Notes under the pieces: model-generated
Databases searched by the model: none
Told to the model about the DNA's origin: nothing
What the model saw: the letters and a program-made list of their open reading frames with translations, nothing else
Translations under genes and position numbers: made by a program
Assembly (NCBI GenBank): GCA_964433905.1
Contig: CAYSSM010000003.1
Span: 1-53,085, forward strand
Reading direction: 5' to 3'
Length of the DNA stretch: 53,085 nt
From: an uncultured Candidatus Saccharibacteria bacterium
GTDB taxonomy: Bacteria; Patescibacteriota; UBA1384; UBA12157; JAENIV01
Shown: positions 1-53,085 of the stretch, piece after piece
Layout of the letters: every line of letters begins with the position of its first letter
How positions within the stretch are numbered: position 1 is the first letter of the stretch

Positions 1-1052
1 ACTTGAACAAGGCTGTAAATAGGATACAGGATTGAATAAACGATAAAGCCGACTCCAAGGCCAACAATGACAATGGTAACCGGCTCGATCAGATTGGAAA
101 TGGTTTTAATTTTATTGTCAACTTCATCTTCGTAGTAATCGGCCAATTTATTCATTAATGTTTCCAACTTACCCGTTTGCTCGCCCACCATAATCATTTG
201 CGGCACAAGAATAGGAAATTCTTTGGCTTTTTCCAACGGCACCGACATGGGAATGCCGCGCTCGACTTCGGCGATAACCGATTTTAAAATCCTTGTATAA
301 ACGCGATTATTGACGGCGGCGGCGGTGATTTTAATCGTCTCGATAATGGGAATGCCGGCCTCAATCATCATACCCAAGTTTCGGGAAAAACGCGCCATAT
401 AAACATCGTAGGAAACATAGGAAATCAAGGGAGTTTTGAGCTTAATGACATCCCAGGTAAAACGGCCTTTTTTGGTATAGCGGAAAAAATAATACAAGCC
501 CGCACTAACGATAATGATGCCAAGCAAAACAAAATACCAAGAGCCGACCAAAAAGTTGGAAATCGCTACAATAATGCGAGTAGATAAAGGCAATTGAGCG
601 CCGGATTCTTCAAAAACCGTTTTTAAGACCGGCACAACTTTAATCATCATCACAACTACCACCACAATCATGGCGACAACGATAAATATCGGATAAGCAA
701 GAGCAGAGTTGACTTTGCTTTTAAATGACTGGAAGCTTTCCATGCGGTCGGCAAGATTAGCGAGGACTTTTTCCATTTTGCCAGAGGCCTCGCCGGCCCT
801 AACCACCGAGATAAAAACATTATCAAAAACCTTCGGATATTTAGCCATGGCAGCCGATAGCGGCTCGCCGGCATCAATATCCTTGGCAATTCCCTCTAAA
901 ACATTACGAAAGGCAACATTTCTGGTTTGCATTTTAACCAAATTAATAGCTTGGTCAAGAGCAAGCCCGGCGGAGATCATCACCGCCAGCTGCCTGGCAA
1001 AGAAAACTTTTTCTTTATTTGTAACCCTCGCAAAGAGAGTAATATTTTTCAT
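1..1052 (-). CDS. pilC: Type IV pilus assembly platform protein PilC (GspF/T2SSF family); last few C-terminal residues lie beyond the window edge
   Basis: Not in ORF track because there is no stop inside the window. Hand translation from ATG at complement(1050..1052): MKNITLFARVTNKEKVFFARQLAVMISAGLALDQAINLV...VVRAGEASGKMEKVL...MIMVGEQTGKLETLMNKLADYYEDEV... Shows a duplicated T2SSF repeat plus TM helices and sits next to pilT/pilB. Confidence 0.85.
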   Translation of the reverse strand, partial: MKNITLFARVTNKEKVFFARQLAVMISAGLALDQAINLVKMQTRNVAFRNVLEGIAKDIDAGEPLSAAMAKYPKVFDNVFISVVRAGEASGKMEKVLANLADRMESFQSFKSKVNSALAYPIFIVVAMIVVVVVMMIKVVPVLKTVFEESGAQLPLSTRIIVAISNFLVGSWYFVLLGIIIVSAGLYYFFRYTKKGRFTWDVIKLKTPLISYVSYDVYMARFSRNLGMMIEAGIPIIETIKITAAAVNNRVYTRILKSVIAEVERGIPMSVPLEKAKEFPILVPQMIMVGEQTGKLETLMNKLADYYEDEVDNKIKTISNLIEPVTIVIVGLGVGFIVYSILYPIYSLVQ

Positions 1053-1179
1053 CCCGCTCCTTTGATACTATATATTTAATATAACAAGAATGAATTAAGA
1101 TGACAAGAGACCTTGCCAACTTAAATCCAAATCTCAAATAAAAAATGTCAAATCAATCTCAAATACTTAAATAATTGAA

Positions 1180-1542
1180 TTACTTTTTAAGAATCGTGGA
1201 GAATATCAGTAACAATTCATGAGCTTCTCGCCAAAGCTGCCGACATTTTTCTTGATAATCAGGATTCGCCTTAGCAACCATTCTAAGCCAATGTCGGGTT
1301 TCCTTAGCTTCTTTTTTACAAATGCTTATTTTGTGCTTAAAATCTTTCTTTGATTCAGCAGCGTCGGCCTCCATATAATTGGCACCAATACTACATGCAG
1401 ATCTTGTAAGCTGTGAAATTAATATTCGATTTATCGGATTACTACCCAGAAGCTTTAAAAAATCTATAACTTCCTCGGCAAATATTGAGGTTCTTTCTTC
1501 AAGATCAAATTTGTGCTTTGTGATTTGAACTTCATTTGACAT
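1180..1542 (-). CDS. Four-helix-bundle protein (23S rRNA intervening-sequence protein family-like)
   Basis: ORF 1180..1623. The segment RSACSIGANYMEADAAESKKDFKHKISICKKEAKETRHWL is typical of this family. Start moved to the internal ATG (MSNEVQ.., 1542) because the longer form overlaps the pilT 3' end. Confidence 0.7.
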   Translation of the reverse strand: MSNEVQITKHKFDLEERTSIFAEEVIDFLKLLGSNPINRILISQLTRSACSIGANYMEADAAESKKDFKHKISICKKEAKETRHWLRMVAKANPDYQEKCRQLWREAHELLLIFSTILKK

Positions 1543-1580
1543 TTTTGTTTTGATATTTGATATTTCTAATTGAGCTTTGC

Positions 1581-2648
1581 TCAATAGACCATCATCTTGA
1601 AGGCTTTGGGATCCAATGCCCAAGTCAAGGCATTGTCGATGGTAATTTCTCCTTTCGACACCAATTCGGCCAAAACTTTGTCCAAAGTAATCATCCCTTC
1701 GGAAGCGGAAGTTTGAATGATATTCGGCAGTTGGTGGGTTTTACCTTCGCGAATGGTCGACTGAACCGCCGAATTAGAAACCATAATTTCGCAAGCAACG
1801 ATTCGACCGCCGGAAGTCCGTGGAATAAGTCTTTGTGAGACAACTCCAAGCAAGACATTGGCCAGCTGCATTCTGACTTGCTGCTGTTGATAAGGCGGGA
1901 AAACATCAACGATACGGTCGGCTGTCTGGGATGCAGAATTGGTATGCAAAGTAGTAAAAACCAAATGGCCGGTTTCAGCGAGTGTTAGGGCGGCGTCGAT
2001 TGTCTCCAAGTCACGCATTTCCCCGATTAAAACAACGTTGGGATCTTCGCGCAAAGACGATCGCAGTGCCCGGGCGAAAGAATTGGTATCGGAGCCGACT
2101 TCGCGCTGGGAGACAATTGATTTTTCGTGCTCAAAAACATATTCGATCGGATCTTCGATAGTCACGATATGCTCCGCACGGGCGTGGTTAATATGATTAA
2201 TCATCGCCGCTAAAGTCGTTGATTTGCCGTGACCAGTAGGACCAGTGATAACAACAAAACCTTGCGAAGCGTTGGTAAATTTTTCCAAAAGCGGCGGCAG
2301 GCCTAATTCTTGAAGTGTTTTAATTAGTTTAGGAATAAGACGAAGCGAAGCGGCCATGTTGCCTTTTTGAAAATAGGAATTAGTTCGAAAACGAGTCGTT
2401 TGATAACCAAAAGAAAAATCAACCTCTTTTCTTACTTTAAGGCGCTCGAGTTGTTCTTGAGTCATAAACGACTGAATTAGACGGCTAACTGCTTCAGATG
2501 AAAGCTCGGCTTCGGACGGAACGGGAGACAATTTTCCGTCAATTCTCACCATCGGCGGAATGTTTACCGTAAGATGAAGATCGGACGCTTTTCGCTCAAT
2601 GGCAAAATCCAAAAGCTTTTTCATCAAAGGGTCTAAAGTAATTTGCAT
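1581..2648 (-). CDS. pilT: Pilus retraction (twitching motility) ATPase PilT
   Basis: 355 aa. Walker A GPTGHGKST, Asp box IVTIEDPIEY, His box GHLVFTTLHTNSA. PilT-sized secretion ATPase. Confidence 0.9.
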   Translation of the reverse strand: MQITLDPLMKKLLDFAIERKASDLHLTVNIPPMVRIDGKLSPVPSEAELSSEAVSRLIQSFMTQEQLERLKVRKEVDFSFGYQTTRFRTNSYFQKGNMAASLRLIPKLIKTLQELGLPPLLEKFTNASQGFVVITGPTGHGKSTTLAAMINHINHARAEHIVTIEDPIEYVFEHEKSIVSQREVGSDTNSFARALRSSLREDPNVVLIGEMRDLETIDAALTLAETGHLVFTTLHTNSASQTADRIVDVFPPYQQQQVRMQLANVLLGVVSQRLIPRTSGGRIVACEIMVSNSAVQSTIREGKTHQLPNIIQTSASEGMITLDKVLAELVSKGEITIDNALTWALDPKAFKMMVY

Positions 2649-2713
2649 AAATCCTCCTTTATAAATTTCTAATTAACCTAATTATACTAATTGACCTAAT
2701 AAATACCCGATGT

Positions 2714-4918
2714 TTAAACGGCGACGGCCCGCAAAACTTCGTTAATGGTGGTAATCCCCTTCAACGCTTTGATAATGCCGTCTTGGCGCATGGTAATCAT
2801 CCCCTCTTTAATGGCTTCGGCCTTAATTTCCGACGACGGCCGGCGAGCGATACAGACATTTTCAATGTTTTCCGTCATTGGTAAAACTTCGAAAATGCCA
2901 ATTCTGCCTTTATAACCGTGATCGCATTCGGAACAGCCCTTGCCTTCGTAAAATTGATATGGCCGCGGAAAATTTAATTTCGAAAGCTCTTCATCAATTT
3001 CTTTTTGAACCAATTCCGGAATATGAGCCGGCCGTTTACATTTTGGACAAAGTTTTCTTACCAAACGCTGGGCCAAAATGGCGTTGATAGACGAAGTAAT
3101 TAAAAACGGCTCAATGCCCATATTGATTAACCGAGGCAAAGCGCCCGAAGCATCGTTGGTATGCAATGTTGTCAAAACTAAATGACCGGTTAAAGCGGCG
3201 TGGGTGGCAAGCGAGGCGGTTTCGGCATCGCGAACTTCACCAACCATAATTATGTTGGGGTCTTGGCGAAGGACGCTGCGCAAACCGTTAGCAAAAGTAA
3301 AGCCGATTTTAGGTTTAATTTGACATTGATTGACACCGGAAATTTCATATTCAACCGGATCTTCCAAAGTGATGATATTTACCGAAGCAGAAGAAATTCG
3401 GTTTAAAATGGCATACAAGGTTGTTGATTTGCCGCAACCGGTCGGGCCAACCGCTAAGACAATGCCGTAGGGTTTATCGGTATTTTCAGTTAAAATTTTT
3501 AAATTCCTGCCCATCAACCCCAGCTCTTCTAAAGTGTACATTCTTAAAGACTTGTCCAAAATTCTCATGGCAACTTTTTCGCCGTGAACCGTCGGCAAAG
3601 TGGAAATTCTTAAATCAATCTGATGACCGGAAGTAATGGCGTCAAAACGGCCGTCTTGAGGAACTCTGGATTCATCAATTTTTAATTTTGAAAGAATTTT
3701 TATTCTTGACATGAGCGCCGGCTGCATTTCGAGAGGAAGTTTGATAATATCTTTTAGAACGCCGTCGACGCGGTAGCGGACGCGTGAATATTTTTCAGTC
3801 GGTTCAATATGAATATCCGACGATTTTTGAGACACAGCTAAAGCCAATACGGCGGCGACAATTTTTGGCACATTTCCGCCGGTAATAAATTGTTCGAGAT
3901 CGATAACTTCTTTAATGGGAGTATCCAAAAATTTGTCCAAATCGTTTTCGGAAGCTATCACCACCGCTTCGGGGGCTTCTTCCGGCTGCGGTGTCGGTAG
4001 AACCGTCGGCTCGGTGGCTTGCGGCTCTTTGGGAGCCTGCTCAACCGCCGGTTTTGGCATAAACCGGCGGGGGGAAATATCCGATTCGGACGGCGGCGGG
4101 GCAATAATTTTTTCTTCTTTGGGCGGACTATAAAATTTCATCGCCCGGCTAATTTGATGTTCATCAGCTTGATAAATATCCAAAGCAATATCGTTTTTTT
4201 CTCTGACAAAATCAAGGATTTCTTGCACTTTTTTATCTTCGGGATGAACCACCGCCACTTTAATAAGCGAGGGATGCGGGGCCTCGAAAACAACCATTTT
4301 GTATTTTCGCGAAATGTCTTCGGGAAATTTGGAAATTACTTCCAAAGAAATATTCATTTTGTCTAAATCAACAGTTTTACCGGTTGCCGCCGGCGGCGGC
4401 AAAGTTGACGCTACTTTTACGGGAATTTCCGCGATAGAGGCTTCTGCCGGTTTTGAGTATAGAGCAATAATTTTTTGAATATCTTCCTCGGTAGTAACGG
4501 CAATTTTGATAACATAGCCTTTTTTCTTTCTTAATTCATCTAAAACATCGCCCAAATCGCTGGAAAGACGATTGGCTTGCGAGGTGGCGACATTTAAAAT
4601 TTTGTTTTGCTTATCAAATTCATAAACAATAGTTTTGTATTTTTCGGCTAAATCTTTGGGAATAATTTCCAAAACCTCACGAGGAATATTACTACTGGTA
4701 AGCGAGATAAAAGGAATGGAAAATACCGCCGAATAGGCTCGGGCGATATCCTCGCCAGAGACCATATGGCTATCTTTTAGCTTTTCTTCAACTTCGATAT
4801 TGGACAAATGTTTCCAACTCGAAGCATCGTCCGGCTTAATTTTGCCGGTTTCCAAAAGAACATCAACTAACTTTTTCTTATCACTTGTTTGCTGAACGTT
4901 TCCGCCACCTATAAACAA
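2714..4918 (-). CDS. pilB: Type IV pilus assembly ATPase PilB/GspE with extended N-terminal region
   Basis: 734 aa. Walker A GPTGCGKST, LTGHLVLTTLHTND, tetracysteine CPKC...CSEC. Two N-terminal T2SSE_N-like segments are separated by a Pro-rich linker. TTG start preceded by AAGGAGG. Confidence 0.9.
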   Translation of the reverse strand: MFIGGGNVQQTSDKKKLVDVLLETGKIKPDDASSWKHLSNIEVEEKLKDSHMVSGEDIARAYSAVFSIPFISLTSSNIPREVLEIIPKDLAEKYKTIVYEFDKQNKILNVATSQANRLSSDLGDVLDELRKKKGYVIKIAVTTEEDIQKIIALYSKPAEASIAEIPVKVASTLPPPAATGKTVDLDKMNISLEVISKFPEDISRKYKMVVFEAPHPSLIKVAVVHPEDKKVQEILDFVREKNDIALDIYQADEHQISRAMKFYSPPKEEKIIAPPPSESDISPRRFMPKPAVEQAPKEPQATEPTVLPTPQPEEAPEAVVIASENDLDKFLDTPIKEVIDLEQFITGGNVPKIVAAVLALAVSQKSSDIHIEPTEKYSRVRYRVDGVLKDIIKLPLEMQPALMSRIKILSKLKIDESRVPQDGRFDAITSGHQIDLRISTLPTVHGEKVAMRILDKSLRMYTLEELGLMGRNLKILTENTDKPYGIVLAVGPTGCGKSTTLYAILNRISSASVNIITLEDPVEYEISGVNQCQIKPKIGFTFANGLRSVLRQDPNIIMVGEVRDAETASLATHAALTGHLVLTTLHTNDASGALPRLINMGIEPFLITSSINAILAQRLVRKLCPKCKRPAHIPELVQKEIDEELSKLNFPRPYQFYEGKGCSECDHGYKGRIGIFEVLPMTENIENVCIARRPSSEIKAEAIKEGMITMRQDGIIKALKGITTINEVLRAVAV

Positions 4919-4950
4919 TCTCCCTCCTTACAGGAGAACTATTATTTAAC

Positions 4951-4983
4951 TATAGTATATAAAATATCGCCTCCAACTGTCAA
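4951..4983 (-). promoter_or_regulatory. Candidate sigma70-type promoter for pilB
   Basis: Minus strand reads TTGACA-GTTGGAGGCGATATTTTA-TATACT. About 30 nt further on is the AAGGAGG SD. Confidence 0.4.
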
Positions 4984-5087
4984 CCGCTTCGACTTTGCTC
5001 ACGGTTGACACTGAGAGACAAGTTTATTCCGAACGTGCTCCCTTACCAAGTTTTAGCATTGTCGTCGAAGTGTCAAATTCGCAATTT

Positions 5088-5161
5088 TGGCAGGAGTTGA
5101 GGGAATCGAACCCCCGACCCTTCTTTTGGAGAGAAGCGTTTTACCACTAAACTAAACTCCC
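5088..5161 (-). tRNA. tRNA-Trp (anticodon CCA), CCA end encoded
   Basis: Hand-folded: GGGAGTT TA GTTT AGTGGTA AAAC G CTTCT CTCCAAA AGAAG .. GGGGG TTCGATT CCCTC AACTCCT G CCA. G1-U72 wobble, discriminator G. Confidence 0.85.
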
Positions 5162-5187
5162 ATTAACTAAAATGTTAAAACTGCATG

Positions 5188-5297
5188 ATAAACTACTCTG
5201 CGGCTTGCCGCAGAGTATCCTGCGGAAAGTTTGTTTCCAAACAGGTTTTCATCCCCGCAGCAAACTGCGGGGTATTCAACCTGTTGAAAATAAAAGC
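5188..5297 (+). repeat. Structured intergenic repeat, family R, copy 1 (two-hairpin form)
   Basis: ATAAACTAC-[CTCTGCGG cttg CCGCAGAG]-TATCC..AAAGTTTGTTTCCAAACAGGTTTTCATCC-[CCGCAG caaa CTGCGG]-GGTATTCAACCTGTTGAAAATAAAAGC. Conserved modules are shared with copies at 16523 and 23229. Confidence 0.7.
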
Positions 5298-5320
5298 AAA
5301 AGGGTTATTTACTGTATACT

Positions 5321-5416
5321 GTCATCCTGAAGCGTCAGCTGAAGGATCTCTTGTAAATGTAAGTTTATAATGCTCAGACAAGCTGAGAGATTCTTCGGCT
5401 AACGCCTCAGAATGAC
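5321..5416. repeat. MITE-like inverted-repeat element (30-nt arms), family M, intergenic copy
   Basis: Left arm GTCATCCTGAAGCGTCAGCTGAAGGATCTC (5321-5350). Reverse complement of the right arm is GTCATTCTGAGGCGTTAGCCGAAGAATCTC (5387-5416). 25/30 positions match. The same arms occur inside glyQS at 41354-41439. Confidence 0.65.
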
Positions 5417-5452
5417 TTTTCTGTATCACCATTTAAGCTTTAACCAAAGAAA

Positions 5453-5632
5453 TTATTTTTTTGCTTTACTGATCTTTGCTTCCTTGTGCAAAGTATGTTT
5501 ACGGCATTTTTTACAGAATTTACTAAGCTGTAATTTTTCTTTATTTTCTGCCGGATTTTTGCTGGTAGTGTAATTTCTTGATTTACACTCGGTGCATTCA
5601 AACTGAAATAAAATTGATTTAGTCTTGGCCAT
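5453..5632 (-). CDS. rpmG: 50S ribosomal protein L33
   Basis: 59 aa, below the ORF-track cutoff. Hand translation: [59 protein letters not shown]. CxxC..CxxC zinc ribbon; SD AAAGGAA upstream. The listed ORF 5440..5640 is the wrong frame. Confidence 0.9.
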
Positions 5633-5650
5633 TTCGTCATTCCTTTCTAA

Positions 5651-5725
5651 TGGAGCCCATGAGCGGATTTGAACCGCTAACCTGCTGTTTACAAAACAGC
5701 TGCTCTACCATTGAGCTACACGGGC
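5651..5725 (-). tRNA. tRNA-Thr (anticodon TGT), CCA encoded
   Basis: GCCCGTG TA GCTC AATGGTA GAGC A GCTGT TTTGTAA ACAGC AGGTT AGCGG TTCAAAT CCGCT CATGGGC T CCA. Confidence 0.9.
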
Positions 5726-5749
5726 TTATAAAAATGAATATTTGTTTCA

Positions 5750-5824
5750 TGGAGCCCGAGAGGGGACTTGAACCCCTGGCCTATTCCTTACCATGGAATT
5801 GCTCTGCCTCTGAGCTACTCGGGC
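5750..5824 (-). tRNA. tRNA-Thr (anticodon GGT), CCA encoded
   Basis: GCCCGAG TA GCTC AGAGGCA GAGC A ATTCC ATGGTAA GGAAT AGGCC AGGGG TTCAAGT CCCCT CTCGGGC T CCA. Confidence 0.9.
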
Positions 5825-5829
5825 ACTAC

Positions 5830-5863
5830 GGCGGGTGAATCTACCACTGAGCTATCCGGGCCC
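5830..5863 (-). pseudogene. tRNA-derived fragment (acceptor plus D-arm only)
   Basis: Minus strand GGGCCCGGATAGCTCAGTGGTAGATTCACCCGCC. It has a D-arm-like AGCTCAGTGGTAGA but no anticodon or T arm, and abuts the 5' end of tRNA-Thr(GGT). Confidence 0.35.
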
Positions 5864-5920
5864 TTCACTGACACTCAGGGTAAACTGAGTTTATACTGAA
5901 GCCGCCGTTGGCGGCCGAAG

Positions 5921-6007
5921 TGGTGCCGGAGGTAGGATTCGAACCTACGAAGCTGTGAAGCGTCGGTTTTACAGACCGCTGGGTTTGTCCACTTCCCGTA
6001 CTCCGGC
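5921..6007 (-). tRNA. tRNA-Tyr (anticodon GTA), long variable arm, CCA encoded
   Basis: GCCGGAG TA CGGGAAGTGGACAAACCC A GCGGT CTGTAAA ACCGA CGCTTCACAGCTTC GTAGG TTCGAAT CCTAC CTCCGGC A CCA. Layout parallels bacterial class II tRNA-Tyr. Confidence 0.85.
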
Positions 6008-6628
6008 ATTATTCGTTCTATACTTATTTTTATAATAATCTATTGCTTTTTTAACCTCCAAAAGTAATTTTTTATCGCAATATCTAAGATGGATTAAACC
6101 ATTTACCATTTTCCGACCATTTTTTCTAAAATCATTTCTGACATATGGTTTAGAAAATTGTCTCCTGGGAATCCCCGTTAAATTGCTCCAAAAATTAATT
6201 AAACTATCAACATCTTGATCTGTATAGCAATATAATAGAATCCTCAACTTTTTTTCATCAATTTCGTAAATATTTCTTAAAAATTTAAGAAATATCGTAA
6301 TCATTTCCGGATCACTGTTGGCGAAATCTACAATGCTTCCTTTTTCGCTCGTGTAACCCTCGCTCCAATAAAGCATTGTGCCGATAACTTTTAATTCCCT
6401 TAGTAAAACAGAATCAATAAGTCTAAGTTTAAAAGAAGGTGATTTTCTTTCAAAATGTAATCGATTTATTTCAGAAAAATTTCTCCGTTTTAGTTTATGT
6501 TTTCTCATAAAATAAATGACCGCATCAATTGATACATCAAGTTTTTCGGCTATTTGACGCATGCATAGCTGATTACCATAATAAAGTTTTTTGATCTCAA
6601 CCAATCTATTGTCTAAAATCTTACTCAT
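5969..6628 (-). CDS. HTH plus LAGLIDADG-like putative homing endonuclease; 3' end reads into tRNA-Tyr
   Basis: 219 aa. N-terminal HTH-like CMRQIAEKLDVSIDAVIYFMRKH. Has GTMLYWSEGYTSEKGSIVDFANSDPEMITIFLKFLRNIY, a LAGLIDADG-type motif followed by a conserved beta-alpha segment. The last 13 codons are the tRNA-Tyr 5' half and the stop is the TAA of the anticodon loop. Confidence 0.5.
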   Translation of the reverse strand: MSKILDNRLVEIKKLYYGNQLCMRQIAEKLDVSIDAVIYFMRKHKLKRRNFSEINRLHFERKSPSFKLRLIDSVLLRELKVIGTMLYWSEGYTSEKGSIVDFANSDPEMITIFLKFLRNIYEIDEKKLRILLYCYTDQDVDSLINFWSNLTGIPRRQFSKPYVRNDFRKNGRKMVNGLIHLRYCDKKLLLEVKKAIDYYKNKYRTNNAGVREVDKPSGL

Positions 6629-6643
6629 GCAATTATTCTATCA
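6629..6643 (-). promoter_or_regulatory. Extended -10 promoter 6 nt upstream of ATG (leaderless-type) for the endonuclease-like ORF
   Basis: Minus strand TTGACA-N16-(TGA)TAGAAT-AATTGC-ATG. Confidence 0.4.
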
Positions 6644-6688
6644 CCTTATACCATTGTGTCAATTGTAAATGTACCAGAACCAATTTCA

Positions 6689-6728
6689 ATTTACAGTCAG
6701 ATGCGTTTGGCCACTTCGCTACCTCGGC
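6689..6728 (-). pseudogene. Fossil 5' half of a second tRNA-Tyr (ends in the anticodon loop)
   Basis: GCCGAGG TA GCGAAGTGGCCAAACGC A TCTGA CTGTAAA T. No matching 3' half follows. It diverges from the intact copy, with compensatory D-stem changes. Confidence 0.6.
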
Positions 6729-6818
6729 AAAAATAATTGTTAACCGATTCTTCGATTCCTATTAAATACTACTATAAAATAAGACCTTTTTCAATATTAA
6801 TAAGGTTCAGCAAAAGAC

Positions 6819-7313
6819 TTATCTGCGTTTTTTTTCTCTATCTAAGCCTTTTTCAACTTTTTCTAAAAGTTTTTGATACTTTTTGTTTTTAGGATCCAAA
6901 CTAAGAGCTTTTTTAAAAGATTGTTGAGCTTTAAAATAATCCTTTAGACCGGTAAGGGCGATGCCTAAGTTAATATGACGCGAAGCAAGATCGGGTTCCA
7001 GTTTGACGGCCTGAAAAAAAGCATCTTTGGCATCATAGTAATTCCCCTGCTCCAAAAAAATAACCCCTAAACGAGAATATATTTTTGGATTATCGGGATC
7101 TTGAGTTGCCGCTTTAACATAAAGATCTTCGGCTTTTTCATACTCTTTGCTTTCAAAAGCGTCATCGGCTTGAGCAATTAAACCGTATAAGCTTAAATCT
7201 TTGTCGCTGACTTCCTTGGCCTCAGATAATTTATCTCTGGCATCGGGCAGCCGGCGAGCAACAATGATCAAAATTATAACGACCGCTAAAACGATTGACA
7301 AATTCCAGATCAT
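6819..7313 (-). CDS. Membrane-anchored TPR repeat protein
   Basis: 164 aa. N-terminal TM helix followed by 3-4 TPR-like repeats (YEKAEDLYVKAATQDPDNPKIY..., YYDAKDAFFQAVKLEPD...). ATGA overlap with the upstream gene. Confidence 0.75.
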   Translation of the reverse strand: MIWNLSIVLAVVIILIIVARRLPDARDKLSEAKEVSDKDLSLYGLIAQADDAFESKEYEKAEDLYVKAATQDPDNPKIYSRLGVIFLEQGNYYDAKDAFFQAVKLEPDLASRHINLGIALTGLKDYFKAQQSFKKALSLDPKNKKYQKLLEKVEKGLDREKKRR

Positions 7314-8077
7314 ACAAACACCTCGACTTTTTCCCCTTTTTTGGTTTCAACGACGATTTTGCCTTCCAGGATGCTGTAGCCGCTGACAATCCCTTCAGCT
7401 TTTGGCGATGAATATTTACTGCCTATTTTCGGCATTTTCTTTTTTAATTCTTGGTAATTTTGAGCCTCAAAAGCCAAGCAGCACATTAATTTTCCACAAC
7501 AACCGAATAATTTGTTGGTATTGGAGGTTGAAAGCTCTTGCGTCTGGGCCATTTCCAAAGTAACACTTTCTAAATTATTTAAGAATTTGGAACAACATAG
7601 TTCCCTACCACAACGGCCGATGCCGCCGAAATGTTTGGCTTCATCACGCGAGCCGACTTGCTGAAGGCGGATTAGTTTATTGTAAGATTTGGCTAAATCG
7701 GTAACTAAACTGCGGAAATCAACCCGCCCGGCGGCGCAAAAATAAAAAGTCAGTTTTTTCTCGTCAAAGGAAATATCGACATCCAAAATTTTCATATTGA
7801 GGCCGTGGCGAAAAACTTTTTTTCTGCTTTCTTCCAAATATCCTCGGGCCTGTTTTTTTAGATTTACTAAATTCACCCGGTCGTCAGAACTAACGATTCG
7901 GATAATTTTTCCGTTACCGGTTTCTGCTTCGCCATTTTCCGGCTTTTCAACTAAAACTGCTTGCTCGACAATGCCGTCATTTTCCGCTAGAATTTCCTGG
8001 CCGGAACCCAACGATAAATCGGTCTCAAAAAGATATATTTTTCCCGTTGACGGAAACTTAATAAATATTTTTTTCAT
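7310..8077 (-). CDS. ricT: PSP1 domain protein (YaaT/RicT-like)
   Basis: 255 aa. Cys-rich PSP1 signature GRCGRELCCSKFL and FGCCGKLMCCLAFE. Lies downstream of holB, as in Firmicutes holB-yaaT. Confidence 0.8.
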   Translation of the reverse strand: MKKIFIKFPSTGKIYLFETDLSLGSGQEILAENDGIVEQAVLVEKPENGEAETGNGKIIRIVSSDDRVNLVNLKKQARGYLEESRKKVFRHGLNMKILDVDISFDEKKLTFYFCAAGRVDFRSLVTDLAKSYNKLIRLQQVGSRDEAKHFGGIGRCGRELCCSKFLNNLESVTLEMAQTQELSTSNTNKLFGCCGKLMCCLAFEAQNYQELKKKMPKIGSKYSSPKAEGIVSGYSILEGKIVVETKKGEKVEVFV

Positions 8078-8084
8078 TTTAAAA

Positions 8085-8735
8085 TTAAAATTTTAATAAT
8101 AGATTTTCTAATAGTAATTTTACCGAAGTATTGGTTAAAAGTAAACCTCTTGCCTTAACAATTTCTTTTAGAACGGTTTTTTTATCATGACCGGCCAATA
8201 ATTCTTCCCGAAAACTTTTTTCCCATAAATCGATGATTTTATTAAGATCGGGATTTTCCGACAGTTTGTTGGCATAATCAAAACGTTCTTTAATTGACAT
8301 TTGACCAATCTTTTTAAAATCTACAAAATCGCCTATCTCAACTTCGTCTTCATTTTTCTGGTATAATTTCTGGCATCTTGATTCGATAGTCGGAAGTATT
8401 TTTTCTTTTTTAGCGGCTGTCATAATAATAATCGAGCAAGATGGAGGTTCTTCTAAAGTTTTTAGCAAACAATTGGCGGCATCTAAAGTCAGATTTTCGA
8501 TGTTGTGGATAACCGCCAGTTTATTTTTAGAACTATGCGGTTTGAGAGTAATCCAATGAATTAGCTCGCGAATATGGTCAATTTTGACCGGATTTTCTTT
8601 TAGCTCAATAAGATCGGCGGTATTTACAGTTAAAATTTTTGCTATCAAAGCAATGTCGACTTTGCCAAAAATAATATAAGCGTGGCTTAAACGATCATTT
8701 TTCAGTTGATGTTTTAAAATATCTAAGACTTTCAT
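8085..8735 (-). CDS. holB: DNA polymerase III delta-prime subunit (short form)
   Basis: 216 aa. LSHAYIIFG, NCLLKTLEEPP and TIESRCQ motifs of clamp-loader delta-prime. Confidence 0.8.
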   Translation of the reverse strand: MKVLDILKHQLKNDRLSHAYIIFGKVDIALIAKILTVNTADLIELKENPVKIDHIRELIHWITLKPHSSKNKLAVIHNIENLTLDAANCLLKTLEEPPSCSIIIMTAAKKEKILPTIESRCQKLYQKNEDEVEIGDFVDFKKIGQMSIKERFDYANKLSENPDLNKIIDLWEKSFREELLAGHDKKTVLKEIVKARGLLLTNTSVKLLLENLLLKF

Positions 8736-8760
8736 TTTACGGCTTTAAACTAACATAGAT

Positions 8761-8789
8761 TTGACTTTTTATAAATATGAGTTTACAAT
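8761..8789 (+). promoter_or_regulatory. Candidate sigma70 promoter for the zinc-ribbon gene
   Basis: TTGACT-N17-TACAAT. The roughly 70-nt leader contains hairpins (CCCC atgc GGGG). Confidence 0.5.
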
Positions 8790-8862
8790 ATATATCGAGG
8801 GTACGGGAATATTCCGTCGGTCGAACCTAAAGTTAACCCCATGCGGGGAAAGAAATAATAAT

Positions 8863-9162
8863 ATGGATTTCGAAGACAAAAAACTAAATTGCAAGGAATG
8901 CTCAAAGGAATTTGTTTGGTCAGCCGGTGAACAAAAATTCTACGCTGACAAAGGGCTTCAGAACCCACCAGGACGGTGTCCTGATTGTCGCAAAATGAAA
9001 AAAGAAAGTCGATCGAATCGTGAAATGTATTCGATTATTTGCAAAGAATGCGGCAAAGAAGGTGAAGTGCCTTTTCAACCACGCAATTCAAATGATGTGC
9101 TCTGCGCTGAATGTTTTAAAAAATCGAGAACCCAAACAGGACCAGCTGAATCAAACGCCTAA
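8863..9162 (+). CDS. CxxC-x17-CxxC zinc-ribbon protein (two ribbons)
   Basis: ORF 8761..9162 trimmed to MDFEDKKLNCKECSKEF..GRCPDCRK...IICKECGKEGEVPFQPRNSNDVLCAECF. The region upstream of 8863 is the promoter/leader. Confidence 0.7.
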   Translation: MDFEDKKLNCKECSKEFVWSAGEQKFYADKGLQNPPGRCPDCRKMKKESRSNREMYSIICKECGKEGEVPFQPRNSNDVLCAECFKKSRTQTGPAESNA

Positions 9163-9170
9163 ATATTTCG

Positions 9171-9338
9171 TTATTTAGATGTAAGATTAGTTTTTTGTTT
9201 GGATCTTAAGCAAGCAGTGCAAATATATTTGCCCTGGAATTTTTGAATATTCGGTTTGATTATTCTTTTAGTCCGGTGCAACGAATGAGGACGGTTGTAT
9301 CCAACTTTCGGACTCTTTTCACATATTGCGCAATTCAT
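9171..9338 (-). CDS. rpmB: 50S ribosomal protein L28
   Basis: 55 aa, not in ORF track. Hand translation: MNCAICEKSPKVGYNRPHSLHRTKRIIKPNIQKFQGKYICTACLRSKQKTNLTSK. Matches the L28 pattern C..C.K....G.....HS...TKR...PN.Q. SD AAAGG upstream. Confidence 0.85.
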   Translation of the reverse strand: MNCAICEKSPKVGYNRPHSLHRTKRIIKPNIQKFQGKYICTACLRSKQKTNLTSK

Positions 9339-9475
9339 AATGCCTTTCTTTTTTGCTAATGACTAACTTTTTAGCAAGGTTAATAAGGTAGTTTTTTGAT
9401 ATGCTTTGATGCTATTTAGATATTAATTACCGACAATTTATGTTATCATATTAAAGAAACAAAAACAAGGCTAAG

Positions 9476-10099
9476 ATGCTACTATTTAATTTAATTTCAA
9501 ATCCTCAACAATTTATCGGTTTTATCGTCGCCATTTTGATAGCCATAACAATCCATGAATTTGCCCATGCTTGGACGGCCAATTATTACGGTGATTCCAC
9601 CGCCAAGCAAATGGGACGGTTGACCTTAAATCCCCTCGCTCATTTGGATCTCTGGGGAACGATTTTTTTGCTTATTGCCGGTTTTGGCTGGGGCAAGCCG
9701 GTAATCGTCAATCCCCGAAATTTTAAAAATCCAAAATTGGACAATTTGACGGTATCTCTTGCCGGACCAATGAGTAATCTACTTTTGGCAACATTTTTCG
9801 GATTAATTTACCGCTACTTCCAAATGCCGGGATTGTTGGAGCAAATCGTACTATTATTAATATTTTTCAATCTTGTTTTAATGATCTTCAATCTCATACC
9901 GATTCCGCCTTTAGATGGCTCAAAAGTATTGAGTATTTTTTTAAAAGAAGAAACTTATATCAACTTTCAGCAAATGGGTATTTTTCTCTTGTTCGGTTTA
10001 ATTTTATTTTCGCAATTTTTCCCGATTATACCAACTTTTTTAGAAAAAACCGTTTCGTTCTTTTTCCACATTATCACCGGTAAAACAGTTTTACTTTAA
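9476..10099 (+). CDS. Site-2 protease family (peptidase M50) membrane metalloprotease
   Basis: 207 aa, polytopic. HEFAHA zinc motif in TM1 and LIPIPPLDGSKV second motif. Confidence 0.85.
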   Translation: MLLFNLISNPQQFIGFIVAILIAITIHEFAHAWTANYYGDSTAKQMGRLTLNPLAHLDLWGTIFLLIAGFGWGKPVIVNPRNFKNPKLDNLTVSLAGPMSNLLLATFFGLIYRYFQMPGLLEQIVLLLIFFNLVLMIFNLIPIPPLDGSKVLSIFLKEETYINFQQMGIFLLFGLILFSQFFPIIPTFLEKTVSFFFHIITGKTVLL

Positions 10100-10144
10100 A
10101 AATATGTTTATAGTTGATAAGATGATATCATAAACTATTTAATC

Positions 10145-10217
10145 CGGAGTGTGGCGCAGTTGGTAGCGCACCAGGCTGGGGGTCTGGTGGTCGTCGGTTC
10201 GAGTCCGACCACTCCGA
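10145..10217 (+). tRNA. tRNA-Pro (anticodon GGG), CCA not encoded
   Basis: CGGAGTG TG GCGC AGTTGGTA GCGC A CCAGG CTGGGGG TCTGG TGGTC GTCGG TTCGAGT CCGAC CACTCCG A. C1-G72 and G37 are typical of tRNA-Pro. Confidence 0.85.
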
Positions 10218-10279
10218 CTTTTACGGGTTAAATGCCCTGATTATAGTTTATGGTCTATTATATTTAGTAAGGTAAAATT

Positions 10280-12475
10280 ATGGCATATGAAATACAATTT
10301 GCAAGAGTGACAAATTCCGGAAAATTATCCGACAGATTTTTAACATGCAAACACATAACCGCCGATGATTTGGCAAAATTCCCTATGGGTCAGGTTTTTT
10401 CACTAATAGAAATAATTTCACCATGGTTTCCAACTGCTCAAGTAGGACAAACAATCATTAATAATTTTTCTAAGTACTATTATGAAGGCGGCAGCACATC
10501 TGATTTGGTAAACCTGGAAAATTCACTTAAAAAGGTGAATGAGGATTTAGCCCAAATTACCCAAAACGGCGAAACTGATTGGATCGGCAATCTTAATGGT
10601 ATTTTGGCCGTAATTGCCGGTAATAATTTCCATCTATCGCCTACCGGCAAAGTCGAGGGATATATATTTCGCGACGGCAAAATTAATCACTTAACATACG
10701 GACTTCAAGATAGCGGTGAACCGCATCCGCTGAAAACTTTTTCGAATGTCGTTTCCGGAGAATTAAAAAGTCACGATAAAATCCTATTAACTACTAAAGA
10801 GCTTTTCAACCATCTTTCTTTGGAGTCGGTGCGGCAAATTATTTCTATTAATAATCCGTCAATGGCGGCGCAACAAATTTCTAAACTGCTGAGAAAAAAC
10901 AAAATTAGAAATGTTAACATCATTATCATCAACCTTCTCACAAAAGAAGAAGTTTCCAATGAACAGGCATTTGGAGAGATGGAAAATGTTTACTACTTAG
11001 ATAAAACGACCGAAGGAGTAATGGGCAAAATAAATGACATCTGGAAATCATTTCTTGTTCCTTTCGGCAAAATCATCAAACATAAAAGTAAGGATTTTGG
11101 CAAAAAAACATCGAACCTAACAAAAAATATTGTCAAAGAACCGATTACAAATCAAGAACCGGTAGGAAAACAAGATGATGCTTATCAAGAGTTTCTCGAT
11201 CCCGATAAAAGAGATGACAGTCTCCTAAAAGACGAGGAGATTAAGTATTCGCCAGAGCTTTATGTTCATTATTACGATCAGAAGAAAAATAAACAAAATT
11301 CTTTCTTCGATCAAGTAAAAAATGTCCTTTTTAAAATTTGGTTAAAGTTGAAACAATTCTTTACCTGGATAATTGATATTTATCACGATAAAGCAAGAAG
11401 AAAATATCTCTATATTGCCTTAGCAGTCATACTAATATTAATAATAGGCCTCGTAGTCGGCTTAAAAAATAAAAAGTCCCCTATTGGCAATTTAGACGCC
11501 CAAAAGATTCTTGACGAAGCTTCGGCTGCTGAAAAAGACGGTAAAAATGCGGTGGTAGCAGGAGATAAAGAAAAAGCTAAAGCGCAATTTATTATCGCTA
11601 TTGATAAAGCTAAAAGCATAAAAAGTAATTCCCTGGTAGCAAGAGACGCCGATCAGGTAATCATCAGCACTTATCAAGAATTAGATAAACTGACTTCAAC
11701 CACCCGTTTCAACACACTGACTTCAATAGCCAATATTGCCGATGCAAAAAGTATCTTTGTTGTCTCGGGTATTGGCTTTATTATTACCGACAAGGATATT
11801 TACGAAGTAAATACTCTTGGCGGCACACCGTCTAAAGTTGCGACTATCCCTAAAAATAAGAATTATCTTATCGGCACGCGTCAAGAAAAAATTATTTATC
11901 TTTATACAAGCGATCAAAATATATATAGTTTTAATACCAGCACTAAAAAAATCGAACAAGTAAAAATCACTGATGACAACAAATGGGAAACGGCAAATTC
12001 AATCGCTAGCTATGTCGGCACTTTTTATCTTTTAGACGGAGTCTTGGGTCAAATTTACAAACATTCATCGAGCGCTGACGAGTTCCAAAAAGGCGAAGAA
12101 TACATCAACACAACCAACATTAATTTAAAATCTGCGCGCTCGATTGCCATTGATGGTTCGATCTATGTTCTAAAAGAAAATGGTCAAGCCGTAAAATTGT
12201 TAAAATCGAAAGTCCAGGATTTCTCATTACAAAACATTCCCACGCCAAATGATAAAATCGCTGAACCAATTAAAATATTTACCGATGCGGACACACCCTC
12301 GGTTTATGTTCTTGATGGAGCCCAAAAACGAATTGTTGAATTCGATAAAGACGGTTATTTTGTTCGTCAATACGCTTTCTTAGAAAACATTAAATATTCT
12401 GACTTTTTCGTATCAGTAAAAGCCCGCAAAATCTGGTTGATCGGCGAAAATAACTTATACGAAATATCAATTTAA
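10280..12475 (+). CDS. Hypothetical bitopic membrane protein with a C-terminal beta-propeller-like repeat region
   Basis: 731 aa. Single central TM (YLYIALAVILILIIGLVVGL). The C-terminal half has recurring blades (..IYEVN, ..IYSFN, ..IYKH, ..IYVLKENG, ..VYVLDGAQKRIVEFDKDG). Function unknown. Confidence 0.6.
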   Translation: MAYEIQFARVTNSGKLSDRFLTCKHITADDLAKFPMGQVFSLIEIISPWFPTAQVGQTIINNFSKYYYEGGSTSDLVNLENSLKKVNEDLAQITQNGETDWIGNLNGILAVIAGNNFHLSPTGKVEGYIFRDGKINHLTYGLQDSGEPHPLKTFSNVVSGELKSHDKILLTTKELFNHLSLESVRQIISINNPSMAAQQISKLLRKNKIRNVNIIIINLLTKEEVSNEQAFGEMENVYYLDKTTEGVMGKINDIWKSFLVPFGKIIKHKSKDFGKKTSNLTKNIVKEPITNQEPVGKQDDAYQEFLDPDKRDDSLLKDEEIKYSPELYVHYYDQKKNKQNSFFDQVKNVLFKIWLKLKQFFTWIIDIYHDKARRKYLYIALAVILILIIGLVVGLKNKKSPIGNLDAQKILDEASAAEKDGKNAVVAGDKEKAKAQFIIAIDKAKSIKSNSLVARDADQVIISTYQELDKLTSTTRFNTLTSIANIADAKSIFVVSGIGFIITDKDIYEVNTLGGTPSKVATIPKNKNYLIGTRQEKIIYLYTSDQNIYSFNTSTKKIEQVKITDDNKWETANSIASYVGTFYLLDGVLGQIYKHSSSADEFQKGEEYINTTNINLKSARSIAIDGSIYVLKENGQAVKLLKSKVQDFSLQNIPTPNDKIAEPIKIFTDADTPSVYVLDGAQKRIVEFDKDGYFVRQYAFLENIKYSDFFVSVKARKIWLIGENNLYEISI

Positions 12476-12490
12476 ATCTACAAGTAATAT

Positions 12491-13534
12491 ATGAGTAATA
12501 ATCTATTTTCGTGGAAGAAATTTATTATTGTACTTTTACTTGGTGTTGGAATATGGATTTTAATTCCCAATATTATCGGCCTCAAACAATCGTTTGAATT
12601 ATTAAACAAAATTAAGTATTGGGCGCTTCTGCTGGCAATTTTGTCAGAAAGTTTTTTTTACATTGGCTCGACTATTCTTACTCAAACGGTTTTAAAAATG
12701 ACCAAGGACACTTTAAGGTTCAGGGATATTTTGAAAATTTCGATTATGGACTCGTTTTCTTTACAGTTTTTACCGTTTGGAACGCTTGGAGAGGCAACCG
12801 TAAACTATTACTTTTACCGGCTGAAGAAAATCCGCACTTCGCATATTCTAATGATGTTTGTCAGCCGAACTATTACCATTTGGCTAATTTTCGCTATAAT
12901 TTATTTGATCGGTGTAGCTTTTTCTCCGACGAATTCACAGATGGACACAACTAAAATGCTAATCATTTGGTTGATTTATTTAGTAGCGTTTATATTTTTA
13001 TTTTATTTAATTTATCTTTATTATAAGAAAGAACTACTGACAAAACGAGTTCTTCGTTTTGTAAACTTGTTAAATATTGTAATAAAGATTTTTTATGCCA
13101 AAAAAATCCCTTCAGAAAAAATTCCTCCTTATGTAGACAAAATTTACGAAGCGACAGATATTATGTCAAAAAATCGAAAATTGCAGCTGTCGGCAATTTT
13201 TGGAGGTTTATTATATTGGATCGGAGACATCGCTTGTCTGTACTTTGCCTTTTTGGGCTTTGGTTTTCAGCCAAATATTGCCATCGTTATTTTTGCTTAC
13301 TGTATCACAAAAATTATTTCAATTTTATCATTTATTCCCGGTGGAATTGGTATTACGGAAGCTTCGCTTTCTTTAATTTTTATCGGTTTCGGCGTTCCTC
13401 CATCGATTAGTTTGGCAGCCGTTTTAGTCTTTCGGCTTATTTCTTTCTGGCTGCCGATACCGATCGGATTGGCGTCATTCTTGAGTTTGCAAAAAAATTA
13501 TTATAAAATAAACTTACAAGAAACAAATATTTAG
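12491..13534 (+). CDS. UPF0104 / lysyl-phosphatidylglycerol-synthase-TM-region family membrane protein (flippase-like)
   Basis: 347 aa, about 8 TM helices. Family-typical FIPGGIGITEASL segment. Confidence 0.65.
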   Translation: MSNNLFSWKKFIIVLLLGVGIWILIPNIIGLKQSFELLNKIKYWALLLAILSESFFYIGSTILTQTVLKMTKDTLRFRDILKISIMDSFSLQFLPFGTLGEATVNYYFYRLKKIRTSHILMMFVSRTITIWLIFAIIYLIGVAFSPTNSQMDTTKMLIIWLIYLVAFIFLFYLIYLYYKKELLTKRVLRFVNLLNIVIKIFYAKKIPSEKIPPYVDKIYEATDIMSKNRKLQLSAIFGGLLYWIGDIACLYFAFLGFGFQPNIAIVIFAYCITKIISILSFIPGGIGITEASLSLIFIGFGVPPSISLAAVLVFRLISFWLPIPIGLASFLSLQKNYYKINLQETNI

Positions 13535-13543
13535 GAGGGGTTT

Positions 13544-14110
13544 ATGTGGGATGACTTACCAAAGAAAAATTCTGCCAACATGTGGCTGATTGGTATCCTG
13601 ATTATCATTGTTTTGGGGGTCTTAGGTTTTATTGGTTATGTATACTACAAAAATTCCGGAGCGGTTTCCCTAAATGTAACACCCTCTCCTAATGTTAGCG
13701 GAATAAAATCCGGCAACCCTTCAGTCTCGCCGTCACCTAAAGTTAGCATGTCGCCAACCATTTCTCCCAGTCCTACCGTAACGGTTGATTTAAAAATACC
13801 CGAAAATGAAACTTTGGTAACTTCTTCGATCGCCGACACTAATGGCGATAATAAAGATGAGACTTTAGTTATTACCAAAATGAAAGACGGCAAATACCAC
13901 GCTTATGTTTTATCTTACGATGGACAGTCTCTTTTTGACGACAAACAACTCACCATGAAACCGCAACGCATCGCCACACAAATATATGATTCATCAAAAG
14001 AAAGTTATCTGTCTTGGATGCTGATTTTTACAGAAGATTCCGGCAGTTTGGCTTTCATTCATTTTAATGGGACCAAATACGAGATCCCCCAAAATAATAT
14101 GGAAATCTAA
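13544..14110 (+). CDS. Hypothetical membrane-anchored exported protein with Ser/Pro-rich linker
   Basis: 188 aa. N-terminal TM, linker NPSVSPSPKVSMSPTISPSPTV, then a globular C-terminal part. GGAGGGG SD upstream. Confidence 0.6.
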   Translation: MWDDLPKKNSANMWLIGILIIIVLGVLGFIGYVYYKNSGAVSLNVTPSPNVSGIKSGNPSVSPSPKVSMSPTISPSPTVTVDLKIPENETLVTSSIADTNGDNKDETLVITKMKDGKYHAYVLSYDGQSLFDDKQLTMKPQRIATQIYDSSKESYLSWMLIFTEDSGSLAFIHFNGTKYEIPQNNMEI

Positions 14111-14178
14111 ATTACCTAGTTTTAATTACTTAGTCCTAAACCGTTTGCCCCCATTTCGTAAATGGGTGTAAATGGTTA

Positions 14179-15774
14179 TTACATTTTTTCGGGGACGGAG
14201 ATACCCATAAGGTCTAAGGTGTTTTTGAGGACGATTTGAGTTGCTTTTAATAATACGAGTCGCGCAGTGGTAAGATCTTCATTGCCAGATTTTATCACCG
14301 GGCATTTTTCGTAGAAAGTATGAAATTTTGTCGCCAGCTCCATCGCATAAAAAGGCAGTTTTTGGACTTGGTAATCTTCGGCAATTTCAATAACTAAATC
14401 AGGCAGCTTTATTAACTCTTTAATTAAGGATAATTCTTCTGGTTTATTTAATAATTTTAAATTTTCTTCTTTTGTTTCGGATTTCGGATTTCGGATTTCG
14501 GATTTGGCAAGAATACTGTGTATTCTCGCATATGCATATTGTATATAGTAGACGGGATTTTTTTGTGATTTTTCTTTAGCCAGATCTAAGTCAAAATCCA
14601 TGTGAGTATCCAAAGAGCGCTCTAAAAAGAAAAACCGCGAAACATCAGGACCAACTTCATCAATAAGTTCATCTAAAGTCACATATGTCCCTGCCCGCTT
14701 GGACATTTTAACTTCTTGGCCTTTAGATACTAAACGGACCAATTGAGCGATTTGAATTTGTAACTCACCCGACCAATCGGCATCACCACGCAGCATCTCA
14801 ATCGCCGCTTTTAGCCGCCCAATGTAACCGTGGTGATCAGCCCCCCAAAAGTTAATCATTAAATTATAACCGCGATGGATTTTATCGTGGTGGTAGGCAA
14901 TGTCTGAAGCAATATAGGTTTTTTCGCCTTCTTTTGTTACCAAAACACGGTCTTTATCGTCATCATATTGAGTTGTTTTAAGCCACAAAGCGCCACCTTG
15001 TTCGTAAGTCAAATCTTTTTTACCCAGCTCTTCGATTAATTTATCCACCCGACCGGTATTGTACAAGCTCTTTTCCGAAAACCAATGGTCAAATTTTATC
15101 CCCATCTTTTCAATAGATTTTTTAAGATATTCTTCCATCAAAATTGCAGCAGCTTCCTCGCCGGCTTCTTTAGGATCTTTAGACTTTATTTTCGGTGCTA
15201 TCTCGTCAATATATGCACCTTTGTAAACGGCTTCGTCATCTTTTAAAACAGAATGTCCTAATGCCAAAACTTGAACTCCGCGATCATTAATATAGTACTC
15301 GCGAGTAACATCAGCCCCGAAAGCTTTTAGAATATTGGCCAAAACATCGCCACAATACCCTCCGCGACCGTTGCCAAGGGTTAAAGGTCCGGTAGGATTG
15401 GCGGAGATAAACTCGACATTTACTTTCAGATCTTTTCCAAGATCAGTTGTCCCGTATTTTTCACCGGCGATATTAATTTCAGAAATTCTTTGTTGTAAAG
15501 AGGGGAGAGCAATTTTGAAATTAATAAATCCCGGACCGGCGACTTCGGTGCCAGCGATTACTTCTTGATTATCTGATTCTCTGATTATCTCGATTATTTT
15601 TTTGGCTATATCTTGTGGCTTCTCCCTCGCTGTCTTCGATAATTTCATAGCGATATTTGTTGAATAATCTCCAAACTTCTCGTCCGCATATTCCACAGAA
15701 AAATCCGGCATCTCAACATTCGGATACGCCTTTTTAATAACTTGCGATATTAATTCTTTAATCTGATTTTTCAT
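14179..15774 (-). CDS. argS: Arginine--tRNA ligase
   Basis: 531 aa. SANPTGPLTLGNGRG (HIGH-region equivalent), MSKRAG (KMSKS), C-terminal DALR-type anticodon-binding domain. Confidence 0.92.
   Translation of the reverse strand: MKNQIKELISQVIKKAYPNVEMPDFSVEYADEKFGDYSTNIAMKLSKTAREKPQDIAKKIIEIIRESDNQEVIAGTEVAGPGFINFKIALPSLQQRISEINIAGEKYGTTDLGKDLKVNVEFISANPTGPLTLGNGRGGYCGDVLANILKAFGADVTREYYINDRGVQVLALGHSVLKDDEAVYKGAYIDEIAPKIKSKDPKEAGEEAAAILMEEYLKKSIEKMGIKFDHWFSEKSLYNTGRVDKLIEELGKKDLTYEQGGALWLKTTQYDDDKDRVLVTKEGEKTYIASDIAYHHDKIHRGYNLMINFWGADHHGYIGRLKAAIEMLRGDADWSGELQIQIAQLVRLVSKGQEVKMSKRAGTYVTLDELIDEVGPDVSRFFFLERSLDTHMDFDLDLAKEKSQKNPVYYIQYAYARIHSILAKSEIRNPKSETKEENLKLLNKPEELSLIKELIKLPDLVIEIAEDYQVQKLPFYAMELATKFHTFYEKCPVIKSGNEDLTTARLVLLKATQIVLKNTLDLMGISVPEKM
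14476..14507. repeat. Heptanucleotide tandem repeat (TTCGGAT)x4 inside argS
   Basis: ttcggatttcggatttcggatttcggatttgg. Encodes ..AKSEIRNPKSETK.. in frame in ArgRS. Confidence 0.8.
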
Positions 15775-15833
15775 AATTAGCCTAATTATATTATATTTTC
15801 CGTTAAATTTACACTATTTTCCAAAACTTTTTA

Positions 15834-15866
15834 TTACAACTTTCCCGCGATCGCGGTTTTGTCGTA
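15834..15866 (-). promoter_or_regulatory. Promoter-operator cassette copy upstream of argS (perfect palindrome CCGCGATCGCGG)
   Basis: Minus strand TACGACAAAACCGCGATCGCGGGAAAGTTGTAAT. A 23-nt core is identical to 16440-16462. Confidence 0.45.
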
Positions 15867-15895
15867 ATGAAATAAACCTGTTATTTTGATAATAA

Positions 15896-16411
15896 TTATT
15901 TTTTATCATTTAGGTTAAACATTTCTAAATATTTCTCTTCATTAGTTAATGCTTTTGAAATAAAATAATCCACATTTTTCTCAATATCTAAAAGCTCAAA
16001 CAATTCTTCTAAATCCGCTGATATATCCTGAGGCGTAATCCAAACCGATTTTTGAATCGGCAAGCAACCTAAATTTTGTAATTTATCTCGAAAAACATCG
16101 CGGGTTTTCTTTCTCGACTCTTCGATATCAAAAGCAATTATCCGCCAAAAACCATCCCATTTTTTAAAAATTCTTTTCCGAATAAGTTTTAATCTGCCTT
16201 TGGAGGTTATTTTTAAAAATTTGTTACCTTTATTCTCCACCTCTTCCAAATACCCGCGTTGTTTAAGTTCCCAGATTGCCCTTGAGAAACTACCCTTATA
16301 TTTCTTAAACGATTTACCGAAACCTTTGTAGGGATACAAAAATGCCGCCGTTTCTCCCACTCCGCCAGCAACAACCGCCAAGATTTTTTCAGTTAGAGTT
16401 TTTCTCCGCAT
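15896..16411 (-). CDS. PaaX-like winged-helix regulator with a Cas2-like/PaaX C-terminal-type fold (tentative)
   Basis: 171 aa. wHTH-like FSRAIWELKQRGYLEEV, then WDGFWRIIAFDIEESRKKTRDVFRDKLQNLGCLPIQKSVWITP. AAGGAGGGG SD. Confidence 0.45.
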   Translation of the reverse strand: MRRKTLTEKILAVVAGGVGETAAFLYPYKGFGKSFKKYKGSFSRAIWELKQRGYLEEVENKGNKFLKITSKGRLKLIRKRIFKKWDGFWRIIAFDIEESRKKTRDVFRDKLQNLGCLPIQKSVWITPQDISADLEELFELLDIEKNVDYFISKALTNEEKYLEMFNLNDKK

Positions 16412-16434
16412 TCGTAAATCCCCTCCTTAAAAAC

Positions 16435-16468
16435 ATTGTAACTTTCCCGCGATCGCGGTTTTATTGTA
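16435..16468 (-). promoter_or_regulatory. Promoter-operator cassette copy upstream of the PaaX-like gene
   Basis: Minus strand TACAATAAAACCGCGATCGCGGGAAAGTTACAAT, followed by the SD and ATG at 16411. Confidence 0.45.
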
Positions 16469-16522
16469 TAACTTTTTCTTTTTTACGAAAACTATAACAA
16501 AAATAGTTAAGACATTTTGGAT

Positions 16523-16677
16523 ATAAACTACCTCGCAGCAAGCTAACGAGGTATCCCTAAAGGGAAAGTTTGTTTTTAATAAGCAAAGCTTGTTATTCGC
16601 TTCGCTCATAATAGGTTTTCATCCGCATGCCTAAAGGCGTAGCAAGCTACGAGGTATTCAACCTCTAAAAATAAAAC
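16523..16677 (+). repeat. Structured intergenic repeat, family R, copy 3 (expanded form)
   Basis: ATAAACTAC-[CTCG cagcaagctaa CGAG]-GTATCC..AAAGTTTGTTT..(insert)..AGGTTTTCATCC..[CGTAGCAAGCTACG]AGGTATTCAACCT..AAAAATAAAACC. Confidence 0.65.
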
Positions 16678-16691
16678 CTCTTGCAATAGAT

Positions 16692-17873
16692 TCACTTTCT
16701 TACTTTTATAAATCGGCGTTTTCCTACATGGACTATCATTTCATCTTTTATTTGAATAACTTTATCAGATTCGGTGATTTTTTTGCCCTCTATTTCAACT
16801 GCACCCTGCTCAATCAAGCGCCGGGCTTCCGATTTTGAAGTTGCCAATTCGCATTTTACCAGCAAATCATCAATGCGACATTCAGACTCTTTAATATTAA
16901 TTTCCGGAATTTCTGAAGGTTTTTCGCGGTTTTTGAAAACTCGATCAAACTCCCCTGCTGCCTTTTCGGCGTCCTCTTTGGAGTGATACATTTCAACGAT
17001 GATCTTAGCTAATTCGGCCTTACTTTCGCGAGGTTTATCTAATGTCTTACTTTCAATGTTTTTTAATTCTTCATCCGATATTTCTGTGCATAACTCATAG
17101 TAATCTTTGATTAAATTATCCGGAATGGACATTATTTTGCCAAACATATCAGTCGGCGCATCAGTGATGGCGATATAGTTTCCGAGCGACTTGGACATTT
17201 TTTGTTTACCGTCAGTACCAATCAATATCTTTATTGTAATGACATCTTGAGATGGCTGGTTCATTTTCTTTTGTAGACTTCTTCCAGCCAGCATGTTAAA
17301 CTTTTGATCCGTTCCGCCAATTTCAACATCCGATTTTAGCATGATTGAATCATAGGCTTGCATTGCTGGGTAAAATAACTCGGGGAGGGCTATATCGCTT
17401 CCAGATTTCAATCTTTTTTGAAAATCATCGCGTTCAATAATTTGTTGTAATGTAAATTTAGCAGCAAACTTGAAAATCTCCGCAGGATCCATTTTTGAAA
17501 ACCACTCCGAATTGTAACGAACTTCCGTTTTTTCGGTATCCAAAATCCTGCCAACTTGTTCAAAGTAAGTCTCAGCGTTAGTTTTAATTTCTTCATCAGA
17601 TAATATCGGCCGAGTGGTATTGCGGCCGGATGGATCACCGATTTTAGTCGTGTAATCCCCTATTAGAAAGATGATCGTATGGCCATCTTCCTGAAACTTT
17701 TTAAGTTTCAATAAAACAGCCGTATGGCCAAGATGAATATCGGGTCGAGTTGGATCAACACCGTATTTTATCCGCAATTTCTTGCCATCTTTAAGTTTTT
17801 TTTCAAGTTCGTCTTTTACGATAATTTCTTCCACGCCACGGATTAATAATGAATTAGCTGTGTCAATAGTCAT
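16692..17873 (-). CDS. tyrS: Tyrosine--tRNA ligase
   Basis: 393 aa. HLGH (HIGH), KMSKS, C-terminal S4-like domain. Confidence 0.92.
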   Translation of the reverse strand: MTIDTANSLLIRGVEEIIVKDELEKKLKDGKKLRIKYGVDPTRPDIHLGHTAVLLKLKKFQEDGHTIIFLIGDYTTKIGDPSGRNTTRPILSDEEIKTNAETYFEQVGRILDTEKTEVRYNSEWFSKMDPAEIFKFAAKFTLQQIIERDDFQKRLKSGSDIALPELFYPAMQAYDSIMLKSDVEIGGTDQKFNMLAGRSLQKKMNQPSQDVITIKILIGTDGKQKMSKSLGNYIAITDAPTDMFGKIMSIPDNLIKDYYELCTEISDEELKNIESKTLDKPRESKAELAKIIVEMYHSKEDAEKAAGEFDRVFKNREKPSEIPEINIKESECRIDDLLVKCELATSKSEARRLIEQGAVEIEGKKITESDKVIQIKDEMIVHVGKRRFIKVRK

Positions 17874-17904
17874 AAAACTCCTTTATATGTTTAATTGTAA
17901 CCTT

Positions 17905-17924
17905 TATAATGGTAAAATGTAAAT
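17905..17924 (+). promoter_or_regulatory. Extended -10 promoter 6 nt upstream of the PBP1A ATG (leaderless-type)
   Basis: TATAAT(17905-10) overlapping TGGTAAAAT(17910-18), then GTAAAT, then ATG(17925). No SD. Confidence 0.4.
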
Positions 17925-20732
17925 ATGTTTAATATTCAAAGATTTAATCCTTTTCGTAATCCCCTTAATTTAAGAAGTCTTAGCCATCCTCGGGCATGGA
18001 ACTGGAAAAAAATTAAAATTTGGTCTATAAGAATTGGCATAGGTTTAATGTTATTTATCCTGCTCTTATTTGCCTGGTATGCCAAAGATTTGCCGACCCC
18101 CGGTAAAATCAAGCGTCGCCAAGCTTCAGCGGCAACGCAAATTTTAGACCGCAACGGCAATGAGCTCTACGCTGTCCACGGCGATATTAAAAGAATACTG
18201 ATTAGCAATAACGATATGCCGAAATCGATTAAAGAAGCCACGATTACAGCCGAAGATAGGTCGTTTTACAAGCATCACGGCATCAATGTCAAAGGCATTT
18301 TGCGGGCTCTTTATAATAATATTACCAATAAATATAGTTATCTTTCCGGTGGATCGACGATTACTCAACAATTTGTTAAAAACGCTCTTTTGGACCCTAA
18401 AAAAACTTTTACAAGAAAAATTAAAGAGCTGATTTTAACCATTGAAATTGAAGTTATGTACTCTAAAGACGACATTTTAGCAATGTATCTTAATGAAATT
18501 CCTTATGGTTCAAATGCTTACGGTATTGAAGCCGCCTCGCAAACATTTTACGGCAAAAAAGCTAAAGATTTAACCTTGGCTGAATCGGCTACGCTGGCGG
18601 CGTTGCCTAAAGCGCCGACTTATTACTCGCCTTACGGCATCCACCCGGACAAACGGCAAATACGGGTAGAATACATTTTAGATTCGATGGCTGATCTTGG
18701 CTATATTAGCAGAGACGAAGCTAATGTCGCCAAAAAAGAAGCTAAGGAAATAAAATTTACACCTCGACGCGAAAATATTTCTGCTCCCCACTTTGTCATG
18801 TATGTTAAGGAATTACTGGTTGATAAATACGGTGAGCAAATGGTAGAAGAGGGCGGGCTTAAAGTTACTACTACTTTAGATCCAGATAAGCAAAAAGTGG
18901 CCGAAGAAGCCATTAATTCGGCTGCTGCCAGAAGATTTGATTCGATAAATGCATCCAACGCCTCTTTGGTTTCAATTGATCCTAAAAACGGCCAAGTTTT
19001 AGCTATGGTTGGCTCACGGGACTTTTTCGATGAGTCAATTGATGGCCAGGTTAATGTTGCCATCGCCGAGCGCCAGCCAGGTTCCGCTTTTAAGCCTGTT
19101 GTTTATGCCACCGCTTTTAAAGATAAATACAATCCCGCCTTTAACCTCTGGGATGTAACAACCGATTTTGGTAATTACACGCCTCAAAACTATGATGGCG
19201 CAACGCGCGGACCGGTCACGGCCCGCAAAGCCCTGGCGGGATCGCTTAATATTCCAGCTGTCAAAATGCTTTATTTAGCCGGTATGGATAATGTTTTAGA
19301 TCAAGCGCATAAGATGGGAATCACTACTTTGAATGATCGCGATCGTTACGGATTGTCGTTGGTTTTGGGCGGCGGTGAGATAAAACTAATTGATTTGGCG
19401 ACAGCATATGGGGTTTTTGCTAATAAAGGAAGTTTGGCCCCCACCAACCTGATTCTTAAAGTAGTTGATTCTAATAACAAAGTCTTGGAAGAGTTTAAAG
19501 AAGACAAAAAAGATGTTTTAGATCCGCAAATCGCTTACGAAATTTCGTCAATCCTGTCAGACAATCAAGCTCGTTCTTATGTCTTTGGCTCAAGATCGGC
19601 TCTGTATTTCGATGATCGTCCGGTGGCAGCCAAAACCGGCACAACCTCCGAATATCGCGATGCTTGGACATTTGGATACACGCCGTCACTCGTTACTGGA
19701 GTTTGGGTGGGAAATAACGATAATTCGCCGATGACCGCCGGCGCTGCCGGCGCCATGGCGGCGGCACCGATTTGGCGCGATTATATGGCCAAAGCTTTAG
19801 CCAACAGCCCGGTTGAAGATTTTGAAGTCCCTAACGGCATCGAAGAAATAACGGTGGATAAATATACAAATAAGCTGCCTTCCGGTGGCGAAACGATTAC
19901 CGATATCTTTGCTTCTTGGCAAATACCCAAAGACCGATCTAAAGATGTTGGTAAAATTAGAATTGATAAATACACCGGAAATTTGGCTACTGATGACTGT
20001 CCCGATCAATTTGTTGAAGAAAAAATAGTCGCAAATATTCATTCTGAACTACCCGACAACCCCGCATGGGAAAGACCTGTCAGAGCTTATGCCGCTTCGA
20101 TGGGGTTATTTAGCTCCAATGGAGTCCCCGAAGGAGAACCAACTTGCGCTGGTTTAACTAATAAAACTACGATTACGATAAAAAGTCCGGCCGATAATAG
20201 CACTGTATCGGGAAATTTTACGATTTCCGTTAGTGTTGATTCAAGCGTGCAAATTAAAAGTGTTGAATTCTTAATCGACGAAAATAGTATTGGTGTAGAC
20301 AAAACCAAACCGTATTCGATTAGCTATAATGCGGACAATTTATCTGGCGGTAAACACCGGATTTCTGTCATCGCTACCGATGTTTCCGGACTTTCATCAT
20401 CAGGATCGGTGGTTGTAAGTAAAGGCGCTAATGATAAAACACCACCAGGACCAGTGAGTTTAAAATCAATTTCGCCGGGAGCAAATTATATCGATATTAT
20501 TTGGCTTAATCCTTCCGATATAGATGTTGTGACAGCAAAAATTTATATTTCGCGCAATAAAAATTCTGTCGGATCTCTGAATAACGAAGTTAATGTTTCT
20601 CCCGATAGTGAGAGTTCAATAAAAATTTCCAATTTAGACAATGGCAAAACCTATTACATTACCATCAAAGCAATTGATTCATCGGGACTTGAAAGCACTA
20701 ATAACACTCCCTACGAAGCCACGACTTTATAG
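17925..20732 (+). CDS. Class A penicillin-binding protein (glycosyltransferase GT51 plus transpeptidase) with C-terminal Ig-like/FN3-like domains
   Basis: 935 aa. N-terminal TM. GT51 motifs EDRSFYKHHGI and GGSTITQQ. Transpeptidase motifs SAFKP and KTGT. The last ~190 aa have beta-sandwich repeat character (..TISVSVD.., ..YYITIKAIDSSG..). Confidence 0.9.
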   Translation: MFNIQRFNPFRNPLNLRSLSHPRAWNWKKIKIWSIRIGIGLMLFILLLFAWYAKDLPTPGKIKRRQASAATQILDRNGNELYAVHGDIKRILISNNDMPKSIKEATITAEDRSFYKHHGINVKGILRALYNNITNKYSYLSGGSTITQQFVKNALLDPKKTFTRKIKELILTIEIEVMYSKDDILAMYLNEIPYGSNAYGIEAASQTFYGKKAKDLTLAESATLAALPKAPTYYSPYGIHPDKRQIRVEYILDSMADLGYISRDEANVAKKEAKEIKFTPRRENISAPHFVMYVKELLVDKYGEQMVEEGGLKVTTTLDPDKQKVAEEAINSAAARRFDSINASNASLVSIDPKNGQVLAMVGSRDFFDESIDGQVNVAIAERQPGSAFKPVVYATAFKDKYNPAFNLWDVTTDFGNYTPQNYDGATRGPVTARKALAGSLNIPAVKMLYLAGMDNVLDQAHKMGITTLNDRDRYGLSLVLGGGEIKLIDLATAYGVFANKGSLAPTNLILKVVDSNNKVLEEFKEDKKDVLDPQIAYEISSILSDNQARSYVFGSRSALYFDDRPVAAKTGTTSEYRDAWTFGYTPSLVTGVWVGNNDNSPMTAGAAGAMAAAPIWRDYMAKALANSPVEDFEVPNGIEEITVDKYTNKLPSGGETITDIFASWQIPKDRSKDVGKIRIDKYTGNLATDDCPDQFVEEKIVANIHSELPDNPAWERPVRAYAASMGLFSSNGVPEGEPTCAGLTNKTTITIKSPADNSTVSGNFTISVSVDSSVQIKSVEFLIDENSIGVDKTKPYSISYNADNLSGGKHRISVIATDVSGLSSSGSVVVSKGANDKTPPGPVSLKSISPGANYIDIIWLNPSDIDVVTAKIYISRNKNSVGSLNNEVNVSPDSESSIKISNLDNGKTYYITIKAIDSSGLESTNNTPYEATTL

Positions 20733-20752
20733 TTATTTAATTTAGGCTGATT

Positions 20753-21700
20753 CTATCTTGAGTTCTCGACTTTGTTTTTCTGCGGTTGAACAAAAATCAT
20801 TTTACCTGCCACAGTATGATAGACTCTGACAACTTCGCAGAGTATTTCTTTGCCAACCAGTCTTTCACCACCCTCAACAACAATCATTGTTCCGTCGGGC
20901 AAGTAACCGACACCCTGACCGGCTTCTTTACCCTTTTGAATAATTTTAACTTGGATTTCTTCACCGGGAATCAATGACGGCTTGAGACTTTCCGCTAATT
21001 CGTTGACATTAAGAACATAAACTTTTTGAATTTTTGCAACGCGATTTAAGTTGTAATCAACGGTAATAATTTTCGCGTGTCTTTTCTTGGCGGTTTTGAC
21101 TAACTTTATGTCGACCGGTTCGCGAGATGTTTCAAGATCATCAATAATTTCTAACGGAATGGTCGGATTATGCTGCATGCGATCCAGAGAATCCAAACCG
21201 CGGCGGCCTTTCGCTCTTCTTAGAGGGTCTTCGGAATCAGCTACTTTTTGCAGTTCATTTAAAACAAAATTAGCCACCAGCAGCTTACCCATTACAAAAC
21301 CGCTTAAAGCAATTTGCTCCAAACGACCGTCAATTAATGATGAGGTGTCAACAACAATTAAATTATCGGGATTTGTTTCATGGCCAAAAAATCGAGTTGT
21401 AACTTTATGAAAAAAATCAGCCGCTGGTCTGGCCTGAGCAATGAATAAATCTAAAACCGCCACCGTGACAAAAACATCGACAATCATCGGCATCCATACA
21501 CCGTAGGCTCCCGGTAATTTTGAAAGCGGCGTTGCCACTAATGATCCGATAAGCAATCCTATAATCAATCCGACTAATCCCATGAAAAAATATGGAAAAG
21601 ATATTTTTAATAATTTGCGCGTTAAAAATAAGAGTAAAATGGCCACCGCCAAAACAATAAAAAAGAGGGTTATGTTAGTTGATTCAGCTTGGTTAAACAC
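20753..21700 (-). CDS. PIN/TRAM domain membrane protein (YacL-like)
   Basis: 315 aa. Four N-terminal TM helices, a PIN domain (VVDTSSLIDGR), and a C-terminal TRAM-like beta-barrel. Downstream of radA, as in Firmicutes. Confidence 0.75.
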   Translation of the reverse strand: MFNQAESTNITLFFIVLAVAILLLFLTRKLLKISFPYFFMGLVGLIIGLLIGSLVATPLSKLPGAYGVWMPMIVDVFVTVAVLDLFIAQARPAADFFHKVTTRFFGHETNPDNLIVVDTSSLIDGRLEQIALSGFVMGKLLVANFVLNELQKVADSEDPLRRAKGRRGLDSLDRMQHNPTIPLEIIDDLETSREPVDIKLVKTAKKRHAKIITVDYNLNRVAKIQKVYVLNVNELAESLKPSLIPGEEIQVKIIQKGKEAGQGVGYLPDGTMIVVEGGERLVGKEILCEVVRVYHTVAGKMIFVQPQKNKVENSR

Positions 21701-22988
21701 AATAACTCCTTATGACTTCGTTAATATTTTTACCTTTTGGAAAAATGCTAAATCCTAAACGTTTGGCTTCGGCAATTCTTTTAGTTTCAAATGAAACTTT
21801 TCTAATTTCTCCCGAAAGGCCGACTTCGCCAAAAGCGCACAGTTTTGAATTAATAGGCTTGTTTTTTAATGCTCCAGCAACGGCTAATGCCACCGCTAAA
21901 TCGACCGCTGGTTCTTTTATCTTAACACCTCCGACAACATTGATAAAGACATCTTGATTGGACAAATTTAAATTAGCTCTTTTTTGCAAAACTGCAATTA
22001 GAAGCTGCAAGCGATTTAAATCAAAACCGGCCGCTCTCCTTTGAGGATAGCCAAAAATAGTTGTTGCCGTCAATGCTTGGATTTCAACCAACAAGGATCT
22101 GGTACCTTCGATTGTCGCCGTGACCACTCCGCCCGGAACATCTTTAAGACGATCATGCAAAAACAACTTTGACGGATTTTTAACCTCTTTCATCCCCTCT
22201 TCTGACATTTCAAAGATGCCTATTTCTTCTGTAGCCCCAAAACGATTTTTGGCGCTGCGTAGAATTCGGTTATTTTGAAAATGTTCACCTTCCAAATACA
22301 AAACGACATCAACTAAATGTTCGAGCATTCGCGGACCAGCAACTGAGCCTTCCTTAGTAACATGACCAACTAAAATAACCGGGATATTACTAGTCTTGGC
22401 AAACTGCTGCAACCTGAGCGCGCACTCGCGAACTTGGACAATTGAGCCGGGCGTTGATGGAAAATCTTGCGAATAAATGGTTTGGATTGAATCGATAATC
22501 AGCAATTCCGGTAAATTTTTACTCGCTGTTTCAATGATATTATTAAGATTAATTTCAGGAAAAAGATCTAAATTACTTGCTTTTAAATTCAGCCTATCGT
22601 AGCGCATCTTAATTTGTTGAGGAGATTCTTCGGCGCAAACATATAAAACTTTTTTTAAATTTGTTGCGACTTGTAAAAGAAGTGTCGATTTGCCAATCCC
22701 GGGATCGCCACCTAAAAGAATTATCGAACCGGGTACAATACCACCACCCAACGCCCGGTCAAATTCACTGATTTTTGTGATTATTCGATGAAAATTTTTG
22801 TTTTTTATGGTCAAAATGGGCAATATTTGAGTTTCAATATTCGCATTGAGACTAGTCCGATATTTTTGATCGATATTGGTTTTAAATTCTTTCAAAGTAT
22901 TCCAAGCGCCACAGGTATCGCACTTGCCTTGCCATTTAAGATATTCTTCGGAACATTCGGAACAAATAAAAACAAGATTGCTTTTCAT
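21693..22988 (-). CDS. radA: DNA repair protein RadA/Sms
   Basis: ORF 21693..23045 trimmed to MKSNLVFICSECSEEYLKWQGKCDTCGAWNT (zinc finger). Walker A GDPGIGKST, KNRFG motif, Lon-like C-terminal domain. Confidence 0.9.
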   Translation of the reverse strand: MKSNLVFICSECSEEYLKWQGKCDTCGAWNTLKEFKTNIDQKYRTSLNANIETQILPILTIKNKNFHRIITKISEFDRALGGGIVPGSIILLGGDPGIGKSTLLLQVATNLKKVLYVCAEESPQQIKMRYDRLNLKASNLDLFPEINLNNIIETASKNLPELLIIDSIQTIYSQDFPSTPGSIVQVRECALRLQQFAKTSNIPVILVGHVTKEGSVAGPRMLEHLVDVVLYLEGEHFQNNRILRSAKNRFGATEEIGIFEMSEEGMKEVKNPSKLFLHDRLKDVPGGVVTATIEGTRSLLVEIQALTATTIFGYPQRRAAGFDLNRLQLLIAVLQKRANLNLSNQDVFINVVGGVKIKEPAVDLAVALAVAGALKNKPINSKLCAFGEVGLSGEIRKVSFETKRIAEAKRLGFSIFPKGKNINEVIRSYCV

Positions 22989-23003
22989 TTTTAAATTATA
23001 CCA
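22989..23003 (-). promoter_or_regulatory. Extended -10 promoter 6 nt upstream of the radA ATG (leaderless-type)
   Basis: Minus strand TGGTATAAT-TTAAAA-ATG. No SD. Confidence 0.4.
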
Positions 23004-23040
23004 TAAAATTGAAAAAGACAGATACTTTTTGAACACTTGA

Positions 23041-23172
23041 CTCAAGGGCTAAACTTTTGTTCTCAGCCGCCCTATCCATCCTATTCGTCGCTTTCTGTTT
23101 GACTTCGGTATAAATTACCTCATCAAACGAAACACTCCTCAACCGGCATTTCACAAAAGCTTAGCCCTTGAG
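23041..23172. repeat. 132-bp element bounded by perfect 12-bp terminal inverted repeats
   Basis: CTCAAGGGCTAA (23041-52) ... TTAGCCCTTGAG (23161-72). The interior is more GC-rich than its surroundings. Confidence 0.4.
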
Positions 23173-23228
23173 CCTTAGCATCATTTTCGACGCTTAAAAA
23201 ACCATTTCACATTATCATAAAATTGAAA

Positions 23229-23300
23229 ATAAACTACTCTGCGGCAAGCCGCAGAGTATCCTACAGAAAGTTTGTTTCCAAACAGGTTGAAAATAAAATC
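23229..23300 (+). repeat. Structured intergenic repeat, family R, copy 2 (short form lacking the second hairpin)
   Basis: ATAAACTAC-[CTCTGCGG caag CCGCAGAG]-TATCCTACAGAAAGTTTGTTTCCAAACAGGTTGAAAATAAAATC. Confidence 0.7.
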
Positions 23301-23343
23301 TTTTTATTTTATGATAAATACATCCTACGACGGCGATGGAGGT

Positions 23344-23706
23344 ATGGCAATGCAAATCCCCACTCAACAGGATGTGAATTGCTCGGTAGCTATTATGCAG
23401 CAACAAGAAAGACGCAGAATTGTCGCTGAAATTACCGAAAACCTGGGCGAGCATGGTTTGTCGTTAGCCGAGTTATGTGAGCGTCTCCGCAATGCGGCAA
23501 GGAAAAATCATTACAATATTTCTGTGCCATTATCCAAAAACCATCTTCATTTTCAATCTAATGGAAATATTTTCGTCATTATTGGCAAGACGAAACATAT
23601 CGTTAGAAGCGGCCAAAACATTAACTCTCAAATACTTCAATTGATTTGTGCCGGCAACAACCCCGAAAAAGTCATTGTAGACATTTGCCAACGCATCAAA
23701 ATTTAG
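23344..23706 (+). CDS. Hypothetical small protein (orphan)
   Basis: ORF 23272..23706 trimmed because its 5' part lies in repeat R2. GGAGG is followed by ATG GCA ATG, so the start is 23344 or 23350. Sequence MAMQIPTQQDVN...GLSLAELCERL... No recognisable family. Confidence 0.45.
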   Translation: MAMQIPTQQDVNCSVAIMQQQERRRIVAEITENLGEHGLSLAELCERLRNAARKNHYNISVPLSKNHLHFQSNGNIFVIIGKTKHIVRSGQNINSQILQLICAGNNPEKVIVDICQRIKI

Positions 23707-23728
23707 AGTAAGAGACATACTCCGGAAG

Positions 23729-25384
23729 TTATGCTTTCGGAGTATTTTTGATATCAATTATTTTTAATTGGATCTTTTTTTGGCCGTTCCACTCATCTTC
23801 ATCTAAAGTAAAAACAATATTATAATCGCCATTTTCAACTAAATTATTTGCCAGATATCCCATGTCAAAACCGAGTGCTTCAAAATTACCCACTTTAAAC
23901 TTGAGATGATTACTTTTTTTACCAATAATTCTAATGTTAGAAATTTTTATTTTATCTAAGATAAATACCGGCCGGGGATTTCCCAAACCAAATGGTTCAA
24001 ACTTTTTTATTTTGTTAATTAATGCAGTATTTATTTCTTTAATTTTTAATTTCGCATCAATATTAATTGAAAAAGTTAAGTCTTCGTCTTTTAATTTTGA
24101 GTCGGCCACTTCCAATAATTTGTCATAAAGACCTGATAGATGCTTATTTTCTAATGTTAATCCGGCAGCTTTTTTATGGCCGCCATATTTTGATAAATAT
24201 ATTTTGGCTTCATCTAAAGCGGCAATAAGATCGAACGCTTCAATTGAACGGGCAGAACCCCTAAGATTGCTACCCTGCTTTTCACAAACAATTACTGGCC
24301 GCGCAAATTCTTCCATTAGCCTGCCCGCCACCAAACCAACGATTCCCTGGGGCCAATTTTTTTCGGAAATGATAATAACTTTCTTTTTTTGCAGATTGGC
24401 CTCGCAGACTTTTTTTCTTGCCTCATTTAAAACACGTTCAAGTTCCGCTTGGCGCTGACGATTTATTTTATCCAAGATGTCAGCCAACTTATCAGCTTCT
24501 TTAGAATCGGTTGTAGTTAAAAGAAAGAAACTTTCATTAGCATGATCCATACGACCAGGGGCATTGATTCTCGGACCGATCTGGAAACCAACGGCATAGG
24601 TATTTATTTTTTCCGGAGTAATCATTGCTTTTTGATAAAGCGTTTTGAGCCCTATATGCTTTGTTTTTTTAAGAACGATTAAACCAAATTTGGTAAAAAT
24701 ACGATTTTCCGATATTAATGGAACGATATCACAGATAGTCGAGATAGCAACCAAATCCAAAGACCATTTTAGATAATTTTGACTTATTTTCGGAATATGT
24801 TTTGAAAGCGCTTGAAGAAGTTTAAAGACTACACCGGTAGCGGCCAGTTCCCTAAAAGGATATTTATCTCCGCCTTGTTTTGGATCAACGATAATACATC
24901 TTGGCAGTTTTTTAGAAACTTCGTGATGATCGAAAACGATTACCTCCATTCTCAGCTTCTGAGCATATTCAATTTCTTTGATATTCCTGACTCCTAAGTC
25001 GACTGTGATAATTAAATTTACTTTGTTTAATAAAAAATACTCTATCCCCTCGTTATTTAGGCCATATCCCTGCTTCCTTGAAGGAATATAAACGAAAGTT
25101 TTAATCCCCAAATATTTGAACAAATTAAACAATAAAGCCGTTCCCGGGATGCCATCAGCATCGTAGTCGCCAAAGAGCCCGATGATTTCGCGACCGGAAA
25201 TTGCCTGTAAAATACGTTTTACCGCTTCTTTCATCCCCTTCATTAAGAAAGGATTAAACAAATTTTTTTCAAAATCAGGATTTAAAAAAGAAGGCCAATC
25301 CTCCTTTTTAATTTTTCTATTAATCAACAGTTGCTCAATTAAATCATCTGATTTTTTAGGAAGTATTTTCCATCGCTTAATCAA
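23729..25384 (-). CDS. recJ: Single-stranded-DNA-specific exonuclease RecJ
   Basis: 551 aa. DHH motifs (GDYDADGI, VFDHH), DHHA1 (GGHKKAAG), C-terminal OB-like domain. Confidence 0.9.
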   Translation of the reverse strand: MIKRWKILPKKSDDLIEQLLINRKIKKEDWPSFLNPDFEKNLFNPFLMKGMKEAVKRILQAISGREIIGLFGDYDADGIPGTALLFNLFKYLGIKTFVYIPSRKQGYGLNNEGIEYFLLNKVNLIITVDLGVRNIKEIEYAQKLRMEVIVFDHHEVSKKLPRCIIVDPKQGGDKYPFRELAATGVVFKLLQALSKHIPKISQNYLKWSLDLVAISTICDIVPLISENRIFTKFGLIVLKKTKHIGLKTLYQKAMITPEKINTYAVGFQIGPRINAPGRMDHANESFFLLTTTDSKEADKLADILDKINRQRQAELERVLNEARKKVCEANLQKKKVIIISEKNWPQGIVGLVAGRLMEEFARPVIVCEKQGSNLRGSARSIEAFDLIAALDEAKIYLSKYGGHKKAAGLTLENKHLSGLYDKLLEVADSKLKDEDLTFSINIDAKLKIKEINTALINKIKKFEPFGLGNPRPVFILDKIKISNIRIIGKKSNHLKFKVGNFEALGFDMGYLANNLVENGDYNIVFTLDEDEWNGQKKIQLKIIDIKNTPKA

Positions 25385-25395
25385 ATTAACTCCAT

Positions 25396-26151
25396 CTATT
25401 TGTAAAAAACTCGACCTTCAACACGGACATCGGCATATTGTTTAATTTCTTCTTTATGTTTTGCCAGTAATACGCTTAAAGCTTCTAGTTGATCTTCAAC
25501 TGGTCTGGTTGTATTAAATTTTATTCTCCAGCCCTGATCAACTAAAGATTCTACTTGATAAAATGTTTCATCTACTTCGAACCATCTGATATTAAAGCCG
25601 GTTTTTTGATTAAATTTGTTATTTAATTCCGAAATAAAACTAATAAAATTTTCCGATAGAACATTTTGTTTAATTTCAACCGGCAGGCTTTTATTATCTT
25701 GGACGATCGGTAAATTTCCCGATTCTTGAACTTCTTTAATTATTATTCCCGCTGAATTTATCAAATAAATTTTGTCTTGTGTCCGCCAGGCAATTTGCGG
25801 CTGAAATGTTTCAATTTTAATTCTCAAAGTGTCGGGAAAACCTCTCATAATTTTCACATCCTGAATTTCCGGGTATTTATTAATTATTTCATTTTTTAGA
25901 TCAGCAGTCTTCGCTAATAATATATTTTGCCCTTTAATATTATCGAGTTCATTATTAATTTGATGGCCCTCGACAGAAATATTTTTTATTTTAAAAAACG
26001 AAGAAAAAATTAATATATACCAAAGCCCAGCGGCAATGATAATGAATAATAGTAAAAAAAATACTATTTTAGGGATATTGGATTTTGAAGGCTCTGTTGC
26101 CGGATTAAATACTTTTGGCGACCTAAAAATGTCTCTATTTTTTAAAAACAC
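25396..26151 (-). CDS. ftsQ: Cell division protein FtsQ/DivIB (POTRA domain)
   Basis: 251 aa. N-terminal TM then POTRA-like IKNISVEGHQ.. Positioned after murB in the dcw cluster. Confidence 0.75.
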   Translation of the reverse strand: MFLKNRDIFRSPKVFNPATEPSKSNIPKIVFFLLLFIIIAAGLWYILIFSSFFKIKNISVEGHQINNELDNIKGQNILLAKTADLKNEIINKYPEIQDVKIMRGFPDTLRIKIETFQPQIAWRTQDKIYLINSAGIIIKEVQESGNLPIVQDNKSLPVEIKQNVLSENFISFISELNNKFNQKTGFNIRWFEVDETFYQVESLVDQGWRIKFNTTRPVEDQLEALSVLLAKHKEEIKQYADVRVEGRVFYK

Positions 26152-26166
26152 TTCCCTCCTGCCTTT

Positions 26167-27147
26167 TTACCACTGACCGATATATTCTATTTCTTCGTTC
26201 AAAACGATATTATATTTTTCACGAACTTTTTCTCTCATTTCTTCAATTAACATTCTTATTTCTGAAGCTTTAGCACTATTGGTGTTAATAACAAAATTCG
26301 CATGTTTATTAGAAACTTCAGCCGAACCAATTTTTAGTTTTTTTGCTCCGGCTTGATCCAACATATAACCAGCACGTCTTTCTATTGGCAATTCCGGCAT
26401 ACCTTTTGAGCCACGGCCAATGACATTTTCCAATTCTTTAGGAATAGGATTTTGAAAAACGCAACCAGCCGATGAACCAATTGGTTGGGACTTTACCCTA
26501 TTATCTTTTGATTTATTTATTCTTCTCATAATTTCCTCTTTTTGATTTTGAGAAAGTTGCATTTTACAAGAAAGAATCACCGGTTTAAAACGGTTTTTCA
26601 TTTTTTTTAACTTACTTGTCCGATAGCCAAACTCCATCCACGAACTGTTATATTGAACTATTTTTGGCACGCCATCTTTAGGGTCAATAATTAACATCGT
26701 AATATTTTTTATATAATCACCTACGCTTTGACCGTAAGCGCCAGCATTGCCGTAGACAGAGCCGCCGATAGTTCCAGGAATGCCATATAAAAATTCTATT
26801 CCTGATAAATCATTAGCAACACATGCCATGATTAATTTCGAAAGATAAACACCGGAATCAACAATGACCTGACTTTTTTCCCGCATAATGGCTATATTTG
26901 ATGTTGAATTTTTAATCACAAGACCGGGAAATCCGTAATCAGAAAATAAAATATTCGATCCCCCGCCCAAAATAAAATAAGGCAAATTAATTTCTACCGC
27001 CTTGCGGACAGCTTTTACTAAGTCGTCAACCGAAGACGCTTCAAAAAAATAATCGGCTACTCCGCCCACACGAAGGCTGGTAAAATCACGCATTACTACA
27101 TGTTCTCTGACATTGTCCAATAAATCGGTAATTTTTCGCTTAGTCAT
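26167..27147 (-). CDS. murB: UDP-N-acetylenolpyruvoylglucosamine reductase
   Basis: ORF 26167..27387 trimmed to MTKRKITDLL.. (ATG 27147, 8-nt overlap with the murC stop). FAD-binding LRVGGVADYF, GGGSNIL. Confidence 0.9.
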   Translation of the reverse strand: MTKRKITDLLDNVREHVVMRDFTSLRVGGVADYFFEASSVDDLVKAVRKAVEINLPYFILGGGSNILFSDYGFPGLVIKNSTSNIAIMREKSQVIVDSGVYLSKLIMACVANDLSGIEFLYGIPGTIGGSVYGNAGAYGQSVGDYIKNITMLIIDPKDGVPKIVQYNSSWMEFGYRTSKLKKMKNRFKPVILSCKMQLSQNQKEEIMRRINKSKDNRVKSQPIGSSAGCVFQNPIPKELENVIGRGSKGMPELPIERRAGYMLDQAGAKKLKIGSAEVSNKHANFVINTNSAKASEIRMLIEEMREKVREKYNIVLNEEIEYIGQW

Positions 27148-28546
27148 TTTTGAGCCTTGCAAGTATTTTATCAGCAATTTTGTAAATATCTCCGGCTCCC
27201 ATGGTAACAACAACTGTTTCCGTTGAAGCCGAATCGATAATTTCCTCAATAATTTTATCCCAGTCATGAATATACCGAACCGAACGATGATTGACTTTAA
27301 TGGCATCAGCGAGATCTTGTCCAGTGATAATTTGTTCTTGCTCGCGCGATGAGCCGTAAATATCAGTGATAAAAACTTTGTCAGCATTTTTAAAACTTAA
27401 AGCAAAATCTTTAAGCAATTCTTTTGTTCTTGAATAAGTATGAGCCTGAAAGATACACCATATTTTTGACTTTGGAAATTTCTTTCTTAGAGCCTCCAAT
27501 GTTAAACTAACAGCTCGAGGATGATGTGCATAATCGTCAATAATCGTGATATTACCTTCGTGACCAATTTTTTCAAAACGCCGTTTGACCCCGGAAAATA
27601 AAAACAGATGTTTTTTAATTAATTTTTCATCTAAGCCAAGTTTTAAACAAGTAATAATTGTGGCAGTGGCATTAAGGACATTGCCAACGCCCGGTACGAG
27701 CATTTTAAATGGCCCAATTTTATCTTCCTTATTTAGTAGAAAAAAAGATGTTTCATTCTCATCTTCGACAAATTCGGTAATTTTCCATTTCGGAGTTCCT
27801 TCGAAACCGTAAGTTTCAAAATTTCGATCTGCAAGATTTCTCTCAATCTTTTTAGCTTTTTGGTAATCAGTGCAAAGGACAATAAAACCTTTTCTGGGAA
27901 TTTTACATGCAAATTTATAAAAAGTATTATAAACATCTTCTTCCATCTTAAACATATCAGGATGGTCCATCTCGATACTTGTGATAATTTCTATTTGAGG
28001 ATTTAAATCTAAAAATTTGCTTATTGAATCTTCCGAACTTTTCTTATATTCATCGGCTTCAACGACAAAATATTCTCCTTTTCCATAATGGGCATTGCTG
28101 CCAAGCGATTGGATATTGCCTGCGCCGATAAGAAAACTGGGATCGAGATTAGCTTTGGTTAGAACATAAGCGATCATGGCAGCCGTAGTAGTTTTCCCAT
28201 GAATGCCTGCCACTGCGATGAGTTGATGCTCCCGGCTAAAGATAGCTAATGTTTCTGAATAGGTTTTAATTTCGAGATGTTTTTTCTTTGCTTCTTTTAC
28301 CTCAACATTATCTTTGTCAAAAGCGGCTGAGACCACCACAAGATCGGGCTTATTCTGAAGATTATTCGGATTAAATTCATTAACAACAATACCCGCTTTA
28401 GAAAGGATGTCGTCGGTAACAAAGGATTCTAAAACATCGGAACCGCTAACTTCATAACCAATTTCTTTAGCTATTTTTGCTAAAGCCGACATTCCCACAC
28501 CCTTAACGCCAATAAAATGAATTTTTTTGATAATATTATTTTGCAT
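27140..28546 (-). CDS. murC: UDP-N-acetylmuramate--L-alanine ligase
   Basis: 468 aa. GVKGVGMSALA Rossmann N-domain, GIHGKTTT P-loop, Mur ligase C-domain. Confidence 0.92.
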   Translation of the reverse strand: MQNNIIKKIHFIGVKGVGMSALAKIAKEIGYEVSGSDVLESFVTDDILSKAGIVVNEFNPNNLQNKPDLVVVSAAFDKDNVEVKEAKKKHLEIKTYSETLAIFSREHQLIAVAGIHGKTTTAAMIAYVLTKANLDPSFLIGAGNIQSLGSNAHYGKGEYFVVEADEYKKSSEDSISKFLDLNPQIEIITSIEMDHPDMFKMEEDVYNTFYKFACKIPRKGFIVLCTDYQKAKKIERNLADRNFETYGFEGTPKWKITEFVEDENETSFFLLNKEDKIGPFKMLVPGVGNVLNATATIITCLKLGLDEKLIKKHLFLFSGVKRRFEKIGHEGNITIIDDYAHHPRAVSLTLEALRKKFPKSKIWCIFQAHTYSRTKELLKDFALSFKNADKVFITDIYGSSREQEQIITGQDLADAIKVNHRSVRYIHDWDKIIEEIIDSASTETVVVTMGAGDIYKIADKILARLKND

Positions 28547-28591
28547 ATTTTTTTATTTCGATTTCGTTAGTATTCTAACTCATATTAGATA

Positions 28592-29812
28592 TTAAATCCA
28601 GCCTTTAAGCCAAATTCGATGATAAAATAATGCCGGTTCGATGGGAATTGCCAACCAAATTGGTAAAAAATAGATAAACAAAGCTAATAGAATTACAAAA
28701 TAAAGATAAACAAATAATTTTCCTTTTTTTGCTCGCCAAAGTTCCGCCAGCCAAAGCGAGATTCCTATCGATAAAAACATGAATGACGGCATTGCATGAT
28801 AAAAAAATAAAACTCTTTTAAAAAAAGCCCAAGGAATTAAAAAAATCAAAAAGGCAGCCAAAATAATAACATTACTTTTTTTCTTTTTGTAAATCCCCCA
28901 AATTAATAATGGGATAACAATAATTGACGACCACCAAGCCAAAGGATTGCCGATGCCGTCAATGCCGACATATTTGCCATTTACATCTTTAAAATAGAGC
29001 CAGATAGGCCTTAAAAGCAGAAACCAGCTCCACCATCTGGAACCGTAGGGATGACCTTCGGTTAAATAAAGATTGTATTTAAAACTTTGAATGTGCCATT
29101 CAATAACTTGATTAAAAAATGATTTATTTATGCCAAAATTAAATATAAAAAAAGAAAGATACACAATAACCGGCAAGAAAATTAAAAATAATAGATAGTG
29201 CAAAAAATATTTTTTAAATGGGATCTTTTTTACAATTCCAATAACGATAAAAGTTAAAAAAACCATTGCGGCGATATATTTTATCGAAGCCGCCATTCCT
29301 AGAAAAAGTCCGGCTAAAATTAGAAATAATATTTTTTGAGAGTTAGCAAATTTTAAAAAACAATAAAAAGAAAATAGAATAAAGAAAATCATAAAAATAT
29401 CAATTAATCCTGCTCGAGAATAAACTAAAAACATGCCGTCTAAAGAAATTATTATGGCCGTAAAAATACCGACAATTTTGCCAGCTAATTCTTTTCCGGT
29501 GAAATAGCCCAAAACGATTAAACCGGTACCGAAAATTGCCGGCATTATTCGCCAGCTAAATTCACTACCGTTAAATATTTTGATACCAATGGCTAAGATT
29601 AATTTTCCCAGCGGCGGATGAATATCGAAAAACGGTGTATTTGATAAATAATTTTTTGCAAAAGTAATAAAATAAACTTCATCAAAAATTTGTTCTTTGA
29701 CTGCACCCAAATGCCAAAGCCTAATCGATAGACTTAGGACGACGATTAAACTGATAATGATCCATGGACGATCAAAAACATATTGAAATTTTTTTTTCAA
29801 AATAGTTAGCAT
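28592..29812 (-). CDS. GT-C fold glycosyltransferase, family 39 / PMT-like (polyprenyl-phosphate-sugar dependent)
   Basis: 406 aa, >=10 TM. N-terminal loop signature DEVYFITFAKNY...FFDIHPPLGKL. 7-nt overlap with the murG stop. Confidence 0.8.
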   Translation of the reverse strand: MLTILKKKFQYVFDRPWIIISLIVVLSLSIRLWHLGAVKEQIFDEVYFITFAKNYLSNTPFFDIHPPLGKLILAIGIKIFNGSEFSWRIMPAIFGTGLIVLGYFTGKELAGKIVGIFTAIIISLDGMFLVYSRAGLIDIFMIFFILFSFYCFLKFANSQKILFLILAGLFLGMAASIKYIAAMVFLTFIVIGIVKKIPFKKYFLHYLLFLIFLPVIVYLSFFIFNFGINKSFFNQVIEWHIQSFKYNLYLTEGHPYGSRWWSWFLLLRPIWLYFKDVNGKYVGIDGIGNPLAWWSSIIVIPLLIWGIYKKKKSNVIILAAFLIFLIPWAFFKRVLFFYHAMPSFMFLSIGISLWLAELWRAKKGKLFVYLYFVILLALFIYFLPIWLAIPIEPALFYHRIWLKGWI

Positions 29813-30858
29813 TTTGCTGCCTCAAAAATTGCATCGATAATTTCTTCGGTCGCATTTGGCTGATAGAGTGCGTGCGCATGATGGCCAAGAAGTTTTCTTA
29901 ATTTTTCGTCATCCATTAGATCATCAATAATATTTTTCAGTGAACTGGAAGTTAAATTATTTTCCGACAGAACAACGGCAGCATTAATTTTTTGAAATAT
30001 TTTAGCATTTTCTTTTTGGTGATCACTGGCCGCACTTTCTAACGGAACAATAATTGATGGCTTGCTAGCGGCAGCAAGCTCAATTAAAGTACTGGCGCCA
30101 GCACGCGAAACTACTAAATCAGCGTCCCGAAGTAATTTCGCTATATTATCAGTAAAAGAAATTAAATGATAATTTTCGTAATTGAACTTTGATAACTTTT
30201 TAAAATCGCGCTCGCCACAAATATGCCAAACATCATATTTATTGATTAATTCCGGTAATATTTCCGATATCAATCCGTTTATTTTTGATGATCCCTGCGA
30301 GCCACCGGTAATTAGTAATTTCGGTTTTGAGTTTTCGATGGGCGTCTGTAAAAACTCTTTATTAATAGGAATGCCAGAATAAATTAATTTATCAAGCGGA
30401 ATATTCTGTTGATAATATTGAATAGGAAAACCTAAGCAAATCTTACGAGCATATTTTGAAGCCATAAGATTTGCTTTACCAACAACGACATCCGATTCAT
30501 GAATTACTAAAGGTATTTTTAAAATTTTTACCCAAAAAAGGATGGGAAAAGTAACATAGCCGCCTTTTGCAAAAACGACATTGGGCTTAAAAGAAATAAT
30601 AATAAAAAACGATTGGATAATCCCAAAAAAGATTTTAATCAAATCCCAAAAATTTGAAAATGAAAAATACGGCCGCCATTTCCCTACAATAATTGGTCTA
30701 AAAGGAATTGGATATTTTTTGACTAACTGCCGTTCAATCCCTTGACGAGAACCAATATATAAAAATTTAACTCTTTTATTTTTCGAAAGACTTTGCAAAA
30801 CATGTATTATTGGCCACACATGACCGGCTGTACCACCTCCGGTTGCTAATATTTTCAT
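29806..30858 (-). CDS. murG: Lipid II synthase MurG (UDP-GlcNAc transferase)
   Basis: 350 aa. GGGTAGHVWP N-terminal motif and GT28 C-terminal domain (GGSQGS, RAGAST). Confidence 0.92.
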   Translation of the reverse strand: MKILATGGGTAGHVWPIIHVLQSLSKNKRVKFLYIGSRQGIERQLVKKYPIPFRPIIVGKWRPYFSFSNFWDLIKIFFGIIQSFFIIISFKPNVVFAKGGYVTFPILFWVKILKIPLVIHESDVVVGKANLMASKYARKICLGFPIQYYQQNIPLDKLIYSGIPINKEFLQTPIENSKPKLLITGGSQGSSKINGLISEILPELINKYDVWHICGERDFKKLSKFNYENYHLISFTDNIAKLLRDADLVVSRAGASTLIELAAASKPSIIVPLESAASDHQKENAKIFQKINAAVVLSENNLTSSSLKNIIDDLMDDEKLRKLLGHHAHALYQPNATEEIIDAIFEAAKC

Positions 30859-30868
30859 AATTACCTCT

Positions 30869-31969
30869 TTATTTAGAATATTTTGAAATGTTTAAAAGGA
30901 TACCGACTGCCAGCAGCGAGAAAATAAGCGACGAACCGCCAAATGAAATAAACGGTAAAGGAATTCCTGTAAGTGGCACTAAGTTAAGCATCGCGGCAAT
31001 GTTGATAAAAGCTTGGATTAAAAACCATGTTGTAATCCCAGCCGCCAAATTACGAGAAAAAGCGTCTGGCGCAAGTTTTGCTATTTTGTAACCGCGGATT
31101 CCTAAAAAAACAAAAGCCGCTATAACAATTGATGACCTAATAAAACCGAGTTCTTCGGCAATTATTGCGAAAATTGAATCGGTGTGCGCTTGAGGCAAGT
31201 ATAGATATTTTTGTTTGCTTTGGCCAAAGCCTAGTCCCCACATCCCTCCGGAACCAACAGCAATTAACGCTTGATTAATATGATAAGCCGCGCCAAGTGT
31301 TTGTTCGCGTGGATTTAAAAAAACCAGCAAGCGCTGAAAACGGTAAGAAGCGGTTTTAATGAGAATCCCAATAATTGCCGCGGCAATTATTCCACCTAAA
31401 GCCAAGTGGGAAAGCCGCGCGCCGGCAATAAAAAAAGTGATAACGGCAGTAAATAAAATTACTGATAGCGTGCCAAGATCTGGCTGATTCATAATTAAAA
31501 AACCTAAGGTAACCATCAGCACTAAAAATGGAACAAAGCCAAGGGAAAAATTTTTTATCGAATCGCCTTTTTTTTCAAGCCACGAAGCAAGGTAAATAAT
31601 AAAAGTCAGCTTAATAAGCTCTGATGGTTGAAAAAGAATTGGGCCAATACCGATCCAACGATGAGCGCCACCGAATTCCTTGCCAATGCCGGGAATAAAA
31701 ACGGCAATCAGTAGTAGCAAAGTGGCCAAAAACAGAATTAATGAATTTTTGCGCCAGATGCGATAATCGACAAAATATGCTCCTATCATTAAGATTAAAC
31801 CTATAATTAAGGAGATTATTTGATGAGTAACATAATAATAATTATTGCCGAAATGCTCTTGAGACATGACAATTGAGGCAGAAGAAATCATTACAATGCC
31901 AAAAAAACATAGTAAAACAACTATTAAAGCTAATAAATAATCTGGTTTTTCTTTTTTGGAAAATCTCAT
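30869..31969 (-). CDS. ftsW: SEDS family peptidoglycan polymerase FtsW/RodA
   Basis: 366 aa, 10 TM. QPSELIK and LPQAHTDSIFA signatures. Confidence 0.9.
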   Translation of the reverse strand: MRFSKKEKPDYLLALIVVLLCFFGIVMISSASIVMSQEHFGNNYYYVTHQIISLIIGLILMIGAYFVDYRIWRKNSLILFLATLLLLIAVFIPGIGKEFGGAHRWIGIGPILFQPSELIKLTFIIYLASWLEKKGDSIKNFSLGFVPFLVLMVTLGFLIMNQPDLGTLSVILFTAVITFFIAGARLSHLALGGIIAAAIIGILIKTASYRFQRLLVFLNPREQTLGAAYHINQALIAVGSGGMWGLGFGQSKQKYLYLPQAHTDSIFAIIAEELGFIRSSIVIAAFVFLGIRGYKIAKLAPDAFSRNLAAGITTWFLIQAFINIAAMLNLVPLTGIPLPFISFGGSSLIFSLLAVGILLNISKYSK

Positions 31970-33336
31970 AAATTTTTGACACTCTGCTTAAAAAGCAATC
32001 CTCGTTGTTTATAATTTTCGTAGCGATCAAATGAAGCTGACGCCGGCGACAGAAGAACAATATCGCCTGTGTTGGCTTTTTTAAATGCCATGTCGATTGC
32101 CGCCGTCATTTCTTGGATATCATCAAAAATTTCGATATTTTGGCTATTAATTTTACTGATAATTTTTTGGCCCGTTAGACCGATATTTATTATCGTTTTA
32201 ACCGAACTTCTTGAAATTATCTCAGCCAATTGATCGTAATCGGCATTTTTTTCTGAACCGCCAATTAATAAAATTATTGGCTCTTTAAAAGATTTTATGG
32301 CTGCAATTGTTGTATCCGGATTGGTTGAAAATGAATCATTATAATATTTAACTCCATTTATTTCTTTAACGAATTCAAGCCGGTGCTCTAATCCTTTAAA
32401 TTCTTCTACAGTTTCCTTAATGGCTTCTATTTTTGCGCCCGCAAGATGACTTGCTGTGACAGCCGCCGTAATATTTTCTAAATTATGTTCGCCTTTTAGT
32501 TGTAAATTGTCTTTAGAAGTAACATTATAGTCTTCATTATCGCGTAGAATAATTTCGCCGTCAAAGTCAACAAATGCACCTTGATCAATAGATTTTCTTC
32601 TTGAAAACCAATAAACTTGCGCCATTGTCGAAGATGCAAACTCTATGCTAGTAAGGTAGTCGGCATTAATTACAGCAAAATCTTTTTTTGTTTGAAATTT
32701 TACTAAATTGAGTTTTGCTTCGATATACTCTTTCTCGTCTTTATGATAATCAAGATGATCAATCTTAATATCTAAAATTACGGCAATATAGGGAGATTTA
32801 TCCAAATCCTGAATTTGAAAACTTGATAGTTCCAAGATAACCCAATCAGTTGGGTTAAGTTTATTTAAAAAGTTAATCGGTGGATTGCCAATATTACCAC
32901 CGATATAAATTTTTGAATTAGCCTTGGATTTTTTCTTTAATATTTCATATATTAAAGTTGCCGTCGTGCCTTTGCCTTTAGTACCCGTAACTCCAATAAT
33001 AGGGCAAGGACAGAGCTCAAAGAAATGCTTTGTTTGTGAAGAAATCTGCACGCCGGCTTTCTTTGCATCTTGAATTTTTTGATTAAAGTAGGGGAGCCCG
33101 GGCGTGCGAAAAATAATGTCGTAATCATTTAAATTTTTCAAGTAATCAGATCCTAACTTAAACTTTACCGGTAAGTTGGCAATTTCTCGATAGTAGTTTT
33201 CTACCTCATCTTTATTCTTTTGATCACGAACGGTAATCTGGGATCCACAATTGGCTAGAAACTTTACCAAGGCAGTATTTTCTTCCCCAAGGCCTAATAT
33301 TGCGATTTTTTTGTTTAGAAATTTTTCAATTTTCAT
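31966..33336 (-). CDS. murD: UDP-N-acetylmuramoylalanine--D-glutamate ligase
   Basis: ORF 31966..33444 trimmed to MKIEKFLNKKIAILGLGEEN (ATG 33336, directly after the pgeF stop). GTKGKGTT P-loop. Confidence 0.9.
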   Translation of the reverse strand: MKIEKFLNKKIAILGLGEENTALVKFLANCGSQITVRDQKNKDEVENYYREIANLPVKFKLGSDYLKNLNDYDIIFRTPGLPYFNQKIQDAKKAGVQISSQTKHFFELCPCPIIGVTGTKGKGTTATLIYEILKKKSKANSKIYIGGNIGNPPINFLNKLNPTDWVILELSSFQIQDLDKSPYIAVILDIKIDHLDYHKDEKEYIEAKLNLVKFQTKKDFAVINADYLTSIEFASSTMAQVYWFSRRKSIDQGAFVDFDGEIILRDNEDYNVTSKDNLQLKGEHNLENITAAVTASHLAGAKIEAIKETVEEFKGLEHRLEFVKEINGVKYYNDSFSTNPDTTIAAIKSFKEPIILLIGGSEKNADYDQLAEIISRSSVKTIINIGLTGQKIISKINSQNIEIFDDIQEMTAAIDMAFKKANTGDIVLLSPASASFDRYENYKQRGLLFKQSVKNL

Positions 33337-33337
33337 C

Positions 33338-34084
33338 TTACTTAATTCCAATGATAGCCGCCTGAAAAATAGTTTTATCTCTTTCGAGACGATAGCTGCC
33401 ATAGATGCCGGGATTACAGACAGGACAATCGTGAGAGATTTCAATGTTATTTTTTAATATATTATGTTTTATTAAATCTTCGAACGCGGCTCTTTTTAAA
33501 TCAACATAGCCATCGTGATTTCTTACAAAGGTCGCTGAAGGATATTTATCTTTGAACTTTTCAAGGACATCTTTTTTAACGACAAAATGTTTTTGACAAA
33601 TACTCGGCCCGATGCCAACGATAAGATCGTCAGGAAAAGAACCCATATTTTTTAATTTGCTTATTAAGTTTGGGATTATTCCGGCAAGAATCCCCCGCCA
33701 TCCGGCATGAATAATCGAAACAATATTTAAGGCCGGATCGTAAACAAGAATCGGCAAGCAATCGGCAACAGTTATCATCAAAGATATTTCTTTTTCGGCA
33801 GTAATTAGCCCATCACACATTGGAATAGCTGACTTTTGATCCCGACTGCCGCGACCCGCTTCTTGGCGCCCAATAACGGATATTTTTTCACTATGACTCA
33901 TGTTGGCCACGGCTACATTTTTAATTTCAATGCCTAATTCTTTGAAAAAATGCTCCCTATTTTTGATAACTTCTTCGGTTTTTCCTTTGCCAAATTTCAT
34001 TTGACCGTAATTTCGTTTTGAGATGCCGTGAACAATTCCCTGAAATTTTGATAAATTTGAAAATTTGAAAGTTCCGTCTTCCAT
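33338..34084 (-). CDS. pgeF: Peptidoglycan editing factor PgeF / YfiH (DUF152, laccase-domain) family
   Basis: 248 aa. Family motifs VADCLPI, HAGWRG, CxxC near the C-terminus (HDCPVCN). Confidence 0.8.
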   Translation of the reverse strand: MEDGTFKFSNLSKFQGIVHGISKRNYGQMKFGKGKTEEVIKNREHFFKELGIEIKNVAVANMSHSEKISVIGRQEAGRGSRDQKSAIPMCDGLITAEKEISLMITVADCLPILVYDPALNIVSIIHAGWRGILAGIIPNLISKLKNMGSFPDDLIVGIGPSICQKHFVVKKDVLEKFKDKYPSATFVRNHDGYVDLKRAAFEDLIKHNILKNNIEISHDCPVCNPGIYGSYRLERDKTIFQAAIIGIK

Positions 34085-34139
34085 ATTTTAATTGTAGCAA
34101 AAAAATCACCTTAAATAAAGGAAAATTTGGTTAAATTTA

Positions 34140-35162
34140 CTATCCCCTACCAATGAGGGCGATCATTAGACCGATGGATGCCGTTACTGCTGAAATTACC
34201 CAAAAACGCATGGTAACTTTGGTTTCCGGCCATCCGAGAGCTTCCAAATGATGATGTAAGGGTGACGAAATAAATACTTTTTTCTTAAATAGCTTTTTTG
34301 AAGTTATTTGGATGATGACAGAAAGCGCCTCGACGACAAAAATAAAACCGATAATAGGCAATACAGCCACCGAATTGGTTAAAAAAGCAATTACAGCTAA
34401 GGTCATCCCCAAAGACATCGAACCGGTATCGCCCATGAAAAAGCGCGCCGGATGGATATTAAACCACAGAAAAGCCAGCAGCGCCCCCGAAATCGTCCCG
34501 CAGAAAACCGCTAAAGGAACTTTTCCCTGGACCAAAGCGATAATGGCGTAAGCGCTAAAAGAAATCGCCAGCGTACCGCCCGCCAGGCCATCAAGGCCGT
34601 CGGTTTCATTAACTGCGAAAGCAAAGAAAACAATTGTCAAAATGAAGATCGGTATATACCACCAACCAAGAAAGAAATCGCCAATACCGGGAATATGAAA
34701 GATGTCCCAGCCAAGTTTAAAATAAAACCACCAGGCGCCAACGGCGGCAATGGCAATGTAAATTAAAAATTTGTAGCGAAAACGGATTCCGCCGTTGTTG
34801 GGACCTACGCCGCGAATGTTGGCTAAATCGTCAATCGCCCCGATAATTCCCGTAGCAACCAAAGCAAATAACGGCAGCCATGTACCGGCGCGAGAGAGAT
34901 TAAAAAGAATTGTAATTACCGCCGCCGTCACCCATATTAAAAGCCCTCCCATGGTTGGAGTATTGGCTTTGTCCTTGTGAAGACTGTAAAAAATCGGTGC
35001 TTTTTGCTCATCGTAGCCGGTTTTGCGGATTCGCTTGCCTAATTTATTGCGATACAAAAAATCGGTAAAAATAGGCGTCCAAATAACGGCGATAAGGAAA
35101 GAAAGGGCCGTCAAATAAAATATTTTTGCTAAATTAGGTAAGAAAAGTTGAATTTGTTCCAC
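34140..35162 (-). CDS. mraY: Phospho-N-acetylmuramoyl-pentapeptide transferase
   Basis: 340 aa, 10 TM. NETDGLDGLA and PLHHHLE signatures. Confidence 0.93.
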   Translation of the reverse strand: MEQIQLFLPNLAKIFYLTALSFLIAVIWTPIFTDFLYRNKLGKRIRKTGYDEQKAPIFYSLHKDKANTPTMGGLLIWVTAAVITILFNLSRAGTWLPLFALVATGIIGAIDDLANIRGVGPNNGGIRFRYKFLIYIAIAAVGAWWFYFKLGWDIFHIPGIGDFFLGWWYIPIFILTIVFFAFAVNETDGLDGLAGGTLAISFSAYAIIALVQGKVPLAVFCGTISGALLAFLWFNIHPARFFMGDTGSMSLGMTLAVIAFLTNSVAVLPIIGFIFVVEALSVIIQITSKKLFKKKVFISSPLHHHLEALGWPETKVTMRFWVISAVTASIGLMIALIGRG

Positions 35163-36356
35163 TTATTTTTTTAAAACCTCAACTATTTTTTCGAGTTTAA
35201 TTGCTCTTGATGCTTTTAATAAGATTATATCATCAGTATGGATTTTGTTCAAAAGATAATCTGCAGCTTTTAAGGAATCATCAAAATGGATGTTGGCTTT
35301 ATATCTTTTCGAAAGCTCACCGACAGAAATTACCTCGTCAGCAACTTCACGGGCGTAATCGCCAATTAAATTATGGGCTTCGTCAGATATGTTGCCAATT
35401 TCCAACATATCGCCCAAAACCGCATATTTTTTTCCGCTATTATTGGAATTAGGCAAATTTTTTAATACATCCAAAGCCGCCCGCATTGAAACAGGATTGG
35501 CGTTATAAGTATCATCAATAATTATTGTTTGTTTTTTGCCCTCGTAAACCATTAGACGCTGTTTTTCCGGTTTAATTTGTTTGATGCCGGCAACGATTTC
35601 CCGCAAGTCCATACCTAATATTTTTCCAACGCTGGCGGCGGATAGTGCCGCATAGATATTCCACTTTTTTCCCAAAGTAAAAGTAACCGCCGGCAATTTT
35701 TTTTCTCCCATGATAATTTGAAATTTCGTAATTGGCCGATAATCAATAATCTCAGTGGTGATATTACGGGCATAAATATCGGCAGGTTCTTCAATTCCGT
35801 AGGTCGTAACTTGAAATTGACAGCTATTTAAAACTTCTCTAACTTTTTCATCGTCAATATTAAGTACCGCCCAACCATCCTCGGATAATGCCCTCAAAAG
35901 ATCGGTCTTTTCTTCGATAATTTTTTCAATCTTGCCAAAAGCGGCTAAGTGCGCCGGGCCAATACTGGTAAGAACAGCTATTTTTGGTTTAACAAAATCA
36001 GTTAAATATCTGATATCGCCGGGTTTATCGGCGGCTATTTCTAAAACTAAAACTTTATTTTTTTTGCTAAAAATACTTTTAAAAGGGCAAGTGATAACAA
36101 TCGGCAGCCACTGGAAAAATATTGATGGTGATTTTTTATAGCCCAAAATTGCCAACGGCACGCCAGTTTCATTATTTAAATTACCTTCGGATTTTCTAAT
36201 ATTGCCGTCAAACTTAACCTTTAATACCTCAAAAATGGCGTCTTTGGTTGAAGTTTTGCCCACAGAACCGGTGATTGCCACAATATCCGGTTTTGACCGT
36301 TTAAGATAACATTTTGCCCAAAATTTAAGACATGATTGTAATAATTTTGAAAACAT
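35163..36356 (-). CDS. murF: UDP-MurNAc-tripeptide--D-alanyl-D-alanine ligase (short N-terminus)
   Basis: 397 aa. ITGSVGKTSTK P-loop and IIDDTYNANP (MurF-type rather than MurE DNPR). Confidence 0.88.
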   Translation of the reverse strand: MFSKLLQSCLKFWAKCYLKRSKPDIVAITGSVGKTSTKDAIFEVLKVKFDGNIRKSEGNLNNETGVPLAILGYKKSPSIFFQWLPIVITCPFKSIFSKKNKVLVLEIAADKPGDIRYLTDFVKPKIAVLTSIGPAHLAAFGKIEKIIEEKTDLLRALSEDGWAVLNIDDEKVREVLNSCQFQVTTYGIEEPADIYARNITTEIIDYRPITKFQIIMGEKKLPAVTFTLGKKWNIYAALSAASVGKILGMDLREIVAGIKQIKPEKQRLMVYEGKKQTIIIDDTYNANPVSMRAALDVLKNLPNSNNSGKKYAVLGDMLEIGNISDEAHNLIGDYAREVADEVISVGELSKRYKANIHFDDSLKAADYLLNKIHTDDIILLKASRAIKLEKIVEVLKK

Positions 36357-36432
36357 AAGCTAAATTTTAATATTGTATTAGACTGGCTATTTTATCACAA
36401 ATTTCTTTGTTTGTCGATAATTGTTGAGGAAA

Positions 36433-38124
36433 TTATTGGCTTGGTGGCACACGAAAGTATTCCAAAAGCCATTTGGCCATTGTGCCAAATGTCGGCGCCG
36501 CCGAACTTTCTGCCCATTCAGCATTTTTTGGCTGGTCTAACCTTACCAGCATTATAAATTTAGGATCATCGGCTGGCGCAAAGCCAATAAATGAACCGAT
36601 GTGACGGTCTTTATAATAACCGCCGCCGGGATTAGGAACTTGAGCGGTGCCGGTTTTTCCGGCAACTTTGTAGCCGCTCACGCCGGCTTTTTTGCCATGG
36701 CCTTTTTCAACGACCGACACCATCATATCCTTAACTTTATTGGCAGTATCAGTGTTTAAAACCCTTTTTACTTCTTGCGGCTGATGATAATCTTTATTAC
36801 CGTCGGCATAACTAATTTCTGATACAATATACGGTTTCATCAGTTTGCCACCGTTAGCAATACTGGCGGCGGCAGTAATAAGCTGAATTGGAGTAACCGA
36901 AATTCCCTGACCAAAAGCAATTGTTGCTCGCTGCGTATTCGACCATTTTTTTACATCCAAAACATCGCCGGTTGCCTCGGTATCAAGTTCGATGGCAGTT
37001 TTACGGCCGAAACCGTAGTCTTTGACATATTTGTATTCAAGTTCTTTCCCTAACTGCTCGGAAATCCAAACCATGGCTACATTATCAGAGTTCTCTAACA
37101 CCTGGGTCATTGTTTCTTTACCATAGGCCTGATCGGTTGAAGTGTGAATTTCGTAACTATCAACGGTCACCATATTTGAGAAAATGCCTTCCGTGTCGGG
37201 CTGAACTTTGCCTTCGTTAATAGCCGCGGCCATAATTAACGGTTTAAACACCGACCCCGGCTCCCAGGCGGAAACAATCGTCGAATTATTAAAAACATCT
37301 TGATCTTCTTTCGCCACCTCGGAAAATTTATTAGGGTCAAAAGACGGCTCACCGGCCATGGCTATGATTGCCCCTGTTTTCGGATCCATTATTGTAATTG
37401 AACCAGAATCTGCCTTAAATTCTTTTACGGCTTCTTGCAAAACATTTTCGGCTTTGTATTGAATATTTTTATCAATTGTTAAGACATAATCCGCGCCATT
37501 GGTTGGCTCAATTTTATCGCCAATACTAAACAAGCGACCGCGAATGTCTTTTTCGGCTGAAATCTCGCCGCCGTATCCGCGGAGCTCTTCATCAAAAAAT
37601 CCTTCAATTCCGTATTGGCCTTCAGACGAATTATTGACAAATCCTAAAATGTGCGACGCCAATTGATTTTCAGGATAGAATCGCCGCGATTCGGGCAGAA
37701 CCAATATTCCCCGAAGTTTTAAATCGGCTATTTTATCACCTTCTTCTTCACTGAGGCCGTGTTTTAATGGCGGAATATAATTTTTATCATTATTAATGAG
37801 ATTAAAAATTTCATTTTTTGTTAGACCCAATATTTTAGCAAGTTTATCGGCAACTTCGTCAGGATTTTTGATATTTTTTGGCACAGCTAAAACTTGAAAA
37901 TATTGCCGATTGGTGGCCAACGGAAACATATCCGAGGAATAAATTTTGCCTCTTTGGGCTGGGAGATCTTTTTTAATGATATATTGATCTTGAGCTGAAG
38001 CAAGGTATGTAGCATGTTCTAAAACTTGTTTTTGAAAAAGACGAAAACCCAAAATGGCAGCTATAACTACAATAAAGCCGATAGTAAAATTTAATCGTTT
38101 GCCCCAAAAATTATTATTTTCCAT
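36433..38124 (-). CDS. ftsI: Class B penicillin-binding protein (FtsI/PBP2-type transpeptidase)
   Basis: 563 aa. N-terminal TM, dimerisation domain, SVFKP, SDN, KTGT motifs. Confidence 0.9.
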   Translation of the reverse strand: MENNNFWGKRLNFTIGFIVVIAAILGFRLFQKQVLEHATYLASAQDQYIIKKDLPAQRGKIYSSDMFPLATNRQYFQVLAVPKNIKNPDEVADKLAKILGLTKNEIFNLINNDKNYIPPLKHGLSEEEGDKIADLKLRGILVLPESRRFYPENQLASHILGFVNNSSEGQYGIEGFFDEELRGYGGEISAEKDIRGRLFSIGDKIEPTNGADYVLTIDKNIQYKAENVLQEAVKEFKADSGSITIMDPKTGAIIAMAGEPSFDPNKFSEVAKEDQDVFNNSTIVSAWEPGSVFKPLIMAAAINEGKVQPDTEGIFSNMVTVDSYEIHTSTDQAYGKETMTQVLENSDNVAMVWISEQLGKELEYKYVKDYGFGRKTAIELDTEATGDVLDVKKWSNTQRATIAFGQGISVTPIQLITAAASIANGGKLMKPYIVSEISYADGNKDYHQPQEVKRVLNTDTANKVKDMMVSVVEKGHGKKAGVSGYKVAGKTGTAQVPNPGGGYYKDRHIGSFIGFAPADDPKFIMLVRLDQPKNAEWAESSAAPTFGTMAKWLLEYFRVPPSQ

Positions 38125-38147
38125 AATTAAATGAATAGACCAATGAC

Positions 38148-38453
38148 TTACAGAGCCGGCTCCATATTCATCGTTTGAGCGCTGTTTTTAATTTCGTTTA
38201 AAGATTTTAAGCGCGCTGATTCAACTTCTAATTGTTTAACATCAGTCAAAGCTTTGGATTTTTGGCTTTCTAAATCCATAATTTTATATTTAAAAGTTGC
38301 TGATTGAGTGCTTTGAGCAAGGTAAAAAAGCGCCGCTACGGCCAGTAAAACAATCGTAACAAATTTCAGCGTTATCGGACCAATTTTTAAACTGCTACCG
38401 ATGGTTCTTTTTCTTAATCCTTGCTCCCAAGTATTTGCTCGAGTGATTAGCAT
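38148..38453 (-). CDS. ftsL: FtsL-like cell division protein (TM plus coiled coil)
   Basis: 101 aa. Single TM and a leucine-zipper-like segment. Canonical position between rsmH and ftsI. Confidence 0.65.
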   Translation of the reverse strand: MLITRANTWEQGLRKRTIGSSLKIGPITLKFVTIVLLAVAALFYLAQSTQSATFKYKIMDLESQKSKALTDVKQLEVESARLKSLNEIKNSAQTMNMEPAL

Positions 38454-38477
38454 TAAACCCTCCTAAAAAATTAATTT

Positions 38478-38503
38478 TCAATTTACAATTACAATTTACA
38501 ATT
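38478..38503. repeat. AT-rich 6-7 nt tandem repeat (CAATTTA/CAATTA)
   Basis: caatttacaattacaatttacaattt spans the rsmH stop codon and the rsmH-ftsL spacer. Confidence 0.6.
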
Positions 38504-39380
38504 TCTTTGCTACTCTTAGTTTTGCCGACCTGGCTTTGGGATTTATGGCAATTTCTTTTTGCGATGCCACGATCGGTTTTTTTGTTAAGATTTCCAAATC
38601 TAATGAATCATGAAAGAAATTTTTTACAATTCTATCTTCAAGCGAATGAAAGGAGATTACGGCAATTCTCCCGCCAGGAGATAAAATTTGAACCGCTTGA
38701 GGTAAAACTCTTTTTAAGTTCTCTAACTCATTATTGACTGCCATTCTTAACGCCCGAAAGGTTGAAGTGGCAAAATGGTGCTCTCTGCTATAACGGTATT
38801 CGGGCGGCATAGCTTGCTTGATTATTTCGACTAATTTATCGGTAGTTTTAATTGGCTCTCTTTTTCTTGACAATACTATCTTGGCGGTTATTTTCTTTGC
38901 GAATCGTTCTTCCCCAAGCTCGAATAGTATTTTGCTCAAATCTTTTTCTGAATAATTGTTAACGATATCAGCGGCGGTAATTTTCTGGCGTGTTGGGTCC
39001 ATCCGCATGTCAAGCAAGGATTTAAGATTAAAACTAAAACCTCGTTTTGGTGTTGAAAGCTGATAAGTTGAAACGCCCAGATCCAGCAAAATTCCGTTTA
39101 TTTCTTCAACATTCCACTTCCTACGAATTAATCCTAAATCTAAAAAATTTCCATGATAAAAAGAAAAACGCTCGCCAAAAGTTTCTAAATTCTTTTTGGC
39201 TGCCTCTAAAGCCTCGATGTCCTGATCTATACCTAGCAATTTCCCATGTGGACCAATTTTTTCAAGGATCAATTTAGCGTGTCCACCGAAACCAAGCGTT
39301 CCGTCAATAAAATTGTCGTTCTTTTGAGGAGCTAAAGTTTTTATGACTTCCCTTATTAATACGGGGGTGTGTTTTGTCAT
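38496..39380 (-). CDS. rsmH: 16S rRNA (cytosine1402-N4)-methyltransferase
   Basis: 294 aa. HTPVL start, DGTLGFGGH SAM motif, SFHSLEDR. Confidence 0.93.
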   Translation of the reverse strand: MTKHTPVLIREVIKTLAPQKNDNFIDGTLGFGGHAKLILEKIGPHGKLLGIDQDIEALEAAKKNLETFGERFSFYHGNFLDLGLIRRKWNVEEINGILLDLGVSTYQLSTPKRGFSFNLKSLLDMRMDPTRQKITAADIVNNYSEKDLSKILFELGEERFAKKITAKIVLSRKREPIKTTDKLVEIIKQAMPPEYRYSREHHFATSTFRALRMAVNNELENLKRVLPQAVQILSPGGRIAVISFHSLEDRIVKNFFHDSLDLEILTKKPIVASQKEIAINPKARSAKLRVAKKL

Positions 39381-39396
39381 ATGATATCCTGAAAAA

Positions 39397-39530
39397 GACT
39401 AGCAGCCAGTGCCCCTCCTTAAAATTTTTCCATTTTTGTTTTGCCCCGCACCGGCAAATTTTCTTGACGGGTAGGGCCGAAAAAATATATCCATATGCAG
39501 CCATTTTTTTGTTTTAGCTGGCTGCTAGTC
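39397..39530. repeat. 134-bp element bounded by perfect 13-bp terminal inverted repeats, in the mraZ-rsmH spacer
   Basis: GACTAGCAGCCAG (39397-409) ... CTGGCTGCTAGTC (39518-30). On the mRNA-sense (minus) strand the closing stem is followed by TTTTT. An internal competing 7-mer GCAGCCA lies at 39497-503. Confidence 0.5.
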
Positions 39531-39605
39531 AAACAAAGTAATTTCCGACCAATCTTTAATCACGAATTGTTACTAATTCTGAAGGTGACTATTATTATCT
39601 TTATA

Positions 39606-39685
39606 TTATTCGTGGGCAAGATTCGTCGTATCTGATAGCTTCCCTATACATTAGTGTTTATTCGTGAAAGAAATTCGTCGTATCT
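39606..39685. repeat. 52-bp-period tandem direct repeat abutting the mraZ stop codon
   Basis: TTATTCGTG at 39606 and 39658; ATTCGTCGTATCT at 39621 and 39673. An inverted CACGAAT lies at 39571. Confidence 0.6.
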
Positions 39686-40115
39686 ATACTCCCAAATCGG
39701 CCATGTGCTTGGCAATTTGGTCGGTGGCTTTTTCGGTTTTTTCTTTATATTCTTTCCATTTCGCCTCATCCCAAATTTCCAAACGGTTGAATAATCCTGC
39801 AATAATAGCGTTCTTTGTTAATCCGGCATAAGTCCTGAGATACCCCGGTAAAAGGGCTCGACCCTGGCTGTCAAACTCCACTTCCATAGCGCCGGCAAGC
39901 ATTAAACGAGAAAAAGCTCTTGAATTTGCATCCGATAACGGTAAAGAAGCTAATTTCTCGGCTAATGTCTGCCATTCTTTTTTGGGAAAAAGCCACAAAC
40001 AATTGTCGATTCCGCGAGTTACGACGGCGCCACTGCCAATATCCCTTCTTATCTTGGAAGGAACAGCCATCCTTCCTTTCTGGTCGATTGTATGTTGATA
40101 TTCACCGATGAACAT
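39684..40115 (-). CDS. mraZ: Transcriptional regulator MraZ
   Basis: 143 aa. MFIGEYQHTIDQKGRMAVPSK and second SpoVT/AbrB-like repeat DSQGRALLP. Confidence 0.93.
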   Translation of the reverse strand: MFIGEYQHTIDQKGRMAVPSKIRRDIGSGAVVTRGIDNCLWLFPKKEWQTLAEKLASLPLSDANSRAFSRLMLAGAMEVEFDSQGRALLPGYLRTYAGLTKNAIIAGLFNRLEIWDEAKWKEYKEKTEKATDQIAKHMADLGV

Positions 40116-40188
40116 ATAAAGGTCCTCGCCAATAACTAATTGGACTAATAACGAATTTATTTGTTATTAGATTAAATTGGTTATTAGT

Positions 40189-40246
40189 GTGGAAAGATTT
40201 CCACAGAAATCGTTGGTTTTCCCCACTTTTATCCACATGTCAACAC
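40189..40246 (-). promoter_or_regulatory. Candidate MraZ operator: three GTG(G/T)-boxes at 10-bp phasing plus an 18-bp palindrome
   Basis: Minus strand GAAGTGTTGACATGTGGATAAAAGTGGGGAAAA (boxes at 40242-46, 40232-36, 40222-26), then TGTGGAAA-tc-TTTCCACA. Confidence 0.55.
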
Positions 40247-40255
40247 TTCCTCTCC

Positions 40256-40284
40256 ATTTTATGCCACCCGTATATTCCTGTCAA
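40256..40284 (-). promoter_or_regulatory. dcw/mraZ promoter
   Basis: Minus strand TTGACA-N17-TAAAAT, immediately upstream of the GTGG boxes. Confidence 0.6.
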
Positions 40285-40316
40285 GCAGTTAAAAGCCATT
40301 AAATTAACAGGTTAAA

Positions 40317-40341
40317 CTAAAAACACACCCGTAGGGTGTGG
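40317..40341 (-). terminator. Rho-independent terminator after the 211-aa gene
   Basis: Minus strand CACACCC-tac-GGGTGTG-TTTTT. Confidence 0.6.
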
Positions 40342-40384
40342 ATAAGTATTGGTGCCTTACTTCAAAACTAGTTTATCTTAATAC

Positions 40385-41020
40385 TTATTTATATTCTTCT
40401 GGATAGACTTCTAATATAGTAAGATTTTTAGGATCAATATCAATTTGCACCGGAGAGGTATTCTGTCCACCATAGACAAAACGCCATAAAAAATTTTGAT
40501 TTGATCGTTTAGCTAAAGTGGCAATATAGTTATTCTCAGAATCGGGGTTTTTTATATCATAATTTTGAAAATATTTCTGCACTATAGATAAAGCTTCCGG
40601 AAAATCTTTTATTCCTTCTAAATTAATCTGTTCATTGTTGGAGATAATTTTAATTGTAGTTTTTGTAAGCTTATATTCCCCTGTTTCCGGTATAACTGAA
40701 AAGAGCATGTCAAAATTTTCTTCCGAGTCATAAAAAGCAAAGCTATTGTCTGGTTGATCAAAATTAAATGAACCATACATCTTATCGATAATAACATAGT
40801 AAAGTTGAGGATCTTTCGAATACTTTCCAACGATCTCATAAGCTTTCTGCGATTGTTCTAAAATTGAATCTTTATTCTTTAATTCAAGAGTCCCCGACTC
40901 AAGAGTTTGGTCAGGAGATATCTTAGATTGATATTGTCTTTTACCAATAAAATAAAGATACCCTAAAAGGATAAAAGTGAATAATAGAATGATTAATATA
41001 ATCCACAGCCATTTTTTCAT
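40385..41020 (-). CDS. Hypothetical membrane-anchored protein
   Basis: 211 aa. N-terminal TM (WLWIILIILLFTFILLGYLYFI). No recognisable family. Confidence 0.6.
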   Translation of the reverse strand: MKKWLWIILIILLFTFILLGYLYFIGKRQYQSKISPDQTLESGTLELKNKDSILEQSQKAYEIVGKYSKDPQLYYVIIDKMYGSFNFDQPDNSFAFYDSEENFDMLFSVIPETGEYKLTKTTIKIISNNEQINLEGIKDFPEALSIVQKYFQNYDIKNPDSENNYIATLAKRSNQNFLWRFVYGGQNTSPVQIDIDPKNLTILEVYPEEYK

Positions 41021-41026
41021 ATTTTT

Positions 41027-42496
41027 TTAGAAACTCAATTTCCCAAACAAATAATTTTTTAGCTCTTTGATTTCGATGCGATCCTGTTTCATGGAATCGC
41101 GGTCGCGGACGGTGACTTTTTTATCTTCTAAGCTATCAAAATCAAAAGTGACGCAGAAGGGTGTGCCGATTTCATCCTGGCGGCGATAGCGCCGGCCGAT
41201 ACTACCTGATTCATCAAACTCGATGTCGCCCCAGCACGATTTTAGATCGTCATAAACTGCGCGGGCATCTTTGGATAATTTCTTGACCAGAGGCAGAACA
41301 GCAATTTTAACAGGTGCCAGTTTTGGGAGAAAATGTAGAACTATTTCGAGGGTGTCATTCTGACTCGGAGAGGAAGAATCTGGCAGTTTATCTGCCAATC
41401 CCGCATTCGCGGGAGATCCTTCGCTTTGCTCAGGATGACTATCTTGACGACCATCAGGAACTTCTTCAAACGCATCACAGATAATCGCCAGCATTAAGCG
41501 TTCAATACCCATAGTTGGCTCGATAACATAGGGAATATATTTTTCCTTGGATTGTTCGTCGAAGCATGATAAACCTTTGCCCGATGATTTTTGATGCGAT
41601 TTCAAATCAAAATCGGTGCGGTTGGCACAGCCCGTCAACTCTTTCCAACCGAAAGGATAATTGTATTGAATATCTACGGTTCTTTTAGAATAGTGCGACA
41701 AGCCTTCTTTAGGATGTTCGTATTGTTTGATATTTTCCTTTTTAATACCAAGCCCTAAAACAAAATCTTCCCAATTTTTCAGCCACTCGTCAAAGAATTT
41801 TTCGTCGTCGCCTGCCTGCCCTGAGCTTGTCGAAGGGGGTTTTACAAAATATTCAATTTCGGCGATTTCAAATTCACGGACACGGAATAAAAAGTCTTTG
41901 GTATTAATTTCATTGCGGAAACTTTTGCCCATCTGCGCGATGCCAAAAGGAACTTTCTTGCGCGAGGTTTCCATCACCTGTTTAAAATTAACAAACATCC
42001 CCTGCGCCGTTTCGGGCCGCAAGTAAGTCATCGATTTTTCATCTTCGATTACCCCGACATGGGTTTTGAACATTGGATTAAATTTCTTCGGTTCTGTAAA
42101 CTCATGTTCTCCCCCATTTGGACATTTGATATTTGAGCTTTGTTTGATATTTGGATTTTGAGTTTTGGAATTTTCTTCTTGCGATATTTCATCGATTCTA
42201 AATCTCTGATGGCACTTGCGACACTCGACCATCTCATCTACAAAATTACCTTCATGGCCGCTGGCCTGCCAAACTTTGCGGTTCATTAAAATCGCCGATT
42301 CAATGCCGACAACATCATCGCGGTCTTCAACAAAAGTCTTCCACCAAAGTTTTTTGATATTATTTTTGAGCGCTAATCCGTAAGGTCCAAAATCGTAAAT
42401 CCCAGAGAGTCCGCCATAGATTTCACTGTCGGGAAAAATGAATCCCCGCCTCTTTGCCCAACTGACAATTTTTTCCAAATTTTTCTCATTTGACAT
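41027..42496 (-). CDS. glyQS: Glycine--tRNA ligase (homodimeric class II type) carrying three repeat-derived in-frame insertions
   Basis: ORF 41027..42523 trimmed to MSNEKNLEKIVSWAKRRGFIFPDSEIYGG. Class II motifs (..YLRPETAQG.., ..FRNEI.., ..EPTMGIERL..) and a C-terminal anticodon-binding domain. Confidence 0.9.
   Translation of the reverse strand: MSNEKNLEKIVSWAKRRGFIFPDSEIYGGLSGIYDFGPYGLALKNNIKKLWWKTFVEDRDDVVGIESAILMNRKVWQASGHEGNFVDEMVECRKCHQRFRIDEISQEENSKTQNPNIKQSSNIKCPNGGEHEFTEPKKFNPMFKTHVGVIEDEKSMTYLRPETAQGMFVNFKQVMETSRKKVPFGIAQMGKSFRNEINTKDFLFRVREFEIAEIEYFVKPPSTSSGQAGDDEKFFDEWLKNWEDFVLGLGIKKENIKQYEHPKEGLSHYSKRTVDIQYNYPFGWKELTGCANRTDFDLKSHQKSSGKGLSCFDEQSKEKYIPYVIEPTMGIERLMLAIICDAFEEVPDGRQDSHPEQSEGSPANAGLADKLPDSSSPSQNDTLEIVLHFLPKLAPVKIAVLPLVKKLSKDARAVYDDLKSCWGDIEFDESGSIGRRYRRQDEIGTPFCVTFDFDSLEDKKVTVRDRDSMKQDRIEIKELKNYLFGKLSF
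41354..41439. repeat. Family M inverted-repeat element inserted in frame in glyQS
   Basis: Arms GTCATTCTGACTCGGAGAGGAAGAATCT and AGATCCTTCGCTTTGCTCAGGATGAC. Internal hairpins GGCAG..CTGCC and CCCGC..GCGGG. Encodes ..QDSHPEQSEGSPANAGLADKLPDSSSPSQND.. Confidence 0.65.
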
Positions 42497-42529
42497 ATTA
42501 TTTCCTTGTCTTAAATATATCATTTTTCC

Positions 42530-42570
42530 CCTAAAAAGAAAACACCCTCGGGCCGAAACCCGAGGGGTGC
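42530..42570 (-). terminator. Rho-independent terminator of the GC-rich orphan gene
   Basis: Minus strand CACCCCTCGGG-tttcgg-CCCGAGGGTG-TTTTCTTTTT. Confidence 0.7.
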
Positions 42571-42596
42571 CATGTTTGAGTAAACTGACCGAAGCG

Positions 42597-43082
42597 CTAC
42601 TTGCCGGCCTCGCTACCTTCGGTGTCGAGACGAACGCGGACTACCCGGCAGAAGGGGAACCAGTCGCCGATAAGTGAATCGAGATACAGAATCCACTTAC
42701 CAACATAGTGTGCGCAAACGATGGCTTGATAACCGCGTGAGCACCCGCCAACTTTGCCGCCCGGCCAGACAGTGCCTGTAAAAACCAGTGTGAGTCCACG
42801 CCACTCGACAGGGATACCGTCTTCCTGCTCAAGCATGCGCTCGGCGTAAGACAAACCGGTCGGACCGCCGGGCATTTCCTTCACCCGATCCATCATTTCC
42901 GTCTTCTTAACGTAAGTCTCCCCGTCAGCCTGGATCCTCTCTAAAAACAGCGTTGGCTGGCCGACAACTGGACCAATGTCAGATATCAACCCTTTGCGCA
43001 TCAGCAGCTCCGCTTCTGTCAAATCCCTGGACGGAGTCTCCCGCAAGACCATTTCAGGCAAGGACTGTGTACCCGTCATCAT
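42597..43082 (-). CDS. Hypothetical cytoplasmic protein, GC-rich orphan (likely horizontally acquired)
   Basis: 161 aa. AAGGAG SD 10 nt upstream of ATGATG. Composition visibly GC-rich relative to neighbours. No signal peptide and no recognisable motif. Confidence 0.6.
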   Translation of the reverse strand: MMTGTQSLPEMVLRETPSRDLTEAELLMRKGLISDIGPVVGQPTLFLERIQADGETYVKKTEMMDRVKEMPGGPTGLSYAERMLEQEDGIPVEWRGLTLVFTGTVWPGGKVGGCSRGYQAIVCAHYVGKWILYLDSLIGDWFPFCRVVRVRLDTEGSEAGK

Positions 43083-43136
43083 CGCTATCGCTCCTTTTCA
43101 ACCGCAAACGCGGTGTATTCTCTCTTCCAACACTAA

Positions 43137-43165
43137 AATATAGCATAATTATGTCATAGAATCAA
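43137..43165 (-). promoter_or_regulatory. Candidate promoter of the GC-rich orphan gene
   Basis: Minus strand TTGATT-N17-TATATT. The leader contains hairpin ACCGC-aaac-GCGGT. Confidence 0.5.
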
Positions 43166-43293
43166 GATCATATTATCGTTTTTTTAGTTCGGATTTATCT
43201 TTTGAAGATTCTTGGTATCTCGGCCGGGATGCGGACGACTATTTCATATTTTCATTTTATCAATAATGTTGCCGAGAACCAAACAAAACCTTA

Positions 43294-44055
43294 GAACCTC
43301 TTCCGCACCTGGCAGGTGCGGAAAATGGTTAGGAATGTTATACTAGAGTTAAGATGAGAAAAAATCCCTTGGCAAATGGAGAAGTATATCATGTTTTTAC
43401 TAGAAGCATTGCTGACTTTAAGATTTTTAATGATGCTTTAGAGTATGATCGAATATTACAACTTATTAGGTATTATCAAGTGAAAAATAAATCAAAATTC
43501 TCAGATTTTATTGATTCAAGCATTGTCCATCAGATTGGGTTCGATGCGGCGCTGGAAACGGTTTCGAAAAATAATAATCCCCTGGTACAAATAATCGCCT
43601 ATTGTTTGATGCCGACACATATCCATCTGATACTAAAACAACTAACTGACAAAGGCATCTCTATTTATATGAGCAATATTCTCAATGGCTATACAAGATA
43701 TTTCAATATCAAACACCAAAGAAAAGGACCATTATGGGAAAGTGAATTTAAAAATGTCTTAGTAAAGGATGATGAACAACTACTACATTTGACGAGGTAT
43801 CTTCATCTTAACCCCACGACTGCCGACCTTATTAAGAAACCGGAAGATTGGGTATTTTCATCGTATAAAGAGTACCTTTCTCAAACCGAGTCCGATATTT
43901 GTGAATTTGAAGGTATCTTGGAAATTAATCATTCAATATATCGTAAGTTCGTCAATGATAGAATTGCCTACCAAAGAGAACTCGCTAAAATTAAAAGTTT
44001 GATATTAGACTGAACCTTATTCCGCACCTGGCAGGTGCGGTAGATGGTTAGGAAT
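43294..44055 (+). mobile_element. IS200/IS605-like (RAYT-type) unit: Y1 HUH transposase gene flanked by near-identical hairpin repeats
   Basis: A ~43-nt direct repeat at 43294-43336 and 44012-44055 contains hairpin TTCCGCACC-tggca-GGTGCGGAA followed by (A/T)A(A/G)ATGGTTAGGAAT. The right copy overlaps the alr stop codon. Confidence 0.55.
43354..44013 (+). CDS. Y1 (HUH) transposase, IS200-like / REP-associated tyrosine transposase family
   Basis: 219 aa. HUH motif CLMPTHIHLIL and catalytic-Tyr region LTRYLHLNP. Confidence 0.75.
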   Translation: MRKNPLANGEVYHVFTRSIADFKIFNDALEYDRILQLIRYYQVKNKSKFSDFIDSSIVHQIGFDAALETVSKNNNPLVQIIAYCLMPTHIHLILKQLTDKGISIYMSNILNGYTRYFNIKHQRKGPLWESEFKNVLVKDDEQLLHLTRYLHLNPTTADLIKKPEDWVFSSYKEYLSQTESDICEFEGILEINHSIYRKFVNDRIAYQRELAKIKSLILD

Positions 44056-45133
44056 TATAGATTCTGGGGATTTCGGCAGGAATACGGGCGACAATTTCGT
44101 AAGGGATCGTATCGATTTTTTGAGCAAGTTCAAAAGCCGTCATTTCTTCTTTGCCCGATTTTCCAATTAGAACCACTTCATCACCTATTTTGATATTCGA
44201 AAGTTTACTGACATCGATAATTGTTAAGTTCATACAAACACGACCGATAACCGGACAGCGTTTGCCGGCAACTATAACTTTACCCCGATTTGAAAGATTT
44301 CTACCATAACCATCGGCATAGCCCACGGCAATAGTGGCGATTTTCATATCGCGCGGCGCGCGGAAGGTTAAGGAATAACCAACATAATCACCTTTTTTGA
44401 TATTTTTGATTTGGACGATTTTGGTCTTAAAACTCAAAGCCGGTTTCAGTCCTTTTATCGGCGTAATGCCGTATGTTGCCAAGCCAGGCCGAACCATATC
44501 AAAAAAAGTTTCTTTGTCAGTTAACGCATCCGATCTTGAAAAGTGAATCTTCGGACGCGGCAGTTTTTCTTTTTCGATATCATTTAAAATATCGCTTAAT
44601 ACCTTCATTTGATAGTTTCTATAATCAGAATTTGCCACATCAGCAAAGTGAGAGTAGATATATTCAATTTCCAAACAATCATCTTTTAAAAGTTTTTTAT
44701 AAGCATAAATGAAATCTTCGGGCATAAATCCCAAGCGGTGCATACCGGAATCAAGCTTAAGATGAACTTTGGCTTTTTTATTTAATTTCTGACAGATTTT
44801 TTTAATTTCGACCGCCTCTTTAAGATCGTAAATCGATAAAGTAATATTATTTTTAATTGCTTCTTCGATTTCAGATTTATCAATGTAACCGATAATTAAA
44901 ATCGGTAGTTTTATTTTGTTGTTCCTTAACTGCATCGCTTCATTAAAAGTAGCGACAGCAAGATAATCAACTTTTTCCAGTTGGAGGATCTTAGAAATCT
45001 CAATTGCGCCGTGACCGTAAGCGTTAGCTTTAACCACTGGCATTAATTTTATTTTTGGCCAGTCAATTAATTTTTTTATAGTTTTAATATTGTATCGAAT
45101 GGCGTTTAAATCAATTTCAACCCAATTATTCAT
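44048..45133 (-). CDS. alr: Alanine racemase
   Basis: 361 aa. PLP-Lys motif VVKANAYGHG and C-terminal beta domain with GRVCMN. Confidence 0.92.
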   Translation of the reverse strand: MNNWVEIDLNAIRYNIKTIKKLIDWPKIKLMPVVKANAYGHGAIEISKILQLEKVDYLAVATFNEAMQLRNNKIKLPILIIGYIDKSEIEEAIKNNITLSIYDLKEAVEIKKICQKLNKKAKVHLKLDSGMHRLGFMPEDFIYAYKKLLKDDCLEIEYIYSHFADVANSDYRNYQMKVLSDILNDIEKEKLPRPKIHFSRSDALTDKETFFDMVRPGLATYGITPIKGLKPALSFKTKIVQIKNIKKGDYVGYSLTFRAPRDMKIATIAVGYADGYGRNLSNRGKVIVAGKRCPVIGRVCMNLTIIDVSKLSNIKIGDEVVLIGKSGKEEMTAFELAQKIDTIPYEIVARIPAEIPRIYNS

Positions 45134-45854
45134 ACAAATATCCTTCCGATTTTAATTCTTTGCCACTAGTATGTTTTAAATATCCCCGGGTGATCTGCCT
45201 AATTTCTTTGGATAAATTATTTTCGGTTTTTAATTTATCGATAACAGAAATTCTGTGTTGTAAAAATAACCGTAAAACTTTGATCGCTTCGCTGGAAATG
45301 GAATGTCCGATATCGTGGCGGCAATTTTTACACATCAATCCCCCACTTTCGAAACTAAAAAAATTGCCGGCTTCTTCTAACTTTTTACTGCAGGAAATAC
45401 ATTTATTAAGTTCTGGATGAAAACCAGTTTCTGCTAAAAAATTAAATTCAAAATAAGAGATTAATAAATCGTTTTTTTTTCCATCCAGATGTTCTAATGA
45501 ATTTTCCAATAGCTCAAAAATTTCTTTATGTGGCTCACGATCTTCCGTCAATTTATCAATAATTTCGGCAAAATAAAATGCTGTTTGAGTGGCTTTTAAG
45601 TTACCGCGCAGATTCTTAAAACATTTAGTCGTAACCGCACCCGCCACCGTATCCAACGATCTTCCTTCGACCAAAAGAAGATCATCAACGCAAAATAATT
45701 CAAGATAGCCGGCGAGCTTGCTCAAAGTTTTCCGGACGCCGCGAGCGACGGCTTTTATTTTTCCCAAATCGAAAGTTAAGATCGTTAGAATTCTGTCAGC
45801 TTCACCCAAATTAGATCGTTTAATAATTATGCCGTGGCATTTAAATGTTGCCAT
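45126..45854 (-). CDS. recO: DNA repair protein RecO
   Basis: 242 aa. OB-fold N-domain (GIIIKRSNLGEADRIL) and zinc motif CISC..CKNC. Confidence 0.88.
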   Translation of the reverse strand: MATFKCHGIIIKRSNLGEADRILTILTFDLGKIKAVARGVRKTLSKLAGYLELFCVDDLLLVEGRSLDTVAGAVTTKCFKNLRGNLKATQTAFYFAEIIDKLTEDREPHKEIFELLENSLEHLDGKKNDLLISYFEFNFLAETGFHPELNKCISCSKKLEEAGNFFSFESGGLMCKNCRHDIGHSISSEAIKVLRLFLQHRISVIDKLKTENNLSKEIRQITRGYLKHTSGKELKSEGYLYE

Positions 45855-46608
45855 TTCTCTTCTTTAATACTTTTTCTGCTTGTTTAAGCTGGTCGGGCGT
45901 ATTAATTCCTAATGCTTCTTCCTCATCGGAAACTGGGATTGCAAGGATTTTTTTACCTTGATTACAGGCAATTTCAACAATATCAGTTAAATAAAATTCT
46001 CCTTGAGAATTTTTTTTCTCAATCTTTTTGCCATTTTCCCAAAACCAATCAGCATTAATAATATAAAAGCCGGGATTAGATTCTTTGATTTTTAATTGCT
46101 CCGGCGTGCAGTCTTTTTGTTCTGTAATACCGATAACTTCGTTTTTTTTATTTCTGATAATACGGCCAAAAGCCCAGAATTCCGGATCTTCAAAATTTAC
46201 CGAAAGCATGGCGATGGTTGGTCTTTCTTTTTCATATAGATCTATAAGTTTTTTAATTGTTTCCGTTTTATACAATGGATTATCGCCATAAAAAACAATA
46301 ATAGATTCGGTTTTGCCTTTGAGTACGCTTGCCGCCTGCGTAGTGGCATGACCCGTACCAAGCTGTTTTTCTTGAACCACATATTCGACATCTTTTCCCA
46401 TATAATTCTCAACTAATTCTTTTTTGTAGCCGACAACCAAAACCACTTTTAAAATACCGGCACCTTTAATGGCTTTTACCGAATGCCAAACAATAGGTTT
46501 TCCTAACATTTCAAACATTACTTTAGGAATAGGACTAGCTTTACCTTCATTCATTCTTGTCCCCTTACCCGCCACTAAAATTATCGCCGCATATTTTTCT
46601 TGTTTCAT
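45841..46608 (-). CDS. Sugar-phosphate nucleotidyltransferase (GlmU N-terminal-domain-like, no acetyltransferase LbH domain)
   Basis: 255 aa. LVAGKGTRM and QLGTGHA motifs. Confidence 0.8.
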   Translation of the reverse strand: MKQEKYAAIILVAGKGTRMNEGKASPIPKVMFEMLGKPIVWHSVKAIKGAGILKVVLVVGYKKELVENYMGKDVEYVVQEKQLGTGHATTQAASVLKGKTESIIVFYGDNPLYKTETIKKLIDLYEKERPTIAMLSVNFEDPEFWAFGRIIRNKKNEVIGITEQKDCTPEQLKIKESNPGFYIINADWFWENGKKIEKKNSQGEFYLTDIVEIACNQGKKILAIPVSDEEEALGINTPDQLKQAEKVLKKRNGNI

Positions 46609-46678
46609 TTAATACTCCTTTAAGATTATTTTAACAGATATGAGACAAATGGTAAACCCCATAATTAACACTAACTCC

Positions 46679-46720
46679 TTGACAAAAGTATTTGACAAGA
46701 AAATATATCCCGTGATACTT
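46679..46720 (+). promoter_or_regulatory. Tandem candidate promoters for the beta-barrel gene
   Basis: TTGACA (46679) and TTGACA (46692)-N17-ATACTT. The ~90-nt leader has hairpins TTTGATG..CATCAAA and GTTGGGTTT..AAACCCAAAC. Confidence 0.4.
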
Positions 46721-46812
46721 TGATGTTGGGTTTAATCTATCAGTCATCAAAAGAAGGGGGAAGAAAAAACGACTGCAAACCCAAACAACGCTGATCCATA
46801 GGAGGGACTGTT

Positions 46813-47367
46813 TTGCAAAACAGGAATGTTGTGTTGACCGGTCTGATGCTCGTCTGTATGGTGTTGATTTTCTCCGCCACCGCGTTCGCGGCCGGCAACG
46901 AAGTGGGCGTCGGCATCTATTCGTCGTCCGGAGACTTGGGCTATGGCACGAAGCTCGATGCCCAAACCACGCTTGGCCACCTCAAGAACCTCGACATCGT
47001 CGCCGATTACGCTCATGTCTGGGGCCTCGACGACAGTGCCACGGCCACCAATGGCAACCTCTGGGCGACCGCTGAACTCAAGGCCAAGGCTGATTATCTC
47101 GGCGTCGGAGTTCGGAAGTCCAATGGACGTCTCAATGCCAGTGTGACCATCGGCGCGGCGCGATCTGCTGCCAGAGCGACTGTCACTGTCGGCAACCAGT
47201 ATGGCGCTATCGCCTCCGCCAGCGCAAGCGATAGCACGACCAAGTTTGCCTGGCAGCCCAAGCTCAGCTACGAATTGGGCAGCAATGTCTCACTGACTGC
47301 CTCGTACCTGGGCACCGGCACCAAGGCCACCAGCGGCTACAACCTCGGAGTAGCCTACCGCTTCTAG
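46813..47367 (+). CDS. Exported 8-strand-type outer-membrane-protein-like beta-barrel (OMP_b-brl/OmpA-TM-like)
   Basis: 184 aa. TTG start 7 nt after GGAGG. Signal peptide ..FSATAFA|AGNE. Alternating hydrophobic beta-strand pattern. C-terminal ..YNLGVAYRF (terminal Phe beta-signal). GC-rich. Confidence 0.7.
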   Translation: MQNRNVVLTGLMLVCMVLIFSATAFAAGNEVGVGIYSSSGDLGYGTKLDAQTTLGHLKNLDIVADYAHVWGLDDSATATNGNLWATAELKAKADYLGVGVRKSNGRLNASVTIGAARSAARATVTVGNQYGAIASASASDSTTKFAWQPKLSYELGSNVSLTASYLGTGTKATSGYNLGVAYRF

Positions 47368-47403
47368 AAACCGGGACATCCGCCGGCAGATGTCTCACAT
47401 CTT

Positions 47404-47443
47404 CCCCTCCTCAAAGTATCGAGGAGGGGATCTTTTTATTTTA
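47404..47443 (+). terminator. Rho-independent terminator after the beta-barrel gene
   Basis: CCCCTCCTC-aaagtat-c-GAGGAGGGG-atCTTTTTATTTT. Confidence 0.7.
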
Positions 47444-47473
47444 TTGACAAATGCATTTTCATGATTGTATAAT
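47444..47473 (+). promoter_or_regulatory. Candidate promoter for the small exported protein gene
   Basis: TTGACA-N18-TATAAT. GGGAG SD 8 nt before the ATG at 47511. Confidence 0.55.
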
Positions 47474-47510
47474 ATTCTTGGAAAGAATACTAAAAAAGGG
47501 AGAACCATCG

Positions 47511-47897
47511 ATGAGAATGATTGCGGTCGTTGTGGTTGTAATTCTGATAGGAATGGTCACCGCATGGGGAGAGCTAACCAAAATTCCAACCCCTTCTCGA
47601 GGAGTAATCGCTCAACCTTTGATATTCGAACCGCTCGACTACTCGACTCCTGGATATGGGAGTGTTGGCACTGGAGTTGCCACTGGTCTTTCTCGTTTCA
47701 CTTGGCCTCGTTTTGAGATAGTGGAAGACCTCACCAACCCCTCTCAAGTATTGGCTGAACGCTCAGTCATCAACAATCCCAGTTTCCTTGATAGAGGTTT
47801 TCTCAACCAAACACCATCGGTGACCCGAGGACCATTTACCAACATCTCCTCACTTTTTACTGAAATCAAGGTAACGCCTATGGGCGCTGCCAAATAG
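47511..47897 (+). CDS. Hypothetical small exported/membrane-anchored protein
   Basis: ORF 47451..47897 trimmed to MRMIAVVVVVILIGMVTAWG|ELTK.. (the SD-supported ATG). 128 aa, no lipobox, no prepilin motif, no recognisable family. Confidence 0.55.
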   Translation: MRMIAVVVVVILIGMVTAWGELTKIPTPSRGVIAQPLIFEPLDYSTPGYGSVGTGVATGLSRFTWPRFEIVEDLTNPSQVLAERSVINNPSFLDRGFLNQTPSVTRGPFTNISSLFTEIKVTPMGAAK

Positions 47898-47920
47898 ACC
47901 CAAATTCTTTCCACCCATTT

Positions 47921-47960
47921 GCCGGGACTTAAAACTTATTAGGCCCCGGTCTTTTTTTTT
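47921..47960 (+). terminator. Possible terminator after the small exported protein gene
   Basis: Short stem GCCGGG..CCCGGT followed by T9. Confidence 0.4.
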
Positions 47961-47972
47961 GACTAAAAATAG

Positions 47973-48002
47973 TTGACAAAAATCATATAATGATGATATT
48001 AT
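47973..48002 (+). promoter_or_regulatory. Candidate promoter for the secretin gene
   Basis: TTGACA-N18-TATTAT. AAGGAGG SD 9 nt before the ATG at 48043. Confidence 0.45.
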
Positions 48003-48042
48003 ATAGTGTCGCTCAAATTAGAGCGCAAGGAGGTTCCACAAA

Positions 48043-49341
48043 ATGCCTAAAGGCATCAGCACTTTGATATTTGTTCTGGTTATCTTGACAGCGATAGCTA
48101 GTGTCGCCTCGGCTGAAGGCGTCCTGGATACCAAGGTCATGATAAACTACCAAAACAAACCATTCGCCGAAGTCATGACCGATCTGGCCACCCAAGCGAA
48201 GACGCTGGTCAAGTTCGATCCGGCTATCTCGGGAAGTATCACATTGGATTTGGGAGAAACGACTCTGTCCAACGCGTTCAACCAGATCGCCGTGATAACC
48301 GAGACCTATTGGGGTTTGACGCCTGATGGCGTTATCGTGGTTGCCCCACCCAACCCCAAGGGTCCTTATTTCAAGGATATCTCTGAAGTCAGGACCATCA
48401 AGGTCAACCACATCACGGTTGACGAGGTGGTCAAGGCGCTAGCTGATCATCCGTACCTCGGCTTTGCCAAACCGGTTCAGAGCATCAACTCTCTAAGCGT
48501 CATTGCCCCGCCAGCCATCATCGCTCGGCTGGAAGCTGATGTCCGACGGGTCGATGTTCCCAAGCCAATGACCAAAACCAAAGTGGCAGTCCTTGATACC
48601 AGCCGGGTAAAGGACAAAAGGTTCAATATCGACTGGGAATACACCACGGGGTTAGAAAGCACCGGGCCAACAGTTCGCACGATTCAGCTGGCTGGTATGG
48701 ACTTGGGCTACACTAGTATTGGGGCACAAAAAATCCTGATGAGTTTGAAAAACAGCTATTCCAAAGACGAGCTCAAGATTATGGCTCAGCCAGAACTGGT
48801 GGCTCGAGATAACGAAGAAGCAACCCTGAGTTTCGTCAAGCGCTACACGGTACCGTCGGCGATTTTCTATGGCGTTACAACTCCACCGGCTCAATTCAAA
48901 GAGATCGAAGCTGGTATCAAGCTGAAAGTCCGGCCGAGAGTGATTGTTGGTGAAGACGGAGAAAAGTGGATCTTGATTACCATCGAACCGAATGTCTCCG
49001 AGGTGGTTGGCACTGGTCCCTACGGAGTGCCGGTGGTCAACCTGCGCGAAATCTCCTCGACTCTCTTGGTTCGGAACGGGGAAACGATTATCGCGGCCGC
49101 CTCGGTCTCCGATCTCGGCTACGAAATCAAAACCGTAACCAAGGTTCCTATTCTCTCTGAGATTCCGTTGATTGGCAAGCTTTTCATTTGGCCTTCAAAA
49201 CGCCGCGAGGCCAGGAATCAGGAAATTACGATCCTGATAACGCCCAAGATCCTCGAGGCAGGGGAAAAAGAGCCTGAGGTTGAGAAGGCCAAAGTGATAA
49301 TCGAGGAGAGAACACCAGAGAAAGCCCAACCAACCAACTGA
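48043..49341 (+). CDS. Secretin family protein (minimal N0-N3-secretin architecture; pIV/RcpA-sized)
   Basis: 432 aa. Signal peptide ..IASVASA|EG. N0/STN-like domain (NYQNKPFAEVMTDLATQAKTLVKFDPAISGSITLDL). N3-like domain (VRTIKVNHITVDEVVKAL). C-terminal secretin signature ..LVRNGETIIAAA..VTKVPILSEIPLIGKLF..NQEITILITPKIL. Charged tail. Confidence 0.85.
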   Translation: MPKGISTLIFVLVILTAIASVASAEGVLDTKVMINYQNKPFAEVMTDLATQAKTLVKFDPAISGSITLDLGETTLSNAFNQIAVITETYWGLTPDGVIVVAPPNPKGPYFKDISEVRTIKVNHITVDEVVKALADHPYLGFAKPVQSINSLSVIAPPAIIARLEADVRRVDVPKPMTKTKVAVLDTSRVKDKRFNIDWEYTTGLESTGPTVRTIQLAGMDLGYTSIGAQKILMSLKNSYSKDELKIMAQPELVARDNEEATLSFVKRYTVPSAIFYGVTTPPAQFKEIEAGIKLKVRPRVIVGEDGEKWILITIEPNVSEVVGTGPYGVPVVNLREISSTLLVRNGETIIAAASVSDLGYEIKTVTKVPILSEIPLIGKLFIWPSKRREARNQEITILITPKILEAGEKEPEVEKAKVIIEERTPEKAQPTN

Positions 49342-49359
49342 TCAGTCCGATCAGTTCCA

Positions 49360-49414
49360 CCGCTGCGGTAAGCAGAAACAGAAATGTTTTTGTCCTGCCG
49401 TAGCGGTTTTTTTT
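49360..49414 (+). terminator. Rho-independent terminator after the secretin gene
   Basis: CCGCTGCGG..(gcag/ctgc)..CCGTAGCGG-TTTTTTTT. Confidence 0.6.
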
Positions 49415-49467
49415 GTAAATTTTAGCCAAAGTACCACTTCGGAAGTGTGATTCAAAAGGTTGGGATG

Positions 49468-50310
49468 TTATTTTTGACAAATATCGCAATAGAAAGTTCC
49501 CCGACCACCGATGGTGATTCTTTTTACCGCATGGCCTTTGGGATCGGTTTTCTTTTGATAAATTGATGTAACTTCCATATATCTGCCTTTTTTGCCTTCA
49601 ATATTAACATAGGTATTTTCTGATGAGCCACCGTATTCCAAACCCAACTTCAAGACTTTTTCGATTGCATTTTTTAGTTTTGATATCTCATTATCAGATA
49701 AAGATTTTGCTGGTCGCGTTGGCATAATGCCGGCAACATACAAACCGTCATTAGCATAAATATTGCCGACACCGGAAATTTTAGCTTGATCCATTAAAAC
49801 TAATTTAATTGCCTTGTTTGATTTTGAAAAAATCTTCTTCAGATATTTAGATGTGAATTCTTTTTTCCCAGGTTCTGGACCGTACTTATCGGGACCTAAT
49901 ATTTTATCTATCTCTGATGTTTTTACAACTTTATTCCAACCGAATTTTCTAAAATCGTTAAAATAAAGATGAGAACCATCGGAAAAAGTATATGTTATGT
50001 GAGTGTAGGCGTGCGGCAATGGTTGGTCGTAAGCTTTCTGCGAATGTCCCCCAACAGCTTTCGATTTATCGTCTTTATAAATAAGCTGCCCTGTCATTTT
50101 CAAGTGAACAATAATTGAATTGCCGTTATCTAAAACTATTTGCAGGACTTTTGCCACTCGTTTGGCGTCGATAATTTTGCCACCGATAATATCGTTTATA
50201 TCGCCAATAAAAAGCTTCGGCACTTTTATTTCTACATCAGAGATCTTTTTACCTTTGAGCTTTTCGACGATTCCTTTACGAATTGTTTCGACTTCCGGTA
50301 ATTCGGGCAT
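49468..50310 (-). CDS. mutM: Formamidopyrimidine-DNA glycosylase (Fpg/MutM)
   Basis: 280 aa. MPELPEVE N-terminus, H2TH domain, C-terminal zinc finger (..CDICQK). Confidence 0.92.
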   Translation of the reverse strand: MPELPEVETIRKGIVEKLKGKKISDVEIKVPKLFIGDINDIIGGKIIDAKRVAKVLQIVLDNGNSIIVHLKMTGQLIYKDDKSKAVGGHSQKAYDQPLPHAYTHITYTFSDGSHLYFNDFRKFGWNKVVKTSEIDKILGPDKYGPEPGKKEFTSKYLKKIFSKSNKAIKLVLMDQAKISGVGNIYANDGLYVAGIMPTRPAKSLSDNEISKLKNAIEKVLKLGLEYGGSSENTYVNIEGKKGRYMEVTSIYQKKTDPKGHAVKRITIGGRGTFYCDICQK

Positions 50311-50319
50311 ATTTCTATT

Positions 50320-52080
50320 CTACTTAACCGTGACTGATTTTGCCAGGTTGCGAGGTTGGTCGGGGTTTAAACCGCGGCCGATTGTTAGATAGTACGATAG
50401 TAATTGTGCAGAAATAATGTTTAATAGTGGCGAAATTTCCGGCAAATCCCCCACCGACAACCACTCATCAAAAATGGGATTATCATTTGGCGCGACGCCA
50501 ATAACAAATGCGCCACGTGATTTTACTTCCATGGCGTTAGATAAAATTTCGTTTTTGACTTCATCTTCAGCCACAAAAACGATTACAGGCGTCCCTTTTT
50601 CAATTAGGGCTATTGGCCCGTGTTTTAAATCGCCACCGGCAAAACCTTCGGCATGGATATAAGAAGATTCTTTTATTTTTAAAGCCGCCTCCAGGGCAGT
50701 TGAATAATTCAAACCGCGGCCAAGAGTAAAAATGTGATTTACTTTTAATATTTTGTTAGCCAATTTTTTTAGTTTTTGTAAATACTTTTCATCAAAAGTT
50801 TTTTGCATTTCAAGGCTTGCTTGCTCGATAATCTTTTTTCCTTGGGCAAAATCCCCCGCTACCGCCATTGCCAAAAGATACAGAATCGCCATTTGTGATG
50901 TAAAAGCTTTGGTTGAAAGAACCGCAATTTCCGGTCCTGCGGGAGTAACCATCACAACATCAGACAACCTTGCCAAAGTAGAGTTTGGATTGTTAACAAG
51001 CGATAATATTTTACTGTCTTTAGCTTTAGCAACTTTAACCGCATCTAAAACATCGGCGGTTTCGCCTGATTGAGAGATTGGAAATAACAGAGTTTTGTCG
51101 GTTAAAAAATATTTAAAATTAGAAAATTCACTGGCAGAGGTGATATTTACATGCATCTTGGCATTTTTAGCAAATAAATATTCACCCACAAGCCCGGCAT
51201 GGAAAGATGTTCCGCAAGCAACAAAAAATGTCCCGAATGAATTGCGAATTAAAGCGGCATTGGTTTCGATTTCCTTTTGGTCCATTAAAGATATCTTTTT
51301 AATTATTTCCGGCTGTTCATGGATTTCTTTTAGTAAAAAATATTTATATTTTCCAGCTGTTACTTTTTGACTTAAGAAATTATTTTTTTGAAAAACAAAC
51401 TTTTTTTCTTTACCAGATTTAATATCATAAATTGCTATTTTTTTTCCAATTTCAATTACTGTCCCGTCTTTGAGAAAACTTATTTCTTTAGCATATTGCA
51501 AAGTTAATATGTCAGACGAAATAAATTTTTCATTATCGTTTATTCCCAAAACCAACGGACAACCATTAGTTGCCGCCAAAATTTTATCCGAATTTTTCGA
51601 AATTAAGCAAATAGTAAAATTACCTTTTAAATCCATGAGGGCTCTTCGAAATGCACTAAACAAATCTTTTTCTTTTTTGAGATATTCCTCAACCAAATGC
51701 GGAATAACTTCCGTGTCGGTCCCAGAAATAAATTTGTGTCCAAGTTTTTCTAAGTTTTCTTTTAGTTCTTGATAATTTTCAATAATGCCATTATGAACAA
51801 CAGCGATATTTTTTGAACAATCCATATGCGGATGGGCGTTACCCTTTGTCACACCACCATGGGTTGCCCAACGAGTGTGACCAATACCTATGCTTGAATT
51901 TATTTTCAAATCAGCGCTTTCTACTTCGCTTATTTTGCCGACATCTTTGAAAATCTTTATTTCAGTATTTTTTAATGCAATACCCCAAGAATCATAACCA
52001 CGGTATTCAAGTTTTTTTAGGCCTTCAATGACTCTATCTTTGGCGCCATCTTTACTAATTACCCCAACAATTCCGCACAT
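50320..52080 (-). CDS. glmS: Glutamine--fructose-6-phosphate aminotransferase
   Basis: 586 aa. MCGIVG Ntn start, two SIS domains, ..NLAKSVTVK end. Confidence 0.93.
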   Translation of the reverse strand: MCGIVGVISKDGAKDRVIEGLKKLEYRGYDSWGIALKNTEIKIFKDVGKISEVESADLKINSSIGIGHTRWATHGGVTKGNAHPHMDCSKNIAVVHNGIIENYQELKENLEKLGHKFISGTDTEVIPHLVEEYLKKEKDLFSAFRRALMDLKGNFTICLISKNSDKILAATNGCPLVLGINDNEKFISSDILTLQYAKEISFLKDGTVIEIGKKIAIYDIKSGKEKKFVFQKNNFLSQKVTAGKYKYFLLKEIHEQPEIIKKISLMDQKEIETNAALIRNSFGTFFVACGTSFHAGLVGEYLFAKNAKMHVNITSASEFSNFKYFLTDKTLLFPISQSGETADVLDAVKVAKAKDSKILSLVNNPNSTLARLSDVVMVTPAGPEIAVLSTKAFTSQMAILYLLAMAVAGDFAQGKKIIEQASLEMQKTFDEKYLQKLKKLANKILKVNHIFTLGRGLNYSTALEAALKIKESSYIHAEGFAGGDLKHGPIALIEKGTPVIVFVAEDEVKNEILSNAMEVKSRGAFVIGVAPNDNPIFDEWLSVGDLPEISPLLNIISAQLLSYYLTIGRGLNPDQPRNLAKSVTVK

Positions 52081-52082
52081 AT

Positions 52083-53033
52083 TTAACTTTCTAATATTTT
52101 GATTAAAGTCTTAACAGATTTTTCGCTATCGTGATAAAGAGGATTGGTCTCATCAATTAGATCCGCTTGGACGATATCGAAACGGTCAATTTTTTTCTCA
52201 CCAGTGGTAATGTTTTTTACTTCGCCTAAACGTTTGCCAGAAGTTTTAAGTAATATTTTGCTATTTACCAAACAAACATCAAATATCTGCGGATCAGAAT
52301 GTTTAATTAAAACATCTATATGATCTTTGACAGTATAATTTTCCGTTTCACCTCGTTCGGTCGAAACATTACAGACAAATATTTTTTTAGCCCGTGATGA
52401 TGCCACCGCTCGGCAAATTTCTTTGAGTAAAAAATTAGGAATTATGCTTGTATATAGCGAGCCTGGACCAACAATAATAACATCGGCTTTTTCGATCGCT
52501 TTGACTGCATCTTTATTGGCGGTAGCGCTTTCCGGATGAAGTTTGACTTTGCGAATCGGTGATCTATGACCGGCAGTAGTAATTAAAGATTCACCCCAAA
52601 TTGAACGACCATTAGCAAGCTCTGCCGAAATAATTACATCGTCATAAGTTGAAGGTAAAACCTGACCTTTAATATTTAGAATGCGCGAGAGTTCCTGAAT
52701 AGCTTTTTTAAAACTACCGGTAATGTCCCCTAAAGCCACCAATAACAGATTGCCCAAATTATGTCCTTTGAGCCCGCGACCATGCGGAAATCGATAAGTC
52801 AATAATTTATGATATAAAAGCTCTTCATCGGCTAATGCGACGATGCAGTTACGGACATCGCCTGGGGGCAAAATATTAAAATCGCGACGAAGTTGTCCGG
52901 TTGACCGACCATCGTCGGCCATTGTTACCACTGCTGTCAATTTTTCCGTATGATTTTTAAGGCCTCGTAATAGATTTGCAAGCCCGGTGCCACCGCCGAT
53001 AACAACGGTTTTTTGATCTCTTATTCTTGCCAT
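52083..53033 (-). CDS. YvcK/CofD-like gluconeogenesis factor family protein (UPF0052)
   Basis: 316 aa. VIGGGTGLANLLRGLK and GPGSLYTSI motifs. Confidence 0.85.
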   Translation of the reverse strand: MARIRDQKTVVIGGGTGLANLLRGLKNHTEKLTAVVTMADDGRSTGQLRRDFNILPPGDVRNCIVALADEELLYHKLLTYRFPHGRGLKGHNLGNLLLVALGDITGSFKKAIQELSRILNIKGQVLPSTYDDVIISAELANGRSIWGESLITTAGHRSPIRKVKLHPESATANKDAVKAIEKADVIIVGPGSLYTSIIPNFLLKEICRAVASSRAKKIFVCNVSTERGETENYTVKDHIDVLIKHSDPQIFDVCLVNSKILLKTSGKRLGEVKNITTGEKKIDRFDIVQADLIDETNPLYHDSEKSVKTLIKILES

Positions 53034-53085
53034 AATTAATATTGAGCTATTATTTAATATAAATATAATATCTCAATATATAGAG

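Follow-up and report, generated by a model that had tools for sequence, protein, structure and literature searches.

A horizontally acquired island encoding a secretin, a small exported partner and a beta-barrel in a Berkelbacteria-type CPR genome

Why would a tiny groundwater bacterium of the candidate phyla radiation (CPR), for which surveys and microscopy report neither PilQ-type secretins nor an outer membrane (PMC6744442, PMC7143001), carry genes for proteins of the outer-membrane type? This question is raised by a 2.86-kb island in the 53,085-nt stretch of DNA analyzed here (hereafter, the window), where three genes lie between the mutM stop and the start of a glmU-like gene, oriented opposite to both flanks (Table 1). 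The initial annotation had described a GC-rich plus-strand island of three genes between two minus-strand genes, and the ORF calls and base composition agree: GC is 0.45-0.55 in the island versus 0.30-0.42 in the flanks (500-nt windows), and GC3 is 0.746 for the barrel gene, 0.434 for the small gene and 0.612 for the secretin gene, versus 0.25-0.46 (about 0.33) elsewhere in the window, with the exception of a 161-aa orphan at 42597-43082 (0.636). The island was also the strongest tetranucleotide outlier among 126 sliding windows (z = 4.8-4.9; r = 0.46 to the window profile), and the antisense phantom ORFs noted earlier are indeed present. As likewise noted before, the borders carry no convincing direct repeats; the closest tRNA is 36 kb off and no ORF within the island has the size of an integrase. 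Lacking an internal integrase or transposase, flanking direct repeats and a tRNA target, the island is not of the classical genomic-island or IS-transposon type. An IS200-like Y1-transposase element, which we add to the earlier description, is found at 43299-44055, 2.5 kb from the island.

Table 1. Features of the island and its immediate flanks, in window coordinates.
Feature	Position	Strand	Evidence
glmU-like nucleotidyltransferase gene (host, left flank)	45841..46608	-	ORF call, flank comparison
Whole foreign island	46609..49467	.	Tetranucleotide z, GC3 outlier, empty site in relatives L012, L014, L015
Promoter-like site of barrel gene, TTGACA-16-GATACT, 10/12	46692..46719	+	Motif scan; second TTGACA at 46679
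184-aa OmpX/Ail-like 8-stranded beta-barrel gene	46813..47367	+	PF13505, AlphaFold2, Foldseek, GC3 0.746
Barrel-gene intrinsic terminator (predicted)	47403..47440	+	-31.8 kcal/mol, z = -5.0
Consensus promoter of small gene (predicted), TTGACA-18-TATAAT, 12/12	47444..47473	+	Motif scan; conserved in L001 cassette
128-aa Pro/Gly-rich exported protein gene, new family	47511..47897	+	No Pfam/PDB match; homologues upstream of secretins
Small-gene terminator (predicted), hairpin and T-run	47921..47960	+	-14.1 kcal/mol, z = -2.1; conserved in L001
Promoter-like site of secretin gene, TTGACA-18-TATTAT, extended TG, 11/12	47973..48002	+	Motif scan
432-aa minimal secretin gene	48043..49341	+	PF00263, PDB profiles, AlphaFold2, Foldseek, PHROG 1012
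Secretin-gene terminator (predicted)	49359..49415	+	-30.7 kcal/mol, z = -6.8
mutM/fpg gene (host, right flank)	49468..50310	-	ORF call, flank comparison

Each island gene has its own predicted sigma-70-like promoter, Shine-Dalgarno site and terminator, and motif and hairpin scans thus bear out the earlier view of three monocistronic units. The promoter scan returned 11 sites versus 2.9 expected, a hairpin followed by a T-run closes all three genes, and GGAGG-type Shine-Dalgarno sites are visible ahead of them. The native genes of the window have the same sigma-70-type promoters. A promoter-like site also lies at 46656-46628, in the spacer separating the start of the glmU-like gene from the barrel gene.

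The sharp jumps in composition at both borders, together with breaks or gaps within the secretin gene in several assemblies, could be taken to indicate an assembly or binning chimera that joined diderm DNA to a CPR contig, an alternative listed in the initial annotation. This is ruled out, down to a negligible residual probability, because no fewer than six independent assemblies share these junctions: one from NCBI, two ENA scaffolds, an ENA MEGAHIT contig, and one contig each from JGI and Logan. Both junctions were reproduced at 99.5-100% identity wherever a contig reaches them (NCBI, two ENA samples and MEGAHIT, JGI), while the agreement of the Logan contig is one of gene order, not of nucleotide identity. 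The breaks fall on the longest stretches of exact identity to a related cassette on another contig, L001 (48278-48332 and 49045-49088), and therefore fit the effect expected of a cross-genome repeat, not a false join. In the window and the ENA scaffolds, none of the three ORFs is disrupted; two assemblies, namely the NCBI counterpart of the window contig (GCA_000992805.1 LBUX01000002) and Logan SRR29904083, have a secretin gene frameshifted by a 70-bp deletion. One of the matching assemblies is a 99.7% strain variant, whose two SNPs, the only ones within the population, are both synonymous.

By similarity, the housekeeping genes on either side of the island lie closest to those of CPR genomes. 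The best GTDB matches of the glmU-like gene (49-53% identity) are Berkelbacteria, Patescibacteria and Saccharibacteria MAGs that share the mutM-glmU-recO synteny of the window. On these comparisons, the host genome is a Berkelbacteria-type CPR genome, with Candidatus Berkelbacteria/Patescibacteria MAGs as best relatives, in line with the CPR-type host proposed earlier. In three Berkelbacteria-type relatives (L012, L014 and L015), mutM directly adjoins the glmU-like gene, and this empty site supports acquisition of the island from outside; the junction is a variable spot, where some relatives have other, unrelated inserts. Together, these data show a genuine island that a Berkelbacteria-type CPR genome acquired horizontally, and we hold it to be very probable that it is a real acquired module of secretin, partner and barrel. 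Since its composition is strongly unameliorated, the acquisition was probably recent.

What do these genes encode? The descriptive core of the initial annotation, in which all three products bear signal peptides and are of the outer-membrane type, proved right. The longest product is a secretin that consists of a signal peptide with an ordinary cleavage site (ASA/E), an N0 domain, one ring (N3-type) domain, the secretin domain and, at the C terminus, a conserved charged tail. Residues 240-404 score 94.3 bits against PF00263 (cutoff 27.5) and, with N0 and a ring-building domain present, place the protein in this family. Of the Pfam families proposed at the outset, PF00263 and, for the barrel, PF13505 thus scored above cutoff, whereas Secretin_N and STN were found at sub-threshold scores only. 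PDB profiles gave 127 bits for GspD, 79 for pIV and 61 for RcpA, with PilQ also above pIV, and residues 30-175 matched GspD N0-N1 crystal structures (E = 5e-5, PDB profile). The AlphaFold2 model (pLDDT 76.8) contains two beta-alpha-beta-beta-alpha modules at a pLDDT of about 90, and its 40 top Foldseek matches were all secretins (40/40). The protein falls far below the cutoffs of the GspD (TIGR02517, 86.9 vs 351), PilQ (TIGR02515, 81.7 vs 284) and SctC (TIGR02516, 76.7 vs 238) families, and the widely conserved GGL after GETII is replaced by AAS/ATS in the window and L001 secretins.

The small exported protein has no Pfam or PDB match in profile searches. Its listed ORF starts at 47451, but we prefer the ATG at 47511, which has a GGGAG Shine-Dalgarno site and opens a signal peptide ending in ..TAWG/E without a Cys. 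With no lipobox Cys and no detectable homology (hhalign probability of 0.2% versus BfpG, and likewise versus the PilP-position protein), it is not of the pilotin, PilP or BfpG type. Homologues lie directly upstream of the secretin gene on four other contigs (L001, L003, L004 and L017), which marks the small protein as the putative conserved partner of the secretin.

Together, the genes of these two proteins form a very rare, self-contained and recurrent cassette that is new here. The family counts seven members among 5.8 billion proteins, with none in 185,579 GTDB species representatives or in IMG/VR. Beyond the window, the cassette is present in at least five further contexts, at host GC of 0.37 to 0.62. 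Identity to the window is 86% (amino acid) and 85.5% (nucleotide) in L001, 43% in L003/L004 and 46% in L017, while in L018 and L025/L027 (36%) the secretin comes with another small exported partner. The window and L001 share a conserved promoter and terminator, and homology begins exactly at the -35 box; the promoter thus travels with the cassette, at 85-91% nucleotide identity between genomes. L001 also has a second, truncated copy that is 91% identical to the one in L027, as well as a 46-nt direct repeat, seen in L001 only and absent from the window, that brackets a Y1 transposase and the cassette. The GC3 of the cassette stays near 0.5-0.66 in hosts with a GC3 of 0.26-0.79. L017 and L027 have AT-rich flanks, that of L027 with PaaX_M/FtsH/DivIC genes as seen in small genomes; the host taxonomy of the L001, L017, L019 and L027 contigs is read from gene content only. 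The cassette is mobile and passes among unrelated genomes within shared groundwater and sediment communities. It is also under purifying selection at a dN/dS of about 0.2-0.4 (secretin 0.22 and 0.19; small protein 0.41 and 0.30), a signal that may mostly have built up in donor lineages.

The barrel protein has a signal peptide (..ATAFA/AG) and the C-terminal motif YRF, and covers the OMP_b-brl profile PF13505 end to end at 34.6 bits (cutoff 28.7). Its AlphaFold2 model has 8 strands (pLDDT 80.8), which together with the score places it in this family, and the top Foldseek matches are Ail, OmpX, OmpA and NspA (E = 1e-7; Ail/OmpX 1e-7 to 1e-6). While it thus resembles the OmpX/Ail/Lom/OmpA-TM barrels in strand number, top folds, Pfam score and C-terminal aromatic residue, it is only 13-16% identical to Ail, OmpX, OmpA and NspA, the best solved 8-stranded barrels, and it differs in being found in CPR-like genomes as a GC-rich insert of a single gene. 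Only three relatives were detectable among 1.84 billion representatives; one of these, P0097, passes PF13505 and is a lone GC-rich insert in another AT-rich contig with CPR-like synteny and an LPKTG sortase-type protein. The barrel gene is a separate module, as rare as the cassette, and the island is built from two separable modules. The three-gene module of the initial annotation is hence a real foreign island but did not come as a single donor unit: the pair of small protein and secretin recurs in several unrelated genomes, which had been missed, and the barrel does not travel with it.

One possible source of these genes is a filamentous prophage (pIV with a Lom-like barrel) or a Tad (RcpA/RcpB) locus, of which the island would be a remnant. 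The secretin shares with phage pIV (f1/M13; PDB 7ofh, which it matched) the minimal layout of signal peptide, N0, one ring and secretin domain, the non-lipoprotein character and a near-equal length; PHROG 1012 (M13 pIV) aligns over its full length (E = 5e-20), and the barrel weakly matches phage Lom (E = 6e-4, PHROG profile search). Both are, moreover, stand-alone genes with their own promoter. The pIV of f1 is 426 aa long. Yet identity to the best phage proteins reaches only 22-23% (about 22% for the secretin), none of the three proteins has a relative in IMG/VR, and GspD and PilQ outscore pIV and RcpA. The window secretin resides in a CPR genome, its family is always paired with a small exported protein, which the phages lack, and no Zot/pI, coat, replication or tad genes were found in any of the six cassette contexts. 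The family is accordingly not one of inovirus pIV. Tad loci also encode a secretin and a small outer-membrane protein side by side, but RcpA is the weaker match and the island contains no tad genes. A remnant of this kind is quite improbable: of the earlier proposal, acquisition from outside is supported, a phage or Tad origin is not. Alternatively, the secretin could be the exit pore, through an unrecognised outer layer, of the cell's own type IV pilus, given the PilB-like and PilT-like ATPases in the same window (1581-4918), the retained N0, which normally docks to inner-membrane partners, and the minimal 436-aa secretins that serve pilMNOPQ operons elsewhere. GspD and PilQ are the best profile and fold matches of the secretin domain and N0-N1, and the canonical VP(I/L)L..IP(L/I)(I/L)G.LF amphipathic loop is present. 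Unlike them, the window secretin has no extra N-domains, AMIN domains or recognised S-domain, has AAS for GGL, and lacks adjacent T2SS or T4P platform genes; T2SS, pilMNOP, T3SS and tad genes were absent from the island and from L001, L003, L004, L017, L018 and L027. The type IVb pair BfpG-BfpB (PDB 9u5s) likewise has a small exported protein gene directly upstream of the secretin gene (bfpG-bfpB), but BfpG has no detectable similarity to the small protein and the annotation of BfpB makes it part of a complete pilus operon, which is absent from the island. BfpB-BfpG gave the top query TM-score, 0.51, among the Foldseek matches listed. BfpB is a lipoprotein, and TcpQ-TcpC is another type IVb pair of small periplasmic protein and secretin. 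Against an own-pilus role, the island lies 42 kb from pilB/pilT without PilM/N/O/P genes, the small protein is unrelated to the PilP-position protein or BfpG, neither PilQ nor an outer membrane is reported in CPR (PMC6744442, PMC7143001), and close relatives lack the island, which is therefore not core pilus machinery. This weakens the earlier idea of a conduit for the cell's own pilus to the point where we consider it very unlikely; a filamentous-phage, Tad or own-pilus origin is not supported.

A further question is whether the CPR cell uses the island at all. The genes might be neutral, transient cargo, recently received from diderm neighbors and heading to decay. This would fit the extremely unameliorated composition (GC3 up to 0.75 vs about 0.33), the unrelated inserts that relatives have at the mutM/glmU-like junction, the missing cognate machinery near the island and the absence of the family from the GTDB representatives; the GGL to AAS/ATS change and the 70-bp deletion may further mean that the secretin is dispensable. 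However, the ORFs intact in the window and ENA scaffolds, the exclusively synonymous SNPs, the dN/dS of 0.2-0.4, the promoters of the type that native genes use, and the recurrence of the rare cassette or a barrel relative in several other AT-rich, CPR-like contigs all speak against it, and we judge mere cargo to be rather unlikely. The best explanation as a whole, with a probability of about 0.5, is an acquired two-module island that yields an exported secretin pore, its partner and a barrel; that the island is maintained for function in its CPR host has, in our estimate, even odds.

Under this two-module reading, Sec would export all three proteins. The secretin would oligomerise to form a multimeric, gated beta-barrel pore that turns its N0 and ring domains towards the producing cell, with the small protein as dedicated partner (a plug, or else a factor for assembly or targeting) and the barrel as an auxiliary membrane anchor or adhesin. 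With no outer membrane reported for CPR, the pore would have to be placed in a bilayer beyond the producer's cytoplasmic membrane; the window itself contains no gene for BamA, LptD or Lol. Assembly in membranes without the help of BAM is possible for the PulD and pIV secretins and for 8-stranded barrels. We tentatively favor a diderm partner cell's outer membrane, approached from the side of the epibiont, an arrangement that would result in the normal secretin topology; this target is in itself improbable, and the outer surface of the producing cell's own membrane would be less likely still. The initial annotation had already raised insertion into a diderm host's outer membrane, which our data neither support nor exclude, and we know of no precedent for a secretin inserting into a foreign outer membrane from outside.

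A lineage thought to lack an outer membrane thus carries outer-membrane-type genes, either as recent foreign cargo or as pores used in an undescribed way. More broadly, and as a decidedly speculative proposal, CPR episymbionts might export a self-assembling secretin, its small partner protein and a small barrel that insert, from the epibiont's side, into a diderm partner's outer membrane, such that the partner's membrane replaces the one that the symbiont is missing, while the cassette spreads among symbionts and their neighbors. If true, this would provide a gated conduit for pili, DNA or nutrients through the partner's outer membrane.

The three plus-strand genes that lie between a glmU-like gene and mutM in the window form an acquired island, in which a new minimal-secretin clade and its partner family, carried on a promoter-bearing cassette, have entered a CPR genome beside an orphan OmpX-like barrel. 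The GC content of the island, measured in 500-nt windows, is 0.45 to 0.55 versus 0.30 to 0.42 in both flanks, and the island is the top tetranucleotide outlier among 126 sliding windows (z = 4.8 to 4.9, r = 0.46). GC3 amounts to 0.746 in the barrel gene, 0.434 in the small-protein gene, and 0.612 in the secretin gene; the other genes of the window range from 0.25 to 0.46, with a 161-amino acid (aa) orphan as the single exception. All three measures agree with the GC-rich three-gene island described in the initial annotation. Its proposal of monocistronic units also held, as each gene was found to have a sigma-70-like promoter, a GGAGG-type ribosome-binding site (read from the sequence), and a 3′ hairpin with a T-run whose folding is far more stable than that of shuffled sequence. 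Accordingly, the genes are predicted to be separate expression units. Native genes of the window, e.g., pilB, use the same promoter type, so that the island should be readable by the host polymerase.

Positions of the island, its surroundings, and features on related contigs
Contig	Feature	Position (nt)	Strand	Remark
Window	PaaX_M/Cas2-like domain protein	15896-16411	-	
Window	161-aa orphan	42597-43082	-	GC 0.558; GC3 0.636
Window	IS200/IS605-like element	43299-44055		
Window	Palindrome TTCCGCACCTGGCAGGTGCGG	43301 and 44020		two direct copies
Window	Y1-transposase gene	43354-44013	+	
Window	34 bp missing from LBUX01000002	45670-45703		recO truncated
Window	glmU-like gene	45841-46608	-	left flank of island
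Window	Sigma-70-like promoter	46692-46719	+	
Window	Barrel ORF, 184 aa	46813-47367	+	
Window	Segment homologous to L001	47442-49312		85.5% nt identity
Window	Sigma-70-like promoter	47444-47473	+	12/12, perfect
Window	Small-protein ORF, 128 aa	47511-47897	+	mechanical ORF start 47451
Window	Sigma-70-like promoter	47973-48002	+	
Window	Secretin ORF, 432 aa	48043-49341	+	
Window	N-gap in one ENA scaffold	48232-48250		
Window	70 bp missing from LBUX01000002	48233-48302		secretin split, 70 + 341 aa
Window	Longest exact matches to L001 cassette	48278-48332, 49045-49088		
Window	mutM	49468-50310	-	right flank of island
L001	Candidate IS200-type element	8600-11485		
L001	46-nt direct repeat	8600-8645, 11440-11485		93% identical
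L001	Inverted repeat copy, 18-19 nt	9322-9340		
L001	Second secretin, 5′-truncated	11533-12289		
L011	Hypothetical ORF, 310 aa	660-1592		
L013	Hypothetical ORF, 399 aa	3485-4684		
L019	P0097 barrel gene	7830-8366		GC-rich
L019	LPKTG-anchor protein	15949-16473		
L025	Tandem duplication in secretin, 84-85 bp	7734-7902		92% identical
L027	Tandem duplication in secretin, 84-85 bp	within 12542-13678		92% identical
L030	Three tandem secretin paralogues	1576-6225		423, 569, 556 aa

Exact copies of the island proteins were found on contig LBUX01000002 of GCA_000992805.1, on an ENA MEGAHIT contig, a JGI contig, and a Logan contig, as well as on a pair of ENA scaffolds, each from a different Rifle sample. 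Over the island, one ENA scaffold matches the window at 100% identity, and another is a 99.7% strain variant with unchanged junctions. Because the junctions are reproduced in independent assemblies, the binning or assembly chimera that had been considered at the outset is excluded. Among named genomes, Candidatus Berkelbacteria/Patescibacteria MAGs come nearest for the glmU-like gene (~50% identity), and three of them carry mutM, the glmU-like gene, and recO contiguously on one strand; hence, the window contains a 2.86-kb insertion, in opposite orientation, within a conserved gene string. At the same mutM|glmU-like junction, two relatives of the host (L011 and L013) have unrelated hypothetical ORFs on the same strand, which indicates that the site is variable. 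Several assemblies are broken within the secretin gene: The NCBI assembly lacks 70 bp of it (and 34 bp of recO), the Logan contig is split in the same way, one ENA scaffold contains an N-gap, two contigs terminate at 48252 and 49062, and L025 and L027, two contigs with secretin relatives, also terminate within their secretin gene. The longest exact matches between the cassettes of the window and of L001, the contig with the closest relative, fall roughly at the assembly-break positions. Coexisting cassette variants that tangle assemblies provide a sufficient explanation for the breaks; the 70-bp gap could also be a real deletion variant.

Only six close relatives of the secretin exist among 5.8 billion clustered proteins (36 to 86% identity), after which the matches drop to ~25%. 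The 128-aa protein has a homologue directly upstream of the secretin gene on L001 (86% aa identity; host GC 0.46), on L003/L004 (43%; GC 0.62, with sulfatase and FG-GAP genes), and on L017 (46%; relA flank GC 0.37). On L018 and L025/L027, the secretin (36%) is accompanied by a different small exported Pro-rich protein that is divergently transcribed. L025, the only new context added by the JGI metagenome scan, and L027 have AT-rich flanks, with PaaX_M, FtsH, DivIC, and MurJ genes on L027; PaaX_M/Cas2-like proteins resembling one in the window occur on L025/L027 and on the CPR-like contig L019. From gene content only, the other host contigs appear to be CPR-like. Homology between the window and L001 is restricted to a segment that begins exactly at the −35 box of the small-protein gene and includes its terminator. 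The GC3 of the cassette is ~0.5 to 0.66 with host genes at 0.26, 0.45, or 0.75, dN/dS is 0.19 to 0.22 for the secretin and 0.30 to 0.41 for the small protein, and the two SNPs of the strain variant are both synonymous. The small-protein and secretin genes are thus shown to be a self-contained, promoter-carrying cassette under purifying selection that moves as a unit between unrelated genomes. It is tiny and very rare, and its unrelated host genomes come from the same aquifer communities. Directly 3′ of the L001 secretin lies a second one whose DNA is 91% identical to the AT-rich L027 copy, which indicates that two cassette subtypes landed at one locus. The tandem duplication within the L025/L027 secretin covers the signal-peptide end together with the first residues of the mature protein.

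In the window, the borders of the island showed no flanking repeats, in line with the initial annotation. On L001, a 46-nt direct repeat, with an additional inverted copy, brackets a Y1 transposase gene together with the small-protein and secretin genes, and this stretch is possibly an IS200-type element that carries the cassette as a passenger. The window itself lacks this repeat motif. The window does contain an IS200/IS605-like element, whose Y1-transposase gene is flanked by two direct copies of a palindrome with no further copies within the window; its transposase is only 34% identical to that beside the L001 cassette. Immediately to its left sits the 161-aa orphan, a second foreign-looking gene that was without match in Pfam and PHROG searches. 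Integron attC-like sites were dropped as candidates, given that the cassette has its own promoter and that no GTTRRRY cores were seen by eye.

Profile searches placed both the secretin (PF00263, 94 bits) and the barrel protein (PF13505) above cutoff, which bears out their initial assignments. A profile of the secretin clade matched GspD (127 bits), PilQ, pIV (79 bits), and RcpA (61 bits) in the PDB, with residues 30 to 175 aligning with GspD N0-N1 crystal structures, and the AlphaFold2 model (pLDDT 76.8) had secretins only as Foldseek neighbors. The protein shares the layout of pIV, with an alignment to the M13 pIV PHROG that runs from end to end, and falls far under the NCBIfam cutoffs for GspD, PilQ, and SctC, and therefore we regard it as an unclassified minimal secretin with pIV layout; it belongs to a new clade. 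It is not a lipoprotein and has a conserved charged tail downstream of the barrel part. More distantly, contig L030 carries three tandem secretin paralogues (~25% identical to the window secretin) among sugar-metabolism genes, with no pilus or secretion genes nearby. The signal peptide of the 128-aa protein looks cleavable, a cysteine lipobox is missing, and the mature part is rich in Pro and Gly. Searches of Pfam, NCBIfam, and PHROGs and the PDB profile search left this protein without a significant match (its single NCBIfam hit, at 16.8 bits, is far under the 172-bit cutoff), and hhalign comparisons with BfpG, a PilP-position protein, and the L025-type partner yielded nothing. We class it as a predicted new partner family of the secretin.

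The 184-aa protein has a signal peptide and a C-terminal YRF, and its match to Pfam OMP_b-brl spans the whole profile (34.6 bits; cutoff 28.7). With its three relatives, the only ones among 1.84 billion representatives, it yields an AlphaFold2 model of an 8-stranded barrel (pLDDT 80.8), with Ail, OmpX, OmpA-TM, and NspA as closest structural neighbors. One relative, P0097, also above the PF13505 cutoff, is encoded by a lone GC-rich insert (GC 0.53 versus 0.39) on the AT-rich contig L019, with no secretin nearby. This contig also shows secE-nusG-rplK synteny and encodes an LPKTG sortase-type protein; an outer-membrane-type barrel thus occurs here in a genome whose surface-anchoring signal is of the monoderm type. 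Adjoining its cassette, L017 has a 148-aa barrel that is weakly related and terminates in GYRF; L001 and L003 have no barrel gene. The two modules are thus found together at least twice, and since the barrel is absent from L001 and L003 and stands alone on L019, the trio in the window is a local combination of two rare modules.

For the function of the island, we consider that its proteins would be exported by Sec, that the secretin would form a gated multimeric pore, and that the small protein may be dedicated to it as an assembly factor, a targeting factor, or a plug. That two unrelated small exported proteins are present in two secretin subclades speaks for an accessory function and against a substrate. 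The secretins PulD and pIV, as well as 8-stranded barrels, can assemble without BAM, which makes self-insertion into another bilayer physically plausible. The pore would insert in the outer membrane of a diderm partner cell to which the producer is attached, where the normal secretin topology would be reproduced. We weakly favor this target, one of those proposed initially. The main rival, a serious alternative, sees the island as recent cargo that is not used, reflecting ordinary gene flow without function.

The other initial proposals fared less well. An exit for the cell's own pilus is unlikely and not supported, because close relatives lack the island and pilB/pilT lie 42 kb away. A remnant of a filamentous phage or of a Tad system is likewise not supported. 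The secretin clade has no relative in IMG/VR or in 185,579 GTDB species representatives, IMG/VR scans with the small protein and the barrel were empty, and tblastn against INPHARED phages gave at most 23% identity; RcpA scored only 61 bits versus 127 bits for GspD. Against PLSDB plasmids, tblastn reached at most 26%, and blastn of the island DNA gave no match to plasmids.

CPR genomes have been reported to lack PilQ and, apparently, an outer membrane (PMC6744442; PMC7143001), and secretins are treated as absent from monoderms (PMC6668835); in the literature, we found no paper mentioning a secretin in Berkelbacteria or in assembly GCA_000992805.1. Secretins and OmpX-like barrels are hallmarks of the diderm envelope and conflict with the single-membrane picture of CPR, for which surveys take the missing PilQ as evidence. 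The island is a verified, multisample case of an intact set of secretin, partner, and barrel within a CPR genome, which comes as a surprise for the biology of CPR bacteria and can be tested directly. A module in use would point to a new route by which an ultra-small symbiont could establish a channel at the cell-cell interface, and would provide a compact two-protein secretin system that is easily tested in vitro. An unused module would be a clean example of diderm-to-CPR gene flow and a warning about reading envelope type from single marker genes.

Follow-up and report, generated by a model that had tools for sequence, protein, structure and literature searches.

The window, by which is meant the whole stretch of 53,085 nucleotides that was analysed, probably records the recent import of a self-contained pore cassette of diderm type, presumably from a diderm-type source, which was carried together with the gene of an outer-membrane barrel protein on a 2.7-kb island into a CPR chromosome. 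The host chromosome is, as judged from its genes, that of a Candidatus Berkelbacteria; the alanine racemase encoded in the window groups with KKQ74565.1 of Berkelbacteria bacterium GW2011_GWB1_38_5, and the genomes closest to it in synteny carry the label Patescibacteria. CPR bacteria have been reported to be without PilQ and without an outer membrane (PMC6744442, PMC7143001, PMC4508563), and monoderms to be without secretins (PMC6668835); since the published CPR surveys found neither an outer membrane nor PilQ, the cassette is most simply read as a recent import that has not yet been integrated into the host pilus machinery. The host genes were read within the window, and those for BamA, Lpt and Lol may lie elsewhere in the genome.

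The secretin gene is an ORF of 432 open codons on the + strand (48043..49341), preceded at 8 nt by an AGGAGG ribosome-binding site, and its product is, by sequence and structure prediction, an intact minimal secretin consisting of a signal peptide, an N0 domain, one ring domain, the barrel and gate, and a short C-terminal helix. The signal peptide (aa 1-24; 48043-48114, + strand), read by eye without a predictor, ends in VASA|EG with cleavage after A24, and the AlphaFold2 model places, on the same strand, N0 at aa 31-101 (48133-48345), an N3-like ring domain at aa 115-170 (48385-48552) and the barrel with its gate at aa 176-404 (48568-49254). The gate-region string VPILSEIPLIGKLF corresponds to aa 368-381, the core ends with ITILITPKIL at aa 395-404, and a Lys/Glu-rich tail of the sequence EAGEKEPEVEKAKVIIEERTPEKAQPTN follows at aa 405-432 (49255-49338, + strand); all of these strings, the signal-peptide end included, had been quoted in the original prediction and are present in the protein. 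The check by domain HMMs that had been proposed was run and the profile searches succeeded, the Pfam Secretin family PF00263 being matched at E = 8.2e-27 over aa 240-404 (94.3 bits against a curated cut-off of 27.5), while Secretin_N (E = 2e-4, aa 116-175) and STN (E = 0.016, aa 58-82) were both below their cut-offs. The AlphaFold2 model (pLDDT 75.6) contains exactly two N-terminal alpha/beta domains, a beta-barrel core and a C-terminal helix, that is, N0 and a ring-building domain followed by a double-walled barrel subunit, as in the secretin fold, and Foldseek relates it with probability 1.0 to InvG, PilQ, GspD, BfpB, pIV and RcpA, which cover all secretin classes. The PDB profile matches likewise span all classes, with N0-N1 crystal structures at 5e-5. 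The minimal N0-N3-secretin layout of 432 aa that had been predicted is thus borne out by Pfam PF00263, the AlphaFold2 model and Foldseek. A chance origin of the gene is far out of the question, as homologues align over the full length, with a dN/dS of 0.22 relative to an 86%-identical copy in another genome; the comparison behind this value is one between two hosts, and the constraint may have acted elsewhere.

Far from being a loose end of low complexity, the tail holds a conserved helix (aa 411-423; 49273-49311, + strand; model and alignment) whose motif E..KAK..(I/V)EER.P is kept across the clade in the alignments. PDB profile comparison pairs the tail with the beginning of the S-domain region of GspD, and a single conserved helix stands at the S-domain position; a lipoprotein pilotin of the kind that accompanies GspD was not found, and the adjacent partner protein has no lipobox. 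The expectation that AMIN and S-domain would both be absent holds for AMIN, which, like GspD-N0 (PF21305), T2SS-T3SS_pil_N and BON, gave no Pfam match in the secretin at E <= 1, and fails in part for the S-domain, with the start of which the helix aligns.

Two further genes precede the secretin on the compositionally foreign island, which extends over 46690..49450 as delimited by GC and synteny and comprises three + strand genes. A promoter-like site (TTGACA-16-GATACT, 46692..46719, + strand, 10/12 in the consensus scan) lies 5' of the gene for an exported small outer-membrane beta-barrel protein of 184 aa (46813..47367, + strand), which has a TTG start behind AGGAGGG, a signal peptide ending in AFA|AG and the C-terminus VAYRF, whose terminal aromatic residue we take to be an outer-membrane 'beta-signal'. 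The barrel protein matches Pfam OMP_b-brl PF13505 (E = 2.8e-8, residues 12-184 against 1-175 of 175) and, weakly, a Lom PHROG, and its gene is followed by a terminator-like hairpin with a T-run (47403..47430, + strand), identified by scan as a 10-bp stem with seven G-C pairs and then TCTTTTTATT. The cassette proper, comprising the partner and secretin genes and spanning about 47.44-49.45 kb, begins with a promoter-like site of perfect consensus (TTGACA-18-TATAAT, 47444..47473, + strand, 12/12 in the scan), at which homology to the L001 cassette starts, the sequence further upstream being unrelated. The partner gene (47511..47897, + strand) encodes an exported small protein of 128 aa with a signal peptide ending in TAWG|EL and the motif PGYGSVGTG.A....R..WPR.E; it has no match in Pfam, PHROGs or PADLOC, its sub-threshold NCBIfam match at 0.017 (CrcB) is probably due to chance, its dN/dS relative to L001 is 0.41, and its single-sequence AlphaFold model is confident at the N-terminal helix only. 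A short terminator-like hairpin followed by T9 was found by eye after the partner gene (47921..47959, + strand; conserved in L001, not in the scan output), and a promoter-like site with an extended TG (TTGACA-18-TATTAT, 47973..48002, + strand, 11/12 in the scan) precedes the secretin in a region partly conserved in L001. Downstream of the secretin, the inverted repeat CCGCTGCGG...CCGTAGCGG, then T8, forms a terminator-like element with a long loop (49360..49414, + strand), also recognised by eye, partly conserved in L001 and not in the scan output; the palindrome CACTTCGGAAGTG (49435..49447), identical in 13 of 13 bases in L001 after a 53-nt gap, is the last stretch in common with the L001 cassette and, on this alignment, probably the right-hand boundary of the mobile unit. 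All three island proteins carry Sec signal peptides and their genes have strong promoter-like sites of their own.

The island interrupts, with its + strand genes, a run of - strand housekeeping genes between glmU on the left (45841-46608, - strand) and fpg on the right (49468-50310, - strand), and its GC content of 50-61% contrasts with about 36% in the flanks. Third-position GC (GC3) is 0.75 in the barrel gene, 0.43 in the partner gene and 0.61 in the secretin, against 0.25-0.44 (about 0.33) in host genes. The GC-rich island, its barrel and partner genes and the CPR host, a setting that is decisive for the interpretation, had escaped the original prediction. In the related Patescibacteria genome L005, whose Fpg is 77% and MraZ 86% identical to those of the window, the syntenic site is without the island and the gene order is cofD-glmS-fpg-[150-aa ORF]-glmU-recO. 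A drift towards AT relative to the L001 copy is absent, with 24 against 34 synonymous third-position changes. Taken together, the sequence comparisons indicate that the island entered the chromosome recently; such an unmodified foreign composition fits a passenger at risk of early loss just as well as a useful gene. Neither direct nor inverted repeats were found at the flanks of the island, and no integration mechanism was therefore identified for it. An element mobilised by a Y1 transposase was considered, as Y1 transposases occur next to the L001 cassette and, in the window, 3.4 kb from the cassette, and is not supported, because the two are only 28% identical to each other and none was seen at L003, L004 or L023.

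Three or more further genome backgrounds contain the cassette, whose composition is foreign to every one of them, the secretin GC3 being 0.50-0.66 across loci where that of the hosts ranges from 0.26 to 0.79. A homologue of the partner gene is found directly 5' of the secretin in L001/L002, L003, L004 and L023, and the promoter and intergenic region are conserved with L001, the homology beginning and ending at the edges of the cassette, so that the cassette is, on these comparisons, a unit that moves between unrelated genomes. No T4P, T2SS, Tad or Zot gene was detected within 10 kb at any cassette locus. In L023, a low-GC genome (relA GC3 0.26), partner and secretin form a trio with a small exported protein ending in GYRF, which has no Pfam match and resembles the barrel protein of the window only weakly, at the C-terminus. 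A 929-kb contig of a GpsA relative (GpsA relatives being 55-59% identical) is syntenic with L001 and has no cassette; it suggests a small genome and proves nothing.

Relatives of the secretin were collected by an exhaustive HMMER search, which gave 848 representatives at E <= 1e-30, and by a word-indexed protein search, which gave seven members; the near relatives from the HMMER search measure 400-470 aa and have the tail motif in common, and a repeated search with a wider alignment returned mostly GspD among the matches listed. Scans with the family pattern revealed no relative in the GTDB species representatives or in IMG/VR, and in the JGI metagenome contigs only the L004 contig again and a 1-kb fragment. 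In the phylogeny, a check that had also been proposed, PilQ references fall outside the clade of the window's secretin: a clade of 16 sequences was recovered in 83% of 200 neighbour-joining bootstraps and excludes the GspD, PilQ, pIV and SctC references, to which core identity is 19-29%, in a tree of 217 columns without Tad references and with weak deeper nodes. The NCBIfam secretin equivalogs all fall well short of their cut-offs, namely TIGR02517 for GspD (86.9 bits, cut-off 351.35), TIGR02515 for PilQ (81.7 bits, cut-off 284.35) and TIGR02516 for SctC (76.7 bits, cut-off 238.45). By sequence, the secretin therefore belongs to a separate, uncharacterised clade distinct from the PilQ, GspD, pIV and SctC references used, which may be described as minimal secretins with a tail helix (400-470 aa, N0-N3-barrel, helix E..KAK..EER.P), and the window shares with L001/L002, L003, L004 and L023 the partner with the PGYGSVG motif directly 5' of the secretin, the feature of subclade A; at the subclade B locus L030 a partner gene with this motif was not seen.

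Among the named secretin systems, GspD/PulD (TIGR02517; PDB 5wq7, 5wln) gives the best sequence matches, with a PDB profile E = 4e-36, and N0, N3, barrel and gate align, the tail helix being situated where the GspD S-domain begins. The secretin of the window differs from GspD, however, in being without N1-N2 and about 250 aa shorter, in having no gsp genes nearby and in a core identity of 22-27%, and GspD lies outside its clade. The short secretins of T4P and competence systems (Pasteurella PilQ/ComE of 444 aa, HofQ, and the 436-aa P0039) are similar in length and in having two N-domains and a barrel, but their genes end operons of pilM/N/O/P type, which that of the window does not, and core identity is 19-26%; HofQ models match the secretin weakly, far below the HofQ cut-off. 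The type IVb pairs BfpB-BfpG (PDB 9u5s) and TcpC-TcpQ share with the cassette the position of a small exported protein directly 5' of the secretin, and BfpB has the highest query-normalised TM-score (0.55) among the Foldseek matches listed. In these pairs the small protein acts as the partner of the secretin. The cassette departs from them in that its secretin is without a lipobox cysteine (ASA|EG), its partner without a detectable match to any Pfam family, and its surroundings without bfp or tcp genes.

Several other explanations have to be weighed against a recent import. That the secretin is the missing PilQ, through which a PilB/PilT/PilC pilus crosses an outer layer of the Berkelbacteria cell itself, is improbable, although PilC, PilT and PilB are encoded in the window, secretins of the same size and layout serve pili, and PMC4508563 refers to a single report of an outer membrane in OD1. 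The pilus genes occupy 3-4918, more than 43 kb from the secretin, which, as had been predicted, is not part of the pilus locus and instead sits on a foreign island absent from L005; it is surrounded by the barrel gene, the partner gene, glmU and fpg, none of five loci has a pilM/N/O/P-like gene next to the cassette, AMIN is missing, and the low TIGR02515 score, the position outside the PilQ references and surveys of thousands of CPR genomes without PilQ or a Gram-negative envelope point in the same direction. The small size of the protein, which had been put forward against PilQ, is on the other hand no argument against a pilus role, because PilQs of 436-444 aa exist: the 444-aa Pasteurella PilQ adjoins pilP, and the 436-aa secretin closes a five-gene operon led by pilM. 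Another reading holds that the epibiont exports secretin, partner and barrel into the outer membrane of a diderm host as a gated conduit for a pilus, DNA or nutrients. PulD and pIV insert by themselves into lipid bilayers without BAM, and insertion from the side of the epibiont would keep the usual topology, with the N-domains toward the pilus machine. Such an interface pore would be in keeping with the signal peptides and promoter-like sites of the three island proteins, with a recipient CPR cell reported to be without an outer membrane and with the similar trio in a second low-GC genome, L023, yet it remains rather doubtful, as a foreign composition that has stayed unaltered suggests that the island arrived very recently, the L023 barrel resembles that of the window so weakly, and the same cassette occurs in genomes of 62% GC that look free-living; the more specific proposal, that the outer membrane of a diderm host would serve the T4P or an uptake machine of the epibiont through a horizontally acquired pore-forming interface device, is unlikely.

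The phage and Tad affinities suggested in the original prediction found little in their favour. Descent from an inovirus, with the secretin as the pIV export channel of a decayed prophage, could draw on the N0-N3-secretin layout that it shares with the phage pIV proteins (M13 and Pf3 gene IV; PHROG 1012; PDB 7ofh), on a size near that of M13 pIV (426 aa) and Pf3 pIV (430 aa), on the full-length alignment with the M13 pIV profile PHROG 1012 (aa 30-405 against 20-401 of 403, E = 4.9e-20), on the mobility and foreign composition of the cassette, and on the co-option of secretins by filamentous phages noted in PMC6668835; moreover, neither pIV nor the secretin of the window is embedded in a pilus or T2SS operon. 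It is nevertheless very unlikely, as M13 gene IV directly follows gene I and no gene I/Zot, coat or replication gene occurs on the island or at the five related loci, the IMG/VR scan gave no relative, the best phage matches in INPHARED are 22-23% identical, and M13 and Pf3 pIV, with 19-20% core identity, stand outside the 83%-supported clade, of whose conserved tail helix and small partner gene the two phage records inspected gave no sign. A Tad-pilus secretin of RcpA/CpaC type is hardly credible: the size and the secretin core are comparable, and RcpA (PDB 8odn) and a second chain of Tad size are matched in the PDB, but these matches rank near the bottom of those in the PDB (6e-16 and 2.8e-17, where GspD reaches 4e-36) and cover the barrel core only, there is no T2SS-T3SS_pil_N or BON domain at E <= 1 and hence no Tad-type N-domain, and no tadZ/A/B/C or cpaF gene lies near the family members. 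The more general description of a repurposed pore, which the original prediction had also offered, is fair, given that the secretin is of foreign origin. An assembly chimera or contamination, to which the sharp GC contrast and three assemblies that break or differ within the secretin gene at about 48231-48302 might be attributed, is scarcely to be believed either, because the island lies in the interior, flanked left and right by host genes, the whole island and both junctions are 100% identical across ENA scaffolds from two samples, a JGI contig, a Logan contig and an NCBI GenBank assembly, and several contigs run uninterrupted across the 48.23-kb spot.

Under the preferred reading of a recently imported cassette, homology suggests that the secretin would be exported by Sec and would oligomerise into a double-walled gated beta-barrel of 12-15 subunits in a lipid membrane. 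Pilotins dock on S-domains, and BfpG and TcpQ on type IVb secretins; the partner probably binds to the tail helix, as co-occurrence and conservation suggest, and would act as an assembly or stabilising factor. Were the secretin in use, the T4P represented by PilB/PilT/PilC would be the only machine compatible with it among those seen in the window, and the only available outer membrane would be that of the cell to which the epibiont attaches; the cassette would then have a bearing on the way in which ultra-small epibionts break through or span the envelope of their host. Secretins are taken to indicate a diderm envelope, and their absence is one argument for CPR bacteria without an outer membrane, a rule from which a Berkelbacteria chromosome departs when it carries an intact, promoter-equipped secretin cassette with a barrel gene. 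If the cassette is a recent import only, outer-membrane genes reach CPR by horizontal transfer, and the presence or absence of PF00263 needs careful reading when envelopes are inferred. Irrespective of the host, an uncharacterised mobile clade of orphan secretins is defined, in which the secretin, with its conserved C-terminal helix, and a small partner of its own make up a compact two-gene system. PADLOC returned no defence-system match for the three island proteins or for the ORF at 42597-43082; its sole match was a weak one of CARF type (E = 3e-4) to a sigma-like ORF of L001.

The secretin gene (48043–49341, + strand) is an uninterrupted reading frame of 432 codons with AGGAGG upstream; all the sequence strings cited in the original prediction are found in it. 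In the Pfam search, the protein matched Secretin (PF00263, E = 8.2e-27) over aa 240–404 and, below threshold, Secretin_N (aa 116–175) and STN (aa 58–82), whereas no AMIN, GspD-N0 or Tad-type N-domain was detected. The AlphaFold2 model, with 39 homologues as input (pLDDT 75.6), comprises two N-terminal alpha/beta domains (31–101 and 115–170), a barrel core (176–404) and a C-terminal helix (411–423), and Foldseek matched it to all secretin classes with probability 1.0. The observation of a minimal secretin with a Lys/Glu-rich tail (aa 405–432) is thereby confirmed, except that the tail is not a loose end: family members share its helix motif E..KAK..EER.P with little or no variation, and the tail aligned to where the GspD S-domain region begins. 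The feature is real and unusual. At one spot within the gene (about 48231–48302) three assemblies are disrupted and other contigs are continuous: one contig (L021) ends at 48231, another assembly (L020) has a 10-N gap starting at 48232, and the NCBI contig (L019) lacks 48233–48302, so that the secretin is called as two pieces of 70 and 341 aa. Possible causes are a gap-closing error, strain variation or a dip in coverage.

The gene is located in a sharp-edged island of about 2.7 kb (about 46.69–49.45 kb) with 50–61% GC, compared with about 36% in the genome, where three + strand genes stand amid − strand housekeeping genes. The barrel gene (46813–47367, +) encodes an exported outer-membrane beta-barrel protein of 184 aa (Pfam OMP_b-brl over its full length, E = 2.8e-8; C-terminus ...VAYRF), and the partner gene between it and the secretin gene (47511–47897, +) encodes an exported 128-aa protein of no family. 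GC3 is 0.75 for the barrel gene, 0.43 for the partner and 0.61 for the secretin, and 0.25–0.44 in the host genes tabulated (n = 22). Each island gene has a sigma-70-like promoter-like site, two of them with 12/12 and 11/12 consensus positions, and one hairpin-T terminator-like site; promoter-like sites in 3.1 kb number 11, against 2.9 expected. The adjoining alanine racemase clusters with KKQ74565.1 from Berkelbacteria bacterium GW2011_GWB1_38_5, the closest syntenic GTDB representatives carry the label Patescibacteria group (Fpg identity 77% and 73%), and a dcw cluster, genes for aminoacyl-tRNA synthetases and those for PilC/PilT/PilB make up the rest of the window. In a related Patescibacteria genome (L005) the gene order is cofD-glmS-fpg-(150-aa ORF)-glmU-recO-...-glyS-mraZ, and the barrel, partner and secretin genes are absent from this syntenic site, indicating that the slot is variable and that the island was either inserted there or replaced its earlier content. 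An assembly chimera is very unlikely, because the island and both junctions are reproduced at 100% identity in ENA scaffolds from two samples, a JGI contig, a Logan contig and the NCBI assembly GCA_000992805.1.

A partner homologue is found directly 5' of a secretin homologue in four other genome backgrounds (L001/L002, L003, L004 and L023), and this two-gene cassette looks foreign by composition in every background: secretin and host GC3 are 0.61 and about 0.33 in the window, 0.58 and about 0.46 in L001/L002 (secretin 86% identical to that of the window), 0.50 and 0.26 (relA) in L023 (46% identical), and 0.66 (L003) and about 0.75 in L003 and L004 (43% identical). The window–L001 homology starts at the cassette promoter-like site (about 47440), spans the intergenic terminator-like and promoter-like sites, and ends at a common palindrome (49435–49447); bounded in this way by the cassette edges, it indicates that partner and secretin move together as one unit carrying signals of its own, and that the barrel gene forms another unit. 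Between these two copies dN/dS is 0.22 for the secretin (dS = 0.35) and 0.41 for the partner (dS = 0.26), and AT-ward drift is absent in the window copy (24 vs 34 synonymous third-position changes), pointing to recent residence in the AT-rich host. Sequence comparison shows a cassette that is mobile between genomes, under purifying selection and equipped with promoter-like signals of its own; it consists of an intact exported secretin, whose tail helix is conserved, and an exported partner that is conserved as well. In L023, a 148-aa exported protein (60% GC, ending ...VGYRF) adjoins the cassette, with a weak C-terminal match to the window barrel (pairwise E = 3e-5) and no Pfam match, which is suggestive of a repeated association of barrel and cassette. 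Three further genes lie beside the L001 cassette (7866–12289): an ORF of 222 aa that weakly matches sigma-70 r2/r4 (GC3 0.69), a Y1 transposase (GC3 0.36) and, downstream (about 11534–12289), a second secretin, which is N-terminally truncated, belongs to the other subclade and is 36% identical to window aa 184–432. This locus is apparently a hot spot for cassettes. Closest to the L001 backbone is L031 (8238–13378 of a 929-kb contig), where the gene order plsY-gpsA-desulfoferrodoxin-P-type ATPase is kept and the 21 kb examined are free of the cassette; its plsY carries a fused shikimate-dehydrogenase-like domain (588 aa in all), and the lineage may have a small genome, given the single 0.93-Mb contig.

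Regarding its relatives, all curated NCBIfam secretin models match the window secretin, each far under cut-off (GspD, 87 bits vs 351; PilQ, 82 vs 284; SctC, 77 vs 238; MshL, 54 vs 250; HofQ, 48 vs 554). The family profile searched against PDB sequences matched GspD (E = 4e-36), PilQ (1e-28), f1 pIV (2.5e-21), an Acidithiobacillus chain (2.8e-17), RcpA (6e-16) and InvG/MxiD (about 1e-11), and PHROG 1012 (M13 pIV) aligned end to end (E = 4.9e-20). A word-indexed search put the family at only 7 members, whereas HMMER, run exhaustively over 1.84 billion representatives, detected 848 at E <= 1e-30; the nearest relatives (E <= 1e-80) are all of 400–470 aa save for gene calls that lack the N-terminus (P0002, for example, with 341 aa), and most of those aligned (P0125–P0134) carry the tail motif. 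In a tree computed by neighbour joining from 217 barrel-core columns (200 bootstraps), with references from annotated records (M13 and Pf3 pIV, Enterobacter SctC, Pasteurella PilQ, named GspDs and AMIN-type PilQs, Tad not being represented), a 16-member tail clade including the window secretin and no labelled reference was recovered in 83% of bootstraps, deeper nodes being unresolved; core identity to the references is 19–29%, lowest for pIV and Pasteurella PilQ. On these sequence grounds the protein belongs to a distinct, uncharacterised secretin clade, similar to pIV in architecture and closest to GspD in sequence but a member of neither. The phage or Tad derivation originally proposed is unsupported: M13 gene I lies directly 5' of gene IV, with nothing alike near the window secretin, IMG/VR contained no relative, and INPHARED and plasmid matches are 22–23% and at most about 26% identical (the latter over full-length matches), no Tad-type N-domain was detected, and no Tad, T4P, T2SS or inovirus genes occur within 10 kb of the cassette at any locus. 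Small size does not argue against PilQ either, as a Pasteurella PilQ adjoining pilP has 444 aa and a 436-aa secretin closes a pilM-led operon. Nevertheless, the original doubt about a simple partnership with the pilus genes is justified, the secretin being 43 kb away, foreign and without pilMNOP neighbours. Elsewhere, L024 (1576–6225) carries a tandem of three secretin genes, for proteins of 423, 569 and 556 aa that share about 25% identity with the window secretin; neither pilus nor T2SS genes adjoin them.

By homology, the secretin would be exported by Sec, oligomerise into a gated double-walled barrel and be inserted into a lipid membrane, and co-occurrence and helix position suggest that the partner may bind the tail and help to assemble or stabilise the secretin, as pilotins do on S-domains or BfpG does on BfpB; a BfpB–BfpG complex is in the PDB, and among the Foldseek hits listed BfpB gave the best query-normalised TM-score (0.55). 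CPR surveys report neither PilQ nor a Gram-negative envelope (PMC6744442, PMC7143001, PMC4508563), monoderms are described as lacking secretins (PMC6668835), and secretins as being diderm-specific (bioRxiv 10.1101/2020.07.15.205187). The economical reading is that the cassette in this CPR host is a recent import and may be idle; conceivably, the secretin is instead a pore placed in the outer membrane of a cell to which the CPR bacterium attaches, or the lineage has an unrecognised outer layer. The small size of the two-gene cassette suits direct biochemistry.

Other parts of the window also deserve mention. An ORF at 42597–43082 (−), 4 kb from the island, encodes 161 aa without signal peptide, has foreign composition (56% GC, GC3 0.64), and has no match in Pfam, PHROG or PADLOC; L005 lacks a counterpart at the syntenic position, and the ORF appears to be a second import. 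An IS200-like Y1 transposase gene (43354–44013, +; Pfam Y1_Tnp, 4.5e-6), of host-like composition (GC3 0.31) and missing from L005 along with the adjacent alr, stands between two 36-nt copies of a palindromic element (43301–43336 and 44020–44055; TTCCGCACCTGGCAGGTGCGG...), resembling a REP-associated tyrosine transposase unit. Between pilC (3–1067) and pilT (1581–2648), an ORF (1180–1623, −) matches Pfam 23S_rRNA_IVP (E = 4.5e-15). The glycyl-tRNA synthetase (41027–42523, −) has 498 aa vs about 438 aa in L005 (70% identical), its surplus residues including Ser/Pro/Gln-rich stretches, e.g., ...QDSHPEQSEGSPANAGLADKLPDSSSPSQNDT...
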